Positions 1-64,000 of a DNA stretch of 64,000 nucleotides are shown here, piece by piece (position 1 is the stretch's first letter; the number at the start of each line of letters is the position of its first letter). Both the position numbers and the translations under genes were made by a program. Where the stretch lies: contig CAVUPH010000010.1 in assembly GCA_963743305.1 (NCBI GenBank), positions 96,001-160,000 on the forward strand, written 5' to 3'. The stretch comes from an uncultured delta proteobacterium. Its GTDB lineage: Bacteria; Desulfobacterota; RBG-13-43-22. A model generated the notes under the pieces. The model worked only from the letters and a program-made list of their open reading frames with translations, ran no database searches and was not told the origin of the DNA.

Positions 1-189
1 CCAGGACCCGACGTAATCGATATAGACCTGGTTGTCCACATCGAAGATCTTGGAACCTGCCGCCCGGGCAATGAATAAAGGGCAGGCCCCGACCGACCGG
101 GCGGCCCTGACCGGGCTGTTGACCCCCCCGGGAATCACCCGTTGACTGCGTTCAAAAAGAGATTCGGAGCGGAGATAGGTCTTATTCAT
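1..189 (-). CDS. hemL: Glutamate-1-semialdehyde 2,1-aminomutase, N-terminal part (runs off window)
   Basis: Manual translation [29 protein letters not shown]...[12 protein letters not shown] shows the Hem[12 protein letters not shown] and YIDY..SW motifs; overlaps the ahbB stop. Confidence 0.93.
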
Positions 190-676
190 GATGAAAATAC
201 CTCATGGTGGTTTTCTTTAATTCGCGGTGACTGAACAGCAGCCGGTACGCCTCCAGACCGACAGACCGAGATATGGTTTGGGCCACCTCCCGGCAGCGGG
301 CCTCGGTGGCGGCGTGGATCATGGTATACAGGTTGTAGGGCCAATCGGCATGGGGTTTTCTATGGTAGCAGTGGGTGACCTCCCGGAAAGCGGCCATGGT
401 TTTTCCGATGGGCTCGATCCGGTCCTCGGGGACCTGCCAGACCGCCATGGCATTGGCATTGAAACCTGAATTGCGATGGCGCAGGGTGGCCCCGAAACGA
501 CGGATAACGTCGTCCCGCTGCAGGCGTCGAATCATCATCAGCAGCCGGCGATGGGAAAGACCCAGGCGTTCGGCCAACGGCAAAAAAGGCTGAGGGATGA
601 TCTCCAGGTCACCGGTCAATTCCCCGATGAGGGTTCTTTCCAATTCCGTCCAAAGGTGAGGAGTGGTGGTCTTCAA
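182..676 (-). CDS. ahbB: Siroheme decarboxylase beta subunit (Lrp/AsnC-like AhbB/NirH)
   Basis: [38 protein letters not shown] motifs; next to hemL. Confidence 0.88.
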
Positions 677-1002
677 AAATATTCTTTCTCCAGTTCGGTC
701 ACCCGTCGCGCCAGGGTTTGGTGGATGGCGGTGAATTTTTCCAGCAACGCTTTCCCTTCCCGCGTTAAACGCAATCCGCCTCGTTTCCCCAAGGTGGTAT
801 CTTTTTCCGCCAAAGAATACCCCAAACGATCCTCCGAGGCCTTAAGGCGGCCCCAGGCCGCCCGATAAGACATATTCATTTTTTTGGCCGCCTGGGCCAG
901 GGATCCGTGATCGGCAATGGCCTGGAGGAGCTGGCGGCGTCCATCTCCGAAGCGGACCCGATGATCTTCCTCTTCCAGCCAGATCTTAAAAGAAATTTTC
1001 AC
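673..1002 (-). CDS. Stand-alone ModE-type N-terminal winged-helix regulator
   Basis: KIWLE..FG.GR..LL.AI...GSL..AAK.M.MSYRAAW..L...E..LG and RGG..LT..G; no molybdate-binding domains. Confidence 0.85.
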   Translation of the reverse strand: MKISFKIWLEEEDHRVRFGDGRRQLLQAIADHGSLAQAAKKMNMSYRAAWGRLKASEDRLGYSLAEKDTTLGKRGGLRLTREGKALLEKFTAIHQTLARRVTELEKEYF

Positions 1003-1015
1003 AGGTTATCCGCAA

Positions 1016-1921
1016 TTAAAACAAGTGGTCGGAAAGGGGCATCCTTTGATAACCCTTATTTCTGGCCCAGAGATCCAGATGCGTCGTCACCAAGTCGTCC
1101 AGCAGGGGGAGAGGATCCACCCGCCGTTCCCTCAGGTCGATGATTTTCAAATAATGCTTGCAGGCCTCGCAAACCTCCAGGCGAAGGCCCTTCTCTTTTT
1201 CCGAGAAAAAATAGTGAAAATTCTCTTGCTCCGTGTTGTCGCAGTAGGGGCAGACGAACCGGGGGAGAACCCAGGTAAATTCGCAGACGGAACAGGTCCC
1301 GAAGCGTTTTCCCCCTTCCTCCAGATAGGCCAGCAGGGGTCTGCCGCCGCAGACCGGGCAATAACCCTTGGACCAGGTGGCCCAGTCCAACTCGGGATCC
1401 CGGGCCAGGACCTGAGCCTGATTTTTGAGGAAAGGCTTCCAGGCGGCTAAAAAAAGGAACAATAGAATCTCGGGATCCAGACCGCAGGAGGCCGCCGCCT
1501 GAATAAAGGGTTGACCATCCTCCTCAAACAAAAGGGTCAGCCAGGGGGCCAGGCTTCGTCCTTCACCGGCTAACCATTTTTGAATCAAAGGGATTTGTTC
1601 GGTCATTTTGGGATTGGCCGCGCGGGTCCCTTTGAGGATTTCATGAAAAAGGTTTCGGAAACGAACGGCGTCGACCGGAAAATTTTTAAAAGAAAAAATT
1701 GGAAACCCCTCATTGAATTTAAGGCGTTTAAGCGGTTCAGTGTTGGGAAGCGCTTCCCCGGAGTCTTGGGCCATAAACGCCGACTGGATGGACAACAACT
1801 TTTCCCAAAAGTCCAAAAAGGGCTCGTACTGAGGATGTCTTTTCTTGTCTTCCTCAATCCGCTGCCTTATTTTTTCAGGGTCTGCAAAAGGGAATGAATT
1901 ATTCATGGTAATTTGAGTCAA
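1016..1921 (-). CDS. fdhE: Formate dehydrogenase accessory protein FdhE
   Basis: Four CxxC pairs (CPVCG, CSVC, CPYC, CEAC..YLK) and DDL.T.HLD tail. Confidence 0.88.
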   Translation of the reverse strand: MTQITMNNSFPFADPEKIRQRIEEDKKRHPQYEPFLDFWEKLLSIQSAFMAQDSGEALPNTEPLKRLKFNEGFPIFSFKNFPVDAVRFRNLFHEILKGTRAANPKMTEQIPLIQKWLAGEGRSLAPWLTLLFEEDGQPFIQAAASCGLDPEILLFLFLAAWKPFLKNQAQVLARDPELDWATWSKGYCPVCGGRPLLAYLEEGGKRFGTCSVCEFTWVLPRFVCPYCDNTEQENFHYFFSEKEKGLRLEVCEACKHYLKIIDLRERRVDPLPLLDDLVTTHLDLWARNKGYQRMPLSDHLF

Positions 1922-2075
1922 TATGGGTTATTTTTTATCATCTTGTCAATTTTTTCCCTTAAAAGCAAGCCTTTCCTGACCGAAATTAAAGGGGGGGAGG
2001 GCGAAATCGGCGTTCGGCGGGTTATCGTTTTATAACCGTTCTAAGTTCAATCCATTACTGAAGGGAGGTTTTGTC

Positions 2076-2510
2076 ATGCTGAAAGAGTTCAAGGAATTTG
2101 CCATGAAGGGGAATGTGCTGGACATGGCGGTGGGCATCATCATCGGGGCCGCCTTCGGGAAGATCGTCAGTTCTTTCGTGGCCGATGTGATTATGCCGCC
2201 CATCGGACTGTTGCTGGGGAAAATGGATTTCAGCGAGCTTTTTATCAACCTCTCCGGCAAATCGGTGGCCACTCTGGCGGAGGCCAAGGCCGCCGGTGTA
2301 CCGGTCATCAAGTACGGGCTATTTTTCAATACCATTATCGACTTTGTGATTATTGCCTTGGCGATTTTTCTGGTGATCCAGCAGATCAACCGGCTTAAAA
2401 AGGCGCCGCCACCGGCGCCGCTCAATACCAAGGATTGCCCGTTCTGCTTTTCGGCCATCCCGATCAAGGCGACTCGTTGTCCCCAGTGTACATCGGAATT
2501 AAAAGATTAA
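2076..2510 (+). CDS. mscL: Large-conductance mechanosensitive channel with C-terminal CxxC-CxxC ribbon
   Basis: [37 protein letters not shown]; GGAGG RBS. Confidence 0.96.
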
Positions 2511-3316
2511 GTCCCGGATTTTCTCCCGCGACAACAGATAACCGGGGTATAGGTGAAACGCCGAGGATCATGGAAAAATGATTGGAACTCGGAATGAAAA
2601 CCTTGAAAACCGTTTTCATACTCCTTAAACCCATATCCCGATTGTCGGGCGGCAATCTCCACCTTTTGAGTCCAGTTGAAGAGGTCTTTTTCCTTGACCT
2701 TGCCGTAGATCAGATGATGGGAGTCCATCTTAACCCGGATTTCGGAAAAATTCAGGTCGAACAAATAAGAATATAGCTTCCGTCCAGCATAAGGGTCAAA
2801 GTCGGCTCGCTGTTCCAGGTGCTGTATCACTCCGTTCATCGCCTTTTCCAGGGTAGATGAAAACCCGAAATGAGACAGACAGTTATAGTCCAGATCGATC
2901 AAACAAAGAATCCCTTCCGGTTTGAGGGCGGAATAAATATTTCTGACGATTTCGAACCCGGAAGAGCGATAGTATTCCAACACAAAGCGGACCCAAATAA
3001 AATCAAAAGGACCGTGCGCATCGAGCGATTCCCGGATATCTCCGGTGACAAAATCCAACCCCGGGGAAGGAAAATGAATTCTGGCATAGTCAATTCGCTG
3101 TGCGGAGATGTCGATCCCCAAGGTGGATCCCCCCGGCTGAACCAGACGGTTCAAATAATAACTGGTCTTGCCCGGACCACAGCCAAAATCCCCCACCTTC
3201 ATTCCCGCTTGGATTCCGGCCCAGCGGGCAAATTTTTGAACAGTTCGGGGATCTGTTTTGATGTCCAGACGGATCGATTCGTCTTCGCTTTCCATTACAT
3301 ACGGCTGCCGTGTCAT
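2507..3316 (-). CDS. Class I SAM-dependent methyltransferase
   Basis: VGDFGCGPG motif I, GIDIS, FDFIW.RFVL, LKPEG. Confidence 0.85.
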
Positions 3317-3597
3317 GTTGAATTTCCTTCTCGGGGGTATGGTCTTTTTTCGATGAAAAGGAGGTCCAGATGTTTATTGGGAGTGATAGGACCAAAGATA
3401 GTGTAAACGTATTCTTCCGGCCGGTGTGGCCGGTAAGGCCGGGGCTCAATCCTTCTGCCAGAGCGGAAGTAAATACCTGTTGGGGATAGGTCCCGGAATG
3501 AGTTTCGAAAGAGAATCCGAATTCCCGGCCGGCTAATTGAATAAAAAGGTAAACGACAGATGCGCTCTTCCCCTCGATGAAAATGATCCACCTCCAT
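3313..3597 (-). pseudogene. Possible PilZ-domain remnant
   Basis: RGEER (RxxxR) followed about 25 aa later by DLSPTG (DxSxxG); too short afterwards for a full PilZ barrel; stop overlaps methyltransferase start. Confidence 0.35.
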
Positions 3598-3629
3598 CCC
3601 TAAGCGGGCTTCTTAGGGATGGAGGTGGA
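3587..3629. terminator. Perfect 18-bp inverted repeat downstream of response regulator
   Basis: TCCACCTCCATCCCTAAG-cgggctt-CTTAGGGATGGAGGTGGA, 10 nt past the stop at 3639. Confidence 0.6.
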
Positions 3630-3638
3630 GGTTTTTGT

Positions 3639-4268
3639 TCAAGCCAAGCCATTCTGGAGCGCGTAACGGATCAACTCGGCATTATTTTTCATATTCATCT
3701 TTTCCATGATGCGGGAGCGGTAGGTGCTGATCGTCTTGATGCTCAGAGAGAGCTCCTCCGCCACTTCCTTGAGCCGCTTTCCGGAGGCAATCATGGACAT
3801 GACCTGATATTCCCGGTCGGAAAGGTTCTCGTGAGGCGATTTCTCCGCATTGATTTCCAGGTCGGTGGCCAGTTTTTCGGCTAAACTGTTGCTCACGTAT
3901 TTACGCCCCCGGGCCACTTTGCGAATCGCCGCCACCAGTTCCTCGGGGACGCTCTCTTTGGTCAGGTACCCGGCCGCCCCCAATTTCAAAACCCGCACGG
4001 CGTACTGATCCTCGGGGTAAATACTCAGCACCAGGACGGGCAACTTTGGTTTTTTGCTCTTTAATTCCTTAAGAATGTCCAGTCCGTTCCGGCCGGGCAT
4101 GGAAATGTCCAAGAGGACGATGTCAAAATCTTTCTTTCCGACTTTTACCAGGACGTCCTTCCCGGTACCGGCTTCATCGGCGACCGTCATATCGGGGTAC
4201 TCGGAAAGGATTTGTTTGAGTCCCTGGCGGACAATGGGATGGTCATCGGCGACTAATATTCTTATCAT
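3639..4268 (-). CDS. NarL/LuxR-family response regulator
   Basis: ADDH, LLDISMP, GAAGYLTK, LSDRE HTH. Confidence 0.95.
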   Translation of the reverse strand: MIRILVADDHPIVRQGLKQILSEYPDMTVADEAGTGKDVLVKVGKKDFDIVLLDISMPGRNGLDILKELKSKKPKLPVLVLSIYPEDQYAVRVLKLGAAGYLTKESVPEELVAAIRKVARGRKYVSNSLAEKLATDLEINAEKSPHENLSDREYQVMSMIASGKRLKEVAEELSLSIKTISTYRSRIMEKMNMKNNAELIRYALQNGLA

Positions 4269-6531
4269 GGTATTGCCCCCTTCTGTTCAAAGGAATTTCA
4301 ACAGAAATTCTTGTCCCTCCTTGAGGGATTCCCCGAATGTGAATGGTCCCGCCCCGGGCGTAGACCCGCTCGCGCATGCCGATTAAACCCAACGAGCGGG
4401 GGTCATTGATCCGGTCTTCGGAAATTCCCAGACCATTATCACTCACACTTAATCTTACCTGGTTTTTCATTTTTTTCAAAGTTATTTTCACCGCCTGGGC
4501 CTCCGCGTGGCGGATGATATTGGTCAACATTTCCTGAACCAGACGAAAAATCAAGGTGGAATCCTCATGATCCAGGGTTAACTGCCGGGGGGAGATGATC
4601 AGTGCCCCCGTCAGACCGGTACGGTCTTGGAAGTCCTTCAGCTGCCATTCCAGGGTGGCGGTCAAGCCCAGGTGTTCCAGCAAGGGGGGGCGTAGTTCCT
4701 TGGAAATATTTTGAATCGTATGGATCGTTCCGTCGATCAAACGGGTGATGGATTTGATTTTTTCGGACAGGGCCGGTTGATCGGGAGACAGACGCTGGTG
4801 AAGCCAAAACAGATCCATTTTCATGGCGGTCAGTTGCTGACCCAGATCGTCGTGAATACGCCGGGAGATTTCTTTTTTCTCTTTTTCCAGAATGGTCTGC
4901 AGGTGTTCCGAAAGATCCCGCAGTTGTCTCCGGGAAGCTTTCAGGGCCAGTTCGGTAGCCTTGCGCTGAGTAATATCCTGCACCAGCGAAAAAATTCGGG
5001 GACCCTCTTTACCGTTCACCCGTGTGGCGTTGATCTCCACTGGTGTCCGCTGGCCACGTGGATCCCGGTAGGTAATTTCTAGGCCACGAATAAATCCCCT
5101 TCTCAAACATTCCCTGACCGCGGCCAGGTTTTTCTCCCGCTCACTCTCCTCCGTCCATTCCTCGACTCCCCGGCCGATAATTTCCTTCGGACGATGATGT
5201 CCGGTCAACCGGGCATATTTTAGGTTGGCGTCCAGGACTTGGCCCTTTTCATTCAAAATAACAAACCCGGTTTCCGTTGTTTCGATCAGGGTACGGTACC
5301 GTTCCTGGCTTTCCCGCAGAAGGTCCTGGGCTTCTTTGCTCTTGGTAATATCCGTGGCAAAGACCAGTGAAGCCGGCCGGTTCTCCCAGCCGATCAATTT
5401 GAGGTTCAGACGAAAAAACCGTATCGCTCCATTTTTATGCAGGAACCTGATCTCGTACCGGCTGGGCGCTTTTTGCCCTTTCAAACGGCGAAGATGGTTG
5501 TTTTGGACTATGGCTCGGTCGTCGGGATGTATAAAATCCAGAAAAGACCTGGTCATCTGTTCCTGGATGGAATAACCTGAAATCCCCACTGACTTGGGAT
5601 TGGCAAATTTGACCTGGTCGTCCTGAATCACCAGGATGGCTTCATCGGCGGTTTCCACCACCTGCCGGTAGCGCTCTTCGGCCTTTTTCCTGACCGTGAT
5701 ATCCTGAACAATCCCTTGAAAATAGAGACGGTTCCCTGAAAAATCCTTTAACAAATAGGCCTGGTCAAAGACCCAGAGGGTGTGTCCGTCCCGGGTCAGC
5801 AACCGGTATTCCTGGATAAAAGGGGCCCCGGTCTTACCGGAATGCCGGGCCGCCTTAGTCAGGCGAGAGCGATCTTCCGGATGGAGCTGTCGGGTCCAGT
5901 TTTTCGGGGTGGACAACCATTCTTCAACCGAATATCCGAGCAGATCCTTTATTTGGGGAGCTATAAAAAACAACTCCGCCGGATTGAAAGGGGAGGCCAA
6001 ATAAGTCACGGCCGGGAGCGTTTCAACCAGGGTCCGGTATTTGAGTTCCGATTCCAGCAGTGCTTTTTCCGTCTGTTTTTGCCCGGTCACATCCGTGGTT
6101 TGAACAACAAATCCTCGAAAAGACCCGTCCTCTGTTATGATCGGCTCCCAGGAGGCCGAGGCGATCCAGATTTCTCCGTTCTTCCTGACGGCCCGGTATT
6201 CAAAATTTCTTCCGCCCTTTTTCTTCCGGTAACCTTGATCGAAGATGCGCTGGACCTTGGCAATATCCTCGGGATGAATCCAGTTGCCGATCTTTTTCAG
6301 GATTTCCGGCGGATAACCGGCGATCTTTTCACAGTTGGGGCTGATGTAATACGTTCGCTTCCGGCGGTCCATGAGGTGCAGGATGCTGGGCAAGGTTTGA
6401 ACGATGGTTTTGAAGCGGATATCCGATTCCTTCAGGGCTTCGGCTGCCTGCTCCAGAGACTCCAAATTACTGGCAGGTTGATGGCAAAGGGTACTTGTCG
6501 AGGATTTAGGTAACACAGAGCGGCGCGGCAT
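4243..6531 (-). CDS. Cytoplasmic multi-PAS histidine kinase (HisKA_3)
   Basis: Four PAS/PAC repeats, ISRRIHDDLGQQLT H-box, QEMLTNIIRHA N-box, DNGLG, GLIGMRER. Confidence 0.93.
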   Translation of the reverse strand: MPRRSVLPKSSTSTLCHQPASNLESLEQAAEALKESDIRFKTIVQTLPSILHLMDRRKRTYYISPNCEKIAGYPPEILKKIGNWIHPEDIAKVQRIFDQGYRKKKGGRNFEYRAVRKNGEIWIASASWEPIITEDGSFRGFVVQTTDVTGQKQTEKALLESELKYRTLVETLPAVTYLASPFNPAELFFIAPQIKDLLGYSVEEWLSTPKNWTRQLHPEDRSRLTKAARHSGKTGAPFIQEYRLLTRDGHTLWVFDQAYLLKDFSGNRLYFQGIVQDITVRKKAEERYRQVVETADEAILVIQDDQVKFANPKSVGISGYSIQEQMTRSFLDFIHPDDRAIVQNNHLRRLKGQKAPSRYEIRFLHKNGAIRFFRLNLKLIGWENRPASLVFATDITKSKEAQDLLRESQERYRTLIETTETGFVILNEKGQVLDANLKYARLTGHHRPKEIIGRGVEEWTEESEREKNLAAVRECLRRGFIRGLEITYRDPRGQRTPVEINATRVNGKEGPRIFSLVQDITQRKATELALKASRRQLRDLSEHLQTILEKEKKEISRRIHDDLGQQLTAMKMDLFWLHQRLSPDQPALSEKIKSITRLIDGTIHTIQNISKELRPPLLEHLGLTATLEWQLKDFQDRTGLTGALIISPRQLTLDHEDSTLIFRLVQEMLTNIIRHAEAQAVKITLKKMKNQVRLSVSDNGLGISEDRINDPRSLGLIGMRERVYARGGTIHIRGIPQGGTRISVEIPLNRRGQYHDKNISRR

Positions 6532-6588
6532 GAAACTTTCGCACTCCTTTTTTTTGATCAGAAAGACCGGAAGGAGCGGGTAGCAAAG

Positions 6589-7440
6589 TCAGGGAGAAGG
6601 CCACTGCAGCAGCTTTTGGGCATTCCCTCCAAAAATGGCCCGGTAGTCCTCTCCCTCGACCTGAGCTTCCCGCAGTTCCTTTTTATAACGGTCCGGCGCC
6701 AGAAGGGGATAATCGCTCCCGAACAGGATTTTATCGACGCCGAGGATATCGATGGCGTAGCGGTAAATTTCCGGGCGGTAGAGATATGGCGAAGCGGCTG
6801 TATCCACATAGGTATTTTTGAGTACTTCCCGGACTTCCCGTTTCAGGAGTTGATACCACCACAGTCCACCCCCCCAGTGGGCCAGGATGAAATTGGTTTC
6901 CGGAAAGGACTGAATCAATTCATAGAGCTCCCAGGGCGGCAGACGTTCCTTTCCCGGATAAGGGTGGCCCACCGGCTCATTGGTATGGAGCAGCAAGGGA
7001 ACGGCCCAGTCCGCCGCCAGTCGGGCCAGGGGACTGAACAACTCTTTCCAAGCGTGCGGGCTGGAAGAACCATAGAGGGCGAGTTCCCCGATCCCTTTCA
7101 TCCCGGCCCGGAGGCACCTCCGGGCTTCTTCCAAGGTGTCGGGGAGTTCGGGGTTTAAGCAGACGAATCCGACCAGCCGTTGAGGAAAACGGCGTACGGC
7201 TTCTAAAACATACTCGTTGGACCGGCGAATCAGAGCGGACTGTTTCCAGGGAAAGCCGAAAGTTGCGGCCCCCTGGACCTGATGGGTGTCGAGGGCGGCG
7301 ATGAGGCCTTCGCTCGTGGCCAGAGGGGATTTTTTCTGGTCTTCATAGAGGAGCTGAAAGGCCGGTTCGCCGGGGAAGAAGAGTTCCCGACGAGCGACGA
7401 TTTCCGGGGGAAAGATGTGCGTGTGAATATCTATGATCAT
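6589..7440 (-). CDS. Amidohydrolase_2 family protein
   Basis: IIDIHTH, KGIGEL, LAHWGG, LFGSDYP. Confidence 0.9.
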   Translation of the reverse strand: MIIDIHTHIFPPEIVARRELFFPGEPAFQLLYEDQKKSPLATSEGLIAALDTHQVQGAATFGFPWKQSALIRRSNEYVLEAVRRFPQRLVGFVCLNPELPDTLEEARRCLRAGMKGIGELALYGSSSPHAWKELFSPLARLAADWAVPLLLHTNEPVGHPYPGKERLPPWELYELIQSFPETNFILAHWGGGLWWYQLLKREVREVLKNTYVDTAASPYLYRPEIYRYAIDILGVDKILFGSDYPLLAPDRYKKELREAQVEGEDYRAIFGGNAQKLLQWPSP

Positions 7441-9098
7441 CGTTCGGGTTTAGCTCGCCGGGGATGGGGAACTTTTTGGGCCTCCGACACCAGATAATTT
7501 TCGGCGGTTTGCCAATAGTTCGGGGCAACCTGAGGCGGGCTGGATTCCATTTTTTCCAGATCGCTTTCCCGGGACTCCGGCTGGGAGTCGACGGCTTCCG
7601 GTGATTCTTTCTTTTTGAATTCCAGCCGTCCCTCCTCGGGCAAAATATGGGCCTGACCTTCCAGGTGTATGGTCACCTCGTGGCGGGATTCCAGACGAAG
7701 CAGGTCCTCCCGTTTGCGGTTCAACAGGTAATGGGCCACTTCCACCGGTAAAATCCCTTTGACGCTGGATACGGTGCCCTTGGAGATCCCCAGCCAGATT
7801 TTGCGCAGATAGGAAAGGGCGAGGGTTTCCACCGAGCGAACCTGGCCCTTTCCTTGGCAGGTGGGGCAGGTATAATAGGTCCCGAATTGAATGGGCGGTC
7901 GGATACGCTGCCGGGATAATTCCAGGATTCCAAACTTGGAAATGCGTCCGAGGGTCGTGCGGGCCTTGTCCTTTTTTAGGTGGTTCTTAAGTATCCGCTG
8001 AACTTCATTACGGTGCTTAGACTCCTTCATATCGATAAAATCGATCACAATTAATCCGCCCAAATCCCGCAGCCGCAACTGGCGGGCGATCTCCTCGGCC
8101 GCTTCCATATTGGTTTTGAAGGCGGTTTCCTCAATCTGCCGTTCCTTCACCGAGCGGCCGGAGTTGACATCCACCGCGACCAGGGCCTCGGTGGGGTCGA
8201 TGACGATCTGGCCGCCGGACTTTAGATTTACCCTGTTTTGAAAGATGGTCTCGATTTGATTTTCGATCTGGTGCTTGGAAAAAATCGGACGGGTTTCCTT
8301 ATACAGTTTCACCCGGCTGCCGTATTTAGGGTTGATGATTTTCAAAAAATCCCAGACCTGTTTGTAAATTTCTTTGTTATCGATCAGTACTTCCTGGATG
8401 TCCGGAGAAAAGTGATCTCGAACACTGCGGATGGCCAGATCGATTTCCTTGTAGATCAGGGACGGCGCCGGTTGTTCAATGGCCCGGTTTCGGATTTCTT
8501 CCCAGAGCCGCAATAGGTTTTCCAGATTTTTGGACAATTCCCGTTTGGTCTTTCCGTTTCCCGAGGTCCGGACGATGCAACCGATCCCTTCGGGGATCTT
8601 TAATTGGGTCATGATCTCCTTCAAACGGGCCCGCTCCTCTTCGGCCTCGATTTTTCGGGAAATGCCGACCATGGGTTCTCCGGGGGTTAAAACCAGAAAA
8701 TTGCCTGCCAGAGAGAGGTAGGTGGTCAGGGCTACGCCCTTTTTGCCCGTCTCCTCCTTGGTGACCTGGACCAATATCTCCTGGCCCCGGCTGACCATTT
8801 TCTGAATAGAGAGATGGTGCTTGTTGTCTGATCCGCCGGATTCTACGGCCTGCTGGAAATAATCGGAATGGATCTCATCGGCCTGGAGGAACCCGTTTTT
8901 TTCGCCCCCGTAATCGATAAAGGCCGCCTGAAAGGCCGGTTCTACATGGGCTACTATCCCTTTATAAATATTTCCTCGAATCTGTTCCTTGGCGGTGGTT
9001 TCAATATAAAATTCTTCCAGGAGCCCGTCTTCGATCAGGGCTACCCGATATTCCTCCGGGTCGATAGCGTTGATCAGTAATTTTTTTACCGGGGCCAT
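7437..9098 (-). CDS. Ribonuclease E/G family
   Basis: GNIYKG S1 domain, AAFIDYG, TEALVAVDVNSG, LRLRDLGGLIVIDFIDM, CPTCQG Zn-link; short C-tail. Confidence 0.95.
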   Translation of the reverse strand: MAPVKKLLINAIDPEEYRVALIEDGLLEEFYIETTAKEQIRGNIYKGIVAHVEPAFQAAFIDYGGEKNGFLQADEIHSDYFQQAVESGGSDNKHHLSIQKMVSRGQEILVQVTKEETGKKGVALTTYLSLAGNFLVLTPGEPMVGISRKIEAEEERARLKEIMTQLKIPEGIGCIVRTSGNGKTKRELSKNLENLLRLWEEIRNRAIEQPAPSLIYKEIDLAIRSVRDHFSPDIQEVLIDNKEIYKQVWDFLKIINPKYGSRVKLYKETRPIFSKHQIENQIETIFQNRVNLKSGGQIVIDPTEALVAVDVNSGRSVKERQIEETAFKTNMEAAEEIARQLRLRDLGGLIVIDFIDMKESKHRNEVQRILKNHLKKDKARTTLGRISKFGILELSRQRIRPPIQFGTYYTCPTCQGKGQVRSVETLALSYLRKIWLGISKGTVSSVKGILPVEVAHYLLNRKREDLLRLESRHEVTIHLEGQAHILPEEGRLEFKKKESPEAVDSQPESRESDLEKMESSPPQVAPNYWQTAENYLVSEAQKVPHPRRAKPER

Positions 9099-12000
9099 TA
9101 AATTTCTCCGTTACCTGAGCGATTTCGGTGCTGTTGGACCTGATACATAAAGGCCTCCAGGCGGGTTTGGGTATTGGTCTGCTCCTGCCCGTCATAAGAC
9201 AGGTTCAGGAAGGGGATATTTTGGTGGTCTTCCCGATACCGCTTGAGCAGGGCGTTGACAATGGTTCCGGGCATGCAGGTAAAAGGCATGATGTTGACTA
9301 ACCCCGAGGCGCCTTTTAAGACATAGTCCGTAGCCTTGCCGATACTTAAGACCGCCTCGCCCTCAAAGGAGGAATCCAGGTAGGGTTTCGCCCTTTTGAG
9401 GGTCAGGCTGATGGATGGCTCCCCGTAATTGCGCAGGGATCCTCGAAAAGTGCTTTCCAGCTCATGCTCCAGTTTGGTCTGGACCCGATGGGTGAGCAGC
9501 ACTTCAATCAGGCTGGAAAATTTCCTTAAACGGATGGCCCGCCAGATGGCGGTGTAGTTGGTATAGAGAATCCACTCGGAAATAGGGGGGAGCCAGGCCT
9601 CACCCCCCAAGGCTTCTATGCCGAGCACTACGTTTTCATTCGAGAACTTGTTGGCCCGGGTGTAAATTTCTCCCACCACGCCGATAACCGGCCTCGAACC
9701 GGGGTCGTTGACCGGCACGTTTTCAAAGGTCCGTCGGGCCGACCACAGCACGGCCGTCAAGTCGCCCCGGGCGGTGATGGTTTTGGCCATTTTCCCCAAG
9801 AAGTGCTGGTAGACCTCCCCGGCTTCACCCGGGCGGGCTTCATAGGGGCGGGTTTCCCGAAGCTTTTTCTCCAGCATGTCGACCGCCACAATTCCCTGCC
9901 AGGCCAGCCGGGTAAAGTCGCTGCCCCCCACCATACCCAGTTCCTGATAGAGGGTCTCGCTCTGGTCCGGCGCGTAGATGGGCACCTCGGGGTAACCCAG
10001 CTCATCCAGAACCAGACGGTGGAAGCGGTGATATTGGCCGAAGCGGCAGGGGCCGGTCCCGGAAGGCATGAAAAAGGAGGCTTTATTAGCATTGAAATCC
10101 GACCGCTGGACCATCTTGGCCATATCCCCGGTGGTTAAGATACAAGGATAACACTCTTTGCCCGAGGTGAGCTTTCGGCCGAGAACCAGCGTCTCCTGGT
10201 CGGAGTCGGGCAGGACTTCGGCTTCCACCCCGCAGGCCCGGAAGGCGGCGGCCACGGCCAGGGATTGGTCGGTCATAGGCGGGATATAGATTTTTCGGCT
10301 GTTGCCGCTGGGGATCCGGGAAACCTTGGTCGGCGCCGCTTTCAGGAGTTTCCGGCCTCGGGTGTTTTTTAGACTATCCAGGAAGGCCTCCAGTCGGGTT
10401 ACCACGCCGGCGTCGGCGCTGTGCTCATCGATTTCAATTTCCAGATAAGGCTTTCCTTTTAAGATGTTTCGAAAGAAATGGAGTATAAAGGAGTCGGGTC
10501 CGCAACTGAAATTGGTGATGTAGATCCCGTAAAGGTTCGGGTTGTGGAGCAAAACATCGGCGGCCCCCAGAATCTTCTGTCCAAAACGCCAGTAATGATG
10601 GCGGGATTCTTCCGGATCGACGGGGGAATCCAGGGGAAAGAAGTCCATGGGAATGGCCAGGATTCCCAAGTCCCGCAATTTTTTGGGGATATTCAAATTG
10701 ATTCCCGGGTCAAAACCGTTGTAGGGGCGGCTGACCACGACCATGGCGATTTCCTCGGGCCCCAGGTCCTGCAGAACTTCCCGTCCCCGATTCAACAGTT
10801 GGGCATAGAAGGCTTCCTGGGCCGCCAGGGCCTTCTCCAGGGCGATGGGCACCAGAAAGGGACTGACTTTCAGGTCCCGGGCCAGCTTGACCAGGCCTTT
10901 TTGCAGGGCCTTATCCCCCCGGCCGAGATATAGAACCGGCTGGAAAAGCTGTACGCCCAGAGCGGCGAGGTTAATGCTGGCCGGTACCGTGTAGGGCAAG
11001 GTTTGGGCATAGGGGCAAACCACTCCCTGGTCATGTTCCTGGTTTTTCGCTTTCAGATCAATGATGCTGGGCAGAAAAAGACGGTCCACCCCCTGCTGGA
11101 TCAATTCCAGGATATGGCCGTGGGCCACTTTGATCGGCAGACAAGTCTCAGCGGCCATGACTTCCACGCCCCGGTGGATAATGGATTTGTTGGTGGGACC
11201 GGAGATCACCACTTCAAAGCCCAATTCGGTCAGGAAGGTCCGGAAGAAGGGCAGCAGTTCCCGGAAAAACATGGTCCGAGGTATCCCAATCTTTCCCTTT
11301 TTCCCGCCGGGATTGCTGTCTTCAGGCCGCCCGACCAGCCATTCTTCCCGCTCGGCAAAAAGGTCGGGCAGGGTTTTGGTGGTGGCGGGTTTCTTGCTGT
11401 CCAGATCATATTTGTCGCAGCGGCTGCCGTAAAACAACGGCCGTTCCCCTTCAATGGTCACCTTTTTAACTTCGCACTGGTTGGGGCAGCTCCGGCATTC
11501 AAAAGAGGAAATCTCATAGCGGCTCTGGGCCAGGTCAAAGCCCTTGAAGCCGCTCTCCGCCCAAGTCTGTTCCCGTAGGGCCAGGATGGCTACCCCGATG
11601 GCCCCGGTAACGTCATTATGTTCCGGGACGATGATCGGTTTCCCCACCACTTTTTCAAAGGCGGCGACAATGCCTTTATTGGAGGCGGTAGCCCCCTGAT
11701 AAAAAATGCGCCGGCCAATACGCCGGTCTTCCACGACCTTGTTCAAATAATTTTGCACGATGGAATAACTCAAGCCGGCCACCAGGTCGGGCTGGTCCAT
11801 CCCTCGTTGTTGATGATGCACCAGGTCGGATTCCATAAAGACCGTACACCGTTCGCCCAGGCGGATAGGCTCCTGGGAAGACAAGGCCAAATCGCCGAAT
11901 TCCCCGCGAATCGAAATGCCCAACTTTTCGGCCTGCTCTTCCAGAAAGGAACCGGTTCCGGCCGCACAGACCTTGTTCATCATAAAGTCCACGATGGCCC

Positions 12001-13306
12001 CGTTTTCCAGGCTGATATATTTGGAGTCCTGACCTCCGATCTCAAAGATGGTATCCACTTCCGGATCAATGGCGGCGGCGGCGGTGGCCTGCGCGGTTAT
12101 TTCATTGCGGACGATGTCGGCTCCGATAAAGTCTCCGGTCAAGTATCTTCCGGAACCTGTAGTCCCGGCCCCCCGGATGACGACCCGATCGCCCACTTCG
12201 GCCCCAGCCGCGGCCAATCCCTGGCGTATGGCCTCCAACGGTCTGCCGGCGGTCATTAAATATTGTTTGGACAGGACCCGCATCTCCCGGTCGATGACCA
12301 CCACGTTGGTGCTGATGGAACCGACATCGATTCCCAGGTAGGCTTCTATCTTTTCTCCGGCCGAGGGCTCCGGGAAGGGCTGGGTGGAAAAGGGTTGCTG
12401 GTAATCCGGCCTCAGGGTGAGCGGACTTAAGCGACTGGCTTCCGGAGAATAAGATTGGATATATTCTTCCAGGGGGGCCAGGCCGGAGAAGTGGAAACTA
12501 AATTGGGGATCATCCCGAGTGACCAGAGAGGCCCCGATGGCCCCCATGGAAAAGTAGTGCTCCGGGATGATCAGCTCCCCCTGTTCCAGCCCTAAGACTT
12601 CGGTGAAGGCCCGGCGAACCCCCAGATTGGCGGCCACCCCGCCCTGGAAGGCTACCGGTTTAATAAATTTTTTTCCTTTGGCGATATTACTCTTCAGGTT
12701 CCGGGCCACGGCAAAGCACAACCCGGCGATGATGTCATAATCGGGCGTGGCCTCCTGTTGCAGGTGGATCATATCGGTTTTAGCAAAAACCGTGCAGCGG
12801 CCGGCAATACGAGGCGGAACCGCGGACTTTAAGGCCAGGGCGCTAAATGCTTCGATGGTCAATCCCAGACGATGGGCTTGTTGATCCAGGAAGGAACCGG
12901 TGCCGGCCGCACACAGGGTGTTCATGGCAAAATCTTGAATCGCCAGGTTTCCGGAAGCCTCTTCGGCCAGGAGGATCAGTTTGGAATCCTCCCCGCCCAT
13001 TTCAATAATGGTGCGAACCTGGGGATAAAAGAATTCGACCGCCCGGGCCTGGGCAATGATTTCATTCACCAGCGGAACTTTGAGGATCTTGGCCACCAGC
13101 TTACCGGCGGTGCCGGTCAGCGTTAGGGTTCGACAGTTTTCAGCGGGGAATTCTCGAAAAAATTCCTGTAGGACGGACAGCGCCGTTTCCAGAGGCTGGC
13201 CCTTGGTCCGCTGGTAATCTTCTTTGACTACCTGATTGCTTTCGGAAAGGATAACGGTGTTGGCGCTGACTGAACCAATATCCATTCCCAAAAAATACCC
13301 TTCCAT
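9098..13306 (-). CDS. 2-hydroxyacyl-CoA dehydratase activase fusion (two BcrAD/BadFG ATPase domains plus DUF2229-type domains)
   Basis: Two GxDxGS, GGxDSK, MN..CAAGTGSFL and RCTVF repeats; CLPIK.AHGH, FSCGPD, ECYP, PCRFGQY, PFTCMP. Confidence 0.9.
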   Translation of the reverse strand: MEGYFLGMDIGSVSANTVILSESNQVVKEDYQRTKGQPLETALSVLQEFFREFPAENCRTLTLTGTAGKLVAKILKVPLVNEIIAQARAVEFFYPQVRTIIEMGGEDSKLILLAEEASGNLAIQDFAMNTLCAAGTGSFLDQQAHRLGLTIEAFSALALKSAVPPRIAGRCTVFAKTDMIHLQQEATPDYDIIAGLCFAVARNLKSNIAKGKKFIKPVAFQGGVAANLGVRRAFTEVLGLEQGELIIPEHYFSMGAIGASLVTRDDPQFSFHFSGLAPLEEYIQSYSPEASRLSPLTLRPDYQQPFSTQPFPEPSAGEKIEAYLGIDVGSISTNVVVIDREMRVLSKQYLMTAGRPLEAIRQGLAAAGAEVGDRVVIRGAGTTGSGRYLTGDFIGADIVRNEITAQATAAAAIDPEVDTIFEIGGQDSKYISLENGAIVDFMMNKVCAAGTGSFLEEQAEKLGISIRGEFGDLALSSQEPIRLGERCTVFMESDLVHHQQRGMDQPDLVAGLSYSIVQNYLNKVVEDRRIGRRIFYQGATASNKGIVAAFEKVVGKPIIVPEHNDVTGAIGVAILALREQTWAESGFKGFDLAQSRYEISSFECRSCPNQCEVKKVTIEGERPLFYGSRCDKYDLDSKKPATTKTLPDLFAEREEWLVGRPEDSNPGGKKGKIGIPRTMFFRELLPFFRTFLTELGFEVVISGPTNKSIIHRGVEVMAAETCLPIKVAHGHILELIQQGVDRLFLPSIIDLKAKNQEHDQGVVCPYAQTLPYTVPASINLAALGVQLFQPVLYLGRGDKALQKGLVKLARDLKVSPFLVPIALEKALAAQEAFYAQLLNRGREVLQDLGPEEIAMVVVSRPYNGFDPGINLNIPKKLRDLGILAIPMDFFPLDSPVDPEESRHHYWRFGQKILGAADVLLHNPNLYGIYITNFSCGPDSFILHFFRNILKGKPYLEIEIDEHSADAGVVTRLEAFLDSLKNTRGRKLLKAAPTKVSRIPSGNSRKIYIPPMTDQSLAVAAAFRACGVEAEVLPDSDQETLVLGRKLTSGKECYPCILTTGDMAKMVQRSDFNANKASFFMPSGTGPCRFGQYHRFHRLVLDELGYPEVPIYAPDQSETLYQELGMVGGSDFTRLAWQGIVAVDMLEKKLRETRPYEARPGEAGEVYQHFLGKMAKTITARGDLTAVLWSARRTFENVPVNDPGSRPVIGVVGEIYTRANKFSNENVVLGIEALGGEAWLPPISEWILYTNYTAIWRAIRLRKFSSLIEVLLTHRVQTKLEHELESTFRGSLRNYGEPSISLTLKRAKPYLDSSFEGEAVLSIGKATDYVLKGASGLVNIMPFTCMPGTIVNALLKRYREDHQNIPFLNLSYDGQEQTNTQTRLEAFMYQVQQHRNRSGNGEI

Positions 13307-13332
13307 CTAATCCTCCAAAAATAAGGCTCAGG

Positions 13333-14253
13333 CTAACGCCTGAGAAAAAAGTCATTCCGGTTAAAAGCTTCGCGAGCGATCTTTTGCTGGTCCAATAAAC
13401 GATTCAACAGCTCTAAGGTCTGTTGCCGGGAAATCCCGGTCAGGCGGGAGAGGTCCTCTGCCGTGCAGGGCCTCCTGGCTAGCAGGCCCAAGATCTCGGA
13501 TTCCAGCATTTCATTTTGAAAATCCGCCTTTACCGTGGCTGGAGCGATGATTTCCGCCCGGGGTCCCATTATCCGCCGGATGGCTTCCAGTGCCCGGTGA
13601 TCCAAAGCCTGGGCGAAGGCCTCCACCGGCGGTCGAACCACGGTGTTTATCTGGATTTTTTCCGGGTTTATTTTTTCAATGGTCCGGGACAGGGCTTCGA
13701 TTTGAGCCGGTTGATCATTCAAACCACGCAAAAACAGAACTTCCAGCCAAATTCGGGGGCCTGGGAGTTGACCTAAAAGGATTAGCCCTTCGATGATGGC
13801 CTCGAGCCGTAGTTCGGGATGAGGCCGATTGATCACCTGAAAGGCCTCGGGATCAACGGTGTCCAGAGAGGGGATGATCAGATCGGCTGCTTTGACCCGT
13901 TCCAAAACGAGGGGATTAAAAAAAAGGGACCCGTTGGTGATCAGGGCCAGGGGTTGGGCGTATCTTTTTTTAATCGCCTGGATCAGGTGCCCCAGTTCGG
14001 GATGAAGCGTGGGTTCCCCGGAACCGGAAATGGTCAGAAAGTCGATCTTTTGATCTGTGGTGGCCAGAAAGTCATCCAGTTCGGCTAAAACGGCCTCCGG
14101 TGGAATTAGGTCCTCGGGCGCCAGAGTTCGGCAGGTGGTTGGACCCAATTCGCAATAAATGCAGTCAAAAGAACAGGTTTTATAGGGCAGGAGGTCAACC
14201 CCCAGAGAAAAGCCCAGTCGGCGGGAGGGGACCGGTCCAAAAACATACTTCAT
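13333..14253 (-). CDS. Radical SAM protein (TYW1-like bacterial family)
   Basis: YVFGPVPSRRLGFSLGVD, CSFDCIYC, SGSGEPTL. Confidence 0.88.
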   Translation of the reverse strand: MKYVFGPVPSRRLGFSLGVDLLPYKTCSFDCIYCELGPTTCRTLAPEDLIPPEAVLAELDDFLATTDQKIDFLTISGSGEPTLHPELGHLIQAIKKRYAQPLALITNGSLFFNPLVLERVKAADLIIPSLDTVDPEAFQVINRPHPELRLEAIIEGLILLGQLPGPRIWLEVLFLRGLNDQPAQIEALSRTIEKINPEKIQINTVVRPPVEAFAQALDHRALEAIRRIMGPRAEIIAPATVKADFQNEMLESEILGLLARRPCTAEDLSRLTGISRQQTLELLNRLLDQQKIAREAFNRNDFFLRR

Positions 14254-14413
14254 TGAATCAAACCTTGTTTCTTACCTTTCAGATGAAGGGGGAGACACCT
14301 TCTTCGATTTATGTAACCAAAGTTGAGAAGGCCTGTCAATTTTAAAAATGTCGCCTGCCCCTTTGGGTGGATATTCTCGCTCATTTGGTCTGGCCGCCGG
14401 GGGATTTCCCTTT

Positions 14414-17400
14414 TCAGACAACAAGCAGGCTCGTGGAGGCCGTCGCCCCAAGTGCTGTTGGGGGAGGATTCTTAAGGGGAGGAGAAGCAACGAACACTTG
14501 GCGAACTTTTTCGGCTAAGGTCTCCGGCGAAAAGGGCTTCTCGATGAAAGCTAAGCCCGGAGTAAGAACTCCCTGTTGGACGATTGCATTATTCGAGTAG
14601 CCGGACATATAAAGGACCTTGATACCCGGTCTGAAAGAAAGGATTTGATCGGCCAACTCACGGCCGTTTAGACCCGGCATGACCACATCGGTCAGCAGAA
14701 GGTCGATTTTCTCCCCGTATTCCCGGGTAATTTTTAAGGCGGGTTCACCCCCGGGAGCTTCGATGACCGTATACCCATATTGCTTCAGGGCTTCGCTGGT
14801 CAGGTTGCGGACGAGTTCATTATCTTCCACAATTAGAATGGTTTCCGAACCTTGAAGCAGATTCGGTGAATGGTGATCGCTTTCCTTGTGGGCCGATTTC
14901 CCCTCGGCCTGGGGCAAAAATATTTGAAACGACGTTCCGCATTCCGGCTGGCTGTCTACCCAGATATAGCCCCCACTTTGCTTAATGATACCGTAAACCG
15001 TGGATAAACCCAGGCCGGTTCCTTTCCCTAACTCCTTGGTGGTAAAGAAAGGTTCAAATAAATGGGATCTGGTTTCCAGGTCCATTCCGGTGCCCGTATC
15101 CCTGACTTCCAGCAAAACATAAGGACCGGGTTGCAGACTGACTCCTTTTTTGCGGGCATAGGCCTGATCCAAGACGACGTTAGCCGTTTCAATCGTTATT
15201 TTCCCGCCCCGGACCATAGCATCCCGGGCATTGACCACCAGATTCATCAAGACCTGGCCCATTTGATTCGGATCTACCTTAACCCGAAAAAGGCCGGATT
15301 CCAAATGGGTTTCCAGTTCGATATCTTCCCCGATCAGTCGTTGGAGCATCTTTTTTAGGTCGTTCACTATCAGGTTTAAATCCAAAACCTTGGGTTGCAG
15401 CATTTGTTTCCGGCTGAAAGCCAGCAGTTGTTGGGTCAAAGAGGCGGCCCTCTTTCCGGCCTTTTTGATTTCCTCCACTTTGCCGATCAGCGGGTGGTCC
15501 CGGTTCAAGCTTAATAGAATGAGGTCGGCATAGCCAATGATCCCGGTCAGCATGTTATTAAAGTCGTGGGCCACTCCCCCGGCCAACCGGCCGATAGCCT
15601 CCATTTTTTGGGATTGCCGCAACTGATCTTCTAATTTCTTTTTTTCCTCTTCCACCCACAGTCGTTCCAGGGCATGGGCGAAGATTTCTCCGATGATGGT
15701 TAATAACGTTACGATTTCATTTGGCCAGTCTCTTTTCTCGCCGGCCGAATCAAAACCCAGGAATCCGATCAGGTTTCCGCCATAGACCATGGGAACGCAG
15801 AGGAGGGATTTAAGGCCCCGGGATGAAAAGGCACTCTTTTCCGCCTCGGCTTCCGGGGGTAACTGAGCGACATCGGGGATCGAGACCACTTCTTGCCGCT
15901 TGATAATATTATAGAACCAGGGGAGGTCCGGCAGGGAGGATTCCGCCAACATGTCCTGAGAGCCGGGGAGGCCTTCCGCACACCAAAGATGGGTCTTCTC
16001 GACTCGGCTGCCGGAATCGATAAAACGGAAAATAAAGCTGCGATCCGTTCGGGCGAAGTTCCCGATCTGTTTCAACGCCAGGCTGATTTCCGGATTGATA
16101 TCCTCGGAGGCCAAGTTGATAAAGTGGGTGGAGATGGAGGTAATCAGTTTTTCCAGTTCCACGCGGTACTGAAGGGCCTCTTCGGCCAATTGCCGGTCGG
16201 TGATATCCTTGAAAGTCCCCACCAGGCCGATCACCTTTCCTTCGGCATCCAGGTTAGGCGCGGCGCTAAGGCTGAAATAGCGTTCACTGCCATTTTGATG
16301 GAGGATGGTCCCGGTCAAATCTCGGACGGTTTTTTTCTGATCCCGGGTTTCCTTAAAGATCTCTTTGTATCGAGGAATCTCCTCTGGTTTGACGAACTCA
16401 ATAAAGAAATGGCCGATCACTTCCTCCGTCGGATGGCCCAAAATCCTTTCCCAGGCCGGGTTGACATAGGTGAAAGCCCCGTCGATTCCGATCGTATAGA
16501 TGATATCCGGCGAGTTGGAACTAAGCGAACGAAACCGTTCTTCGCTCTCCTGAATTTTTTTATAAGAAATGGCGTTATTGATGCTGATGGCGATCTGGGG
16601 AGCGATGCCCAAGAGGAGGTTCAAATCGCTTTGGTTTAATTTGCGTCCCGCTTTGGGGTTATCCACCAGCAGGATTCCCAGAGATTCCCCCTTGTAGACA
16701 ATGGGCACGCTGATGAAGGACCGGGTCTCCATGCGGTAAACAAATTCCAGACTCTTGGGGGAGATATCCTGTTTGATCTTTGAGACGTCATCAATCAAAA
16801 AAGGGGTTTGGTTTTTAAAGGTTAAAACGGCCACCCCTTTGGATTGGGGATTATCAAGACGGAAGGACAACTTGCTTAAGTAATCATTTTCTTTATCGGA
16901 ATATCCGTAGCCGACCGAAAAGGTCAGGTGTTTTTTCCCTTTGTCCGCCATCATGATCATGCCGCGGTTAAAGTCCAGTCGTTTTTCCAAGGCCTCCATG
17001 ATATATTTAAGCAGTCGATCAATATCCAGGATCATGGAGATGACCTGGCCTATTTCCTGGATGAGGAGTGCCCCGTTGTATCGGAAATTAACTTGCTCTA
17101 AAGCCTGTTGGGCGTCCTGACTTTGGGAGGTTATGGCCTCCAGAAGATCTTTTTTTTCCAGGTCTTGGTGTATAGAAACACCCCCACATTCAATAAAGTT
17201 GGAACAAGTAACAATTCAGCCCAAAGCGTTGGAGGAAACATCAAAAAAGAACCGACCGCGAATAAGGCACTTCCCAGGAACAGATAACGATTTAAGATTT
17301 TCCACTTATAGGCGGATGCGCGTTTAAGGGAAATAATGTACCGGCAACACTCGCCGCCCTGGTGAATGCATTCGGGATGATCAATGGTTGCGAATTGTCT

Positions 17401-17880
17401 GGTGTAAAATTTGGAAATGGCCTCTAGCATCCCTATCCGATTATCGCAAGTGTAAGAACTTTCCTTGATGCCCGGCTTGGACATTGCTAAAAATTCGACG
17501 GTATGAGGGCCGAGCTTTCGGGTTTTAAAATCAGTGGCCTTAGTTATATTTTCGGCAAATTTTTCTATCAGGGAATAGGCTAGGGGCGCGGTTAAGAACC
17601 CCAGGCCATATTGTCTAATGAAACCAAAGGATTCTGAGGAGTGGGTGAACCTTCCCACTTCACGGGAGATATTGGGGTTTTTTGTTTTTTCTGTCAGGAT
17701 TTCATGAAATTGATCCAATTGTGTCTGGGTGAACCAATGCCCCCCATCCTCCACTTCGAGAATCGTCATCCCGGCATAATCCAACATCTCACTGATGGAG
17801 ATATCGGGATAGTATTTCCGGAGGAAATCAATGTAGGTTTTTACGATCCGGCTACTATAAAGGGGGGTATTTTCATTCAC
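14414..17880 (-). CDS. Hybrid sensor kinase: V4R-like N-terminal domain, 2 TM, GAF-PAS-GAF, HisKA, HATPase, REC; frameshift near 17160
   Basis: ORFs 17131-17880 and 14414-17035 join if one base is restored (..TKT-LEKKDLLEAITSQ..GALLIQEIGQVISMILDID); HPECIHQGGECCRY motif; AGGVAHDFNN, GKGTGLGL, LLTDVVMP. Confidence 0.85.
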
Positions 17881-18202
17881 CGTTTCAATATCCCAGGGAA
17901 ATATGAAGGATAGCGGTAATTGTTAGAGTATTTTCCAGAATAACCTTTTTTCATTTAGCCCATGCATTGCTATGACATCGGAAGGAGAGCAAAAGGCGCA
18001 ACCTCGAGCGCTTTTGGATCTCCAAAGTCGAAAATCTACTTGGTATTAAAGAGTTACATGGATAATCGGTCGAAGGCCGATAAAAAGTCAAGAACAATTT
18101 TTAAAGGAAATAGCCGTACTCCTCCTTGAGGGGCATCGTCGGTTTTTAATTCAATCCTGGTGGTTTGGTGTTTGGTGGCTTCCTCACCTTGCCCTTCCCG
18201 GC

Positions 18203-18502
18203 ATGTTCATTTGGGGAGCGGTGGGGAATTATCTGTACTATCTTCAAGTCCAAAAAAAAATTTTGGATTATAGAAAGCAGACGAATGGAGGCTTGCTTAT
18301 TAAGCCGTTAAATGAGTTAGGGGGGGTAAACAGCTGGGTTTGGGTATTGGGTCTTATCGTCAGCTTCATTTTCTTAGCGGGTTTTGGTTTAAGTGCGATG
18401 ATGCTCTACCGATTCTTGACCCGAGGATATTTAAACGTTCAAGATTACGTAGAAATAGGATTTTCATCGGGGGGTAGTTTTTGGTTAAATCCAACGCTAT
18501 GA
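18203..18502 (+). pseudogene. Small membrane protein or fragment, DUF2628-like C-terminal half
   Basis: GNYLYY...KKI...GGVN followed by a TM helix; no clear intact N-terminus. Confidence 0.35.
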
Positions 18503-18692
18503 AGACCTCGACCTTTCCCGGAGCTTCATTCCCGTGAAAATTTTGCTCTAAGAAGAATCTGGGGTACGAAGATACGGGCTCATTTTGAAACGCTCCCCAA
18601 GAATCTGATCTATTTAGGCATGACCGAAAGGAGACTTCTCCCTAAACTCTTGCAAAAAATAGATAATCTTCCAAAGCGTAGAATAGGGGAGG

Positions 18693-20369
18693 GTGTCAAT
18701 TATGGATGCCATCATTATTGCGGACGCTGCGTCAGAGAGCGTTTCCGCAACAAATCAAATGAAGCTGACTATCGGTGGGCAGGTATCGACCATTCAAACG
18801 GTCAAAAATTTTCTGGATAATCATGGGCGTGTAGTTCATCCCATAATTGGAGATGGGGTGTCCAGTTGGGGGTCGTCTTTGAAGTTGAACGGCCTCTACC
18901 TTTATAGTTATTTGTCAGGACAGGGATTTGACGTCCAGTTGGTAGATAGTTACTTCGAGGAAAAAGAAAAATTTATTGAAATGCTTAAGCATTCTCCAAA
19001 GGCGGTAGTGATCTCGACTACCTTCATAATTAGCAAAAAGACACTGGAATACCTTGTCCGTGATATCAGGACTGTGGCCCCCGGTATTTTTATCATCGCC
19101 GGTGGCCAGTTTGTGCATCTTTCAAGCAGAATCAGGGAGAGGCAGAAGTCAGATAACCCTATAATGGATATATTTGACAACGATTGTCTTTTCCTCGATG
19201 AGAAGAACGAACCTTCCGTGGATCTTTATATTATCAGCTCCAGTGGAGAAGAAATACTTTCCCAGGCACTGACAATGCTTAGGAAAAAAGGGAAAGTGGA
19301 AGGGCTTCCCAACACCGCTACGTACCAAAGGAAGAAGTACTCCATAGGCAGCAGAGTAGAGGAAAGGGTAAAGGTGGGGGGGATCACTGTGGACTGGAGG
19401 AGAATGCCTGGAGAATTTTTTCAATCCGGGGTTGTTCCACTTCAAGCCAGCTACGGATGTCCTTATAATTGCGCCTTTTGTAATTTTATGAAAGATAGAC
19501 GCCTAATGGGCGTGAAACCGATTGAGGACTTGATTGAGGAATTAAAGATAGTTCAAGAGAGAGGCGCTAGATATGTGTGGTTTGCCGATGACAACTTTCG
19601 GTTGGGGAGAAACGATTTGGAGAGAGTTTGCCAAAAATTTCTTGATTGTGGGATAAACGTGAAGTGGAAAAGTTTCATACGGCCAGGCGCAATGAAAGGC
19701 ATGGACATGGGGATTCTAAAGGCCTCCGGGTGTGTTGAGGTCCAGTTCGGACTTGAGTCGGCTGATCGCTCCATGCTTAAAAGGATGAATAAGAAAGCGA
19801 ACCCGGATCTTTATGCTGAAGTAATAGAAAGGGTATTGAGGGCAGGCATCAATTGCTCTTGTTATTTTATATTCGGCTTCCCCGGAGAGACAGAAAAAAC
19901 GGTCAAGCGGACCCTTGAATTCATTAAAGGCCTCGAGCATCCAGAATTGGATGGTTGTATTTCTTTTTCGATGTTTCCCTTTATTATCGCTCCGTTAAGT
20001 TCTATGTCAGAACCAAAGAGTGCACAGAAGTACGGGCTAAAAGGAAAGAACATGTGCCAGTGGCAGCATCACACGATGAATTCTAAAGAAGCTACGGATC
20101 TTGCTACAAGGGCCTTTTTCGAACTCGAGACTGCTGGGATCATCTACAGTGGTGACAATCTTGACATGTTGTTCGAACTCGACCCTCGGAAAAGGAAAAA
20201 GTTCAATGCCATAAGGCAAGATATGGCCAAGCTGGCGGCAAAGGGGTTATTGAAAGAAATGGACATGTTTGAAGCGTTTGGAAAGAACCTGTTGGAATCG
20301 ACAACCTCCTATTCCCATTCCTCGCTGCCGGTCAGTACCGTCCGTTTCAGCGGCTGGACCGTGCGATAG
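18693..20369 (+). CDS. B12-binding (class B-like) radical SAM protein
   Basis: VVISTTF, IIAGG, ASYGCPYNCAFC, FADDNF, GLESAD, FIFGFPGET; visibly lower GC than flanks; start may be ATG 18702. Confidence 0.88.
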   Translation: MSIMDAIIIADAASESVSATNQMKLTIGGQVSTIQTVKNFLDNHGRVVHPIIGDGVSSWGSSLKLNGLYLYSYLSGQGFDVQLVDSYFEEKEKFIEMLKHSPKAVVISTTFIISKKTLEYLVRDIRTVAPGIFIIAGGQFVHLSSRIRERQKSDNPIMDIFDNDCLFLDEKNEPSVDLYIISSSGEEILSQALTMLRKKGKVEGLPNTATYQRKKYSIGSRVEERVKVGGITVDWRRMPGEFFQSGVVPLQASYGCPYNCAFCNFMKDRRLMGVKPIEDLIEELKIVQERGARYVWFADDNFRLGRNDLERVCQKFLDCGINVKWKSFIRPGAMKGMDMGILKASGCVEVQFGLESADRSMLKRMNKKANPDLYAEVIERVLRAGINCSCYFIFGFPGETEKTVKRTLEFIKGLEHPELDGCISFSMFPFIIAPLSSMSEPKSAQKYGLKGKNMCQWQHHTMNSKEATDLATRAFFELETAGIIYSGDNLDMLFELDPRKRKKFNAIRQDMAKLAAKGLLKEMDMFEAFGKNLLESTTSYSHSSLPVSTVRFSGWTVR

Positions 20370-22936
20370 ACCTGTCCAGGGGCCTTGACTTCCCCGGCCA
20401 CGGTTAGAAGATGCTCCTGGATAGCTATCCCGAAGAGGCGTTCGTTCTCTTCCAGATAAGGCCGGATGAGTTCCCAGTCTTTATCGGTAAAAGGCGCCAT
20501 TTCACCTCCGTTGAGCTGTTCGGGAATAATCTTATGGTCCGGGTCGCGGACGAAAATGGCTCCCCCGGAAGCCAGGGAAAAAAGGTTGGAGCCCGGGTAA
20601 GGGGTATCCTGGGGGATGATTTGCCCCTGGGTTTCCACGGTCAGGCCGTTTAAGATAACGAATCCCCCTCCCTGATGGGGATCTCCGGCCATGAAGGATT
20701 CGGCCAGGAAGTCGAGGGCCGTACCGTTGATGATTACTTTAGGGCGCCCAACGGCATTGATCAGCGGGCGTCCGGCGGCGTTGCCCAGCACATAGACCTC
20801 CCCGCCTTTGGCCCCGTATAAAAAAGTCTGGCCCACATCGCCATAAACCACCAGTTTTCCGGATTTGAGGATTTGCCCCAACTGGTCCTGGGCGTTGCCG
20901 TGGACGTAGATTTCCATTCCGTCCATGCCGGAACCCAGGTAATCCCCGGAACTCCCGTAGGCATCAATCCGAACCCCCTGGGTATCCGGGCCCAGACCGT
21001 TGCCCAAGAAGCGCTGCCCGCGGAACCCAAAACCTATAAATCGTTTCCAGCCCAGTTCATAGGCCTTGACCAGCAGCCGGGCATCGCATTCTTCCCCTTC
21101 GGGAGGGAATTTTTCGGCATGGATGACCAGCACCATTTCTTTGCCCCTGGGGGCCCGAAGTTGGTGGCGGTGGTCATAATCGATCCGCAGATAGGTTTTT
21201 CCCTGGGACTCGTGGATTAGGGGTATCTCCAGAAAAATCCGGTCCAGAGCTTCCAGGACCATTTGCAGGATCGAGCGGCGCCGTTTAGAGCCGCTGGGAT
21301 AGCGTTGATCCAGGACCAGGGTCAGCAGTTCCAGGACCTGGGGTTTCAATTTTTCCGCGCGAGCCAATTCCACCAGATAACGGATCCAGGAACCCAGGCG
21401 GCGATAATCGCTCTCGGCCAAAAATGACTTCCAGTCGTTGAACATTCCTGGAATGGGGCCCGAGGTTAACCCTTCTTTAAGCTTCTTCAGAATCCCGGCC
21501 TCCAGCCCGTCATCGGCCATCGGGATCCTAAAATCGTAGGGTTGCCGGTCTTGGGGGACCGTGATCTCCCGGCCGAACTTGTCGTTGCAGGTGAGCTCGA
21601 GGGCGCCTGGGGCTTTTTCCTGGACCGAAAAGATAAACGCCCCGCCGTCGGTGTAGCTTCCTCCCCGGGCGTTCCAATAGCGGTCAGCCACAGTTCCAAA
21701 CCGGGGGTCCTCCCGGGCCAGGCTCTGGAGGGTGGCGTCAATGGCCTGTTTTTCCGAACAGATGAGCCCGATTTCCACCTCCCCTTTTTGTAGGGCAAAG
21801 ACCTGGGGACGCAGCATAGCGGTGTCGGTAATCCCGATCAACTGATATTTCCGTTGGCCGGGCATGTTCCGGGCAATAATAAAGAACCAGGGACCATCCG
21901 GGGAACCATGGATCTGGGTAGCCTGGATCTGACGATAAACCTTTTGTTTTTCGGGTGACAACTGATCGAAGTCCAATTCCGTAGTGGGGGCCAGGGACTC
22001 GATAATGTATTCCAGAGGATACCCATAGACCCGGTTTAACAAATCGAAAACCTGGACCGAAACTTCGGTATCGGTCAGAAACAGGGGGACCACGTTCCGC
22101 TGAAAAAGATATTCACTGACGGAATAGTAATTGGCAAAATCGCCGTTATGGACCAAGGCTTCGTCCATCCCGATAAAGGGATGGGCCCCACCCGGGTGCC
22201 AGACCCTACCTTTGGTTGGATAACGCTGGTGGGCGATCCAGACATGGGCCTTAAAATCTTCCAGACGATAATACTGGGTTACCTGTTCAGCGTAACCGAC
22301 GATTTTCAGAATCATCATGTTCCGACCATGGGACAAGACAAAAGCCCGTTTGTCCCCCAGGGAACTGTAGTAACGCTGATTAAGTTGAAAGGAGTTCTGG
22401 TAGATGAATTCCTCCTCAACTTTTCTGGCCGAAAGCTTGTCCAGACGGCGCTCTTTTTGAAAACGGGCCAGCACTTCGGGCCGGACGCGAACGAAATAGC
22501 GCTTGACCGCCGGGGGTTCCAATTCCAGACCGGGCACGTCCCGGTAGTCGTCCACGGTGGGCAGAAAAGCCTCGTGATCCACCCGGAAGCAGGGGCGGAT
22601 AAATTGTGCCTCCAATTCGGGCAGTACGGTTTTATCCAGCAGGGCAATCTGGTAAAGGAAATCCCCATCCAGGGTGCCCTGGTCCACCCCCAGCTTGGAA
22701 GCTTCCAGCCCCACGGCGGCGATACCTCCGCCTTTACCATTGCCGCGGTTGTGCATCTGCACCGAGGGTTCGAATATATGACGGCCACTAACCGGAATGT
22801 TGCAGGCGAAACCGGTGACCCCGCATCCGCCTTCTTCGGCCTCCGGCCGACGGGGTAAACGCCGTGCCGGATCAAGTTTTTCCAATAAATGAGCCCGCGA
22901 ATGAATCAGGGCCTGTGCGCTTGACTGATAGTTCAT
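20309..22936 (-). CDS. Split glutamate synthase: class II glutamine amidotransferase fused to GXGXG domain
   Basis: EEGG-CGV (propeptide then Ntn Cys), HNRG, IAHQRYPT, AHPF, VHNGD, TDTE; C-terminal GSSGDYLGSGM, GDVGQTFLYGAKGG, FLAESFMAG. Confidence 0.88.
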   Translation of the reverse strand: MNYQSSAQALIHSRAHLLEKLDPARRLPRRPEAEEGGCGVTGFACNIPVSGRHIFEPSVQMHNRGNGKGGGIAAVGLEASKLGVDQGTLDGDFLYQIALLDKTVLPELEAQFIRPCFRVDHEAFLPTVDDYRDVPGLELEPPAVKRYFVRVRPEVLARFQKERRLDKLSARKVEEEFIYQNSFQLNQRYYSSLGDKRAFVLSHGRNMMILKIVGYAEQVTQYYRLEDFKAHVWIAHQRYPTKGRVWHPGGAHPFIGMDEALVHNGDFANYYSVSEYLFQRNVVPLFLTDTEVSVQVFDLLNRVYGYPLEYIIESLAPTTELDFDQLSPEKQKVYRQIQATQIHGSPDGPWFFIIARNMPGQRKYQLIGITDTAMLRPQVFALQKGEVEIGLICSEKQAIDATLQSLAREDPRFGTVADRYWNARGGSYTDGGAFIFSVQEKAPGALELTCNDKFGREITVPQDRQPYDFRIPMADDGLEAGILKKLKEGLTSGPIPGMFNDWKSFLAESDYRRLGSWIRYLVELARAEKLKPQVLELLTLVLDQRYPSGSKRRRSILQMVLEALDRIFLEIPLIHESQGKTYLRIDYDHRHQLRAPRGKEMVLVIHAEKFPPEGEECDARLLVKAYELGWKRFIGFGFRGQRFLGNGLGPDTQGVRIDAYGSSGDYLGSGMDGMEIYVHGNAQDQLGQILKSGKLVVYGDVGQTFLYGAKGGEVYVLGNAAGRPLINAVGRPKVIINGTALDFLAESFMAGDPHQGGGFVILNGLTVETQGQIIPQDTPYPGSNLFSLASGGAIFVRDPDHKIIPEQLNGGEMAPFTDKDWELIRPYLEENERLFGIAIQEHLLTVAGEVKAPGQVYRTVQPLKRTVLTGSEEWE

Positions 22937-22960
22937 GGTCCTTCCCGATAGTTTTTAAGT

Positions 22961-24475
22961 TTAGTCGATAACTCCGGTCAGCTCTTCCGGACGAATATAA
23001 TCCAAATGCACCAATAAGTCCCAGCGACCCACCAGGTCCTGGATACGGGTCAATCCCAACCGGCGGAGCAAAAAACGCCATTGTTTCATCCAGGCGGTAT
23101 AGGAATTTATAATCCGCTGGGTACCCCAATCTTGGGTGATCAGCTTGGACAATTCGGGATCGGTGGTGGCGATCCCCCGGGCGCAGCCGCGGCCGGATTC
23201 GCAGTTGTGGCAACGCAGGCATTCCAGGGACACCATGTCCAGCGTGCCCAAACAGATGCCATTGGCGCCCAGGGCGATGATTTTGGCGGCATCGTAAGCC
23301 GTCCGGATCCCTCCGCTGGCAATGATGGTGATTTTATCCCTGATCCCTTCGTCCTTCAGGAACCGGTGAACTTTGGGCACGGCGTACTCCAGGGGCATGG
23401 CGATATTTTTCTTGGCAATGTCCGGGGCGGCGCCGGTTCCGCCATAACTGCCGTCCAACTGCAGAATATGGGCCCCGGCAAAATAGCTGCCCACGGCCAC
23501 CATGTCCACGTCGTTGGGGGTAGACACTTTGACGGAAACCAAAGCTCGGGGATTGATCTCTTTGATCCAATCGATGTGCTTTTTATGGTCCTCTACCGAG
23601 TACACGCTATGAAAGGGAAAAGGAGAAAAAAGGGAACTTCCGACCACGGCCTCCCGCATCCGGGCCACCTCCGGGGTGACTTTATCCCCCAGCAGGTGGC
23701 CGCCCAACCCCGGTTTAGCGCCCTGGGCGTATTTAAACTCCACAATGCGGACCCGTTTAATGGTTTCTTCCCGAACCCCGAAGAGCCCGGTGGCCACCTG
23801 GGTAATGACGTGATCGTCATAAGGGATTAAGTCGTCCGGGAATCCCCCTTCACCGGTACAGCAAAAGGTTCCCCAGGCGGTTGCGGCCCGAACCCGGGAA
23901 AGCATGGAATGGATGCTGACGGAGCCGAAGGACATACCGCCCAAATAAAAGGGAACGGGCAAAGCGACTTGGGGGCGCTCATCCCCGGTCCGGTTGAGCT
24001 CGATACCCAGGGAGATATCTTCCTCCGGAATCTCCCGGGGGGGAACGACGGGGAGCCGAAACCGGATTTTGTCGAAGCCGCCGCCCGAATCTCCGGTTTT
24101 ATAGTTGATATCCTGATAAGGGATCTCCCCGGTTTCGGCCATGTACCAGGTGCTGGCCAATAAATCGGAAGTCCAGCGCTTATCCCCCAGAACCTCAAAA
24201 GAAGGGTTGAGATTCAGGCGAATGGCGTCCCGAGGACAGCGGGACAAACAATAGAATTCATTTTTTTGGCAGGAAGGACCCAGACAGCGATATTCCTGGG
24301 CCACCCGGGGGCGCCGGCTGCCTTTCTGATAAACGCCGTAAGGACAAAGGGTAACACAGAGACCGCAATTATCGCAGTCCGGGGTGATGGTGATCCGGTA
24401 CTTGCTTAAGGCCTGTCGGAAGCGGGAAGGCGTCCGTTTTACTTCAGGGGGAATAAACGGAACGGGGGTGTTCAT
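22961..24475 (-). CDS. Split glutamate synthase FMN-binding subunit with N-terminal ferredoxin domain (catalytic motifs intact)
   Basis: CDNCGLCVTLCP, GMSFGS, TGEGG, QVATGLFGV, EFKYAQGAKPGLGGHL, GGTGAAP, SGGIR, CLRCHNC...C. Confidence 0.9.
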   Translation of the reverse strand: MNTPVPFIPPEVKRTPSRFRQALSKYRITITPDCDNCGLCVTLCPYGVYQKGSRRPRVAQEYRCLGPSCQKNEFYCLSRCPRDAIRLNLNPSFEVLGDKRWTSDLLASTWYMAETGEIPYQDINYKTGDSGGGFDKIRFRLPVVPPREIPEEDISLGIELNRTGDERPQVALPVPFYLGGMSFGSVSIHSMLSRVRAATAWGTFCCTGEGGFPDDLIPYDDHVITQVATGLFGVREETIKRVRIVEFKYAQGAKPGLGGHLLGDKVTPEVARMREAVVGSSLFSPFPFHSVYSVEDHKKHIDWIKEINPRALVSVKVSTPNDVDMVAVGSYFAGAHILQLDGSYGGTGAAPDIAKKNIAMPLEYAVPKVHRFLKDEGIRDKITIIASGGIRTAYDAAKIIALGANGICLGTLDMVSLECLRCHNCESGRGCARGIATTDPELSKLITQDWGTQRIINSYTAWMKQWRFLLRRLGLTRIQDLVGRWDLLVHLDYIRPEELTGVID

Positions 24476-25860
24476 GAGGCAACTCCTTTTCCCAGGGAGG
24501 CAAAAACATCCGCCTCCAGGTCTTCAAAAAACATGGCCCGGCCCATCTCCCCCCGCAGGCGACGGGCTTCCCGAATTCCCATGGCTCCCATGATCTCCAG
24601 CAGTTGGTTATGCCAGCCGGCCATTAAATTCCTGATCCGGGCTTCCCCCCGAGGCGGATAGATCTGATCGATAGTCACCGGGCAGGGGATGCCGGCGGCG
24701 CAGCGACGGCAAACCCGGCATTCCAGGGCGATCAACAACGGGATGTCCACGGCCACGGCATCGGCCCCGCAGAGGATCAGTTTGGCCAGGTGTTCCGCCA
24801 TGGAGATTCCGCCCCCGGCAATGACGGTAATCTGGTCGCGGACTCCAAAGCGAACCAAGTGGAGGTGGATTTCTTTGATCCGGTCTTTGATATACCAGGG
24901 ATCCTCTCCCTGTTCCCGCCCCAGTTCATTGGCTATGAAATGGAGGATTTCTATCCCGTCTTGGGCCAGTTCCAAGGCCCGTTCGCTGGAACGGGCCGAG
25001 AGGGGTAACCGGACCGCGATGACCGCTTGGGCGTTGATAGCCTTCAATTTCCGCAGGCGTTCCAGGACCCGGGGGCCGTCGGGGATTTCGATCAGACGCA
25101 ATTTCTTGATCAATTCCGGGTCCACGGTTTCCACCGCCTGATTGATATAGAGCAGGACATGGTCCAGGTATTGTTTCAGGCTGGGTTCCCATTCCTGCTG
25201 GGAGATCACCGCAAAGGAGCCGATGCCCCGGGCCCCCCGAAGCAGGGTATGATTGATGCGGTCCCGGGGAGGCGACCAGGGCAGGAGATCGAAAATAATC
25301 GGCAAGGGGATTTCCACCAGGGATTGGGTCGGTGACAGCAGGTTTCCCCGGTCATCGAACTCCAGCGACATCCATTTGCGCCCCAGATCCACTTGGGTAC
25401 TGATATACTCCCGGCCGTGAATCCCGTCCCGGGTCGGCCGGACAATTTCCGACATATCCGTCCACATGGCATCAAAGCCCGGACCGGAGAAAGTCCCTCC
25501 ATACCCGGCCCCGGAAACGGGGATCCTTCCGGTTTCCGCCTGAAACCATAAGGTGGAGATGATTTCGGGGGTCCAATAGGCATCCCCCAGCTTCTTATAT
25601 TCCGGGTTCAGGGATTTGTGGATCAACCGATTGGGGCAGTTCTGGACACAGCGGAAACAGTCTTTACAGAGGCTGTCCAGAGAATCCACCATCAGGCGGG
25701 CATCGAGATTTTTTTTGTCATAAACGCCGTAGACGCAATCCCGCTTCACGCAGCGAGGGCATTTGAGGCAGCCTTCTTCCCAGGCGATCACCCCGGAACG
25801 GGTGATGGTCGGGTAGCGGTTGGGGACGTTGGCCGTTTGAATATGGTACTTCGCTGGCAT
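24472..25860 (-). CDS. Glutamate synthase FMN-domain paralog with ferredoxin domain, catalytic motifs degenerate
   Basis: CLKCPRC, CKDCFRCVQNCP, AETGRIP, GFD, AGGGI, GADAV, CRVCRRC...CP kept; MSFG, GEGG, KxxQGAKPG and GGTG absent. Confidence 0.82.
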   Translation of the reverse strand: MPAKYHIQTANVPNRYPTITRSGVIAWEEGCLKCPRCVKRDCVYGVYDKKNLDARLMVDSLDSLCKDCFRCVQNCPNRLIHKSLNPEYKKLGDAYWTPEIISTLWFQAETGRIPVSGAGYGGTFSGPGFDAMWTDMSEIVRPTRDGIHGREYISTQVDLGRKWMSLEFDDRGNLLSPTQSLVEIPLPIIFDLLPWSPPRDRINHTLLRGARGIGSFAVISQQEWEPSLKQYLDHVLLYINQAVETVDPELIKKLRLIEIPDGPRVLERLRKLKAINAQAVIAVRLPLSARSSERALELAQDGIEILHFIANELGREQGEDPWYIKDRIKEIHLHLVRFGVRDQITVIAGGGISMAEHLAKLILCGADAVAVDIPLLIALECRVCRRCAAGIPCPVTIDQIYPPRGEARIRNLMAGWHNQLLEIMGAMGIREARRLRGEMGRAMFFEDLEADVFASLGKGVAS

Positions 25861-25918
25861 AACTTAATCCTTTAAAAGCGGTCTTTATTATAGCCAAAAA
25901 TATTGCAAATATTTTTGG

Positions 25919-26842
25919 CTAGAGGTTCGGTCGGGGGAAAAGGCCCGCGCCTTCCACTATCGGGGGAACGACCTCCTCCCATTCAATGGCCATGATATGG
26001 ACCCCGTGCACGCCCTTCATTTCTTTCAGGGCCTGGATGGTTTCGATACTTATCTTCACGCCCTCCCGACGCTGTTCCTTGGCCGGAACGGCCTTCATCC
26101 GTCGAATGACTTCCTCGGGGATATCCATTCCGGCCACCTTACTATTCATATATTCGGCCATCTTGGACGATTTCAAGGGGGTGATCCCGCCTAAAATATA
26201 GACCTCACGGTCCAGATTGCGCTCCCGCACTTTATCCATCCACTCGGAGAAGCGGGCCAGGTTATAGATGCATTGGGTTTGGATGAACTCCGCCCCGGCC
26301 TTAACCTTTTTGGCCAACCGCAGGACCCGGTACAAAAAAGGGTCGGCAAAGGGATTGGCCGCCGCTCCGATAAACAGGTCCGGGGACACGGTCAGAGGCT
26401 CTCCTCCCAGGACCTGGCCCTGGTCCCGCATCTGCCGGGCGGTGCTGATCAACTGGAGGGAGTCCAGATCGAAGACTCCTCTGGCCTGGGGCTGATTGCC
26501 GAAGGATTGATGGTCCCCGCTCAGGCAGAGGACATTGCGAATTCCCAAGGCCGAGGCCCCCAGGAGGTCCGACTGCAGGGCGATTCGATTCCGGTCCCGG
26601 GTGACCATCTGCAGCACCGGGTCCAGCCCGGCCTGGCGAAGCAGGGTGCAGGCCGCCAGGCTGCTGAGGCGCACCACCCCGGTTTGGTTATCGGTGACGT
26701 TGACGCTGTCCGCGTATCCGGCCAGCAGTTTTCCTTTTTTAAGGATGGCCTCGGGGTCGGCGCCTTTAGGAGGCCCGCACTCGGCGGTGACGGCGAAATG
26801 ATCGGCGGCTAAGACTTTTTTTAACTGGCTTTCCGTTTTCAA
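25919..26842 (-). CDS. metF: Methylenetetrahydrofolate reductase
   Basis: VTAECGPPKG, NVTDN, RDRNRIALQSDL, LCLSGD, KVKAGAEFIQTQ; TTG start overlaps the metV stop (listed ORF over-extended to 27127). Confidence 0.92.
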   Translation of the reverse strand: MKTESQLKKVLAADHFAVTAECGPPKGADPEAILKKGKLLAGYADSVNVTDNQTGVVRLSSLAACTLLRQAGLDPVLQMVTRDRNRIALQSDLLGASALGIRNVLCLSGDHQSFGNQPQARGVFDLDSLQLISTARQMRDQGQVLGGEPLTVSPDLFIGAAANPFADPFLYRVLRLAKKVKAGAEFIQTQCIYNLARFSEWMDKVRERNLDREVYILGGITPLKSSKMAEYMNSKVAGMDIPEEVIRRMKAVPAKEQRREGVKISIETIQALKEMKGVHGVHIMAIEWEEVVPPIVEGAGLFPRPNL

Positions 26843-27507
26843 TTCCTTTGGTCCTCCCTGATGATTTTTCTGGGACCGGTTCCCTGTTGACGCGACCAGT
26901 CCGCGGGGGGGTAAACCGTTTCCAGTTGCGAAAGTCGCCCCGATTCTTCCAGGCGGTCCACAATGAGCTGCCAGGCGCAGGGGACTTCGGGGTCCACTTC
27001 GCATTGGCCGTTCTGAGAGCCCCCGCACGGTCCGTTGAATAATTGCTTGGCACAGCGGGTAATGGGGCAGATATCCCCGAAAAGATGCACCCGGCAGTGG
27101 CCGCAGCCGCGGCAATTCTCCAGCCAAAGTCCCGGCTCCTTGGTTTGTCCTAAAAAGGTGGTGTTCAGGGCCGGCAGAATAGGGATTTTGGGAAAGACTT
27201 CGGCTACGGCTTGTACCCCGGCCCCGCAGGCCAAAGACAGGACGGCCTCGTACTGATCTACCAGACCGGTCAGTTGATCGATGAACTCATAAACGCACTG
27301 GCGTTCCAGGGTCATTTCCCTGGTTTCCAAATCCCGGTTGGTCATGCGGGCTTCCATGCGCAGGGCGGAGGCCAACAACCCGGTTTCCCGCTCGCCGCCG
27401 GCGGCGCATTCGGCCACGCAACTGCCGCAGCCGACCACCAAGATTTTTTGGTAGGGGGAAATCATGGCCAGGATCTCTTCCATGGGTTTTCGTTCGGCGG
27501 TAATCAT
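26839..27507 (-). CDS. metV: MTHFR small Fe-S subunit MetV
   Basis: GCGSCVAEC..GG, RQC, ACGAG, C.GCG.C, CPITRCAK.L.NGPCGG, CAW. Confidence 0.9.
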   Translation of the reverse strand: MITAERKPMEEILAMISPYQKILVVGCGSCVAECAAGGERETGLLASALRMEARMTNRDLETREMTLERQCVYEFIDQLTGLVDQYEAVLSLACGAGVQAVAEVFPKIPILPALNTTFLGQTKEPGLWLENCRGCGHCRVHLFGDICPITRCAKQLFNGPCGGSQNGQCEVDPEVPCAWQLIVDRLEESGRLSQLETVYPPADWSRQQGTGPRKIIREDQRN

Positions 27508-27545
27508 GCTCGGGCTCCAATCAAAAAGATAAAATAGTAAAAAAA

Positions 27546-27965
27546 CTACAACCGGCGCAGGAGCGAATGCCCCTTAACCGGTATCCGGGTCAGGAGTTCC
27601 CGGGTGAGTTGATCGATGGCTTGGGGCAGGGGCGGGCGGGTCATTACCAAAACCAGTCGCTCGGGATCCATTCCGATTTCCTGAATCAACTTTTGGGCGT
27701 ATTGAATCCGCTTCCGGGCGCGGGTGTTGCCTTGCTGGTAGCGGCAGGCTTTTTCAGGGCAGGTGATCAGAAAGACCAGATCCGCCCCCGACTCCATGGC
27801 CCGCAGGAAATGAAGCGATTCAATGCGTCCGCTGCAGGGGAGTGGGAAAAATTTGATTCGCGGGCCCAGTTCTTTTTCTATCACCCGGCGGTTAAGGTCT
27901 TGAGCCGGATCGATCTGCTGGCAGAAAAAAATATCGATTTTCATATCGGACGGATTAGTACTCAT
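27546..27965 (-). CDS. mvhD: MvhD/FlpD-type [2Fe-2S] protein
   Basis: FFC, LPCSGR, GAD.V...C....CRY..GN, IGMDPERL. Confidence 0.85.
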   Translation of the reverse strand: MSTNPSDMKIDIFFCQQIDPAQDLNRRVIEKELGPRIKFFPLPCSGRIESLHFLRAMESGADLVFLITCPEKACRYQQGNTRARKRIQYAQKLIQEIGMDPERLVLVMTRPPLPQAIDQLTRELLTRIPVKGHSLLRRL

Positions 27966-28115
27966 AAAAAATACCCATCAAAAATTATTTATAATTAAAT
28001 AGTCGCTTTATTTATTTTGATCAAAAAGGAAAACTTATAATTAATCATATTTTTTAATAAAAAGCAATAAAAAATTGTCTTTATCCTGAGGGCCAAAGGT
28101 TCAAGGCAGCTAGAG

Positions 28116-29444
28116 CTATAAAATCGGAAGATATTTTTCAAGCTCATAGCGGCTAACATGGGTCCGGTAACGATCCCACTCAATTTCTTTATTCTCGATA
28201 AATTTTTCAAAAATATGGTCTCCGAGGGCCTCCCGGACCAGGGTGCTTTTCTTCACTTCCTGAAGGGCCTCATAGAGATTTCCGGGAAGCGAGTGAATTC
28301 CTCGGGCCTCCCGTTCTTTCTGATTCATTTCATAAATATCTTCTTCAATGGGGTCCGGGATGGGGTACTTGCCCTCGATACCGGCCATTCCGGCGGCCAA
28401 CTGGACGGCGAAAGAAAGATAAGGATTGCAGGCCGGATCGGGCGAGCGGAATTCAATCCGGGTGGCCTGTTCTTTGCCCGGCTTATACATGGGGACCCGG
28501 ATCATGGTGGACCGGTTGCGCCGGGCCCAGGAAACGTAGACCGGGGCCTCGTAACCCGGCACCAGGCGTTTATAGGAATTGACCCATTGGTTGTTGATGG
28601 CCGTCATCTCCCGGGCATGGCGCATCAGCCCGGCGATATAGCCCTTGGCAGTCTCTGAAAGATGAAAAGGATCCCCTGGATTAAAAAAGGCATTTTTAGA
28701 GCCCAGAAACAAGGACTGATGGGTGTGCATGCCGCTGCCGTTGATCCCGAATACGGGTTTGGGCATGAAGGTGGCGTACACCCCATGGCTGCGGGCGATC
28801 TCCTTGACCACGATCCGGTAGGTCATGGTCATGTCGGCCATCTTCAGTCCTTCGGCGTAGCGGAGATCGATTTCATGCTGGCTGGGAGCGACCTCATGGT
28901 GGCTGTACTCTACTCGGATATCCATGGACTGGAGGGCGAAAATCGTGTCTCGCCGCAGGTCACTTCCCAAGTCTATCGGACGGGAGTCAAAGTACCCGCC
29001 CGCGTCCAGAAACCGGGGTTCCCCGTTGTCGGCGAAATAAAAATACTCCAGTTCGGGCCCCACAAAAAACGTATAGCCTTTTTCCATGGCCCGGGCCAGC
29101 AGGCGCTTAAAGGCGAAGCGGGTGTCGCCCGGATAGGGCGTGCCATCGGGCTGCAGAATATCACAGAATAGACGGGCCACCGGCCTCTCTCCCTGACGCC
29201 AGGGGACTAATTGAAAGGTGGTCGGGTCTGGTTTAGCGATCATATCGGACTCTTCGATGCGGGCAAACCCTTCGATCGAAGAGCCGTCAAAGCCCATACC
29301 CTCGATCATCCCCTCCTCCAATTCCGAGGGGGTGACGGCAAAACTTTTCAAAAGGCCCAGGATATCGGTAAACCAGAACTGAATGAAACTGATGTTTTTG
29401 TCCCGAACCAGGCGAAGCACATCTTCGGGTGTTTGACTAAGCAT
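28116..29444 (-). CDS. glnA: Glutamine synthetase, GSI-alpha-like paralog
   Basis: [60 protein letters not shown]; AAGGAGG RBS before ATG 29444. Confidence 0.92.
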   Translation of the reverse strand: MLSQTPEDVLRLVRDKNISFIQFWFTDILGLLKSFAVTPSELEEGMIEGMGFDGSSIEGFARIEESDMIAKPDPTTFQLVPWRQGERPVARLFCDILQPDGTPYPGDTRFAFKRLLARAMEKGYTFFVGPELEYFYFADNGEPRFLDAGGYFDSRPIDLGSDLRRDTIFALQSMDIRVEYSHHEVAPSQHEIDLRYAEGLKMADMTMTYRIVVKEIARSHGVYATFMPKPVFGINGSGMHTHQSLFLGSKNAFFNPGDPFHLSETAKGYIAGLMRHAREMTAINNQWVNSYKRLVPGYEAPVYVSWARRNRSTMIRVPMYKPGKEQATRIEFRSPDPACNPYLSFAVQLAAGMAGIEGKYPIPDPIEEDIYEMNQKEREARGIHSLPGNLYEALQEVKKSTLVREALGDHIFEKFIENKEIEWDRYRTHVSRYELEKYLPIL

Positions 29445-29488
29445 GCGGTAGTCCTCCTTAGGCACTAAATTTTTTCCCGATAAGGAGG

Positions 29489-32424
29489 TCATATTAGCTC
29501 ACCGGATACCGAGGATCTACCTTTTTTACGGGTCGGATTGAAAATCTTCTGAAAATGGAGGCGAATATTTTGGGTCACCTTGCGATAATGCCGGTAAAGA
29601 TCCCAGGAAAGGATCGGCACCCGAGGTGCCTGGCCCAAGCCCATTAAATCCAGTTTTTCCAGTCGCTTGATCTCTTCCGGGAGGTAGGTCCGCGGCTCTT
29701 CCCGCCGGTCCAGGAGGAGCTGTAACCCGTGATCCAGGGAGCACAAAAACTGATGTCCGTCCCGCAAAATTAGATAGGTCTCTTCCGTCAGGCCCCCCGT
29801 ATCCCGCAGGGCCTGTAAAACTTTCAAGGTGTTGGTTTGGCGGACCTCGGGAACCTGGAGGCCGTGGAGCCGCTGTAAATATTGGGTGATAAATTCAACG
29901 TCGCTCATGCCCCCATAGCCCAATTTGGGGTTGACCCGTTCGCTCCCTTCCCCGGACCGCTCCACTTCCATACGTTTGCGAAAATACGCCATTTCTTCCC
30001 GAATACCCGCGGGGGCAGGCGTTTGATAGAGAAGCCTCTGAATTTCCTCCCGGATTTTCTGGGCCAGGGGTTCCGGCCCGGCGATCACCCGGGCCTTGAG
30101 CAGCATTTGCAGTTCCCAATTCTGGGCCTGGTGACGGTAATACTCCCGAAAAGATTCCAGGGAAACGACCAGGGGCCCAAAGGTCCCGGAAGGCCTTAAC
30201 CGGGTATCCACCCCATAACCCGGACCTTCCTTGAGGGGCAGAGAGATATATGAAATCAAGCGCTGGGCCAACCGGACCAGATATTCACTCCAGGTTATCC
30301 AGGGACGAGACTCTTTTGACCGAGTGGCCCGCGAAGCGGATTGGGCCTCATCGGGAAAGACGGTCTTTAAGGAATAAACGAACATCAGGTCCAGGTCGGA
30401 GGCATAGCCGAGGTCCTGACCTCCCAATTTCCCCAACCCTAGAATGCAGAAAGGGGCCAAGGGGCGGGCCTTGGAAGATCGGGGATAAATGGGATGAATC
30501 ACTTCCCGACTGAGGGTATCTTCGGCGACCCGGGCGGTTTCCACAATCACTTGGTCCGCCAATAGAGACAATCGTTCGGAGGCCTCGGAGGGATTCAGCC
30601 TCCCGGCCATTTCCTCCAGGGCGATTTCCAGAAAATGCTCGTTTTTCCAGCGGCGCAGCCGGGAGAGGTTGTCTTCCAGGTCCGGGTGCGCCGGTCGTTT
30701 AACCGGCAAGGGACTGGGCCAGTCGGAATAAAAGGAAAAGCCGCTTTCCCGGCGCAGGGCCAGACGATCAACCAGCTCGGGATTCTGGATAAAGAACCGG
30801 GACAGCAGGGTGCTTCGGGCAAACAAATGGAGGATTTCCGTTAACAGGGTGGTCCGTTCCAGGAGCATGGACAATATCCCGGTCCGCCCGCCGAGGCTCC
30901 TCAAAAAAAGGTCCAAAAAATGAAGGGTTTGATCCGGGTCAGGGGTTTGAATAACCCCGTGGAGCAGCGCGGGAACTATTCGGATCAACAATTCTTTTTC
31001 TCTTTGGGCCCGTTGGGAAGAGGCCATGCGTTTTTTCCAAGAAACGAGAATTTCCCGGGCTGCGGCCCATTGGTGAAACCCCAAGGCCGTAAGCGAGGTT
31101 TTCCAATCTTCGGGTTCTTGCGGCTCAAAGAGACGCGAAACTTCCCGGGGAGAAACCGAGTACGGCGCCAGCAGCAGTTGAGCGAAGGTCTGTTGTACCC
31201 CTTCCCGGATCTGGGCCAGTTCGCGAAGCCAGCTTTCCAGGCTCAAGGGTTCCGTTGATTTCCGTCGAGGCATGGACCGGGCCACCTGGTGCAAGGGTCC
31301 GGGTTCCTTGGGCAGGCTATGGGTTTGTCGTTGGTGACGCATTTGGAGACGATGTTCCAAGGTTCGCAAATAGGTATAAGCCTTTACCAGGTGGCGATAT
31401 TCTTCTTTGGGCAGCAGACGGGTCTGATACAGCCGGCGCAGGGCCGCCAAGGTATTTCTTTCTCTAATCGCCGGGAGTCGGCCCCCAAAAACCAACTGCA
31501 GGGCCTGGACGATAAATTCGATTTCCCGAATCCCCCCGGGTCCGAGTTTAATGTTGTTGTCGGCCAGCAGATGGGAACGGGCTTCCTGGAGTATTCGTTC
31601 CTTAAGTCCCCGGATATCCTCCAGAACACTGTAGTCCATTACCCGGCGGTAAACGACCGGTTGGATTCCCTCCAGAAAACGTCGTCCCAAGTCCAGGTTT
31701 CCGGCCACCACTCGGGATTTGATCAAGGCCATCCGTTCCCAGGTCTTAGCCTCCGACTGGTAATATTCCAAGGCATTTTCCAGGCTGAGGGCCAACTCGG
31801 AATCTTTCCCGCCGGGACGGAGGTTTAAATCCACCCGAAAAACCAAATCGCCGTTCATCAGGGCGGCCATGGACTGGGTGATACGCCGGGTCAGGAGTTG
31901 GTAAAATTCCCTTTGCTCGCCAAAAGAAAAGGGAAGGTCCGCCAGGGGTTGATAAAGGAAGATCAGATCGATGTCGGAACTGAAATTCAGTTCCTCCCCC
32001 CGAATTTTCCCAACCCCAGAACTACCAGCCCTTTTTGTTCCAGCAAAATAGGGTTCCAGCTTTTTCCTTTGACCAGTTCCCGGTAGCTAAAGGCTGTGGC
32101 CATCTCCAAGCAAACTTGGGCCAGGTTGGTCAACTCCTGGGTACAGTCCCTTAAGGAAATCCGGCCTCCCAAGTCACGGGCGGCAATACGCAGGATCTCC
32201 GCCTGTTTGAAGCGCCGCAAGGAGAGGCCGAAGGCCTGAAAATCCTCCCGGCCGTCCAATTGATTCCGCAACATCTGGCCCAACTGGTTTCGAGACAACC
32301 GGGAATGGTATCCTTCCCGGAGAAAGATCTCCTCGGCCAACGAAGGCTGCTGCTGAAGGACCTGGCTCAGGTAAGGGGAAAAAAGCCGAATTTCATCTAA
32401 AAGGGACTGGCCATCGGGGGACAT
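29489..32424 (-). CDS. glnE: Bifunctional GS adenylyltransferase/removase; frameshift near 31995
   Basis: Two NT domains GLGKFGG(E)ELNFSSDIDL and GLGKLGGQDLGYASDLDL; VD..LRP.G twice; WERMALIK; KLG.GG; one G missing from a homopolymer joins the two ORFs. Confidence 0.9.
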
Positions 32425-32473
32425 GGTTTTTAATCAGCGGGTTCTGAACTGGTTAGGGGTTAACGTTGGGGAC

Positions 32474-32520
32474 GGTGGACGGCGAAGCCCTCCGATTTAA
32501 GGATAGATTCGCCGCCCGCC
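32474..32520 (-). terminator. Long imperfect hairpin between glnA and glnE
   Basis: Minus strand GGCGGGCGGCGAA...TTCGCCGTCCACC, about 40 nt after the glnA stop; no U-tract. Confidence 0.4.
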
Positions 32521-32559
32521 GCCGATACGTTGACCTTTCTGCTCGTGCCTCAAGATCGT

Positions 32560-33973
32560 TTAGATATCAAAATAAAGCATGAATTCATGAGGATGGGGAC
32601 GAAGCCGCACCGGGTTTACTTCCCCCTCGGTCTTGTACTCGATCCATTTCTCGATCACATCCGGGGTAAAGACATCGCCGCGCAGCAAAAATTCATGATC
32701 TTCCTTCAGGGCGTTCAGGGATTCTTCCAAAGATCCGGGAGCCGAAGGCACATTGGCCAATTCCTCCGGGCTGAGGCCGTAAATGTCCTTGTCTAAAGGT
32801 TCTCCGGGGTCGAGACGGTTTTCAATCCCGTCGAGCACGGCCATCAGAATGGCCGAAAAGGCCAGATAGCCGTTGCAGGAAGGATCGGGGGTCCGGAATT
32901 CAAGCCTTTTGGCCTTAGGAGAAGGAGAATACATGGGGATGCGGATGGCGGCGCTGCGGTTTCGGCTGGAATAGGCCAGATTGACCGGGGCTTCAAATCC
33001 GGGGACCAGACGTTTATAGGAGTTGGTGGTCGGGTTGGTGAAGGCGCACAGGGCCCGAGCATGTTTCAGTATCCCGCCGGCGGCATACAGGGCCTGCTGG
33101 CTGAGACCGGCATACTTGTCCCCGGCGAAGAGGGGGTTGCCGCCCTTCCACAGGCTGACGTGGGTGTGCATGCCCGACCCGTTGTCGGCGAAAAGCGGTT
33201 TGGGCATGAAGGTAACGGTCTTGTTGTTCCTTTTGGCCACGTTCTTGATGACATATTTGAACCACATGAGTTGGTCGCCCATCTTGACCAGGGGCTGAAA
33301 CTTCATGTCGATTTCCGCCTGCCCGGCCGTAGCCACCTCGTGATGCTGACATTCGATTTCCATGCCGAGCTGTTCCATGACCAGGACCATTTCCGTGCGC
33401 AGGTCCTGCTGGCTGTCGGTGGGGGAAACCGGGAAATAGCCTTCTTTGTGGCGGGGTTTATAGCCCAGGTTGGGATTTTCTTCCGCGGCCGCTGTTCCAG
33501 ACCCCCTCCACCGAATCGATCTGATAAAAGGCGAAATTGGATCCTCCGTCGTAGCGGATGTCATCGAAGATGAAAAATTCGGCTTCCGGACCAAAGAAAG
33601 CCGTATCGGCCAACCCGGTAAACTTCAAGTAGTTCTCCGCCTTATGGGCAATATTGCGCGGGTCCCGGCTATAGGCTTCCTTGGTTATGGGGTCGGCTAC
33701 GTTGCAGATCAGGCTTAAGGTGGGGACGGCCATAAAGGGGTCCATGACGGCTGTATCCGGATCCGGGATAACCAGCATGTCGCTGGCGTGAATGGGCTGC
33801 CAGCCCCGGATGCTCGAACCGTCAAAACCGAAGCCCCCCTCAAAGGAACCTTCGTCCAGTTCATGGAGCGGGACGCTGAAGTGCTGCCAGATGCCGGGGA
33901 AATCCAGGAACTTCAAATCCACCATCTTGGTCTTGTTCTTTTGGGCGAACGCTAAAACTTCTTTCGGGGTCAT
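32560..33973 (-). CDS. glnA: Glutamine synthetase type I (GSI-beta); frameshift near 33485
   Basis: [40 protein letters not shown], adenylylation loop DKDIY; one extra G separates ORFs 33458-33973 and 32560-33594. Confidence 0.93.
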
Positions 33974-34045
33974 TTTCTTAATCCTCCTTAGATTTGGGTG
34001 ATGGTTGTTAAAACAAATTTGATTTACCTGTAAATTATTATCTGG

Positions 34046-36637
34046 TTATTGGTCCAGGGCGAAGTATATGGCTTTCTTGATCTCCTCGATCTGCTCTTCA
34101 TCCCGTATCTTTTGTCCATCCAGATCGGCCACATAAAAAACGTCCACTACCTGGTCCACCTTGGTGGAAATCTTGGCAAAGTGAATATTAAGTTCCGCCT
34201 CGTAAAGGGCCTTAGAGATATTGTAGAGCAGCCCCAATCGGTCCTGGGAGAAAATTTCCAGGATAGTGAAAAAGTCAGAGCCATGGTTGTCGACCACGAC
34301 CTTGCTTTCGGAGTGAATACCTGCCCCCGATGACAGCAGGGGGCTGGGTTTTTTCTGGGCCAGACGATAATCCAGGGCCAGTTTCCCCTGGACGGCCTTG
34401 AGTAACTGCGTGTGCACCTTTTCCCAGGTTTCTTCCTCAAAAAGGGGATCCAGGGGCGGCTGGACCTGAAAGATATCCAGGGCGATATGGTCGGTTCGGG
34501 TGAAAATTTGAGCTCCCAAGATATTAATGTTGTTGATGCTTAAAACCCCGGTGAGTCGGGAGAAGAGCCCCGGGCGGTCCGGACAGCAGATGAACAGGTC
34601 GACTATGCCATCCTGCTTTTTTACGGACCAGGCTAAGGGGTTTTCATTCAACTGTCGGAGCAATTCAAGATGATGGACCGCCTTTTCCGGGGGGACGGAG
34701 AGGAGGTAGGTGGCCGGCATGCCCTCCAATAGTGCCCGGGCTTCCTGGGCCGTCATCTCCGGCCCGATCAGACGCAGGATCTCGAGACGGGCCGATTTAA
34801 GAGTTTCCCGGGCCTGGCCGGTTGCCATCTCTCCCTGCTCCAGGACTCGCAGCAGTTTGAAAAACAACTCCCGGATCAGCATGGATTTCCAGTTGTTCCA
34901 AGCTCGAAAACCCGTAGCCAGTGAGTCGGCATAGGTCAATAAGTAAAGCATCTTCAGCCGGCCGGGGTCCTGAATAATTTGAGCGCAGCGGATTATCAAT
35001 TCTTCGTCATTCAGATCGCGGCGCAGGGCCGTATCGGCCAGCAGCAGGTGGTGATCGACTAAAAATTGGATGGTTTCCGCGGTGACGGCGGATAAATCCA
35101 ATCGTTCGGCAATTGGAGGAATCAGCAGCGCCCCCTGGTGGGCGTGATTTTTACCGACCCCCTTGCCGATATCGTGGAGTAAGGCCGCCAGGAAAAGGGC
35201 CGGGAAGTCCGGAACTTCCCCCCAGAGGCCATAAAGGAGCGGTTCCTCTTTCAGATAGACCCCCTCGCCGATTTTTTTCAATTCCGTCAGGGTCAGGAGG
35301 AGATGAACATCGACCGTATAGACGTGATAGGTGTCAAATTGGGTGTGGCAGCGGATAGGTTCCAGCTCGGGGATATAGCGGGTTAATAGGCCGGTTTGCA
35401 GCAGGACTTCCAGCAGAGAACGGGAAGTCTTCAGGTCGCTGACCAGATCCACAAAGAGCTGAGAAACTTCCGGGGAACGCTGGAATGATTCGTCGACCAG
35501 GAAAAGGCATTGTTTGATCAGACGGATGGTCTCCTGGCTTAAGGGAACGTTTTCCTTGACCGCCTGTCGGAAAAGTTTCATCAGCATAGTCGGGTGGTCG
35601 ATAAGCACCCGGGCGGATTCGACGTACAGACGGTCCCCTTCCAGGTAAAGGCCGGGTTCCAGAACCCGACGAGGCCGGGCGCCGCCTGTTTGCAGTTCGG
35701 CCAGGCGTTCAAAAAAGTTCTGATGGATGGTGTGGACATCCTGGAGGTGCTGGTAAACCTCACGCATGAATATTTCCACGGGAAGCGTATTGCCCCGACC
35801 GGCGACCCCCTGCCATTCCGCCAGGGCTTCCTGGGTTTCAAAGGAAAGGCGGTCATTCTTGCGACCGGTCTGGTAATGGAGCTGATGCCGGAGCCGCAAC
35901 AAGAAATTCTGGGCGGCCGCCAGAATGCGCCGATCATCCCAGGTTAATAGACCGACCTTCTCCAGGGAGTAAAAGTCCGGGGCGTCGAAGAGGGCCTTGC
36001 CGATCCAGAGCAGGAGGTGAAGATCCCGGAGACCCCCCAGCCCCTCTTTCAGGTGTGGTTCCAGAAAAAAGGCCGAATCGCCGTAGCGCAAATGCCGCTT
36101 TTCCCTCTCGGCGATCACCCATTCCTGCCACCTCCGTCCCAGGTCTTGTTTGAGCAGGGCCTTAATCTGCGTCTTCAGTGTTTGGGCCAAGGGTGGATTG
36201 CCGGTTATGCGGCGTAGATCCAGCAGGGCGGTCAGAAAAGAAAGGTCCGAGCCGGCCATCTCCAAGCACTCGCCCAGGGACTGGACGGTATACCCTACTT
36301 CATAACCCACGTCCCAGAAGGGGTAGAGGATTTTGCGGATGATTTCTTCGGCCGGGGATTCGATGGGTCCCGGGAAAAGAAAGAGCAGATCGATATCCGA
36401 GAAGGGGGACAATTCCTTGCGGCCGTACCCTCCCAATCCCAGGACCACGCATTCAGTCTCCTCGCGTCCCTGACTTAATTGGCCTCGGATTTCCAGGCTG
36501 TTAAACACCGAGATAATGAAGACATCGATAAAGGAGGCATGCCAACCGGCAACCGCCAGTCCGGTTTCCCCTCGGGCTTGTCTTTCCTGCAACTTTAGCC
36601 GTTGCTCGGTCAAATATTTTTTGTGGAGCGGTTCCAT
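34046..36637 (-). CDS. glnD: [Protein-PII] uridylyltransferase
   Basis: GGYGRKELSPFSDIDL, EPHLKEGLGGLRD, H.YTVD.H, LLHDIGKG, two ACT domains (DRPGL, DRLGLL). Confidence 0.95.
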   Translation of the reverse strand: MEPLHKKYLTEQRLKLQERQARGETGLAVAGWHASFIDVFIISVFNSLEIRGQLSQGREETECVVLGLGGYGRKELSPFSDIDLLFLFPGPIESPAEEIIRKILYPFWDVGYEVGYTVQSLGECLEMAGSDLSFLTALLDLRRITGNPPLAQTLKTQIKALLKQDLGRRWQEWVIAEREKRHLRYGDSAFFLEPHLKEGLGGLRDLHLLLWIGKALFDAPDFYSLEKVGLLTWDDRRILAAAQNFLLRLRHQLHYQTGRKNDRLSFETQEALAEWQGVAGRGNTLPVEIFMREVYQHLQDVHTIHQNFFERLAELQTGGARPRRVLEPGLYLEGDRLYVESARVLIDHPTMLMKLFRQAVKENVPLSQETIRLIKQCLFLVDESFQRSPEVSQLFVDLVSDLKTSRSLLEVLLQTGLLTRYIPELEPIRCHTQFDTYHVYTVDVHLLLTLTELKKIGEGVYLKEEPLLYGLWGEVPDFPALFLAALLHDIGKGVGKNHAHQGALLIPPIAERLDLSAVTAETIQFLVDHHLLLADTALRRDLNDEELIIRCAQIIQDPGRLKMLYLLTYADSLATGFRAWNNWKSMLIRELFFKLLRVLEQGEMATGQARETLKSARLEILRLIGPEMTAQEARALLEGMPATYLLSVPPEKAVHHLELLRQLNENPLAWSVKKQDGIVDLFICCPDRPGLFSRLTGVLSINNINILGAQIFTRTDHIALDIFQVQPPLDPLFEEETWEKVHTQLLKAVQGKLALDYRLAQKKPSPLLSSGAGIHSESKVVVDNHGSDFFTILEIFSQDRLGLLYNISKALYEAELNIHFAKISTKVDQVVDVFYVADLDGQKIRDEEQIEEIKKAIYFALDQ

Positions 36638-36677
36638 TTCCCTAATAAAGGAGTTCTTTGAAGGCCGTCGATCAAAA

Positions 36678-37031
<354 letters not shown>

Positions 37032-37085
37032 CTACCTGTCCGGACGCGTCTGGATTAATTGAATTTGTGGAATAATTTATATTAA

Positions 37086-37101
37086 AGCAATCCCTGTGCC
37101 A
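37086..37101 (-). promoter_or_regulatory. sigma54 -24/-12 promoter of glnB-glnD-glnA-glnE
   Basis: Minus strand TGGCAC-AGGGA-TTGCT. Confidence 0.88.
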
Positions 37102-37179
37102 TTCCCCAAAAATATATAAAAAAACAGTAATAACAATGGGCTAAAAAAAATAGACCTCGGAGATCCTCGGATTATAATT

Positions 37180-37225
37180 ATACAATATAGTAATTAATTT
37201 ACCTAATAATTATACATTATTGTAA
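37180..37225. promoter_or_regulatory. Twin enhancer-like boxes upstream of glnB promoter
   Basis: ATACAATATAGTAA (37180) and ATACATTATTGTAA (37212). Confidence 0.65.
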
Positions 37226-37260
37226 TACAAACCAATAAAATTGAAAAAACGTTTTTTATA

Positions 37261-38010
37261 TTAATGAACGGATTTTCCTTTTGTTTCCAGGAGCTGGAGG
37301 TAGCCCAGTAAAACCCGCCGGGCCTGGGCCTGAAGACGCTCCAGATAAATAGCGGCGTCCCGAAGAATATCCTGGGCCGTGTTCGGTTGGGGGCGGGCCT
37401 TTCGAATGTCTTCCCCCCAAGAGGCCAGCCAGGTCTCCAGCATGGGTTGGGTGATTTCCAGGTGGAATTGAAACCCGTAGGCCATCGTCCCCCAGCGGAA
37501 GGCCTGGTGAGGATAGGCGGGGTTGCCGGCCAGGCAGTCCGCCCCGGGAGGGAGGTCGAAGGTCTCTCCATGCCACTGGAAGACCATGAAATAAGGATCC
37601 AACTGGGAAAAAAGGGGATCGTTTCGCGCCGAAGGGGTCTGGTTCAGCCAGTACCAGCCTATTTCCTTATGAGGTCCGGGATAGACCCTGGCCCCTAGGG
37701 CCTTGGCCATAAGTTGGGCCCCCAGGCAGATTCCCAAGACCGGCTCCTCCGTTTTCAGGGCCTTCCGGAGAAAGGGTATTTCTTTTTTGAGATAGGGATA
37801 GGCCTTTTCCTGATTGGCGCTCATGGGTCCGCCCATGACCAGAGTCAGACCAAACCCGTAAGGGGAGGCGGGGAGATCCGCTCCGGCAAAGAGAGGCAGG
37901 ATCTCCAAGCCCCATCCCAGTTCCAGAAGGATTTCTTCAAACAGGCCTCCCCGTTCTTCGGCAGTATGCTGGAGAATGAGAGCCGTTTTGTTCATTACCC
38001 GCCTCGTCAC
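37261..38010 (-). CDS. Stand-alone type 1 glutamine amidotransferase
   Basis: VMGGPMS, LGICLGAQL, EIGW, FQWHGETF, FQFHLE (Cys-His-Glu triad). Confidence 0.9.
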   Translation of the reverse strand: MTRRVMNKTALILQHTAEERGGLFEEILLELGWGLEILPLFAGADLPASPYGFGLTLVMGGPMSANQEKAYPYLKKEIPFLRKALKTEEPVLGICLGAQLMAKALGARVYPGPHKEIGWYWLNQTPSARNDPLFSQLDPYFMVFQWHGETFDLPPGADCLAGNPAYPHQAFRWGTMAYGFQFHLEITQPMLETWLASWGEDIRKARPQPNTAQDILRDAAIYLERLQAQARRVLLGYLQLLETKGKSVH

Positions 38011-38015
38011 GCCTT

Positions 38016-38366
<351 letters not shown>

Positions 38367-39597
38367 CTATAGGGTGTAGCCCACTTCACTGTGTTGACTG
38401 ATATCCAGTCCGGCCCTCTCCTCTTCAGTTTCCACTCGCAGGCCCATGGTCCAGTCCAGGACCTTGAGGATGATCAGGGTCATCACAAAGGAGTAAATCA
38501 AGGTGACTCCTACGGCGAGGGCCTGGGTGCCCAGGAGCGCCGGATTGCCGAAAAACAGGCCATTGTTGCCGGCCTCGTTGATGGCCTTGCTGGCGAATAG
38601 ACCGGTGGCCAGGGCGCCGAAGGTCCCACCGACCCCATGGACGCCGACTACGTCCAGGGCATCATCGTAGCCGAGTTTATGTTTTAAGAAAATAGCAAAA
38701 TAACAGAGACAGCCGGCCGCCAAGCCGATAATAATGGCCGATAGGGGGCCCACGAAACCGGCGGCCGGGGTAATTGCCACCAGGCCGGCCACGCAACCGC
38801 TGGCGGCCCCCAGGGCTGGTAGGCTTGCCCCGGTAGAGCCATTCGGTAAAGGTCCAGGAGAGGGTCGCGGCCGCGGCGGCGATATGGGTGGCCACAAAGG
38901 CCGAGACCGCCAAGCCGTTGGCCGCCAGGGCGCTGCCGGCATTGAAGCCGAACCAGCCGAACCAGAGGATGGAGGCGCCCAGGATGGTCATGGGCAGGTT
39001 GTGGGGATGGAACGGCTCATGACCGTATCCCTTGCGTTTGCCGATGACGATGGCGGCCGCCAAGGCGGCGATCCCGGAATTAATATGCACTACGGTGCCG
39101 CCGGCAAAATCCAGGGCCCCCAGGTCGCGGATCCACCCGCCGATGCCCCAAACCCAATGGGCCACCGGGTTATAAACCAACGTTGCCCAAAGGAGCGTGA
39201 AGACCAAGAAGGTGGAGAATTTCATGCGTTCCGCAAAGGTTCCGGTAATCAAGGCCGGCGTGATGACCGCAAACATCAGTTGAAATGCCATAAAAGCCTG
39301 GTGCGGAATGGTGGCCGAATAATCCTTGAAAGGCGCCGTTCCCACCCCGGCCAGTCCGAACCAATCCAGGCTGCCGACGATCCCTCCCAGGTCGGGCCCG
39401 AAGGCGTTGCTGTAGCCCCAAAGGACCCATTCGACCGAGATTAGCCCTAAGATAATAAAACTGTGCATGATGGTTCCTAGGACGTTTTTGCTCCGGACCA
39501 TGCCGCCGTAAAACAAGGCCAGGCCTGGGGTCATGAACATCACTAATGCGGCCGAGATCAATATGAAGGCCGTGTCCCCCGTGTTGATTGCATCCAT
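38367..39597 (-). CDS. amtB: Ammonium transporter; frameshift near 38820
   Basis: MTPGLALFYGG, FQLMFAVIT, DFAGGTVVH, WFGWFGFNAGS, GLVAITP, DDALDVVGVHG; one extra A in AAG CCT ACC (A) GCC CTG. Confidence 0.93.
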
Positions 39598-39653
39598 GGT
39601 TGTTTCCTCCCCCTGTAAAAAGAAATTTTTTCAAATCGTTGCCGATTGTAGAG

Positions 39654-39668
39654 GCAGGAAATGTGCCA
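39654..39668 (-). promoter_or_regulatory. sigma54 promoter of amtB-glnK-GATase
   Basis: Minus strand TGGCAC-ATTTC-CTGC. Confidence 0.8.
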
Positions 39669-39747
39669 AAAGGTATTTTTATATTTTTTTTAATAAAATT
39701 TCGATAGGTTATATAAATATTTCCCCATAACGGGCCGTTTCATGTTA

Positions 39748-39791
39748 ATCCAAAATTGTATTATTTTTTTTATTTTTAGACAATTTTGTTA
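39748..39791. promoter_or_regulatory. Twin enhancer-like boxes upstream of amtB1 promoter
   Basis: ATCCAAAATTGTAT (39748) and AGACAATTTTGTTA (39778). Confidence 0.6.
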
Positions 39792-39797
39792 TGTATT

Positions 39798-39838
39798 GGA
39801 TTGGGGAGGGAGGGGGAGAGGACCCTCCCTCCCAATCC
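39798..39838 (-). terminator. Hairpin after second glnK
   Basis: GGATTGGG(G)AGGGAGGG...CCCTCCCTCCCAATCC inverted repeat. Confidence 0.6.
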
Positions 39839-39875
39839 GCGACCTCATCAAGCAATTCAAGGGTTTCTACGTCCG

Positions 39876-41901
<2,026 letters not shown>

Positions 41902-42161
41902 GGTTTCCTCCTAAAAATTTAATATTTCCTTCAAAGGTAGTTTTCTGAAACCGTTAAACCCTTTGAAGAACAGTTTGAGATTAGTTCCTGATGATCAATC
42001 GTTATCGTTGATGCCCGGCGCGAGGCCCCCCGGGCTATGCTCCTTCCAGGTTCTTGTTCAACAATTTCTTCTTCATCCCCTTCCCCTTTCTTCTTCGCTC
42101 CTTAAAACAATATGGATGAATTATTGGTTTCCGGATCCAACAAATCTCATTTCTGGACTAA

Positions 42162-42177
42162 AGCAGGAATCATGCCA
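42162..42177 (-). promoter_or_regulatory. sigma54 promoter of amtB2-glnK
   Basis: Minus strand TGGCAT-GATTC-CTGCT. Confidence 0.78.
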
Positions 42178-42253
42178 TCCAGATTAAATAAATTTAATTA
42201 GTTATTCCAATATATTATGTTTAATACCGAGAATTTTGACAGACTGATTATAA

Positions 42254-42296
42254 TTTCGAAAATGTAATCTTTTTTTTATTTATTCCATTTTTGTAT
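42254..42296. promoter_or_regulatory. Twin enhancer-like boxes upstream of amtB2 promoter
   Basis: TTTCGAAAATGTAA (42254) and TTCCATTTTTGTAT (42283). Confidence 0.55.
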
Positions 42297-42408
42297 TTTA
42301 TGAGTCGTTCGCTCTATCTTTCATTTTTCATCTTCCGCGCTGAAAGGTGGCCATATCCGGAACCCGTCCCTTGTCTGCCGGCACTGCCCAAAACGCCTCC
42401 TGTTCCCC

Positions 42409-42732
42409 CTAGCGGCCAAGGTCCTCCTTGCCGGTCATTTCCTCAATCTCGATCCGGACGACGGCGTCAAGGCCAGTTGGTCTTCCGACAATTCTTTTTT
42501 CCTGGAGATAATAAAGGGCCGTTCCGGCGGCTATTCCGATGAGACAGCCGTAGGGAAGACAGACGGCGGCCAGGGCTACCAGAACCGTTATTACAAAATT
42601 GTCTTTGGACGGGGCCATATCCCTCATTCCGATAATCAGAGGAAGGTCGGTGCCGATGTCCCCGAAGGCCCCGGAGAGTTCGCTGCGGTCAAACCGTATC
42701 CGTGCTCGAATAAAATTCGTGATCGTTTTCAG
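42409..42732 (-). pseudogene. Internally deleted MOT1-type molybdate/sulfate transporter remnant
   Basis: In-frame RIRFDRSELSGAFGDIGTDLPLIIGM joined directly to C-terminal-type helices; only about 107 codons. Confidence 0.7.
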
Positions 42733-42775
42733 GCGATCCTTACACCCTGTTGGCCCGGAATGACGAAAAGGGTAA

Positions 42776-43084
42776 TCACCCGATCAAGTACGTCCGAGCC
42801 GGCTTTCCTTCTTCCAGCGCCTCGATGATCTCATCGATGGCCGATTCGGTTTCAACCCGGCCGTACCACCAGTTCTCCGGATAAACGACCAGAGAAGGTC
42901 CCGTATCACAGATCTTGAGACATCCGGTGCTGGAAACAACCACGTCGGTTAAACCACGGTCCGAGAGTTCTTGTTCCAGGTACTGGAGCAGATCCATAGA
43001 ATTCTTTTTGTGGCAGACCCCCTGAGGTGCGCCGCCGGCCCGAAAACTTCCGCAGACAAAGATATGATGCTTAGGTTTTTTCAT
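42776..43084 (-). CDS. Thioredoxin-like [2Fe-2S] ferredoxin (nif-associated)
   Basis: KPKHHIFVC, GVC, TGCLKICDTGP, VYPENWWY. Confidence 0.9.
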   Translation of the reverse strand: MKKPKHHIFVCGSFRAGGAPQGVCHKKNSMDLLQYLEQELSDRGLTDVVVSSTGCLKICDTGPSLVVYPENWWYGRVETESAIDEIIEALEEGKPARTYLIG

Positions 43085-43205
43085 TCTTCCCTCCGTTCTT
43101 TTGAATGGCTCCAATCGTTACCCTTCAGACCTCGTCTATCACCCTCGAAGTCGATGAGGATGTTTTCGCCGGACGCCGAACGCTTAACGCCCAACGTGCG
43201 GCTTC

Positions 43206-44480
43206 TTACCCGCACCCGGTGCCGGTCCCGCTGCACTGTTGGCCGATTCCACAGCGCCCCGGTGTACGCAAAAGTATTTTGGGTATCTCTTTATCCAACA
43301 GCGCCGCCTCCACCCCTTCAGCGGCCATTCCTTCCATCACCACTACCCGGATATCGGCCTGTTCCAGGACCTGTTGGGGGGAAGACCCTATACCGCTGAC
43401 CAGGACGGAATTGCAATCGTGTAGCAAATTGACCATCTCCGCCCAACGCTCGGGGCCGTTTCCTGAGGAAGGTGTGAAACGTCGCTCCAGCAATTCACCT
43501 TTTGCGTCCCGAATCCCGAATATCCATAATTCCGTTGCCTCACCGAGATGCTGGTTGACGAAGATGCCCTCCCTGCTGGCCACTGCCGCATAAGGCCGAC
43601 CACCCGCCATTTTGGGTTCCGCAGCCTTTTTCAGCAACTCCATTACTTCCTTGCCCTGGGGGTGTCCGATCAGCCCGGCGGCGTCGGCCCGGCAACGGTT
43701 GCAGTGTCCCATCAGCGGCATAAAGCGTTTAATTTTTTCTTTGATGGCCGCCATCTCGGCTACCGACGGAGATTTTTTGTCCGCAAAAGGAGTCCCGGCT
43801 ACAGGGTAAAGGGGTATGCCATTCATGATATCGGCTTTCAAGTCCGCCATGGTTCGGGCGACGGCCTCGACATGACCGTCATTGATACCGGGGATGATCA
43901 CCGTGTTGATCTTCACCACAATCCCCCTGTCCTTGAGGAGTTTTATACCCTCAAGCTGTTTTTCCAGGATGATCCGAGCGGCATCCAAGCCCCGGTACAT
44001 CTTCTGGTTTACCCTGGCCCAGTCGTAGATAGGACGGCTGATTTCCGGGTCCACGGCATTGACCGTGACCGTTACGTGGCTGATCTTTAATGTTTCCAGA
44101 TCGTCAAGGTAGTCGGCCAGGGCCAGCCCATTGGTGGCCAGGCAGAGCATCATCTCCGGATGTCTTTTCCGGACCAACCGCAGGGTCTCGACGGTCTCCT
44201 TCCCGTTGGCGAAGGGATCACCGGGTCCGGCAATACCGACGACGGCGATGTTTTCGATCTTTGCTAAAACCGCGTCCAGATAATCGGCCGCCTGCCGAGG
44301 CGTCAGAACGGTCCTGGTCACACCGGGCCGGGATTCGTTGACGCATTCAAAATCCCGGTTGCAATAATTGCATTGCATATTGCATTTCGGCGCCACCGGC
44401 AGGTGGATCCTTCCATATTTATGCTTGGCCCCCTCGCTGAAACAGGGATGATGTTCGAAATTCATTAGCACCTCCATCAA
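43206..44480 (-). CDS. nifB: Nitrogenase cofactor biosynthesis radical SAM with NifX-like domain
   Basis: HPCF, RIHLPVAPKCNMQCNYCNR, ESRPG, GIAGPGDP, HCNRCRADA, VNQHLGEA. Confidence 0.96.
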   Translation of the reverse strand: MMEVLMNFEHHPCFSEGAKHKYGRIHLPVAPKCNMQCNYCNRDFECVNESRPGVTRTVLTPRQAADYLDAVLAKIENIAVVGIAGPGDPFANGKETVETLRLVRKRHPEMMLCLATNGLALADYLDDLETLKISHVTVTVNAVDPEISRPIYDWARVNQKMYRGLDAARIILEKQLEGIKLLKDRGIVVKINTVIIPGINDGHVEAVARTMADLKADIMNGIPLYPVAGTPFADKKSPSVAEMAAIKEKIKRFMPLMGHCNRCRADAAGLIGHPQGKEVMELLKKAAEPKMAGGRPYAAVASREGIFVNQHLGEATELWIFGIRDAKGELLERRFTPSSGNGPERWAEMVNLLHDCNSVLVSGIGSSPQQVLEQADIRVVVMEGMAAEGVEAALLDKEIPKILLRTPGRCGIGQQCSGTGTGCG

Positions 44481-45868
44481 ATGTAACTGTATCCCACTGC
44501 TGAACGTTCTTGGCTCGTTTCAATCAGGGCATTGACCACCCGGTCGAAGAGCTGCTGGGCGCCCCGATAGCCCAGATGAAGGATGCGCTGCCCGCCGATT
44601 CGGTCATGGATGGGAAAGCCCACTCGCACTAAGGGAACTCCGAGTTTCCTGGAGAGAAAATAGCCTTTACTGTGACCCAGGACGAAATCGACCCCGAGGC
44701 CTTGGCAGGTCTCCAGCATGGTGGCAAAATCGGTATCTTCGCAGATCAAAGGTTCTTCCCGCCAATTCTTAAGACCGGACCGGACGGCCTCCTTAAATTT
44801 TCCGGTGCAGGCCCCGGTGGCGCACAAGACGGGAACAATACCGATTTCGTCGAGCCAGAAGGCCAGGGCCGCCACAAAATCCGCTTCTCCATAAACCACC
44901 GCCCGTTTCCCGAAGACATACTTATGTCCGTCAATATAGGCGTCGATCAAACGGCCCCGTTCTTTTTCGTATTTTTGGGGCAGGGTCGCCCCGGACACTT
45001 CCTGAAGGGTCTTCAAAAATATATCCGTCTCCCTGATGCCCACTGGGATCCCCAGGGTCATGGCCGGCACTTTAAATTTTTCTTCCAAAAAGGCCGCTCC
45101 GGTTTTAAGCCCCTTAAGGCTATTCCCGAATTCGATTGTGGCCTGGGCCCGGCCCATATCTCTGATGGCCTTAATCGGCGTACCGCCTGCGGAAAGCTTT
45201 TGGTATTCGGCCCACGATTCTCCGTCCAGGGTCTCCGAGTAATCCGGAAGCAGGGTAAAGGCCAGGCCGAAATCACTCAGGATCTCTTTGAGATGGCGCA
45301 GATCCTCGGCCGAGAGAAAACCGGGCAGGATATTGATATTTTTGCCCCGGGGTCCGCCGGCGGCCAGGGCCTTGACGGTGGCCCGCACGGCCTCCTGAAA
45401 ACCCTCCAGGTGAGTCCCCCGATAACTAGGGGTAGAGGCAGGGATGAGGACTGGGAGGTCTTGGCCTTTTTTCTCTTTGACGTACTCGTTGAGATAAAGA
45501 CCGACGTCATCCCCGATCGTCTCCGAGAGGCAGGTCGTGGCGATCCCAATGGCTTCGGGGCGATATTGCCGAATGAGGTTGTCCAGGGCTTTCTTCAGAT
45601 TATCGCCGCCGCCGAAGATGGCACTCTGTTCGCTGAAGTTGGAGGAGGCGATATCAATCGGCTCCTTAAAATGGCTGATGACATACCGCCGAATATAGGT
45701 GGAGCAGCCCTGAGAGCCATGGATCAAGGGGATGCAGCCCTCTATACCTCTGAAGGCGATGCCGGCCCCTAGGGGGGCGCATAGTTTGCAGGCATTCCGC
45801 GTGGCCGTAAAGTTCCGCGAGATTATCTCAGGATAGGACGACTCTTTTGTTTCTTTCACTTCTATCAT
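44477..45868 (-). CDS. nifN: FeMo-co scaffold beta subunit
   Basis: NACKLCAPLGA, HGSQGCSTYIRR, TTCLSETIGDD, GFPIHDR; position after nifE. Confidence 0.92.
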   Translation of the reverse strand: MIEVKETKESSYPEIISRNFTATRNACKLCAPLGAGIAFRGIEGCIPLIHGSQGCSTYIRRYVISHFKEPIDIASSNFSEQSAIFGGGDNLKKALDNLIRQYRPEAIGIATTCLSETIGDDVGLYLNEYVKEKKGQDLPVLIPASTPSYRGTHLEGFQEAVRATVKALAAGGPRGKNINILPGFLSAEDLRHLKEILSDFGLAFTLLPDYSETLDGESWAEYQKLSAGGTPIKAIRDMGRAQATIEFGNSLKGLKTGAAFLEEKFKVPAMTLGIPVGIRETDIFLKTLQEVSGATLPQKYEKERGRLIDAYIDGHKYVFGKRAVVYGEADFVAALAFWLDEIGIVPVLCATGACTGKFKEAVRSGLKNWREEPLICEDTDFATMLETCQGLGVDFVLGHSKGYFLSRKLGVPLVRVGFPIHDRIGGQRILHLGYRGAQQLFDRVVNALIETSQERSAVGYSYI

Positions 45869-47238
45869 CTTCCACCTTCCTTAAGGATGACCGCTTTTGC
45901 CGGGCCGGAGAAAATTGCCAGACCGGACTCATTATGGAGCCATAGACTTCCCGGCAAAAATGGAGCATGCCTTCAAACCCGGCCAGGGCTATCTTTCGTT
46001 CATGGTTATGGTCGCAGAAGGCCGACCCCCATTTTATAGGCGATGGGCCTTTCCTTGACGCCGCCGATCAGGAGATCGACGTCCTTTTCCATCATGAACC
46101 GCGACAATTCCAGCGGATTGGTATCATCGACGATGATGGTGCCTTCGTCACATATTTCCTTCAGATATTCATAATCTTCCGGGTTGCCGGTCTGGGAGCC
46201 GACGATGGCCGTCTGGATGCCCAGGTGGCGCAGGGCCTTGACCAAGGAGAAGGCCTTGAAAGAACCGCCCACGTAAATGGCCGCCCTTTTCCCCTCCAGG
46301 GCCTTCCGGTAGCGCTGCACCTCGGGATAGATGCGGTTTACTTCGGTTCTGACCAGTTCTTCCGTCTTTCGCATCACTGTAGGATCGTTAAAATGACGGG
46401 CCACGCTGTAGAGGGCCTCGGCCGTGTCCTCGATGCCGAAATAGGAGACCCTCTTGAAGGGAATGCCGTACGTCTCTTCCATCATCTTGGCCAGTTGGGT
46501 CATGGACCCGGAACACTGGACCACGTTGAGACCGGCCCGATGGGAGGCCCGTATTTCATCCACTCGGCCGTCCCCGGTGATACAGGAGATGACCTGTATC
46601 CCCATCTGCCGGTAATATTCTTTAATCAGCCAGGTCTCTCCGGCCAGGTTAAAGTCCCCCAGGATGTTGATGCTCAGAGGCAGCCTGGGCTGCTCACCGC
46701 CTTCGCCGACCAGTCGGAAGAGGGCCTCACAGGCGGCCCGGTAGCCGTCCTTTTTGGTCCCCCGGAACCCTTCCGAATGTACCGGGATGACCGGAATACC
46801 CTGCTCAGCCTGCACCCTTTTACAGACCGCCTGGACGTCGTCGCCGATCAGTCCGATGATACAGGTGGCATAGACGAAAGCCGCCTTAGGGGCATAGGTC
46901 GTGATCAGTTCCGTCAGGGCGGCATACAGCTTCTTCTCCCCGCCGTAAATGACTTCTTCCTCCCGGAGGTCCGTGGAAAAGCTCAACCGATGGAGTTCCG
47001 GGCCGGAGGAAAGAGAACCTCGGATGTCCCAGGTATAGGCCGCGCAACCCACCGGGCCATGGACCAGGTGGAGGGCGTCGGCTATGGGATAAAGGACCAC
47101 CCGGGAGCCGCAAAAGACGCAGGCCCGCTGGCTCACGGAGCCGGCCAGACTGGCTTTTTCACACACAATGCTCCGGTCTGCCTCTTCCGCCCCTTTTTGA
47201 AACACCTGGTTTCTTCTCTCCTTAAGAATTTCAATCAT
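45828..47238 (-). CDS. nifE: FeMo-co scaffold alpha subunit; frameshift near 46021
   Basis: SQRACVFCGSRVVL, HGPVGCAAY, TCIIGLIGDD, NVVQCS; removing one C restores GFCDHNHERKIALAGFEGM...SPVW to stop at 45828. Confidence 0.93.
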
Positions 47239-47273
47239 TTTTCTTTCCTTTATCCTCGATCTTGGTGTTCTTC

Positions 47274-48650
47274 TTACATCACCAATTCAAAGCTCTCCTC
47301 GGGCGCATCGCGGTCCTGCCTGTCCAGGAGGGCATTGAGTATCTTTTCCAGGAGCCGCAGGGCCCCACGGTATCCGGTAATCGGAAAATACTGGTGCCCC
47401 ACCCGGTCGTAGATGGGGAAGCCGAAGCGGACCAGGGGGATGTCTTCATCCCGGGCTATATACTTGACATAGGTATTACCGAAGAGGAGGTCCGGTCTCT
47501 CCTTTTTGACGAGTTGATGGAACTGAAACATATCCACACCCAGACCCTCTTTGACCACAGCGTTCTCTCCGACAAACTCCCGGATACGCCGCACAAACTT
47601 CGGCCCGGCCGGGGTTCCCGTAACGATGAGACGCACGTCCATATCCAAATCGGTCAGAAATTGAGCCAGCGATATCAGGTGGTCCGGGTCACCGATCAGG
47701 GCCGCTTTTTTTCCGTAGAAATATTGGTGCATATCGGTCAGCACATCGACCACCTGGCCCCGCTCCACCATGAGGGTCTCCGGTACGTTGACCCCGGCCG
47801 TTTTCCTCAATAGATCGACAAAGCTATCGGTGGCCCGCAACCCGATCGGCAGATCCAGGCACTCGAAGGGGACCTTGCACTTCGTATCCAGGAGTTTGGC
47901 TGCCGGGAGCGAAGCGGTCCTTCCCAAGGCCAGGGTAAAAGAATTGTCGCCGGCGCTCTTGATCTCTTTCGTCGTGGCGCCTCCTTTGGGAAATAGGTGG
48001 AACTTGCCATCCAAAGGACCGTTCACCACCCCGGAGGTGTCGGGAAACAGCAGGGCCTTAACCCCCATTTCCGCGGCGATCCGTCTGATTTCGGCCATAT
48101 CGGAAGGTTCCACATAACCCGGAATGATGTTGAGCTGATGGGTCTTTTTCCCCGTCTGTTCCGCCAGATACTGGACCATGGCCGCAGTCATGTTGGCAAA
48201 ACCGGTTACGTGGGAGCCCTTGAAACTGGGGGTGTTGGCGTGGATGACCGTTTTCCCCGTGGGTATCTTTCCGTCGGCCCGGGCCTTGTTGATGATCTGG
48301 GGCAGATCGTCGCCGATGACCTCTGATAGACAGGTGGTATTGACGGCAATCACTTCCGGGTTGTAGAGGGTAAAGATATTGTTGATCGATTCCACCAGAT
48401 TGGCCTGGCCGCCGAAAACGGAGGCCCCTTCCGTGAAGGAACTGGTCGTGGCCATGATGGGGTCCTTATAATGCCGGGTCAGGGCGCTGCGATGGTAGGC
48501 GCAGCACCCTTGCGACCCATGACTATGGGGAAGACAATTATGGATGCCCAGGGCCGCGTACATGGCCCCCACGGGCTGACAGGTTTTGGCCGGGTTGACG
48601 GTCAAAGCCGTTCTTTCCGTCAGGGCTTCCGGTGTATGTCGCAACAGCAT
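47274..48650 (-). CDS. nifK: Nitrogenase MoFe protein beta chain
   Basis: NPAKTCQP, HSHGSQGCC, TTCLSEVIGDD, TPSF.GSH, GFPIYDR; short group II N-terminus. Confidence 0.95.
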   Translation of the reverse strand: MLLRHTPEALTERTALTVNPAKTCQPVGAMYAALGIHNCLPHSHGSQGCCAYHRSALTRHYKDPIMATTSSFTEGASVFGGQANLVESINNIFTLYNPEVIAVNTTCLSEVIGDDLPQIINKARADGKIPTGKTVIHANTPSFKGSHVTGFANMTAAMVQYLAEQTGKKTHQLNIIPGYVEPSDMAEIRRIAAEMGVKALLFPDTSGVVNGPLDGKFHLFPKGGATTKEIKSAGDNSFTLALGRTASLPAAKLLDTKCKVPFECLDLPIGLRATDSFVDLLRKTAGVNVPETLMVERGQVVDVLTDMHQYFYGKKAALIGDPDHLISLAQFLTDLDMDVRLIVTGTPAGPKFVRRIREFVGENAVVKEGLGVDMFQFHQLVKKERPDLLFGNTYVKYIARDEDIPLVRFGFPIYDRVGHQYFPITGYRGALRLLEKILNALLDRQDRDAPEESFELVM

Positions 48651-48665
48651 AACGTTCTCCTTTTC

Positions 48666-50318
48666 TTATTCATTCCATCCGTAGGAGCCGGCCAGCTCGG
48701 GGTTTTCCTGCCACGGGGCCTTGACCAATCGAAAAACCTTGGAATTGACCATTCGATCCATTTCCCGATAAAAATTGACGGCCCCCTGGAAACCGGCATA
48801 CGGCCCGCTGTAATCGTAGCTGTGGAGCTGTTTCAGCGGAATACCGGCCTTCTGAACGACATATTTTTCTTTGATACCGGCGCAGAAAATATCCGGTTTG
48901 TATTTCTCAATGAGCACTTCGGTTTCGTAATGGTTCAGGTCATCGATCACCAGGCTGTTGTCGGCCATGAGCGGCATCATCCCCTCATACTCATTAAACC
49001 GGATGCCCTCCTGACGAAGCCTATCGATCTCGGCCGAGTCTTTCCGCGGCCGGAAGCGGAGATCGTCGGGCCCGACGGTCAATTCCTCGATATTGCGCGT
49101 ATCGGCATCGACGGTAATATGGGGGATGACCTTCCGGCCTTCGTAATCATCCCGGTGGGCGAATTCGTATCCCGCCGAAACGGTCCGCATGCCTATCTCC
49201 TTGAAAAGCTCCTGATAGTGATGGGCCCGGGAGCCGCCGACGAAAAGCATGGCCAGTTTCCCCTCACAGCGGGCCCTGACCTTCAGGCGGACCTTCTCCA
49301 CCTCGGGCAGCTCTTCGGCGATCACCGTTTCCACCCTTTCCATCAGGGTCTGGTCACCGAAATAGGCGGCGATCTTGCGCAGGGATTTGGCCGTGGCCTG
49401 GGCTCCCACGAAATTGATCTTGAACCAGGGGATGCCGTAACGCTTCTCCATCATCTCGGCCAGGTAATTAATGGACCGATGGCACATGACCACGTTCAGG
49501 TCGGCCGTATGGGCGCTGGCGAATTCGTCATATTCCGAATTACCGCTGAAGGTGGAGTGGACGGTGAGGCCGCATTTTTCGGTGATCCGCTCGATCTCAA
49601 AGGCGTCGCCTCCGATGTTATACTCGCCCAGGATATTAAGCCGGAAGGCCCCCTCCTTCGGGGCTTCGAGCTGACCCACGACGTCTGTGAAGACTTTATT
49701 GTTGGCGATATGATGGCCGGCCGATTGGCTCACCCCTTTATAACCTTCACAACTGAAACCGAAAATATTGACGCCTGGATATTTTTCTTCCATCTCCCGG
49801 GCCACGGCGTGCACATCGTCGCCGATGAGTCCCACGGGACAGGTGGAGAATATACCGATGGCCTTGGGGTGAAAGAGTTCAATCGCCTCCTGGACAGCCT
49901 TTTTCAGCTTTTTCTCGCCGCCGAAGATAATCTCTTCTTCCTGCATGTCGGTGGACAGGGCATAGGGCATATAATTCGGATCGGTCAGGGTTTTCGGCCT
50001 GGTCTGATTACGCCGGGTCAGCCAACTGTAAAAACCACAGCCGATAGGACCGTGGGTAATCTGCAGGATGTCCCGGGTGGGACCGAGGACCACTCCCTTG
50101 CACCCGGCATAGGCGCAGCCCCGCATGGACAGGATTCCGGGAATCGTCCGGGTATTGGCCTGAATTTCCGGCACCGCTTCTGCTGGCTCGACTTGGTTGA
50201 TCACGATCTGTCTCGCGCGTTTGCGGGCAACTTTGACCGGATATTTTTTCAGGATTTCCTTTTTGACCTCTAAAGGATCGATGGCCAGTATCTTGGCGGT
50301 GTCTGTGTTTGTGCTCAT
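48666..50318 (-). CDS. nifD: Nitrogenase MoFe protein alpha chain (group II)
   Basis: RGCAYAGCKGVV, HGPIGC, TCPVGLIGDD, QSAGHHIAN, CHRSINY, VGGSRAHH, QLHSYDY; carries the group II insertion of about 50 aa. Confidence 0.96.
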   Translation of the reverse strand: MSTNTDTAKILAIDPLEVKKEILKKYPVKVARKRARQIVINQVEPAEAVPEIQANTRTIPGILSMRGCAYAGCKGVVLGPTRDILQITHGPIGCGFYSWLTRRNQTRPKTLTDPNYMPYALSTDMQEEEIIFGGEKKLKKAVQEAIELFHPKAIGIFSTCPVGLIGDDVHAVAREMEEKYPGVNIFGFSCEGYKGVSQSAGHHIANNKVFTDVVGQLEAPKEGAFRLNILGEYNIGGDAFEIERITEKCGLTVHSTFSGNSEYDEFASAHTADLNVVMCHRSINYLAEMMEKRYGIPWFKINFVGAQATAKSLRKIAAYFGDQTLMERVETVIAEELPEVEKVRLKVRARCEGKLAMLFVGGSRAHHYQELFKEIGMRTVSAGYEFAHRDDYEGRKVIPHITVDADTRNIEELTVGPDDLRFRPRKDSAEIDRLRQEGIRFNEYEGMMPLMADNSLVIDDLNHYETEVLIEKYKPDIFCAGIKEKYVVQKAGIPLKQLHSYDYSGPYAGFQGAVNFYREMDRMVNSKVFRLVKAPWQENPELAGSYGWNE

Positions 50319-50340
50319 AATTTTCTCTCCTTCAGCCTTT

Positions 50341-50721
50341 TCACCCTTCATCCAGGGCGTCATCACCGGTCTCCCCGGTCCGAAGGCGAACGACATCTAA
50401 AACGGGCAGGACAAAGATCTTGCCGTCCCCCGGCTTGTTGGTGCGATTCACGGAGACAATCGTGGAAACGGTTTTTTCAACCAGCTTATCGGGGACAATG
50501 ATCGAGATCATCCTCTTGGGAATCAGCCGCTGGCTGTTTCCGAGTTGGGCAATGGCCTCTTCATAACCCTGCTCCGCCCCTTTAAGCAGGTCCAGGTCCA
50601 CCAGGCCTTTGCCGCGGCCCAGGCATTCCCGGGCATGCATGGAGGATATGCCGGCTTCGACCAGAGACTTCTTGGTTTGGTTGACCTTATTCATCCGGAT
50701 AACAGCCAGGACCTCTTTCAT
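50341..50721 (-). CDS. nifI2: PII-like nitrogenase regulator NifI2
   Basis: MKEVLAVIRMNK...TK..L, GRGKG, LIPKR, PGDGKIF; between nifH and nifD. Confidence 0.92.
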   Translation of the reverse strand: MKEVLAVIRMNKVNQTKKSLVEAGISSMHARECLGRGKGLVDLDLLKGAEQGYEEAIAQLGNSQRLIPKRMISIIVPDKLVEKTVSTIVSVNRTNKPGDGKIFVLPVLDVVRLRTGETGDDALDEG

Positions 50722-51071
50722 AGCGTAACCTCCTCCGATCCTGCCGTCGTCTCCTTGATTCCCGAGCTGACGGTGTAGACTTCATCTACCGGCGACACGA
50801 AAATTTTGCCGTCTCCGAAAGCCCCCTTGTCGCCGGTCCGGGCGGCGCTGAGGACGGTTTTGATTACCAGGTCCTTATCGGCCTCCGGAACGACCATCAG
50901 CAACAATTCCTTGGGTATTTCATCGTAGGTAATGTCGCCGATTTTGATGCCCCGCTGCTTGCCGCGGCCGGAAACACTCATCCGGGTTACGGCCGGAAAA
51001 CCTTCGGCCATCAAATGCTCCAGAACGGTATCCACTCTCTCCGGCCTGACTATGGCTCTAATCATCAACAT
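50718..51071 (-). CDS. nifI1: PII-like nitrogenase regulator NifI1
   Basis: MIRAIVRPE, GFPAVT, GRGKQRGIKIGDITYDEIPK, GAFGDGKIF. Confidence 0.92.
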   Translation of the reverse strand: MLMIRAIVRPERVDTVLEHLMAEGFPAVTRMSVSGRGKQRGIKIGDITYDEIPKELLLMVVPEADKDLVIKTVLSAARTGDKGAFGDGKIFVSPVDEVYTVSSGIKETTAGSEEVTL

Positions 51072-51108
51072 GGTTGTTCCTCCTTCTTTACCGGCATCCT
51101 GTGCCTGA

Positions 51109-51955
<847 letters not shown>

Positions 51956-51978
51956 TCATTCAGTCGTAACGTTATAAG

Positions 51979-51993
51979 GCAAGTTAGATGCCA
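51979..51993 (-). promoter_or_regulatory. sigma54 promoter of nifH operon
   Basis: Minus strand TGGCAT-CTAAC-TTGC, about 45 nt upstream of nifH. Confidence 0.85.
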
Positions 51994-52389
51994 ACAGGTA
52001 AATGTGCGAGGGCCAGGGCTGGGGATAAAAGGAAAACCCGTTTGAAAACCAAGGGGATGAGGGTGATTCTTTTTTTAAAGGAGATGGTTCGGAAAGCAAT
52101 CACGACACCGATGCCGCCGAGGTGAAAGCCACCTGGAAGTAGGATTTTCGTTCAGAGGCCACCGAATGGTAGGGCTTTGATATTTAGGCTAGGAATGATT
52201 GGGATGTTGGAGTGAGGGGTGGATCAACGCTATCGGTGTTTATAGGGTTATTATCGCGGCCGGTAGAGGATAACAATAACACCGTCCGGGGAAATAACCC
52301 CTCCGATGAGGTCAAATCGATCCAGTGGAATTTTTGCGACTTGCCAATCCAAGAATAAGGAATTCGCCCTCAAACAAACTAAAAACCAT

Positions 52390-53934
52390 TCATTTAAATT
52401 GTCTGGGCTCGATTCCGTATTTGGCGACTCGCAGCCCAATCATCCGCTCGGTCATACCCAAGGCGCGGGCGGCCTTGGCCAGGTTGCCCCGGGAACGTTT
52501 CAATTCTTCAGCGAGGATTTCCTTTTCCATACCGTGGATCATCGCCTTGAACGAACCGCCGCTCCCCCCGCCCCCGTTCGAGTCGCTCCGCTGCAGGTTC
52601 GGCGGGAGAAGATAGCCGTGAATAACGCCATCAGTGCATAAAATAGTCGCCCGTTCCAGGCAGTTTTCCAACTCCCGCACATTACCCGGCCAGTGATAGT
52701 TCATCAACATGTCGGTGGCCGTCGTCGATATCCGGGTTATTTTCTTCCCGTGCTCCTTCCCGTATTTTTCTAGAAAATAACTAGCCAGGAGCGTAATATC
52801 GGTCTTCCGTTGCCGCAGGGGCGGGACCATAATGGGAAAAGTGCTTAGCCGGTAATAGAGATCCTCCCGAAACTTCCCTTTTCCCATGAGTTCTTCCAGA
52901 TTCCGGTTGGTGGCGGTAATGATGCGTACGTCAACCTTGAGGGTGGTGTTGCCGCCGATGCGCTCAAATTCCTTTTCCTGAAGGACGCGCAAGAGTTTGG
53001 TCTGGACCAAGGTGGGCAGGTCACCGATCTCGTCGAGAAAAATCGTTCCCTGGTGGGCCAGCTCAAAACGTCCCTGGCGAGCTCCGGTCGCGCCGGTGAA
53101 GGCCCCTTTCTCATGGCCGAATAGCTCGCTTTCCGCGAGCGATTCGGGAAGGACCGCACAATTGACTTTAATGAAAGGCTTATCGGCCCGGTTGGAGTTG
53201 TAATGAATGGCCTGGGCCACCCGCTCTTTACCCACCCCGCTTTCACCGAGGATCAACACCGTGGCGTTGGTCCGGCAGACCTGTTCGATCAGGGAATAGA
53301 CGGTCTCCATGGCCTTGGAATTCCCCACGATGGTCTTCGGCTTATACCGGCTCTTCAACGCCTCCTGAAGACGCTGATTTTCTTCCCTAACCTTTTCGAG
53401 CTCTTCCTGGGCCTGTTGACGCAACCGGACAGCTTGGGAAATACTGGAGGCAATGATGGCTAAAAGGCGGGCATCCTCTTCCAGGGCCTCTTTTTCAGTG
53501 GACAAACGGTCCGCCGAGAGGGTCCCGATCACCTCGCTTCCGATTTTTATGGGGACGCAGATAAAGGCGATGTCCCTCTTATCCAGTTTTCTTCTCGAAC
53601 CGGTCCGGTCGAGGAAGAGAGGCTCTTCGGAAATTCTGGGAATAATGGCCGGTTGTCCGGTCTCGAAGACCTTGCCGGTGATCCCTTCTCCCCGGCGATA
53701 CTTGCCCTTGGCCTGTTCCTCCGGCCGCAGGCCGTAGGCCTCTTCAATGACGATTTCCCCTTTCTTCCGGTTCAGAATGGTCAGGGAGCTCCGGAGGAGA
53801 CCCAGGTACTCCGTGGTCATTTGGAGGATGGGTTGCAGGACCGTCTGCAGGTCGAGGGCCTCGCTCAACTTGGTGCTGATATCAAAAAGGAGCGTGAGCT
53901 CTTTTATTTCGCGTAATGCTTTTGTCTCCGGCAT
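52390..53934 (-). CDS. nifA: GAF-AAA+-HTH sigma54 activator, NifA-like
   Basis: N-terminal [49 protein letters not shown]; adjacent to nifH. Confidence 0.85.
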
Positions 53935-53944
53935 CCGCGCCCCT

Positions 53945-54301
53945 TCAGGTTCCTCCCCCTAAACCGGGATATTCGGCGCCTCCCAAGGTTTCAAGGGAAA
54001 TCACCTCTTCAACGGGCAGAACAGAAATCCAAGTCTCTCGGTCCCGGTGGGCCCCATCGGCTTCTTGGATGGCTTCTATGACCTCCCGGGCCATTTCCTG
54101 ATCCACCACCATTTCAAGCCTAATGGCGGATAAATAGTCTGTCGCCCGTTCCTTTCCCCGGAAGATCATCGCCGGACCTTTTTGTGGGGCGAAATCGTTG
54201 CATGAAGAAATGATCACCCCTTTAATGCCCAATTCCTCCAGGGCGACTTGGACTTCATCCAGATGAAAGGAATCGATCAAGGCTTTTATTTTTTTGAACA
54301 T
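53945..54301 (-). CDS. Degenerate PII-family protein
   Basis: KKIKALI..F.LDEV..AL..LG.KG, QKG...[11 protein letters not shown]; lacks Tyr51, TGxxGDGKIF and RxR. Confidence 0.8.
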
Positions 54302-54393
54302 GACCTTCTCCCGGTCCAATCGTCGGCCCTGTTAATTATCGCTAAAAATGTCGTTTTTTCTTTAGGATTCAAGTCGAAAGGCTTGGTTGAGAT

Positions 54394-54442
54394 AGGCCAG
54401 ACCCCGGTCCGGTTTTTAAACGGAATTTCCAGGGTCTGGCCT
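54394..54442. terminator. Hairpin between porin and PII-like gene
   Basis: AGGCCAGACCC...GGGTCTGGCCT 11-bp stem. Confidence 0.45.
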
Positions 54443-54457
54443 TCGGTGCTGTCTCCT

Positions 54458-55252
54458 CTAGAAGGCGGCGGTCAGGATAACCCCGCCGTAAATAAAGTCG
54501 TTATTGTCGCTCAGGCTGGTGCCCCGGATGCGGTTTTTGGCGTCATCCGACAGGGCCACCGAGTAGCTGATCACCGGTTTGACCGAAAAATACTTGCCGA
54601 AGGGAACGGTCAGCCCCACCGAAAAATTTCCGTCGTGGAGGGCGTTGTATTTGTCGGCGGTCGGCAGCCGATTGGAATCATACTTCAGGATTTTATCGGT
54701 GTCGGAAATCTGGTAGCCGATCCCCGCCCCCAGGTCCAAGGTGATTTCCTTGGTCAGGTTAAAGGAGTGACTGACGCCCAGGTTCAGGTACCAGCCTGGA
54801 TAGTTGGCGACTTCCCGATAAATGGACAGGGTGGGGGAGAGCAGGAAATTCCCCCCGATCTTTAAGAACACTTCCTGGGAGTCCTCCACCCCTTCAAGGG
54901 CATAGTAGATATATCCGCCGGTCAGTTTTACCGGGCCCAGATCATGGGTATAGGACAAGGTCAGGTCCGTCTCGTTCCATTTGGCCTTTTCGGCCCCGGT
55001 GAATTTGTCATTGGTGTCCAGGTTGCCCCAGAGGTTGGCTTCAAAGCCCCGGTAGCCGACCGTGATCGAGGGTTGGATGACCAGGCTGTCCTTGCTCAAT
55101 TCGTAGCCGCGCCAGACATACTTGCTGAGGAAGGCGGCGGAAACACTGGAATAGGGCTTAGGCTCCTCCTTTTTTTCTTCAGCCAGGGCCGGCAGGCTAA
55201 AGACCATCAGCAGGAACATGGAAATCAGCAGGCTTAGTAAACGTTTTCTCAT
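54458..55252 (-). CDS. TorF/TIGR02001-like outer-membrane beta-barrel
   Basis: Signal peptide, SKYVWRG, IQP, ETD, GYIYY, terminal Phe. Confidence 0.75.
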   Translation of the reverse strand: MRKRLLSLLISMFLLMVFSLPALAEEKKEEPKPYSSVSAAFLSKYVWRGYELSKDSLVIQPSITVGYRGFEANLWGNLDTNDKFTGAEKAKWNETDLTLSYTHDLGPVKLTGGYIYYALEGVEDSQEVFLKIGGNFLLSPTLSIYREVANYPGWYLNLGVSHSFNLTKEITLDLGAGIGYQISDTDKILKYDSNRLPTADKYNALHDGNFSVGLTVPFGKYFSVKPVISYSVALSDDAKNRIRGTSLSDNNDFIYGGVILTAAF

Positions 55253-55336
55253 TTTCTTTTTCTCCTTAGGGTTGCTTTAGATTTTTTTTAAACGTCGTTG
55301 GGGATCCGGATCCAACGTTTGCTGATTGGCAGAGAA

Positions 55337-55352
55337 TGCAGGGATCGTGCCA
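55337..55352 (-). promoter_or_regulatory. sigma54 promoter of porin-PII-like-nifA
   Basis: Minus strand TGGCAC-GATCC-CTGCA. Confidence 0.82.
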
Positions 55353-55430
55353 TAAAGGGGAAAGTTGATTATATGTCTATTATTCAATGGGTTATTCGAT
55401 TTATGGGCGGGAATGGTCTCGGAAGATATA

Positions 55431-55473
55431 ATCCAAAAATGTAAATACAATTTATAAATTTACATTATTGTAA
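55431..55473. promoter_or_regulatory. Twin enhancer-like boxes upstream of porin promoter
   Basis: ATCCAAAAATGTAA (55431) and TTACATTATTGTAA (55460). Confidence 0.65.
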
Positions 55474-55541
55474 TTAATCAGCGAGTAGGCGGAGGGGAGA
55501 ATGGAAGAGCTGTTTTTTTTTCGAAAAAGTTCGGAAGAGGG

Positions 55542-56753
55542 TTAAACCTTGAGCGGTTTTATGCGGCGAATGAGGAAGGAAGAGATCAAAGCGAAACAAC
55601 CCAGGTAGGTAAAGACCAGTGAGAAGTTGCCCCCACTGGAGTCCAACAGGTAACCGCTCAGGGAAGGTCCGATCAGGCCGGCCACGAAACCGTAGGCGGT
55701 GAAGACCAGACCGAAGATGGCCCCGAAATGTCTTAGCCCAAAGCAGTCCACGGCCAGGGGGGCGGAGACCGCAAAGAGGGTCCCGAAAGCGAAGCCGATA
55801 ACCGCGGCCAAAAGGGCCGCCGTACCCCATCCGTTGACGTGCGGCAGCAGAAGATACGCACACCCGGCCGACAGGAAGGTCAAACTCATTCCGGCCGTGC
55901 GGCTGATTTTATCGGAAAGATATCCCATGATCAGGCGGCTGAAGCCGTTGGTCAGGTTGAAGGCCGTCAGGATTATCACAGCCGAAGGGGGGCCAACTCC
56001 TCGGGAAAGACCGAAAGGGACGGCCAGGGAGACCATGGCGATACCCGCCGCGCCCATCAGCGCCCAAGTCAACCAGAGAAACCAGAAAGATCCTGATCGG
56101 ATGGCTTCCCGAACGGACACCACCGCACCGGGTAAGGGGACTGGCGCTGGACCCTCCTCGGCTTGCCTTTCAAAAGGTTTTTCAACCCGTTCCGGTACTT
56201 CAGTCATCTGAGCAAAGGCCAGACCCATAATGAGTGCGCTCCAGCCCAGAATCAGGTTCATGGAAACATATCCCCAGCGTTGTAGCAGGGTGCCGAACAG
56301 GGGGGCCATGATCGCCGCCGAGAGACCGAAAACCAGGTTGACAATGCCGGACACCAACCCCCTCCGGGCCGGGAACCAGCGCTGCACGGTGGTCAGGCCC
56401 GGGATATAAATAAAGCAAGAGGCGGCGCCGTTGAAAAAAGCCCAAAGGTAGACCAGCCAGAGGCGATCGGCATAGGCGATCAGAAAAGTGTTCAGGCCGC
56501 AAAGCAGGGCGCCGAGCGTGATCAGTTTGCGGGTGCCCCAATGCTCCTGCCAGCGCCCGACGAAAAACATGAAAAAGCCCACGGCAGCCAGGACAAAAAA
56601 GAGGGTGTTCCCAATCGCCCCCCGACCGACACCGAACTTCTGCTGCCATAAGGGGCCCATGACCCCGGGGTACCCGAAGATGAAGGCCCCGGGCCAAAAG
56701 ATGGCCGCCGCGCTGCCGGTTACCGCTAAAATTCCCCGGGTTTTGTGTTTCAA
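55542..56753 (-). CDS. MFS transporter, oxalate/formate antiporter-like
   Basis: About 12 hydrophobic segments, WFP.RRG..SG, N...R...G.LSD, FG.RHFG. Confidence 0.85.
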   Translation of the reverse strand: MKHKTRGILAVTGSAAAIFWPGAFIFGYPGVMGPLWQQKFGVGRGAIGNTLFFVLAAVGFFMFFVGRWQEHWGTRKLITLGALLCGLNTFLIAYADRLWLVYLWAFFNGAASCFIYIPGLTTVQRWFPARRGLVSGIVNLVFGLSAAIMAPLFGTLLQRWGYVSMNLILGWSALIMGLAFAQMTEVPERVEKPFERQAEEGPAPVPLPGAVVSVREAIRSGSFWFLWLTWALMGAAGIAMVSLAVPFGLSRGVGPPSAVIILTAFNLTNGFSRLIMGYLSDKISRTAGMSLTFLSAGCAYLLLPHVNGWGTAALLAAVIGFAFGTLFAVSAPLAVDCFGLRHFGAIFGLVFTAYGFVAGLIGPSLSGYLLDSSGGNFSLVFTYLGCFALISSFLIRRIKPLKV

Positions 56754-56827
56754 CGCACCCCTCAGAACTTAATAGTATTTCGTTTTCCCTTCGGACACTA
56801 GACCGTGGGGCTTGACCCTCAGTCCCC

Positions 56828-57466
56828 TCACATAACCGTTCGTTGCCCCAAACCGGCCTCCTGAATCAGAAAGTCCGCCAATAGCCACCCTAGGATAGCC
56901 AGGCATTCCATGTCCAGAAATTTTTCCGCCCGGCGTTGAAACAGCAGGCTGCATTGGGCCGGGAAGTCCTCGTCCTCGTCGTTGAACAGCAGCAGGAGGG
57001 GTACCCGGGACAGGGCCTCGAAACGGGCGGAAAACTGGTAAGACAATTCCAGGTCCGGGGGAAGCGCCCCCAGTTGTTCGGCCGCTGCCCGCAGCGGACT
57101 AAGGCGGTTGGTAAAGTTCCGGGCGATGGCGCGCTCGCTGTTGTTGACAAAGCCGGTGACGAAAGGGGCGGCATCCTTGAAGTCCTTGTAGGACACCCAG
57201 TCTTCTCCGCCTGGAGGAACCTGTCCGGGTGAGAGGATGAGGTATTTCAAAAGGACCACGCTGACGGCATGCATGGGTTCCAGGCCCGAAGGATTGAAAA
57301 TCCCCCGGGGCGAGACCCGGTAGACTCGCCTGAAAAAAGGGATGAAGGCTTCCCCCTGTTCTACCCGGAGACCCAGGAGCTCGGCAATTCGGCCCAGATC
57401 GAGTTGAGCCACTTGGTTCAGGTAATTTCGGACCGTTTCCTCGAAAATCGGCGCTTGGTTGCTCAT
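56828..57466 (-). CDS. DUF3786-like protein
   Basis: LLKYL, WVSYKDF, LSRVP, DEDFPAQCSLLF, LDME. Confidence 0.7.
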   Translation of the reverse strand: MSNQAPIFEETVRNYLNQVAQLDLGRIAELLGLRVEQGEAFIPFFRRVYRVSPRGIFNPSGLEPMHAVSVVLLKYLILSPGQVPPGGEDWVSYKDFKDAAPFVTGFVNNSERAIARNFTNRLSPLRAAAEQLGALPPDLELSYQFSARFEALSRVPLLLLFNDEDEDFPAQCSLLFQRRAEKFLDMECLAILGWLLADFLIQEAGLGQRTVM

Positions 57467-57480
57467 CGACGGCTCCTAAG

Positions 57481-58455
57481 TTACTTTCTTTTTGCTTTTT
57501 GAAAAGGCTCTTCCCGATGGAAATCAGGAAAGTATACCTCGGAACTGTCCAAATCCTGAATGTACACTTCCGCGAAACCAAATCTCTCGACCAGATCCAA
57601 AGCCTTTTGATATTCCCTTTTATTGAGCGATCGGGAAAGCGGGGGATGATCCCCGGCCTGGTGGATGGGCCGGTATTGGGCCATGAGACTGAGTGGAATC
57701 CGCGGGGAGATTTCCAATAAGTCCTGGAGCACGACCGAGGTGCCGGAAAGATTCCCCGGGAGCACCAGGTGCCGAACCAACAACCCCCGGAAGGCCAGGC
57801 CCTCTCCATCTGTTTTCAGGGGGCCGGTCTGGGCGAACATTTCGCGAACGGCCTGCCGGTTTAGGGAAGTATAGCCGGGGGCCTGGGAGAGTTGTTCTGC
57901 CGTTTCATCGGTCCCGTATTTCATATCCGGCAGGTAGATATCGACGATGCCGTCCAGCAATTTCAGCAAGGGGAGTGACAGGTAGCCATGGGTATTATAG
58001 ACAATAGGTAAAATAAGCCCCCGGGGAATGGCGACTTCCAGGGCCTCCAGAATAAAAGGCCAATGGGGCGTGGGAGACACCAGGTCCAGGTTATGGCAAC
58101 CGCGTTGCTGCAGATCCAGAAAAATGTCCGCCAGGGCGACCGCGGACACTTCCTCTCCCAGGCCTTCCTGACTGATCTGGTAGTTCTGGCAATAGAGACA
58201 GCGTAGGGCGCAACCGGTAAAAAAAACCGTGCCCGCACCACGGCTGCCCGTCAGCGGCGGTTCCTCTCCGAAATGGGGCAGGGCCTTGGCCACCCGGGCC
58301 CCGGCCCCTTGGCCGCAAAACCCGGTTTGGCCGGAGAGACGGTCGACGCGGCATTCCCGGGGGCACAACCGGCAAGAGTCCAGGAGGTCCCCGGCCTTTT
58401 TTACCCGTTCAGAAAAGGCCCCGGTTTCCCAGAGGCGCAGATAGGATGGTTCCAT
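57481..58455 (-). CDS. PflX-like radical SAM protein
   Basis: CRLCPREC.VDR, HFGEEP, CALRCLYCQN..ISQ, DIYLPDMKY, LVRHLVLP, MAQYRP. Confidence 0.9.
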   Translation of the reverse strand: MEPSYLRLWETGAFSERVKKAGDLLDSCRLCPRECRVDRLSGQTGFCGQGAGARVAKALPHFGEEPPLTGSRGAGTVFFTGCALRCLYCQNYQISQEGLGEEVSAVALADIFLDLQQRGCHNLDLVSPTPHWPFILEALEVAIPRGLILPIVYNTHGYLSLPLLKLLDGIVDIYLPDMKYGTDETAEQLSQAPGYTSLNRQAVREMFAQTGPLKTDGEGLAFRGLLVRHLVLPGNLSGTSVVLQDLLEISPRIPLSLMAQYRPIHQAGDHPPLSRSLNKREYQKALDLVERFGFAEVYIQDLDSSEVYFPDFHREEPFQKAKRK

Positions 58456-58457
58456 AT

Positions 58458-58826
58458 CTAGTAACGATTGTCGCCGTCGAGCAGCCCACCCAGGCTTCCC
58501 AGGATAGAACCCTCTTCTCTTCTCCCCCCTTTCTGCGGGGCGGCCTGGAGCATCCGGCCGGCCAGTCTGGAGAAGGGCAGCGATTGGAGCCAGATCCTCC
58601 CGGGGCCTCTCAGGGATGCGAAGAAGAGACCTTCCCCGCCGAAGAGGGCCGTTTTGATCCCTCCGGCCTGCTGAATGTCGAAATCCACCGTGGATATGGG
58701 AACCCAGGAGTCAAATCCTTCCCTCCAGGCGTAACCGTGAGGATTCTGCCTCGCCTGCGCCGAGGCCTGGGCCTGGTCCAGGGGACCGAGTTGCTTGCCG
58801 TCGTAGTTCAAATACCACATGGCCAT
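58458..58826 (-). pseudogene. GYF_2 domain fused to only the C-terminal end of a TIGR00266/AIM24 protein
   Basis: WY....GKQLGP...WREG...W then directly VDFDIQ...[35 protein letters not shown]. Confidence 0.7.
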
Positions 58827-59133
58827 TCATCATCCTCCCGTCGTCTTGGCCATTTAAACGTTGGCCTGAGGGAGCGGCTTCATCCTCCGCTCCCGATGTA
58901 TCCTATCAATGGGTGCCGCGTTAAGACCGAACCTGCCGTCGAGGACCTCGGAGAAAGCCGCCCGTGAAATCGCCGCACGATGGGCCGGCTGGTGCAGTTA
59001 CGCCGCGTTTTACCTGTGGATGATCCTCCAGAGTCGGGCACTGTAGTCCCGGTGCCTGATTATCGGATCATGTTCTTATTATCCGGAAAGGTGTTGGCCG
59101 GGGGGGTGGAACCACCGGCCTTCATGCTCCTGC

Positions 59134-59412
59134 TCAGCCCAGTGGCCCGACCAGAAGAAACAAGGGCGAAACCAGGATCAAGGTCGAAACGATCCACCAC
59201 TGGGCTTCCTCGGCATTTCCCTTCTTTTTTTCGCCGATCGCCTTGATTGCCGTGGCGATGGCGGCACCCAGGGCGATGAAGACGACCGCCAAGGCCAGGT
59301 AGCCTCGGTTCGCGCAGCCAAAAACATATTTCGGGGTAAAGTAAAGACCGACAAGCAAAGCCGGCGCCAGCGAGGGGTGGAGCAAATGTCTGATTAATTT
59401 TTTCTTCAACAT
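59134..59412 (-). CDS. Small membrane protein, three hydrophobic helices
   Basis: YFTPK.VFGCANRG motif between hydrophobic segments. Confidence 0.55.
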   Translation of the reverse strand: MLKKKLIRHLLHPSLAPALLVGLYFTPKYVFGCANRGYLALAVVFIALGAAIATAIKAIGEKKKGNAEEAQWWIVSTLILVSPLFLLVGPLG

Positions 59413-59483
59413 CGAAAAGCCCTCATTAATTGGCGGAGGGTCGGACCAATCCCGCTCAGAAGCTTCCGGTTCCCCCCCCATTT

Positions 59484-60702
59484 TCACTTGGGCATCGCCC
59501 TGGCCAGCCAATCAAACATGCGCTGATCGTAAAGAGCGCGGGCCTTGGGCTGGCAATGCCAATTGGCCCCTTCTTCAGCCGTGAAGCGTACGATGGTCTT
59601 GGGGCAAACCAGCGCGTCATAGACTTCTTGGGACTGCCCGGGCCAGAACTGCTCATCCTCGGGATCGGCGATGAACATAGGGCAATGTATTTGCCGGATG
59701 ACGTCCCGGGCGTTGTATTGCCGCACCTTTTTGAACATTTGATAGAAGCTCCGGGTCTGGTACGGTTTCATCCGCCAGACAACGTTCTGGCGCACCGCCT
59801 CCCCGGCCTGTCGGAGACCCTCCTCCATGAACGCGTTGAATTCCTTTTCCGCCCCGGCCTCAAGCAGTTCCCTCATCTCCGAGGGAAGTTCCCGAAAAAA
59901 AGTCACGGAAACATCCATTACCCCCGGGTCGACCATACCGGCCGCGATCCGGTGTTCGAAGGCCAGGGCGCGCAGGACCCAGTAGCCGGCCTGGCTGATT
60001 CCTGAAAGGGCAATCCGCCGGGGGTCGACGTCTTCGCGCTTTAGGAGGAAGTCCACGACCGGCGTGATGACTTTTTCCCAGTCAGGACGAAAAGGAATAT
60101 TCTGGAGCCACAACAGGGCGTTCTGACCGGGGCCGTCAAAAACCAAGGCGGCATATCCCCGCTCCAACGCCCCGGCCACGCCGCAGGTCCACATTCCGGC
60201 GGTAGGGCCGTCACTGCCGTTATTAAAGATAATCGTGGCCCAGGGGCCGCCGGATTGGGCGGGAAGGAATAAGTAACCAGGTAACGAGAGTCCTTCGTAG
60301 GGGATTCTGACCAGTTCGGCCGGTGGGGTCAAGCAGGAACAGAACCGCTCCCAGCAGTTCAGATGTCTGCTTCCAGGCCGGTAGGCCTCTCGCCGGGTCC
60401 TTGGTCCCGTCTATAAAAATAGCCGAGGCTGAAAAATAGGTTGCGGCCCGCAGGAAGGCCTTCCTCGCGCTTACCGAATGGCCCGCGGAGGCGCATTGTT
60501 CGGCTATTCCCTGAAGGCGCTCGGCCAGAGCAAACCACTCCTGATACCATTGCTCGAAATCCCCCGACGGGATGCGTTCAACCGCCGCCAGAATTTCCCC
60601 GGCATCCGCCGCCCCGTAGTGGCAACAACCGAGGAGGATCTGGGTTTCAAAGTCCATCTGTTCATGTTCCAGGAAATAGTGTTTAGGTTTTATAACGCGC
60701 AT
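59484..60702 (-). CDS. Alpha/beta hydrolase (S9/FrsA-like); frameshift near 60365
   Basis: LRAATY, IPYEG..LPGYL, NGSDG, FDGPGQ, GISQAG nucleophile, HCQ; one extra A joins the two ORFs. Confidence 0.85.
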
Positions 60703-60848
60703 GGTGTTCAGCCTTTCTAACTTACGGGCCTAGCGAATTTCACTTTGTCGCCCCTCTGGCCGAGTGCTACAGCGCTTCGACTGGAAAATGCCGGGTGCAT
60801 TTGTTTACCATCCGATCTTAACTTGAATTGATTTGGCTTTCAAAAAAA

Positions 60849-61340
60849 TTAGTCTAAATCCAGCTTGGCCTTGCACTGGTTACAGACCACAACGCCCCGG
60901 AAAACTTGATGGCCGCAGTCGGGACAAACGTAGCGGGCTTCTTCATCCTGAATCCATTTTTCAGTTCCAACCTCCCGCCAATAGGGGATAGCCCGCAAAA
61001 TAACCTTTTTGCCGATCGTCATGGGAAAACTCATAATGTGTGGGCAGGGAAATTCCTCGCACTGATGGCATCCAGTGAAGCCTTTTCCTTGGGCGCAATC
61101 CCTGATCTCGCACTGCCGGCAATGCATAAATCGTTCATCGGACAAGCAGCCGCGGCACTTGATATCTTCTATGGAAAGGCTTTCACTATTGGGAAGAGTG
61201 CCCTTGCCGGATATTTCTCCCTGATACAGTTTCACCAACCGCTCTTTGAATTTAAGATTGTTATCCCGGTGGGCCATATAAATAGCACAAACTCCGCAAT
61301 AAAGGCCGCAGGGGGAAACAAAATCCGGATTTATAGTCAT
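60849..61340 (-). CDS. DUF3795-like Cys-rich protein
   Basis: PCGLYCGVC, CRGC, C..C.IRDC, C.QC.EFPC, C-terminal ribbon. Confidence 0.8.
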   Translation of the reverse strand: MTINPDFVSPCGLYCGVCAIYMAHRDNNLKFKERLVKLYQGEISGKGTLPNSESLSIEDIKCRGCLSDERFMHCRQCEIRDCAQGKGFTGCHQCEEFPCPHIMSFPMTIGKKVILRAIPYWREVGTEKWIQDEEARYVCPDCGHQVFRGVVVCNQCKAKLDLD

Positions 61341-61479
61341 TATTCAGGCCTCCAATTTATCATTTTGACGCTTCGCCCTTTCGGGTGGGTAGACCCTCCT
61401 ATGTGGAATGGACGAAGGGTATCGGCGAAAGGGTATGCCCAATTGCTTTTTGGGTTCCAAGCCGGCCCTCGGATTTCCT

Positions 61480-62451
61480 TCACGGCCTAATGGCTTCCAA
61501 CTCCTCTTCTATCACGGCCTGCAGTAAGGGAACTTTATAGCCGTTTTTTGACAGGGGTTCGGCCTTTTGGACGGCTGCCGCTCCGGCCCTGGCGATCGTT
61601 TCCGCTGTTAATTCCCGGCCGGTTATTTCTTCTTCTGCTTCCTGCGCCCGCCAGGGAACCGGTGCGACTCCGCTCAGGAATATCCGCGACTTGGCCACCC
61701 GGACGCCGTCAAAGGTCAGGGCCAGGGCGACGCCGGTCAGAGCAAAATCCCATGAGCGGCGGGCGCGGATTTTCCGGTAAGAGCTTTTCAACCCGGGCGG
61801 AGGCGTGGGGATCAGAATCTCGGTGACCATTTCATCAGGCCCGATCACTGTCTCCCGGGTCGGGTCAACGGCCGGAAGTACAAAAAACTCCTCCACTTTC
61901 ACCATCCTGGCTCCTTGCGGGCCGGTCACGCCCACCCGGGCCTCAAGCGCTGCCAGGACCGGGGCCGTATCGGAGGGGTGAACGATGTAGCAGCCGTCGC
62001 CGCCGAAGAGGCAATGGTACTGGTTCTCCCCCGAATAAGCAAAACAGGTCCCGCCGCCTTTCCGGGTGCAATGAAATTCACCGCGGTAGTACCAGCAACG
62101 GGGTTTCTGGCAGAGGTTGCCGCCGATGGTGCCCTGGTTGCGCAAAGGGGGGCTGGCCACCTCTCCTGCCGCCCGGGCCAGGCCGGGGAAAAGCCTCTTG
62201 ATCTGCGGGTTTTCGGTCACCTCTGTAATCGTAGTCAGCGCTCCGATCCTGAGGGCGCCGCCTTTCTCGCTGATGCCCTTCAGATCCTTGATGCCGTTGA
62301 TACTGACCACTTTTTTCACAGGAAAGATCCGTTCCCGGAGGCATCCGAGAAGATCCGTTCCTCCGGCATGTATTTTCGATCCCGGAGTCGAAAGCTGTTT
62401 GACCCCGTCTTCAACCCGTTTAACGCTGATATACTGGAAAGATTGGATCAT
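61480..62451 (-). CDS. Xanthine dehydrogenase-family FAD subunit (YagS/PaoB-like)
   Basis: AGGTDL, LRIGALTT, LRNQGTIGGNLCQKPRCWYYR, HPSD. Confidence 0.92.
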   Translation of the reverse strand: MIQSFQYISVKRVEDGVKQLSTPGSKIHAGGTDLLGCLRERIFPVKKVVSINGIKDLKGISEKGGALRIGALTTITEVTENPQIKRLFPGLARAAGEVASPPLRNQGTIGGNLCQKPRCWYYRGEFHCTRKGGGTCFAYSGENQYHCLFGGDGCYIVHPSDTAPVLAALEARVGVTGPQGARMVKVEEFFVLPAVDPTRETVIGPDEMVTEILIPTPPPGLKSSYRKIRARRSWDFALTGVALALTFDGVRVAKSRIFLSGVAPVPWRAQEAEEEITGRELTAETIARAGAAAVQKAEPLSKNGYKVPLLQAVIEEELEAIRP

Positions 62452-62455
62452 CGTC

Positions 62456-64000
62456 TCAGACCTCCTTCCGGACCTTGGCCAGTTTTTCGCAGAGGGTGAC
62501 GGGATTGATGGGGCTGACCGTCATTCTCAGGCCCGTGGCGTGGTAGACGGCATTGGCAATGGCCGCGGCCGTGGGGATCGTCACCGGTTCCCCTAAACCT
62601 TTGCTGCCCGTCGAGTTGGCCTCGTCATCGGGCCTGTCTATGGGCAGGGAGACGATCCGGCCGGGCACGTCGAGGGCCGTGGGCAGCTTGTAATCATGCC
62701 AATTTCTGTTGACCATCTTCCCGGTCTGTTCGGCGTCAAGGACTCTCATTTCCGTCAGGGCCAGGCCCACCCCCATGGTGATGCCTCCTCCCACCTGATT
62801 GTCATAGGTGAGCCGGTCCATGACCCGACCGCTATCGTTGGCGCTGAGGAAGCGGATAATCCGGACTTCGCCCGTCCTCATATCGCACTCCACCTCGCAG
62901 AACTGGGCGCAAAAGGGGTTGACAAATTTGTTCTTGGGATTGGGTCCCCGGTGGCCGATGCCGACAACCACCCCCTGGGCCTTGAGCCCCGGTATATCGG
63001 TTATATTGATCTTCTTGGAGGGATCTTTTCCATCCAAGACCGCCCCCTGCCTGATCGTCAGGGCCGACGGATCGGTCTTCAGCTCCTCCGCCGCCAACTC
63101 CAGGATCTGACGCTTTACGTCGATGGCCGCCGCCCGCACGGCCGGCGACTCGGTCGGCACGGTCTTGCTGCCTCCACTGGCGGTGGCATATTGGGTGGTT
63201 CCCGTATCGGCATGCTCGATCTGGATGGACTCAGGCTTAATGCCCAGTTCTTCGGCCACAACCAGGGCCATGACGGTCTTCGTACCGGTCCCGATATCGC
63301 TGGCCCCCATGTTCAGGTTGACGCTGCCGTCGGAGAAGAGCCTGACAATGACGGTGGAAGGCGGTCCGCCTCCGCCGACAAACCAGGTGGAGCCGGCCAT
63401 GCCCACTCCCCGGCGTATCATGACGTTCTTGGGGGTCCGGGCGATTTCTTTACGCGCCTGGTCCCAGCCGAAGGCCTTGGCTCCTTCTTCGAGACACTCT
63501 TTTAAGCCCGTAGTCGTATACTCCGGATTCCCATTCCTGGTCTGGCTGAAGGTCGGGATGTTTTTGAGACGCAGCTCCACCGGGTCCATCCCGATATCCT
63601 CGGCCAGGGCATCCAGCATCTGTTCCAGTGCCCAGGCCCCCTGAGGATGGCCGGGCGCCCGAAACGGCCGGGCCGGGCCGGCATGGACATATACGTCCGA
63701 AAGCTCGGTTCGGACATTCGGGCAGAGGTACAACTCTTTGATGAGCCAGTCTACCAGGGCGGTTCCGCCCGCCGGAAAGGCGCCTCCCGTGCCGGTACAA
63801 GTAAAATGCAGGGCTGTGAGGGTGCCGTCTTTCTTCACCCCGGCCTTCAGCTTCATGTTCGCCGCGGGCCGGTTGCCCACGGCCAGATAGGTCTCCTCTC
63901 TGGTCAAAAAGAGCTTTACCGGCCGGCCCGTCTTTTTGGCCAGAAGGGCGGCAATAATCGTATATTTGTCGGCCTGGAGTTTGCTGCCGAATCCTCCTCC
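62456..64000 (-). CDS. Xanthine dehydrogenase-family molybdopterin subunit, C-terminal part
   Basis: GGGFGSK at window edge, FRAPG, DIGTG, GGS, Q..GG, DYKLPT, SKGLGE, AIANAV. Confidence 0.92.
   Translation of the reverse strand, partial: GGGFGSKLQADKYTIIAALLAKKTGRPVKLFLTREETYLAVGNRPAANMKLKAGVKKDGTLTALHFTCTGTGGAFPAGGTALVDWLIKELYLCPNVRTELSDVYVHAGPARPFRAPGHPQGAWALEQMLDALAEDIGMDPVELRLKNIPTFSQTRNGNPEYTTTGLKECLEEGAKAFGWDQARKEIARTPKNVMIRRGVGMAGSTWFVGGGGPPSTVIVRLFSDGSVNLNMGASDIGTGTKTVMALVVAEELGIKPESIQIEHADTGTTQYATASGGSKTVPTESPAVRAAAIDVKRQILELAAEELKTDPSALTIRQGAVLDGKDPSKKINITDIPGLKAQGVVVGIGHRGPNPKNKFVNPFCAQFCEVECDMRTGEVRIIRFLSANDSGRVMDRLTYDNQVGGGITMGVGLALTEMRVLDAEQTGKMVNRNWHDYKLPTALDVPGRIVSLPIDRPDDEANSTGSKGLGEPVTIPTAAAIANAVYHATGLRMTVSPINPVTLCEKLAKVRKEV

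Follow-up and report, generated by a model that had tools for sequence, protein, structure and literature searches.

Glutamate synthase is the main entry point of nitrogen into biomass, and its known electron donors are NAD(P)H (through GltD), ferredoxin and F420. The locus studied here raises the question of what feeds a glutamate synthase that is encoded without a neighboring gltD, directly behind genes for the adaptor MvhD and the methylene-THF reductase subunits MetV and MetF. The locus was analyzed in its window, the whole 64,000-nt stretch of DNA under study. We tentatively favor the reading that the six genes encode a single split glutamine-dependent glutamate synthase in which an Fe-S chain replaces GltD and to which a working MetVF is attached.

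A six-gene run at the end of a nitrogen island

The initial annotation had described six co-oriented, tightly spaced genes behind an AT-rich stretch within a nitrogen cluster. All six were recovered on the minus strand at 20309-27965, each where it had been placed, and every step between them is an overlap or a gap of at most 58 nt (from mvhD to gat: 38 nt, an overlap, 58 nt, a 4-nt overlap and 24 nt). The features are, in the order of transcription:

29489-31870, minus strand: glnE, upstream of glnA (Pfam GlnE and GlnD_UR_UTase)
28116-29492, minus strand: glnA, directly upstream of the run (Gln-synt_N and Gln-synt_C)
27966-28115 (150 nt), minus strand: AT-rich intergenic spacer that separates glnA from mvhD, presumably the promoter or leader
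27546-27965, minus strand: mvhD, small [2Fe-2S]-type adaptor, probably of the glutamate-synthase-linked kind (Pfam FlpD, 80.5 bits)
26839-27507, minus strand: metV, Fe-S/zinc subunit of a MetVF-type methylene-THF reductase (Pfam DUF5981, 122.5 bits)
25919-26842, minus strand: metF, flavin subunit of methylene-THF reductase (Pfam MTHFR, 134 bits)
25861-25918, minus strand: 58-nt metF-fmnA spacer with a copy of a dispersed palindromic repeat
24472-25860, minus strand: fmnA, in which Glu_synthase scores over the C-terminal third only (42 bits)
22961-24475, minus strand: fmnB, full Glu_synthase domain (290.6 bits) with a ferredoxin-like N-terminal head
20309-22936, minus strand: gat, GATase(Ntn)-linker-GXGXG fusion (GXGXG 56.2 bits, GATase_6 23.9 bits)

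The upstream stretch is AT-rich as described, with a GC content of 0.363 in the 27800-28099 bin versus 0.55-0.63 within genes. The start of metF was taken to be the TTG behind GGAGGA, which overlaps the metV stop; a 402-aa metF ORF was rejected because its start lies too far upstream. The absence of gltD and hdrABC that had been reported holds within the window, where queries with HdrC, HdrB and HdrL gave zero tblastn matches at E ≤ 1e-3 and no GltD homologue was found, but not for the rest of the genome, in which both types occur. The genome has at least five stand-alone GltD-like genes and three Hdr-linked mvhD-metV-metF sets in all, including an hdrC-hdrB-hdrL-mvhD-metV-metF set on the same contig about 62 kb upstream (C10:46039-54187).

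The placement inside a nitrogen cluster also holds. Upstream on the same strand lie glnA, glnE, a second glnA, glnD, genes for two ammonium transporters, nifB, three nitrogenase component-1-type genes and the gene for a NifA-like sigma-54 activator. The six-gene run ends this nitrogen-assimilation island, and the genes downstream are unrelated. Elsewhere in the phylum, one complete genome has an NrpR-family gene at the head of the cluster.

Scans for sigma-70 promoters and terminators across 20000-29700 gave counts at or below shuffle level, with none in the two spacers. The sigma-54 consensus, with up to two mismatches allowed, matched 27 times versus 22.9 expected and not upstream of mvhD or fmnA; the sole perfect site (37086-37101, minus strand) lies upstream of glnD. 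An Rfam search of 19500-37500 at E ≤ 1 returned a single sub-threshold match, inside a coding region, and none in 27966-28115.

The metF-fmnA spacer holds a 12-3-12 palindrome with a TATAAT, the half-site of which occurs 40 times in the genome. The corresponding spacers of relatives are about 15-22 nt long, and an RNA-library contig from a near-identical strain has 4 nt in place of 25873-25919. RNA-library contigs span four of the five junctions (mvhD-metV, metV-metF, metF-fmnA and fmnB-gat). These libraries contribute small shares (0.05-0.07) and contigs only, which mostly stem from relatives, as they are mostly 90-95% alike. The bins at the fmnA-fmnB junction have nearly no RNA cover, and no inference was drawn from them.

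A split synthase with a second FMN-domain paralog

Among the features of GltS, an N-terminal-Cys glutaminase, an FMN/2-oxoglutarate barrel with its Fe-S loop and a GXGXG domain were found here, whereas the central domain was not; PF04898 gave zero matches in the whole genome at E ≤ 1e-20. FmnB aligns to residues 848-1169 of Azospirillum brasilense GltB and keeps the QGAKPGxGG, SPxPxH and GGTGA blocks, with an Fe-S loop of C-x2-C-x2-C-x5-C where GltB has three cysteines. In the 875-aa product of gat, PF01493 (GXGXG) covers residues 641-809 and matches GltB 1272-1359 and FwdC. The GATase_6 score of 23.9 bits lies below the Pfam cut-off of 27, accompanied by weak matches of the GlmS/PurF type, and the glutaminase Cys38 (EEGGCGVTGF) is kept in all 60 orthologues listed of the 70 aligned. 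More than 7756 homologues of the fusion exist, of which the one ranked 120th is 69% identical. The two GltB entries of A. brasilense are offset from each other by 36 residues. Judged by its domains and residues, the split synthase looks active.

FmnA has two 4-Cys motifs and lacks the FMN and 2-oxoglutarate motifs, with its Fe-S sites retained. Invariant in this protein are the eight ferredoxin-type cysteines, C381, C384, C393 and the block T134-T155. Its predicted structure (pLDDT 85.3) superposes on the GltB FMN domain (780-1190) with a Z of 26. FmnA therefore was rejected as a candidate for the missing central domain of GltB: its profile matches GltB 974-1161, and the region that the model fits is the FMN domain. 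Profile and model point to a degenerate paralog of the synthase FMN domain.

FmnA and FmnB are fused in 4 of 52 loci and in all 120 of the longer FmnA homologues listed out of 1050 found, which suggests that the two form a unit.

Among the closest known systems, GltBD of A. brasilense (PDB 1EA0, 2VDC, 6S6S) has a mechanism summarized in PMC8097209 and shares the Ntn glutaminase, the FMN barrel with an Fe-S loop and GXGXG. The present system differs in being divided over three proteins in another order, with GATase fused to GXGXG and no central domain found, in having a second, motif-less synthase paralog, and in bearing ferredoxin-like heads on both paralogs. Its Fe-S loop has four instead of three cysteines, and with no GltD nearby, MvhD and MetVF stand in the place of GltD. 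The split "archaeal-type" glutamate synthase, with GltS domains in separate ORFs according to PMC8097209, likewise has glutaminase, ferredoxin-headed FMN domain and GXGXG on separate genes. In contrast to that type, GATase and GXGXG are joined here in a single protein of 875 aa, the FMN subunit has two copies, one catalytic and the other putatively non-catalytic, and MvhD (47/51 loci) and MetVF (39/51) accompany the synthase.

The residues C44, C69 and C74 of MvhD are invariant across 45 orthologues. In a tree of 66 rows with a weakly supported deep split (79), 13 Hdr-side MvhDs cluster together (support 93), and the window MvhD and the other 22 copies from the six-gene order mvhD-metV-metF-fmnA-fmnB-gat (type A) fall with MvhDs that precede fmnA; none of these 23 is on the Hdr side. 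This suggests that the window MvhD is of the glutamate-synthase-linked and not the Hdr-linked kind, so that the operon would read mvhD-fmnA-fmnB-gat with metVF inserted.

MetV shares 50-54% identity with the genome's three further MetV copies; the genome also has six MTHFR homologues, and the window MetF is sister to Hdr-linked MetFs. As three Hdr-linked mvhD-metVF sets are already present, the fourth copy looks dedicated. E21, D110 and Q190 of MetF, which we take to be Glu28/Asp120/Gln183 of the catalytic triad in E. coli numbering, are retained in all 23 type A orthologues, and the triad is also kept in six of six type C loci. In the mvhD-metF-fmnA variants, the equivalents of Asp120 and of Gln183 are each present in four of eight, and folate turnover is therefore not needed there. 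The window MetF appears catalytically intact, and MetF in this gene order is probably under selection for folate chemistry.

Conservation of the gene order

The proposed pairing of the glt-FMN paralogs with mvhD-metVF was borne out by a neighborhood survey, in which the synteny is conserved and record titles name about 10 phyla. In the 51 related loci for which 5300 nt or more of upstream sequence was available, mvhD lies upstream in 47, metV or metF is present in 39, and 23 have the full six-gene order. Twelve of the 51 loci have the core without metV or metF, and in seven of these the downstream flank extends for 7.6 kb or more; in three loci the core lacks MvhD. The association of mvhD-metVF with the split synthase is far beyond chance, and the arrangement recurs in many anaerobic bacteria. 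Types B and G place glt genes between metF and metV, or between a pair of mvhD genes; such interleaving would be difficult to account for if the encoded proteins did not act together.

Of the 36 loci whose downstream flank is long enough, nine contain hdrC-hdrB-hdrL, and in ten-gene relatives hdrC-hdrB-hdrL-mvhD-metV stands beside the glt genes or is interleaved with them. The HdrL of these variants has 1500 aa and includes a GltD-like NAD(P)H module (Fer4_20 and Pyr_redox_2), so that "GltD-less" is true only locally.

FmnA is present in 88 of the 301 sampled genomes of the host phylum. Canonical GltB was found in 5 of these 88 carriers versus 58 of 213 non-carriers, and none was found in the present genome. 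This near-exclusive distribution suggests that the split synthase serves as the GOGAT of the cell. Acetyl-CoA synthase was detected in 75 of the 88 carriers versus 128 of 213 non-carriers. It was not found in the other 13 carriers, in two of five type A genomes or in the complete genome G045, so methyl-THF would be no bulk metabolite in such carriers; the present genome has the enzyme and thus has methyl-THF available.

No description or test of the cluster was found in the literature searched, of which gene-cluster tables in supplements could mention it. A 61-62% identical relative occurs in ANME-1 archaeal contigs (L062, L077).

Electron supply to the synthase

MetF-MetV-MvhD had been proposed as the electron input of the synthase, driven by methyl-THF oxidation. 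The functional link is supported by synteny, RNA contigs, MetF residues and the MvhD clade; methyl-THF oxidation is a plausible candidate for the electron source. Most likely, the products form a nitrogen-regulated complex in which electrons reach the FMN of the synthase via MetVF, MvhD and FmnA. The gene content, the conserved catalytic residues and synteny, the FmnA-FmnB fusions, the near-exclusive distribution with canonical GltB and the nitrogen context are observed; the binding of MetVF and MvhD to FmnAB, the direction of electron flow and the donor are inferred. The predicted FmnA-MvhD complex scored 0.30 against a mark of 0.32, which speaks neither for nor against binding.

In such a complex, a leader of about 37 residues would be removed from the GATase-GXGXG protein, exposing Cys38 for glutamine hydrolysis. 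The ammonia would pass to FmnB, where FMN would reduce 2-iminoglutarate. Single electrons would then replenish the FMN by way of the Cys-rich loops and ferredoxin-like heads in FmnB and FmnA, which would form a heterodimer. These electrons would run from the MetF flavin to MetV, on to the [2Fe-2S] cluster of the glutamate-synthase-specific MvhD and into FmnA/FmnB.

MetF is the only two-electron entry site encoded, and methyl-THF oxidation is therefore a plausible and the most likely local donor in the six-gene form. The alternative is that reduced ferredoxin donates the electrons, either to MetV or to the ferredoxin-like heads. As MetVF alone takes ferredoxin electrons in vitro, according to PMC8760232, attachment to a synthase would gain only in the oxidative direction. 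The same paper names reduced ferredoxin as the in vitro donor of type II MetVF (Clostridium ljungdahlii, Eubacterium callanderi), which is likewise a MetF and MetV pair without an NAD(P)H site; the pair studied here differs in being co-encoded with MvhD and a split synthase in a nitrogen island. Type IV MetFV-HdrCBA-MvhD of Moorella thermoacetica (Mock et al. 2014, summarized in PMC8760232, where the second acceptor is listed as unknown) resembles the locus in co-encoding MetF, MetV and MvhD, and the ten-gene relatives hold a full hdrC-hdrB-hdrA(L)-mvhD-metV. It differs in that this operon and window have no Hdr, the MvhD is of another clade and a synthase is attached. Precedent for a swapped electron-input module comes from the F420-linked glutamate synthases of methanogens and ANME, in which an FrhB-type subunit lies beside GltS subunits (PMC9012536); theirs is FrhB-type, and here it would be MvhD/MetVF.

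Several observations stand against MetVF as the general input, namely the MetVF-less loci, the HdrCB-HdrL variants, the losses of Asp120 and the carriers without acetyl-CoA synthase. Since the core exists without MetVF or without MvhD, the synthase has another electron entry. The methylene/methyl-THF couple lies at about -200 mV, and nitrogen-assimilation flux is small compared with catabolic C1 flux. PMC8097209 gives -240 to -270 mV for the GltS FMN and -280 to -190 mV for the GltS cluster, at or below the folate couple, so the first steps from folate to synthase would be slightly uphill. We hold as possible, with considerable doubt, the fuller scheme in which methyl-THF is oxidized at MetF and its electrons pass through MetV, MvhD and FmnA to 2-iminoglutarate, with the ten-gene HdrCB-HdrL form bifurcating from NAD(P)H to reduced ferredoxin.

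If that scheme is true, anaerobes would have in the synthase a built-in sink of high potential for the most difficult step in oxidizing methyl groups, and would save NAD(P)H and reduced ferredoxin when they assimilate nitrogen. More generally, the electron supply would be built from parts otherwise known in the energy metabolism of methanogens and acetogens. With MetVF as the feeder, there would be a direct redox coupling of one-carbon to nitrogen metabolism; with Hdr in that role, energy could be conserved through bifurcation while nitrogen is assimilated. In either case, MvhD/MetVF modules gain a partner that can be tested; which electron partners these modules have in the cell is a question that dates back to the Moorella type IV enzyme.

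A different arrangement, doubtful in our view yet a serious contender, is that synthase and MetVF are both sinks on one Fe-S scaffold of MvhD, FmnA and the ferredoxin-like heads, fed at low potential by ferredoxin or by an HdrA/HdrL-type flavoprotein via MvhD, with no electrons passing from folate to glutamate. The ten-gene variants, with hdrC-hdrB-hdrL-mvhD-metV among or beside the glt genes and the GltD-like module in HdrL, could then be an enzyme that is driven by NAD(P)H and possibly bifurcates electrons. An Hdr might act in trans, as HdrA/HdrL-like genes occur elsewhere in five of five type A genomes tested and the present genome has its three Hdr-linked sets, of which one lies on the same contig, 62 kb upstream. 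The core without MetVF fits as well, as does the polyferredoxin at the head of the cluster in G045. MvhD is a known adaptor to HdrA, and a type IV MTHFR has been proposed to use NADH (PMC8760232). However, none of the 23 type A MvhDs groups with the Hdr side, no Hdr was found in the operon or window, and the dedicated fourth MetVF copy in a nitrogen operon is left unexplained when MetVF alone already takes ferredoxin electrons.

It is improbable that a ferredoxin-type MTHFR and a ferredoxin-type split synthase are merely co-regulated neighbors working separately, for example to provide methyl groups and glutamate for growth. The 58-nt spacer with its inserted TATAAT-bearing repeat would suit such independence, and no fusion of FmnA to MvhD, MetV or MetF occurs among the 120 longer homologues listed of 1050. 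The order between the two halves also varies (types A, B, C, D and E), and MetV is common in the phylum anyway (242/301 genomes). This reading is opposed by an association that spans three or more MetF lineages and many phyla, whether by repeated origin or by retention, and by the interleaved types B and G. In G045, moreover, a decayed MetF and the sole MetV of the genome lie inside the cluster with a canonical MetF elsewhere, and in the RNA libraries metF and fmnA are bridged by a contig across a 15-nt spacer.

MgsABC are split GltB homologues that work with the GS-like GmaS, and the initial annotation had raised an anaerobic analogue of the N-methylglutamate pathway, in which the Glt-like proteins would be an Mgs-type synthase and MetF would handle the released C1 unit. 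This is very improbable: three-part GltB homologues do lie beside a GS-like gene in a genome with six MTHFR homologues, but that GS has ordinary Gln-synt_N and Gln-synt_C domains, sits behind glnE in a nif-amt-glnD-glnE island, is 64-76% identical to the glnA beside many other clusters and has an internal deletion in a relative of 97-98% identity in which the six genes are retained, and the fused GATase-GXGXG and ferredoxin-headed FMN subunits are not a GmaS/three-Mgs layout. A much better match to the Gma/Mgs layout is a separate set on contig C32, with a GS carrying Gln-synt_N_2, with GATase, GXGXG and FMN subunits that are separate and, in the case of FMN, have no ferredoxin head, and with Pyr_redox_2.

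A six-gene cluster encoding a probable split glutamate synthase

Six consecutive ORFs, mvhD-metV-metF-fmnA-fmnB-gat, occupy window 20309-27965 on the minus strand.

Genes of the cluster (all window 20309-27965, minus strand)
mvhD: MvhD, Pfam FlpD, 80.5 bits
metV: MetV, Pfam DUF5981, 122.5 bits
metF: MetF, Pfam MTHFR, 134 bits
fmnA: FmnA, two ferredoxin-type Cys motifs; Glu_synthase match in the last third only, 42 bits
fmnB: FmnB, ferredoxin-like head and complete Glu_synthase domain, 290.6 bits
gat: GATase-GXGXG fusion, 875 aa, GXGXG (56 bits) and class-II glutaminase region

The GATase_6 score of the fusion protein, 23.9 bits, lies below the Pfam cut-off of 27. Read from the junction sequence, metF starts at a TTG that follows GGAGGA and overlaps the metV stop; with this start, mvhD and metV are 38 nt apart, metV and metF overlap, metF and fmnA are separated by 58 nt, fmnA and fmnB overlap by 4 nt, and gat follows fmnB after 24 nt. 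Upstream of mvhD lies an AT-rich stretch of 150 nt. Since ORFs, Pfam domains, junctions, and upstream stretch all read this way, the initial annotation described the closely spaced six-gene run correctly.

FmnB can be aligned to GltB of A. brasilense over its synthase domain (residues 848-1169) and retains the QGAKPGxGG, SPxPxH, and GGTGA blocks; its Fe-S loop has four cysteines, whereas that of GltB has three. In the fusion protein, the EEGGCGVTGF...QMHNRGNGKGGG block is invariant, and Cys38, preceded by a variable leader of ~37 residues, is kept in all 60 orthologues printed, of 70 aligned. The leader of glutamate synthase is cleaved, exposing Cys1, and the 36 residues by which the two GltB entries of A. 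brasilense are offset match a removed leader of about that size. C44, C69, and C74 of MvhD are kept in 45/45 sequences.

The QGAKPG and GGTGA motifs are missing from FmnA. Across 45 orthologues (43-75% identical to FmnA), its eight ferredoxin-type cysteines, C381, C384, and C393, and the 22-residue block T134-T155 are invariant, and judged by its sequence FmnA is not a relaxed pseudo-copy. Its predicted structure (pLDDT 85.3) can be superposed on the FMN domain of GltB (Z 26, rmsd 3.3-3.7 Å, 316-326 residues); its least confident region is T134-T155 (pLDDT 43-56), which would fit a segment ordered only upon partner contact. FmnA and FmnB very probably form a heterodimer, because 4/52 loci encode them as a single ORF of ~990 aa, and the 120 longer database homologues listed (of 1050) all join them in one protein.

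Gene order and distribution

More than 7756 homologues of the fusion protein exist, and the one at rank 120 is still 69% identical. A scan of species-representative genomes yielded 593 confirmed loci, of which the 80 best-scoring, hence biased to the query's relatives, were typed by tblastn; counts use 51 of these, as 29 with <5300 nt upstream were excluded. The neighbourhood survey that the initial annotation had proposed found mvhD upstream in 47/51 loci and the exact six-gene order (type A) in 23/51, including L013, a 97-98% identical relative. The order mvhD-fmnA-fmnB-gat with metVF not upstream occurs in 12/51, six of them having metV-metF directly downstream instead; mvhD-metF-fmnA (n = 7) and mvhD-metV-fmnA (n = 3) are rarer, and metV or metF occurs somewhere in 39/51. 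Among 36 loci with sufficient downstream flank, nine continue from the glt genes into hdrC, hdrB, HdrL, a second mvhD, and metV, with metF on one side of the glt genes and metV on the other; the 1500-aa HdrL combines HdrA with a GltD-like Fer4_20/Pyr_redox_2 module. Individually retrieved genomes added two further gene orders. In most lineages MetVF is tied genetically to the presumed Fe-S chain of the synthase, on its input side wherever the order of genes is informative.

Record titles of the loci name Desulfobacterota, Nitrospirota, Chloroflexota, Actinomycetota, Planctomycetota, Acidobacteriota, Verrucomicrobiota, Armatimonadota, Poribacteria, Latescibacterota, and ANME-1 archaea. Within the window's own phylum, Desulfobacterota, FmnA (E <= 1e-40) was matched in 88/301 genomes, including one fragment and two weak matches within ~2530-aa ORFs.

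Markers in 301 Desulfobacterota genomes, >=90% complete (descriptive only, as related genomes are not independent; absence from a draft means "not found"; overlaps computed from tables, that of MetV read by hand)
Marker: all genomes; FmnA carriers; non-carriers
Canonical GltB central domain: 63/301; 5/88; 58/213
Acetyl-CoA synthase: 203/301; 75/88; 128/213
MetV: 242/301; 87/88; 155/213
Neither FmnA nor canonical GltB: 155/301

The ~2530-aa ORFs (G093:C21:58276-59616 and G309:C74:19419-20765, in two genomes of the census) match at 29-30% identity over nearly the full length of FmnA and possibly encode giant fused glutamate-synthase-like proteins.

GltS domains, MetVF, and MvhD are individually known. 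In the full-text literature searched, no description was found of the whole combination: a synthase subunit present twice, one copy being Fe-S-only; a fused GATase-GXGXG protein; an MvhD clade of its own; and, replacing GltD, MetVF either alone or together with HdrCB-HdrL.

Electron supply to the synthase

As the initial annotation had stated, the window lacks gltD and hdrABC; zero Hdr or GltD homologues were found across it. The source genome (G000; 4.9 Mb, 43 contigs, 90% completeness) encodes acetyl-CoA synthase, at least five stand-alone GltD-like genes, and six MTHFR homologues; a canonical GltB central domain was not found genome-wide. Three of its four mvhD-metV-metF sets adjoin HdrL or HdrA-like genes: hdrC-hdrB-hdrL-mvhD-metV-metF at C10:46039-54187, 62 kb upstream of the cluster on the same contig, and two more Hdr-linked sets at C26:87768-94314 and C8:51572-55218.

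The six-gene enzyme would be the cell's glutamine-dependent glutamate synthase, with FMN refilled via the Fe-S centres of FmnB, FmnA, and the dedicated MvhD, and methyl-THF would donate electrons through MetVF. In the window-type cluster, an intact MetF provides the only encoded two-electron site apart from the synthase, which makes transfer from methyl-THF to the synthase the simplest self-contained reading. Among rows spanning at least 80% of MetF, residues E21, D110, and Q190, equivalent to E. coli Glu28, Asp120, and Gln183, are present in 23/23 type-A and 6/6 gat-metV-metF loci. Tentatively, methyl-THF oxidation may feed this glutamate synthase, binding and activity both being predictions; such a role would account for the retention of a fourth MetVF copy within a nitrogen operon.

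With the folate couple at ~-200 mV and the Gln + 2-oxoglutarate/2 Glu couple at ~-60 mV, as estimated from free energies, the transfer is possible overall. Published values place the GltS FMN at -240 to -270 mV and its cluster at -280 to -190 mV (PMC8097209), so the first electron steps would be slightly uphill. MetVF by itself takes ferredoxin electrons in vitro (PMC8760232), so attaching it to a synthase would be useful only in the oxidative direction.

Variants that lack MetVF, that have Hdr, or whose MetF is decayed (D110 and Q190 each in only 4/8 of the mvhD-metF-fmnA type) all count against methyl-THF as donor, as do FmnA carriers for which no acetyl-CoA synthase was found. A shared complex with two sinks, fed by ferredoxin or Hdr, is possible if doubtful; HdrA/HdrL-like genes lie elsewhere in 5/5 type-A genomes tested. 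In a 46-row tree of MetF, the main clade of type A groups as sister to Hdr-linked MetFs of G000 and another genome, the branch containing both has 97% support, and the glt-linked label requires at least four changes. In the MvhD tree (66 rows), 13 Hdr-side MvhDs, including three of G000, group together (support 93), and 23/23 type-A MvhDs group with those preceding fmnA, the deepest split having a support of just 79%. Because of this last grouping, the operon reads as a core mvhD-fmnA-fmnB-gat into which metV-metF would have been inserted.

In G237 and in the Actinomycetota genome of locus L056, which encode acetyl-CoA synthase, no MetV or MetF other than the glt-linked one was found, so that this enzyme must act as the MTHFR of the cell. 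The complete 2.5-Mb genome G045 lacks acetyl-CoA synthase and has a canonical MetF outside its glt cluster, inside which lies its sole MetV (L096:7872-17261). This cluster opens with a bacterial gene of the NrpR family (PF01995, 274.8 bits), then a polyferredoxin of 190 aa, followed by mvhD, metV, a weak MetF (85 bits), mvhD, fmnA, fmnB, and gat. Methanogen NrpR is described as a nitrogen repressor sensing 2-oxoglutarate (PMC9765008).

Mere co-regulation of MetVF with the synthase genes is unlikely, and an N-methylglutamate-type role, the alternative raised initially, is very improbable for the six-gene enzyme. G000 has a second split set at C32:91700-97600 (L093:3708-9584) with a GS-like gene (Gln-synt_N_2), GATase (299 aa), GXGXG (234 aa), an FMN subunit without ferredoxin head (419 aa), and Pyr_redox_2 (409 aa), its layout being either GlnT/Glx- or Gma/Mgs-like or that of an NAD(P)H-type split GOGAT.

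Transcription and nitrogen-gene surroundings

Small shares of the stretch are present in three metatranscriptome runs. RNA-library contigs of >=90% likeness span the mvhD-metV, metV-metF, and fmnB-gat junctions, and a 325-nt contig from a near-identical strain spans metF-fmnA with 4 nt replacing window 25873-25919; such libraries may contain DNA, and these contigs are no proof of a single transcript. Window 25873-25919 holds one copy of a palindromic repeat (roughly CTAGCCAAAAATATTT-S-AAATATTTTTGGCT, then TAATAAAAACCAC) that is dispersed in the genome, with 40 half-site matches and copies at ~25 other places (e.g., C7:231960, C14:84803, C30:20265). Because of this copy, and because the spacer is ~15-22 nt in relatives, the 58-nt metF-fmnA gap stems from a recent insertion and does not mark an old operon boundary. 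L013 carries an additional ~105-nt hairpin insert at the same spot.

The unit was correctly placed in a nitrogen cluster, with the following genes upstream.

Upstream of the cluster, same strand: glnA and glnE
Upstream, same strand: second glnA, frame-broken, and glnD
Upstream, same strand: class-I amidotransferase
Upstream, same strand: two ammonium transporters
Upstream, same strand: nifB and three nitrogenase component-1-type genes
Upstream, same strand: NifA-like activator

GC drops from ~0.57 to ~0.45 at the cluster's 3' end (window 17000-20300); this stretch opens with a convergent B12-binding radical-SAM gene (18693-20369) and includes an ORF (17131-17880) that matches no Pfam family. 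In L013, which retains glnE and all genes of the six-gene cluster, the glnA next to mvhD on its upstream side has an internal deletion of 1257 nt, a multiple of three (window 28208-29464 against L013:4626-4635). The N-terminal 145 aa of glnE form a separate ORF (31987-32424), 116 nt ahead of the 793-aa glnE ORF. The second glnA paralog (32560-33973; 40% identical) lies in two frames in the window and is a single tblastn segment in L013, where it appears unbroken; the split glnE and second glnA are frameshifts or assembly errors. The sole perfect window match to the sigma-54 consensus TGGCAC-N5-TTGCW (37086-37101, minus strand) lies between the class-I amidotransferase gene and glnD, ~345 nt upstream of the latter.
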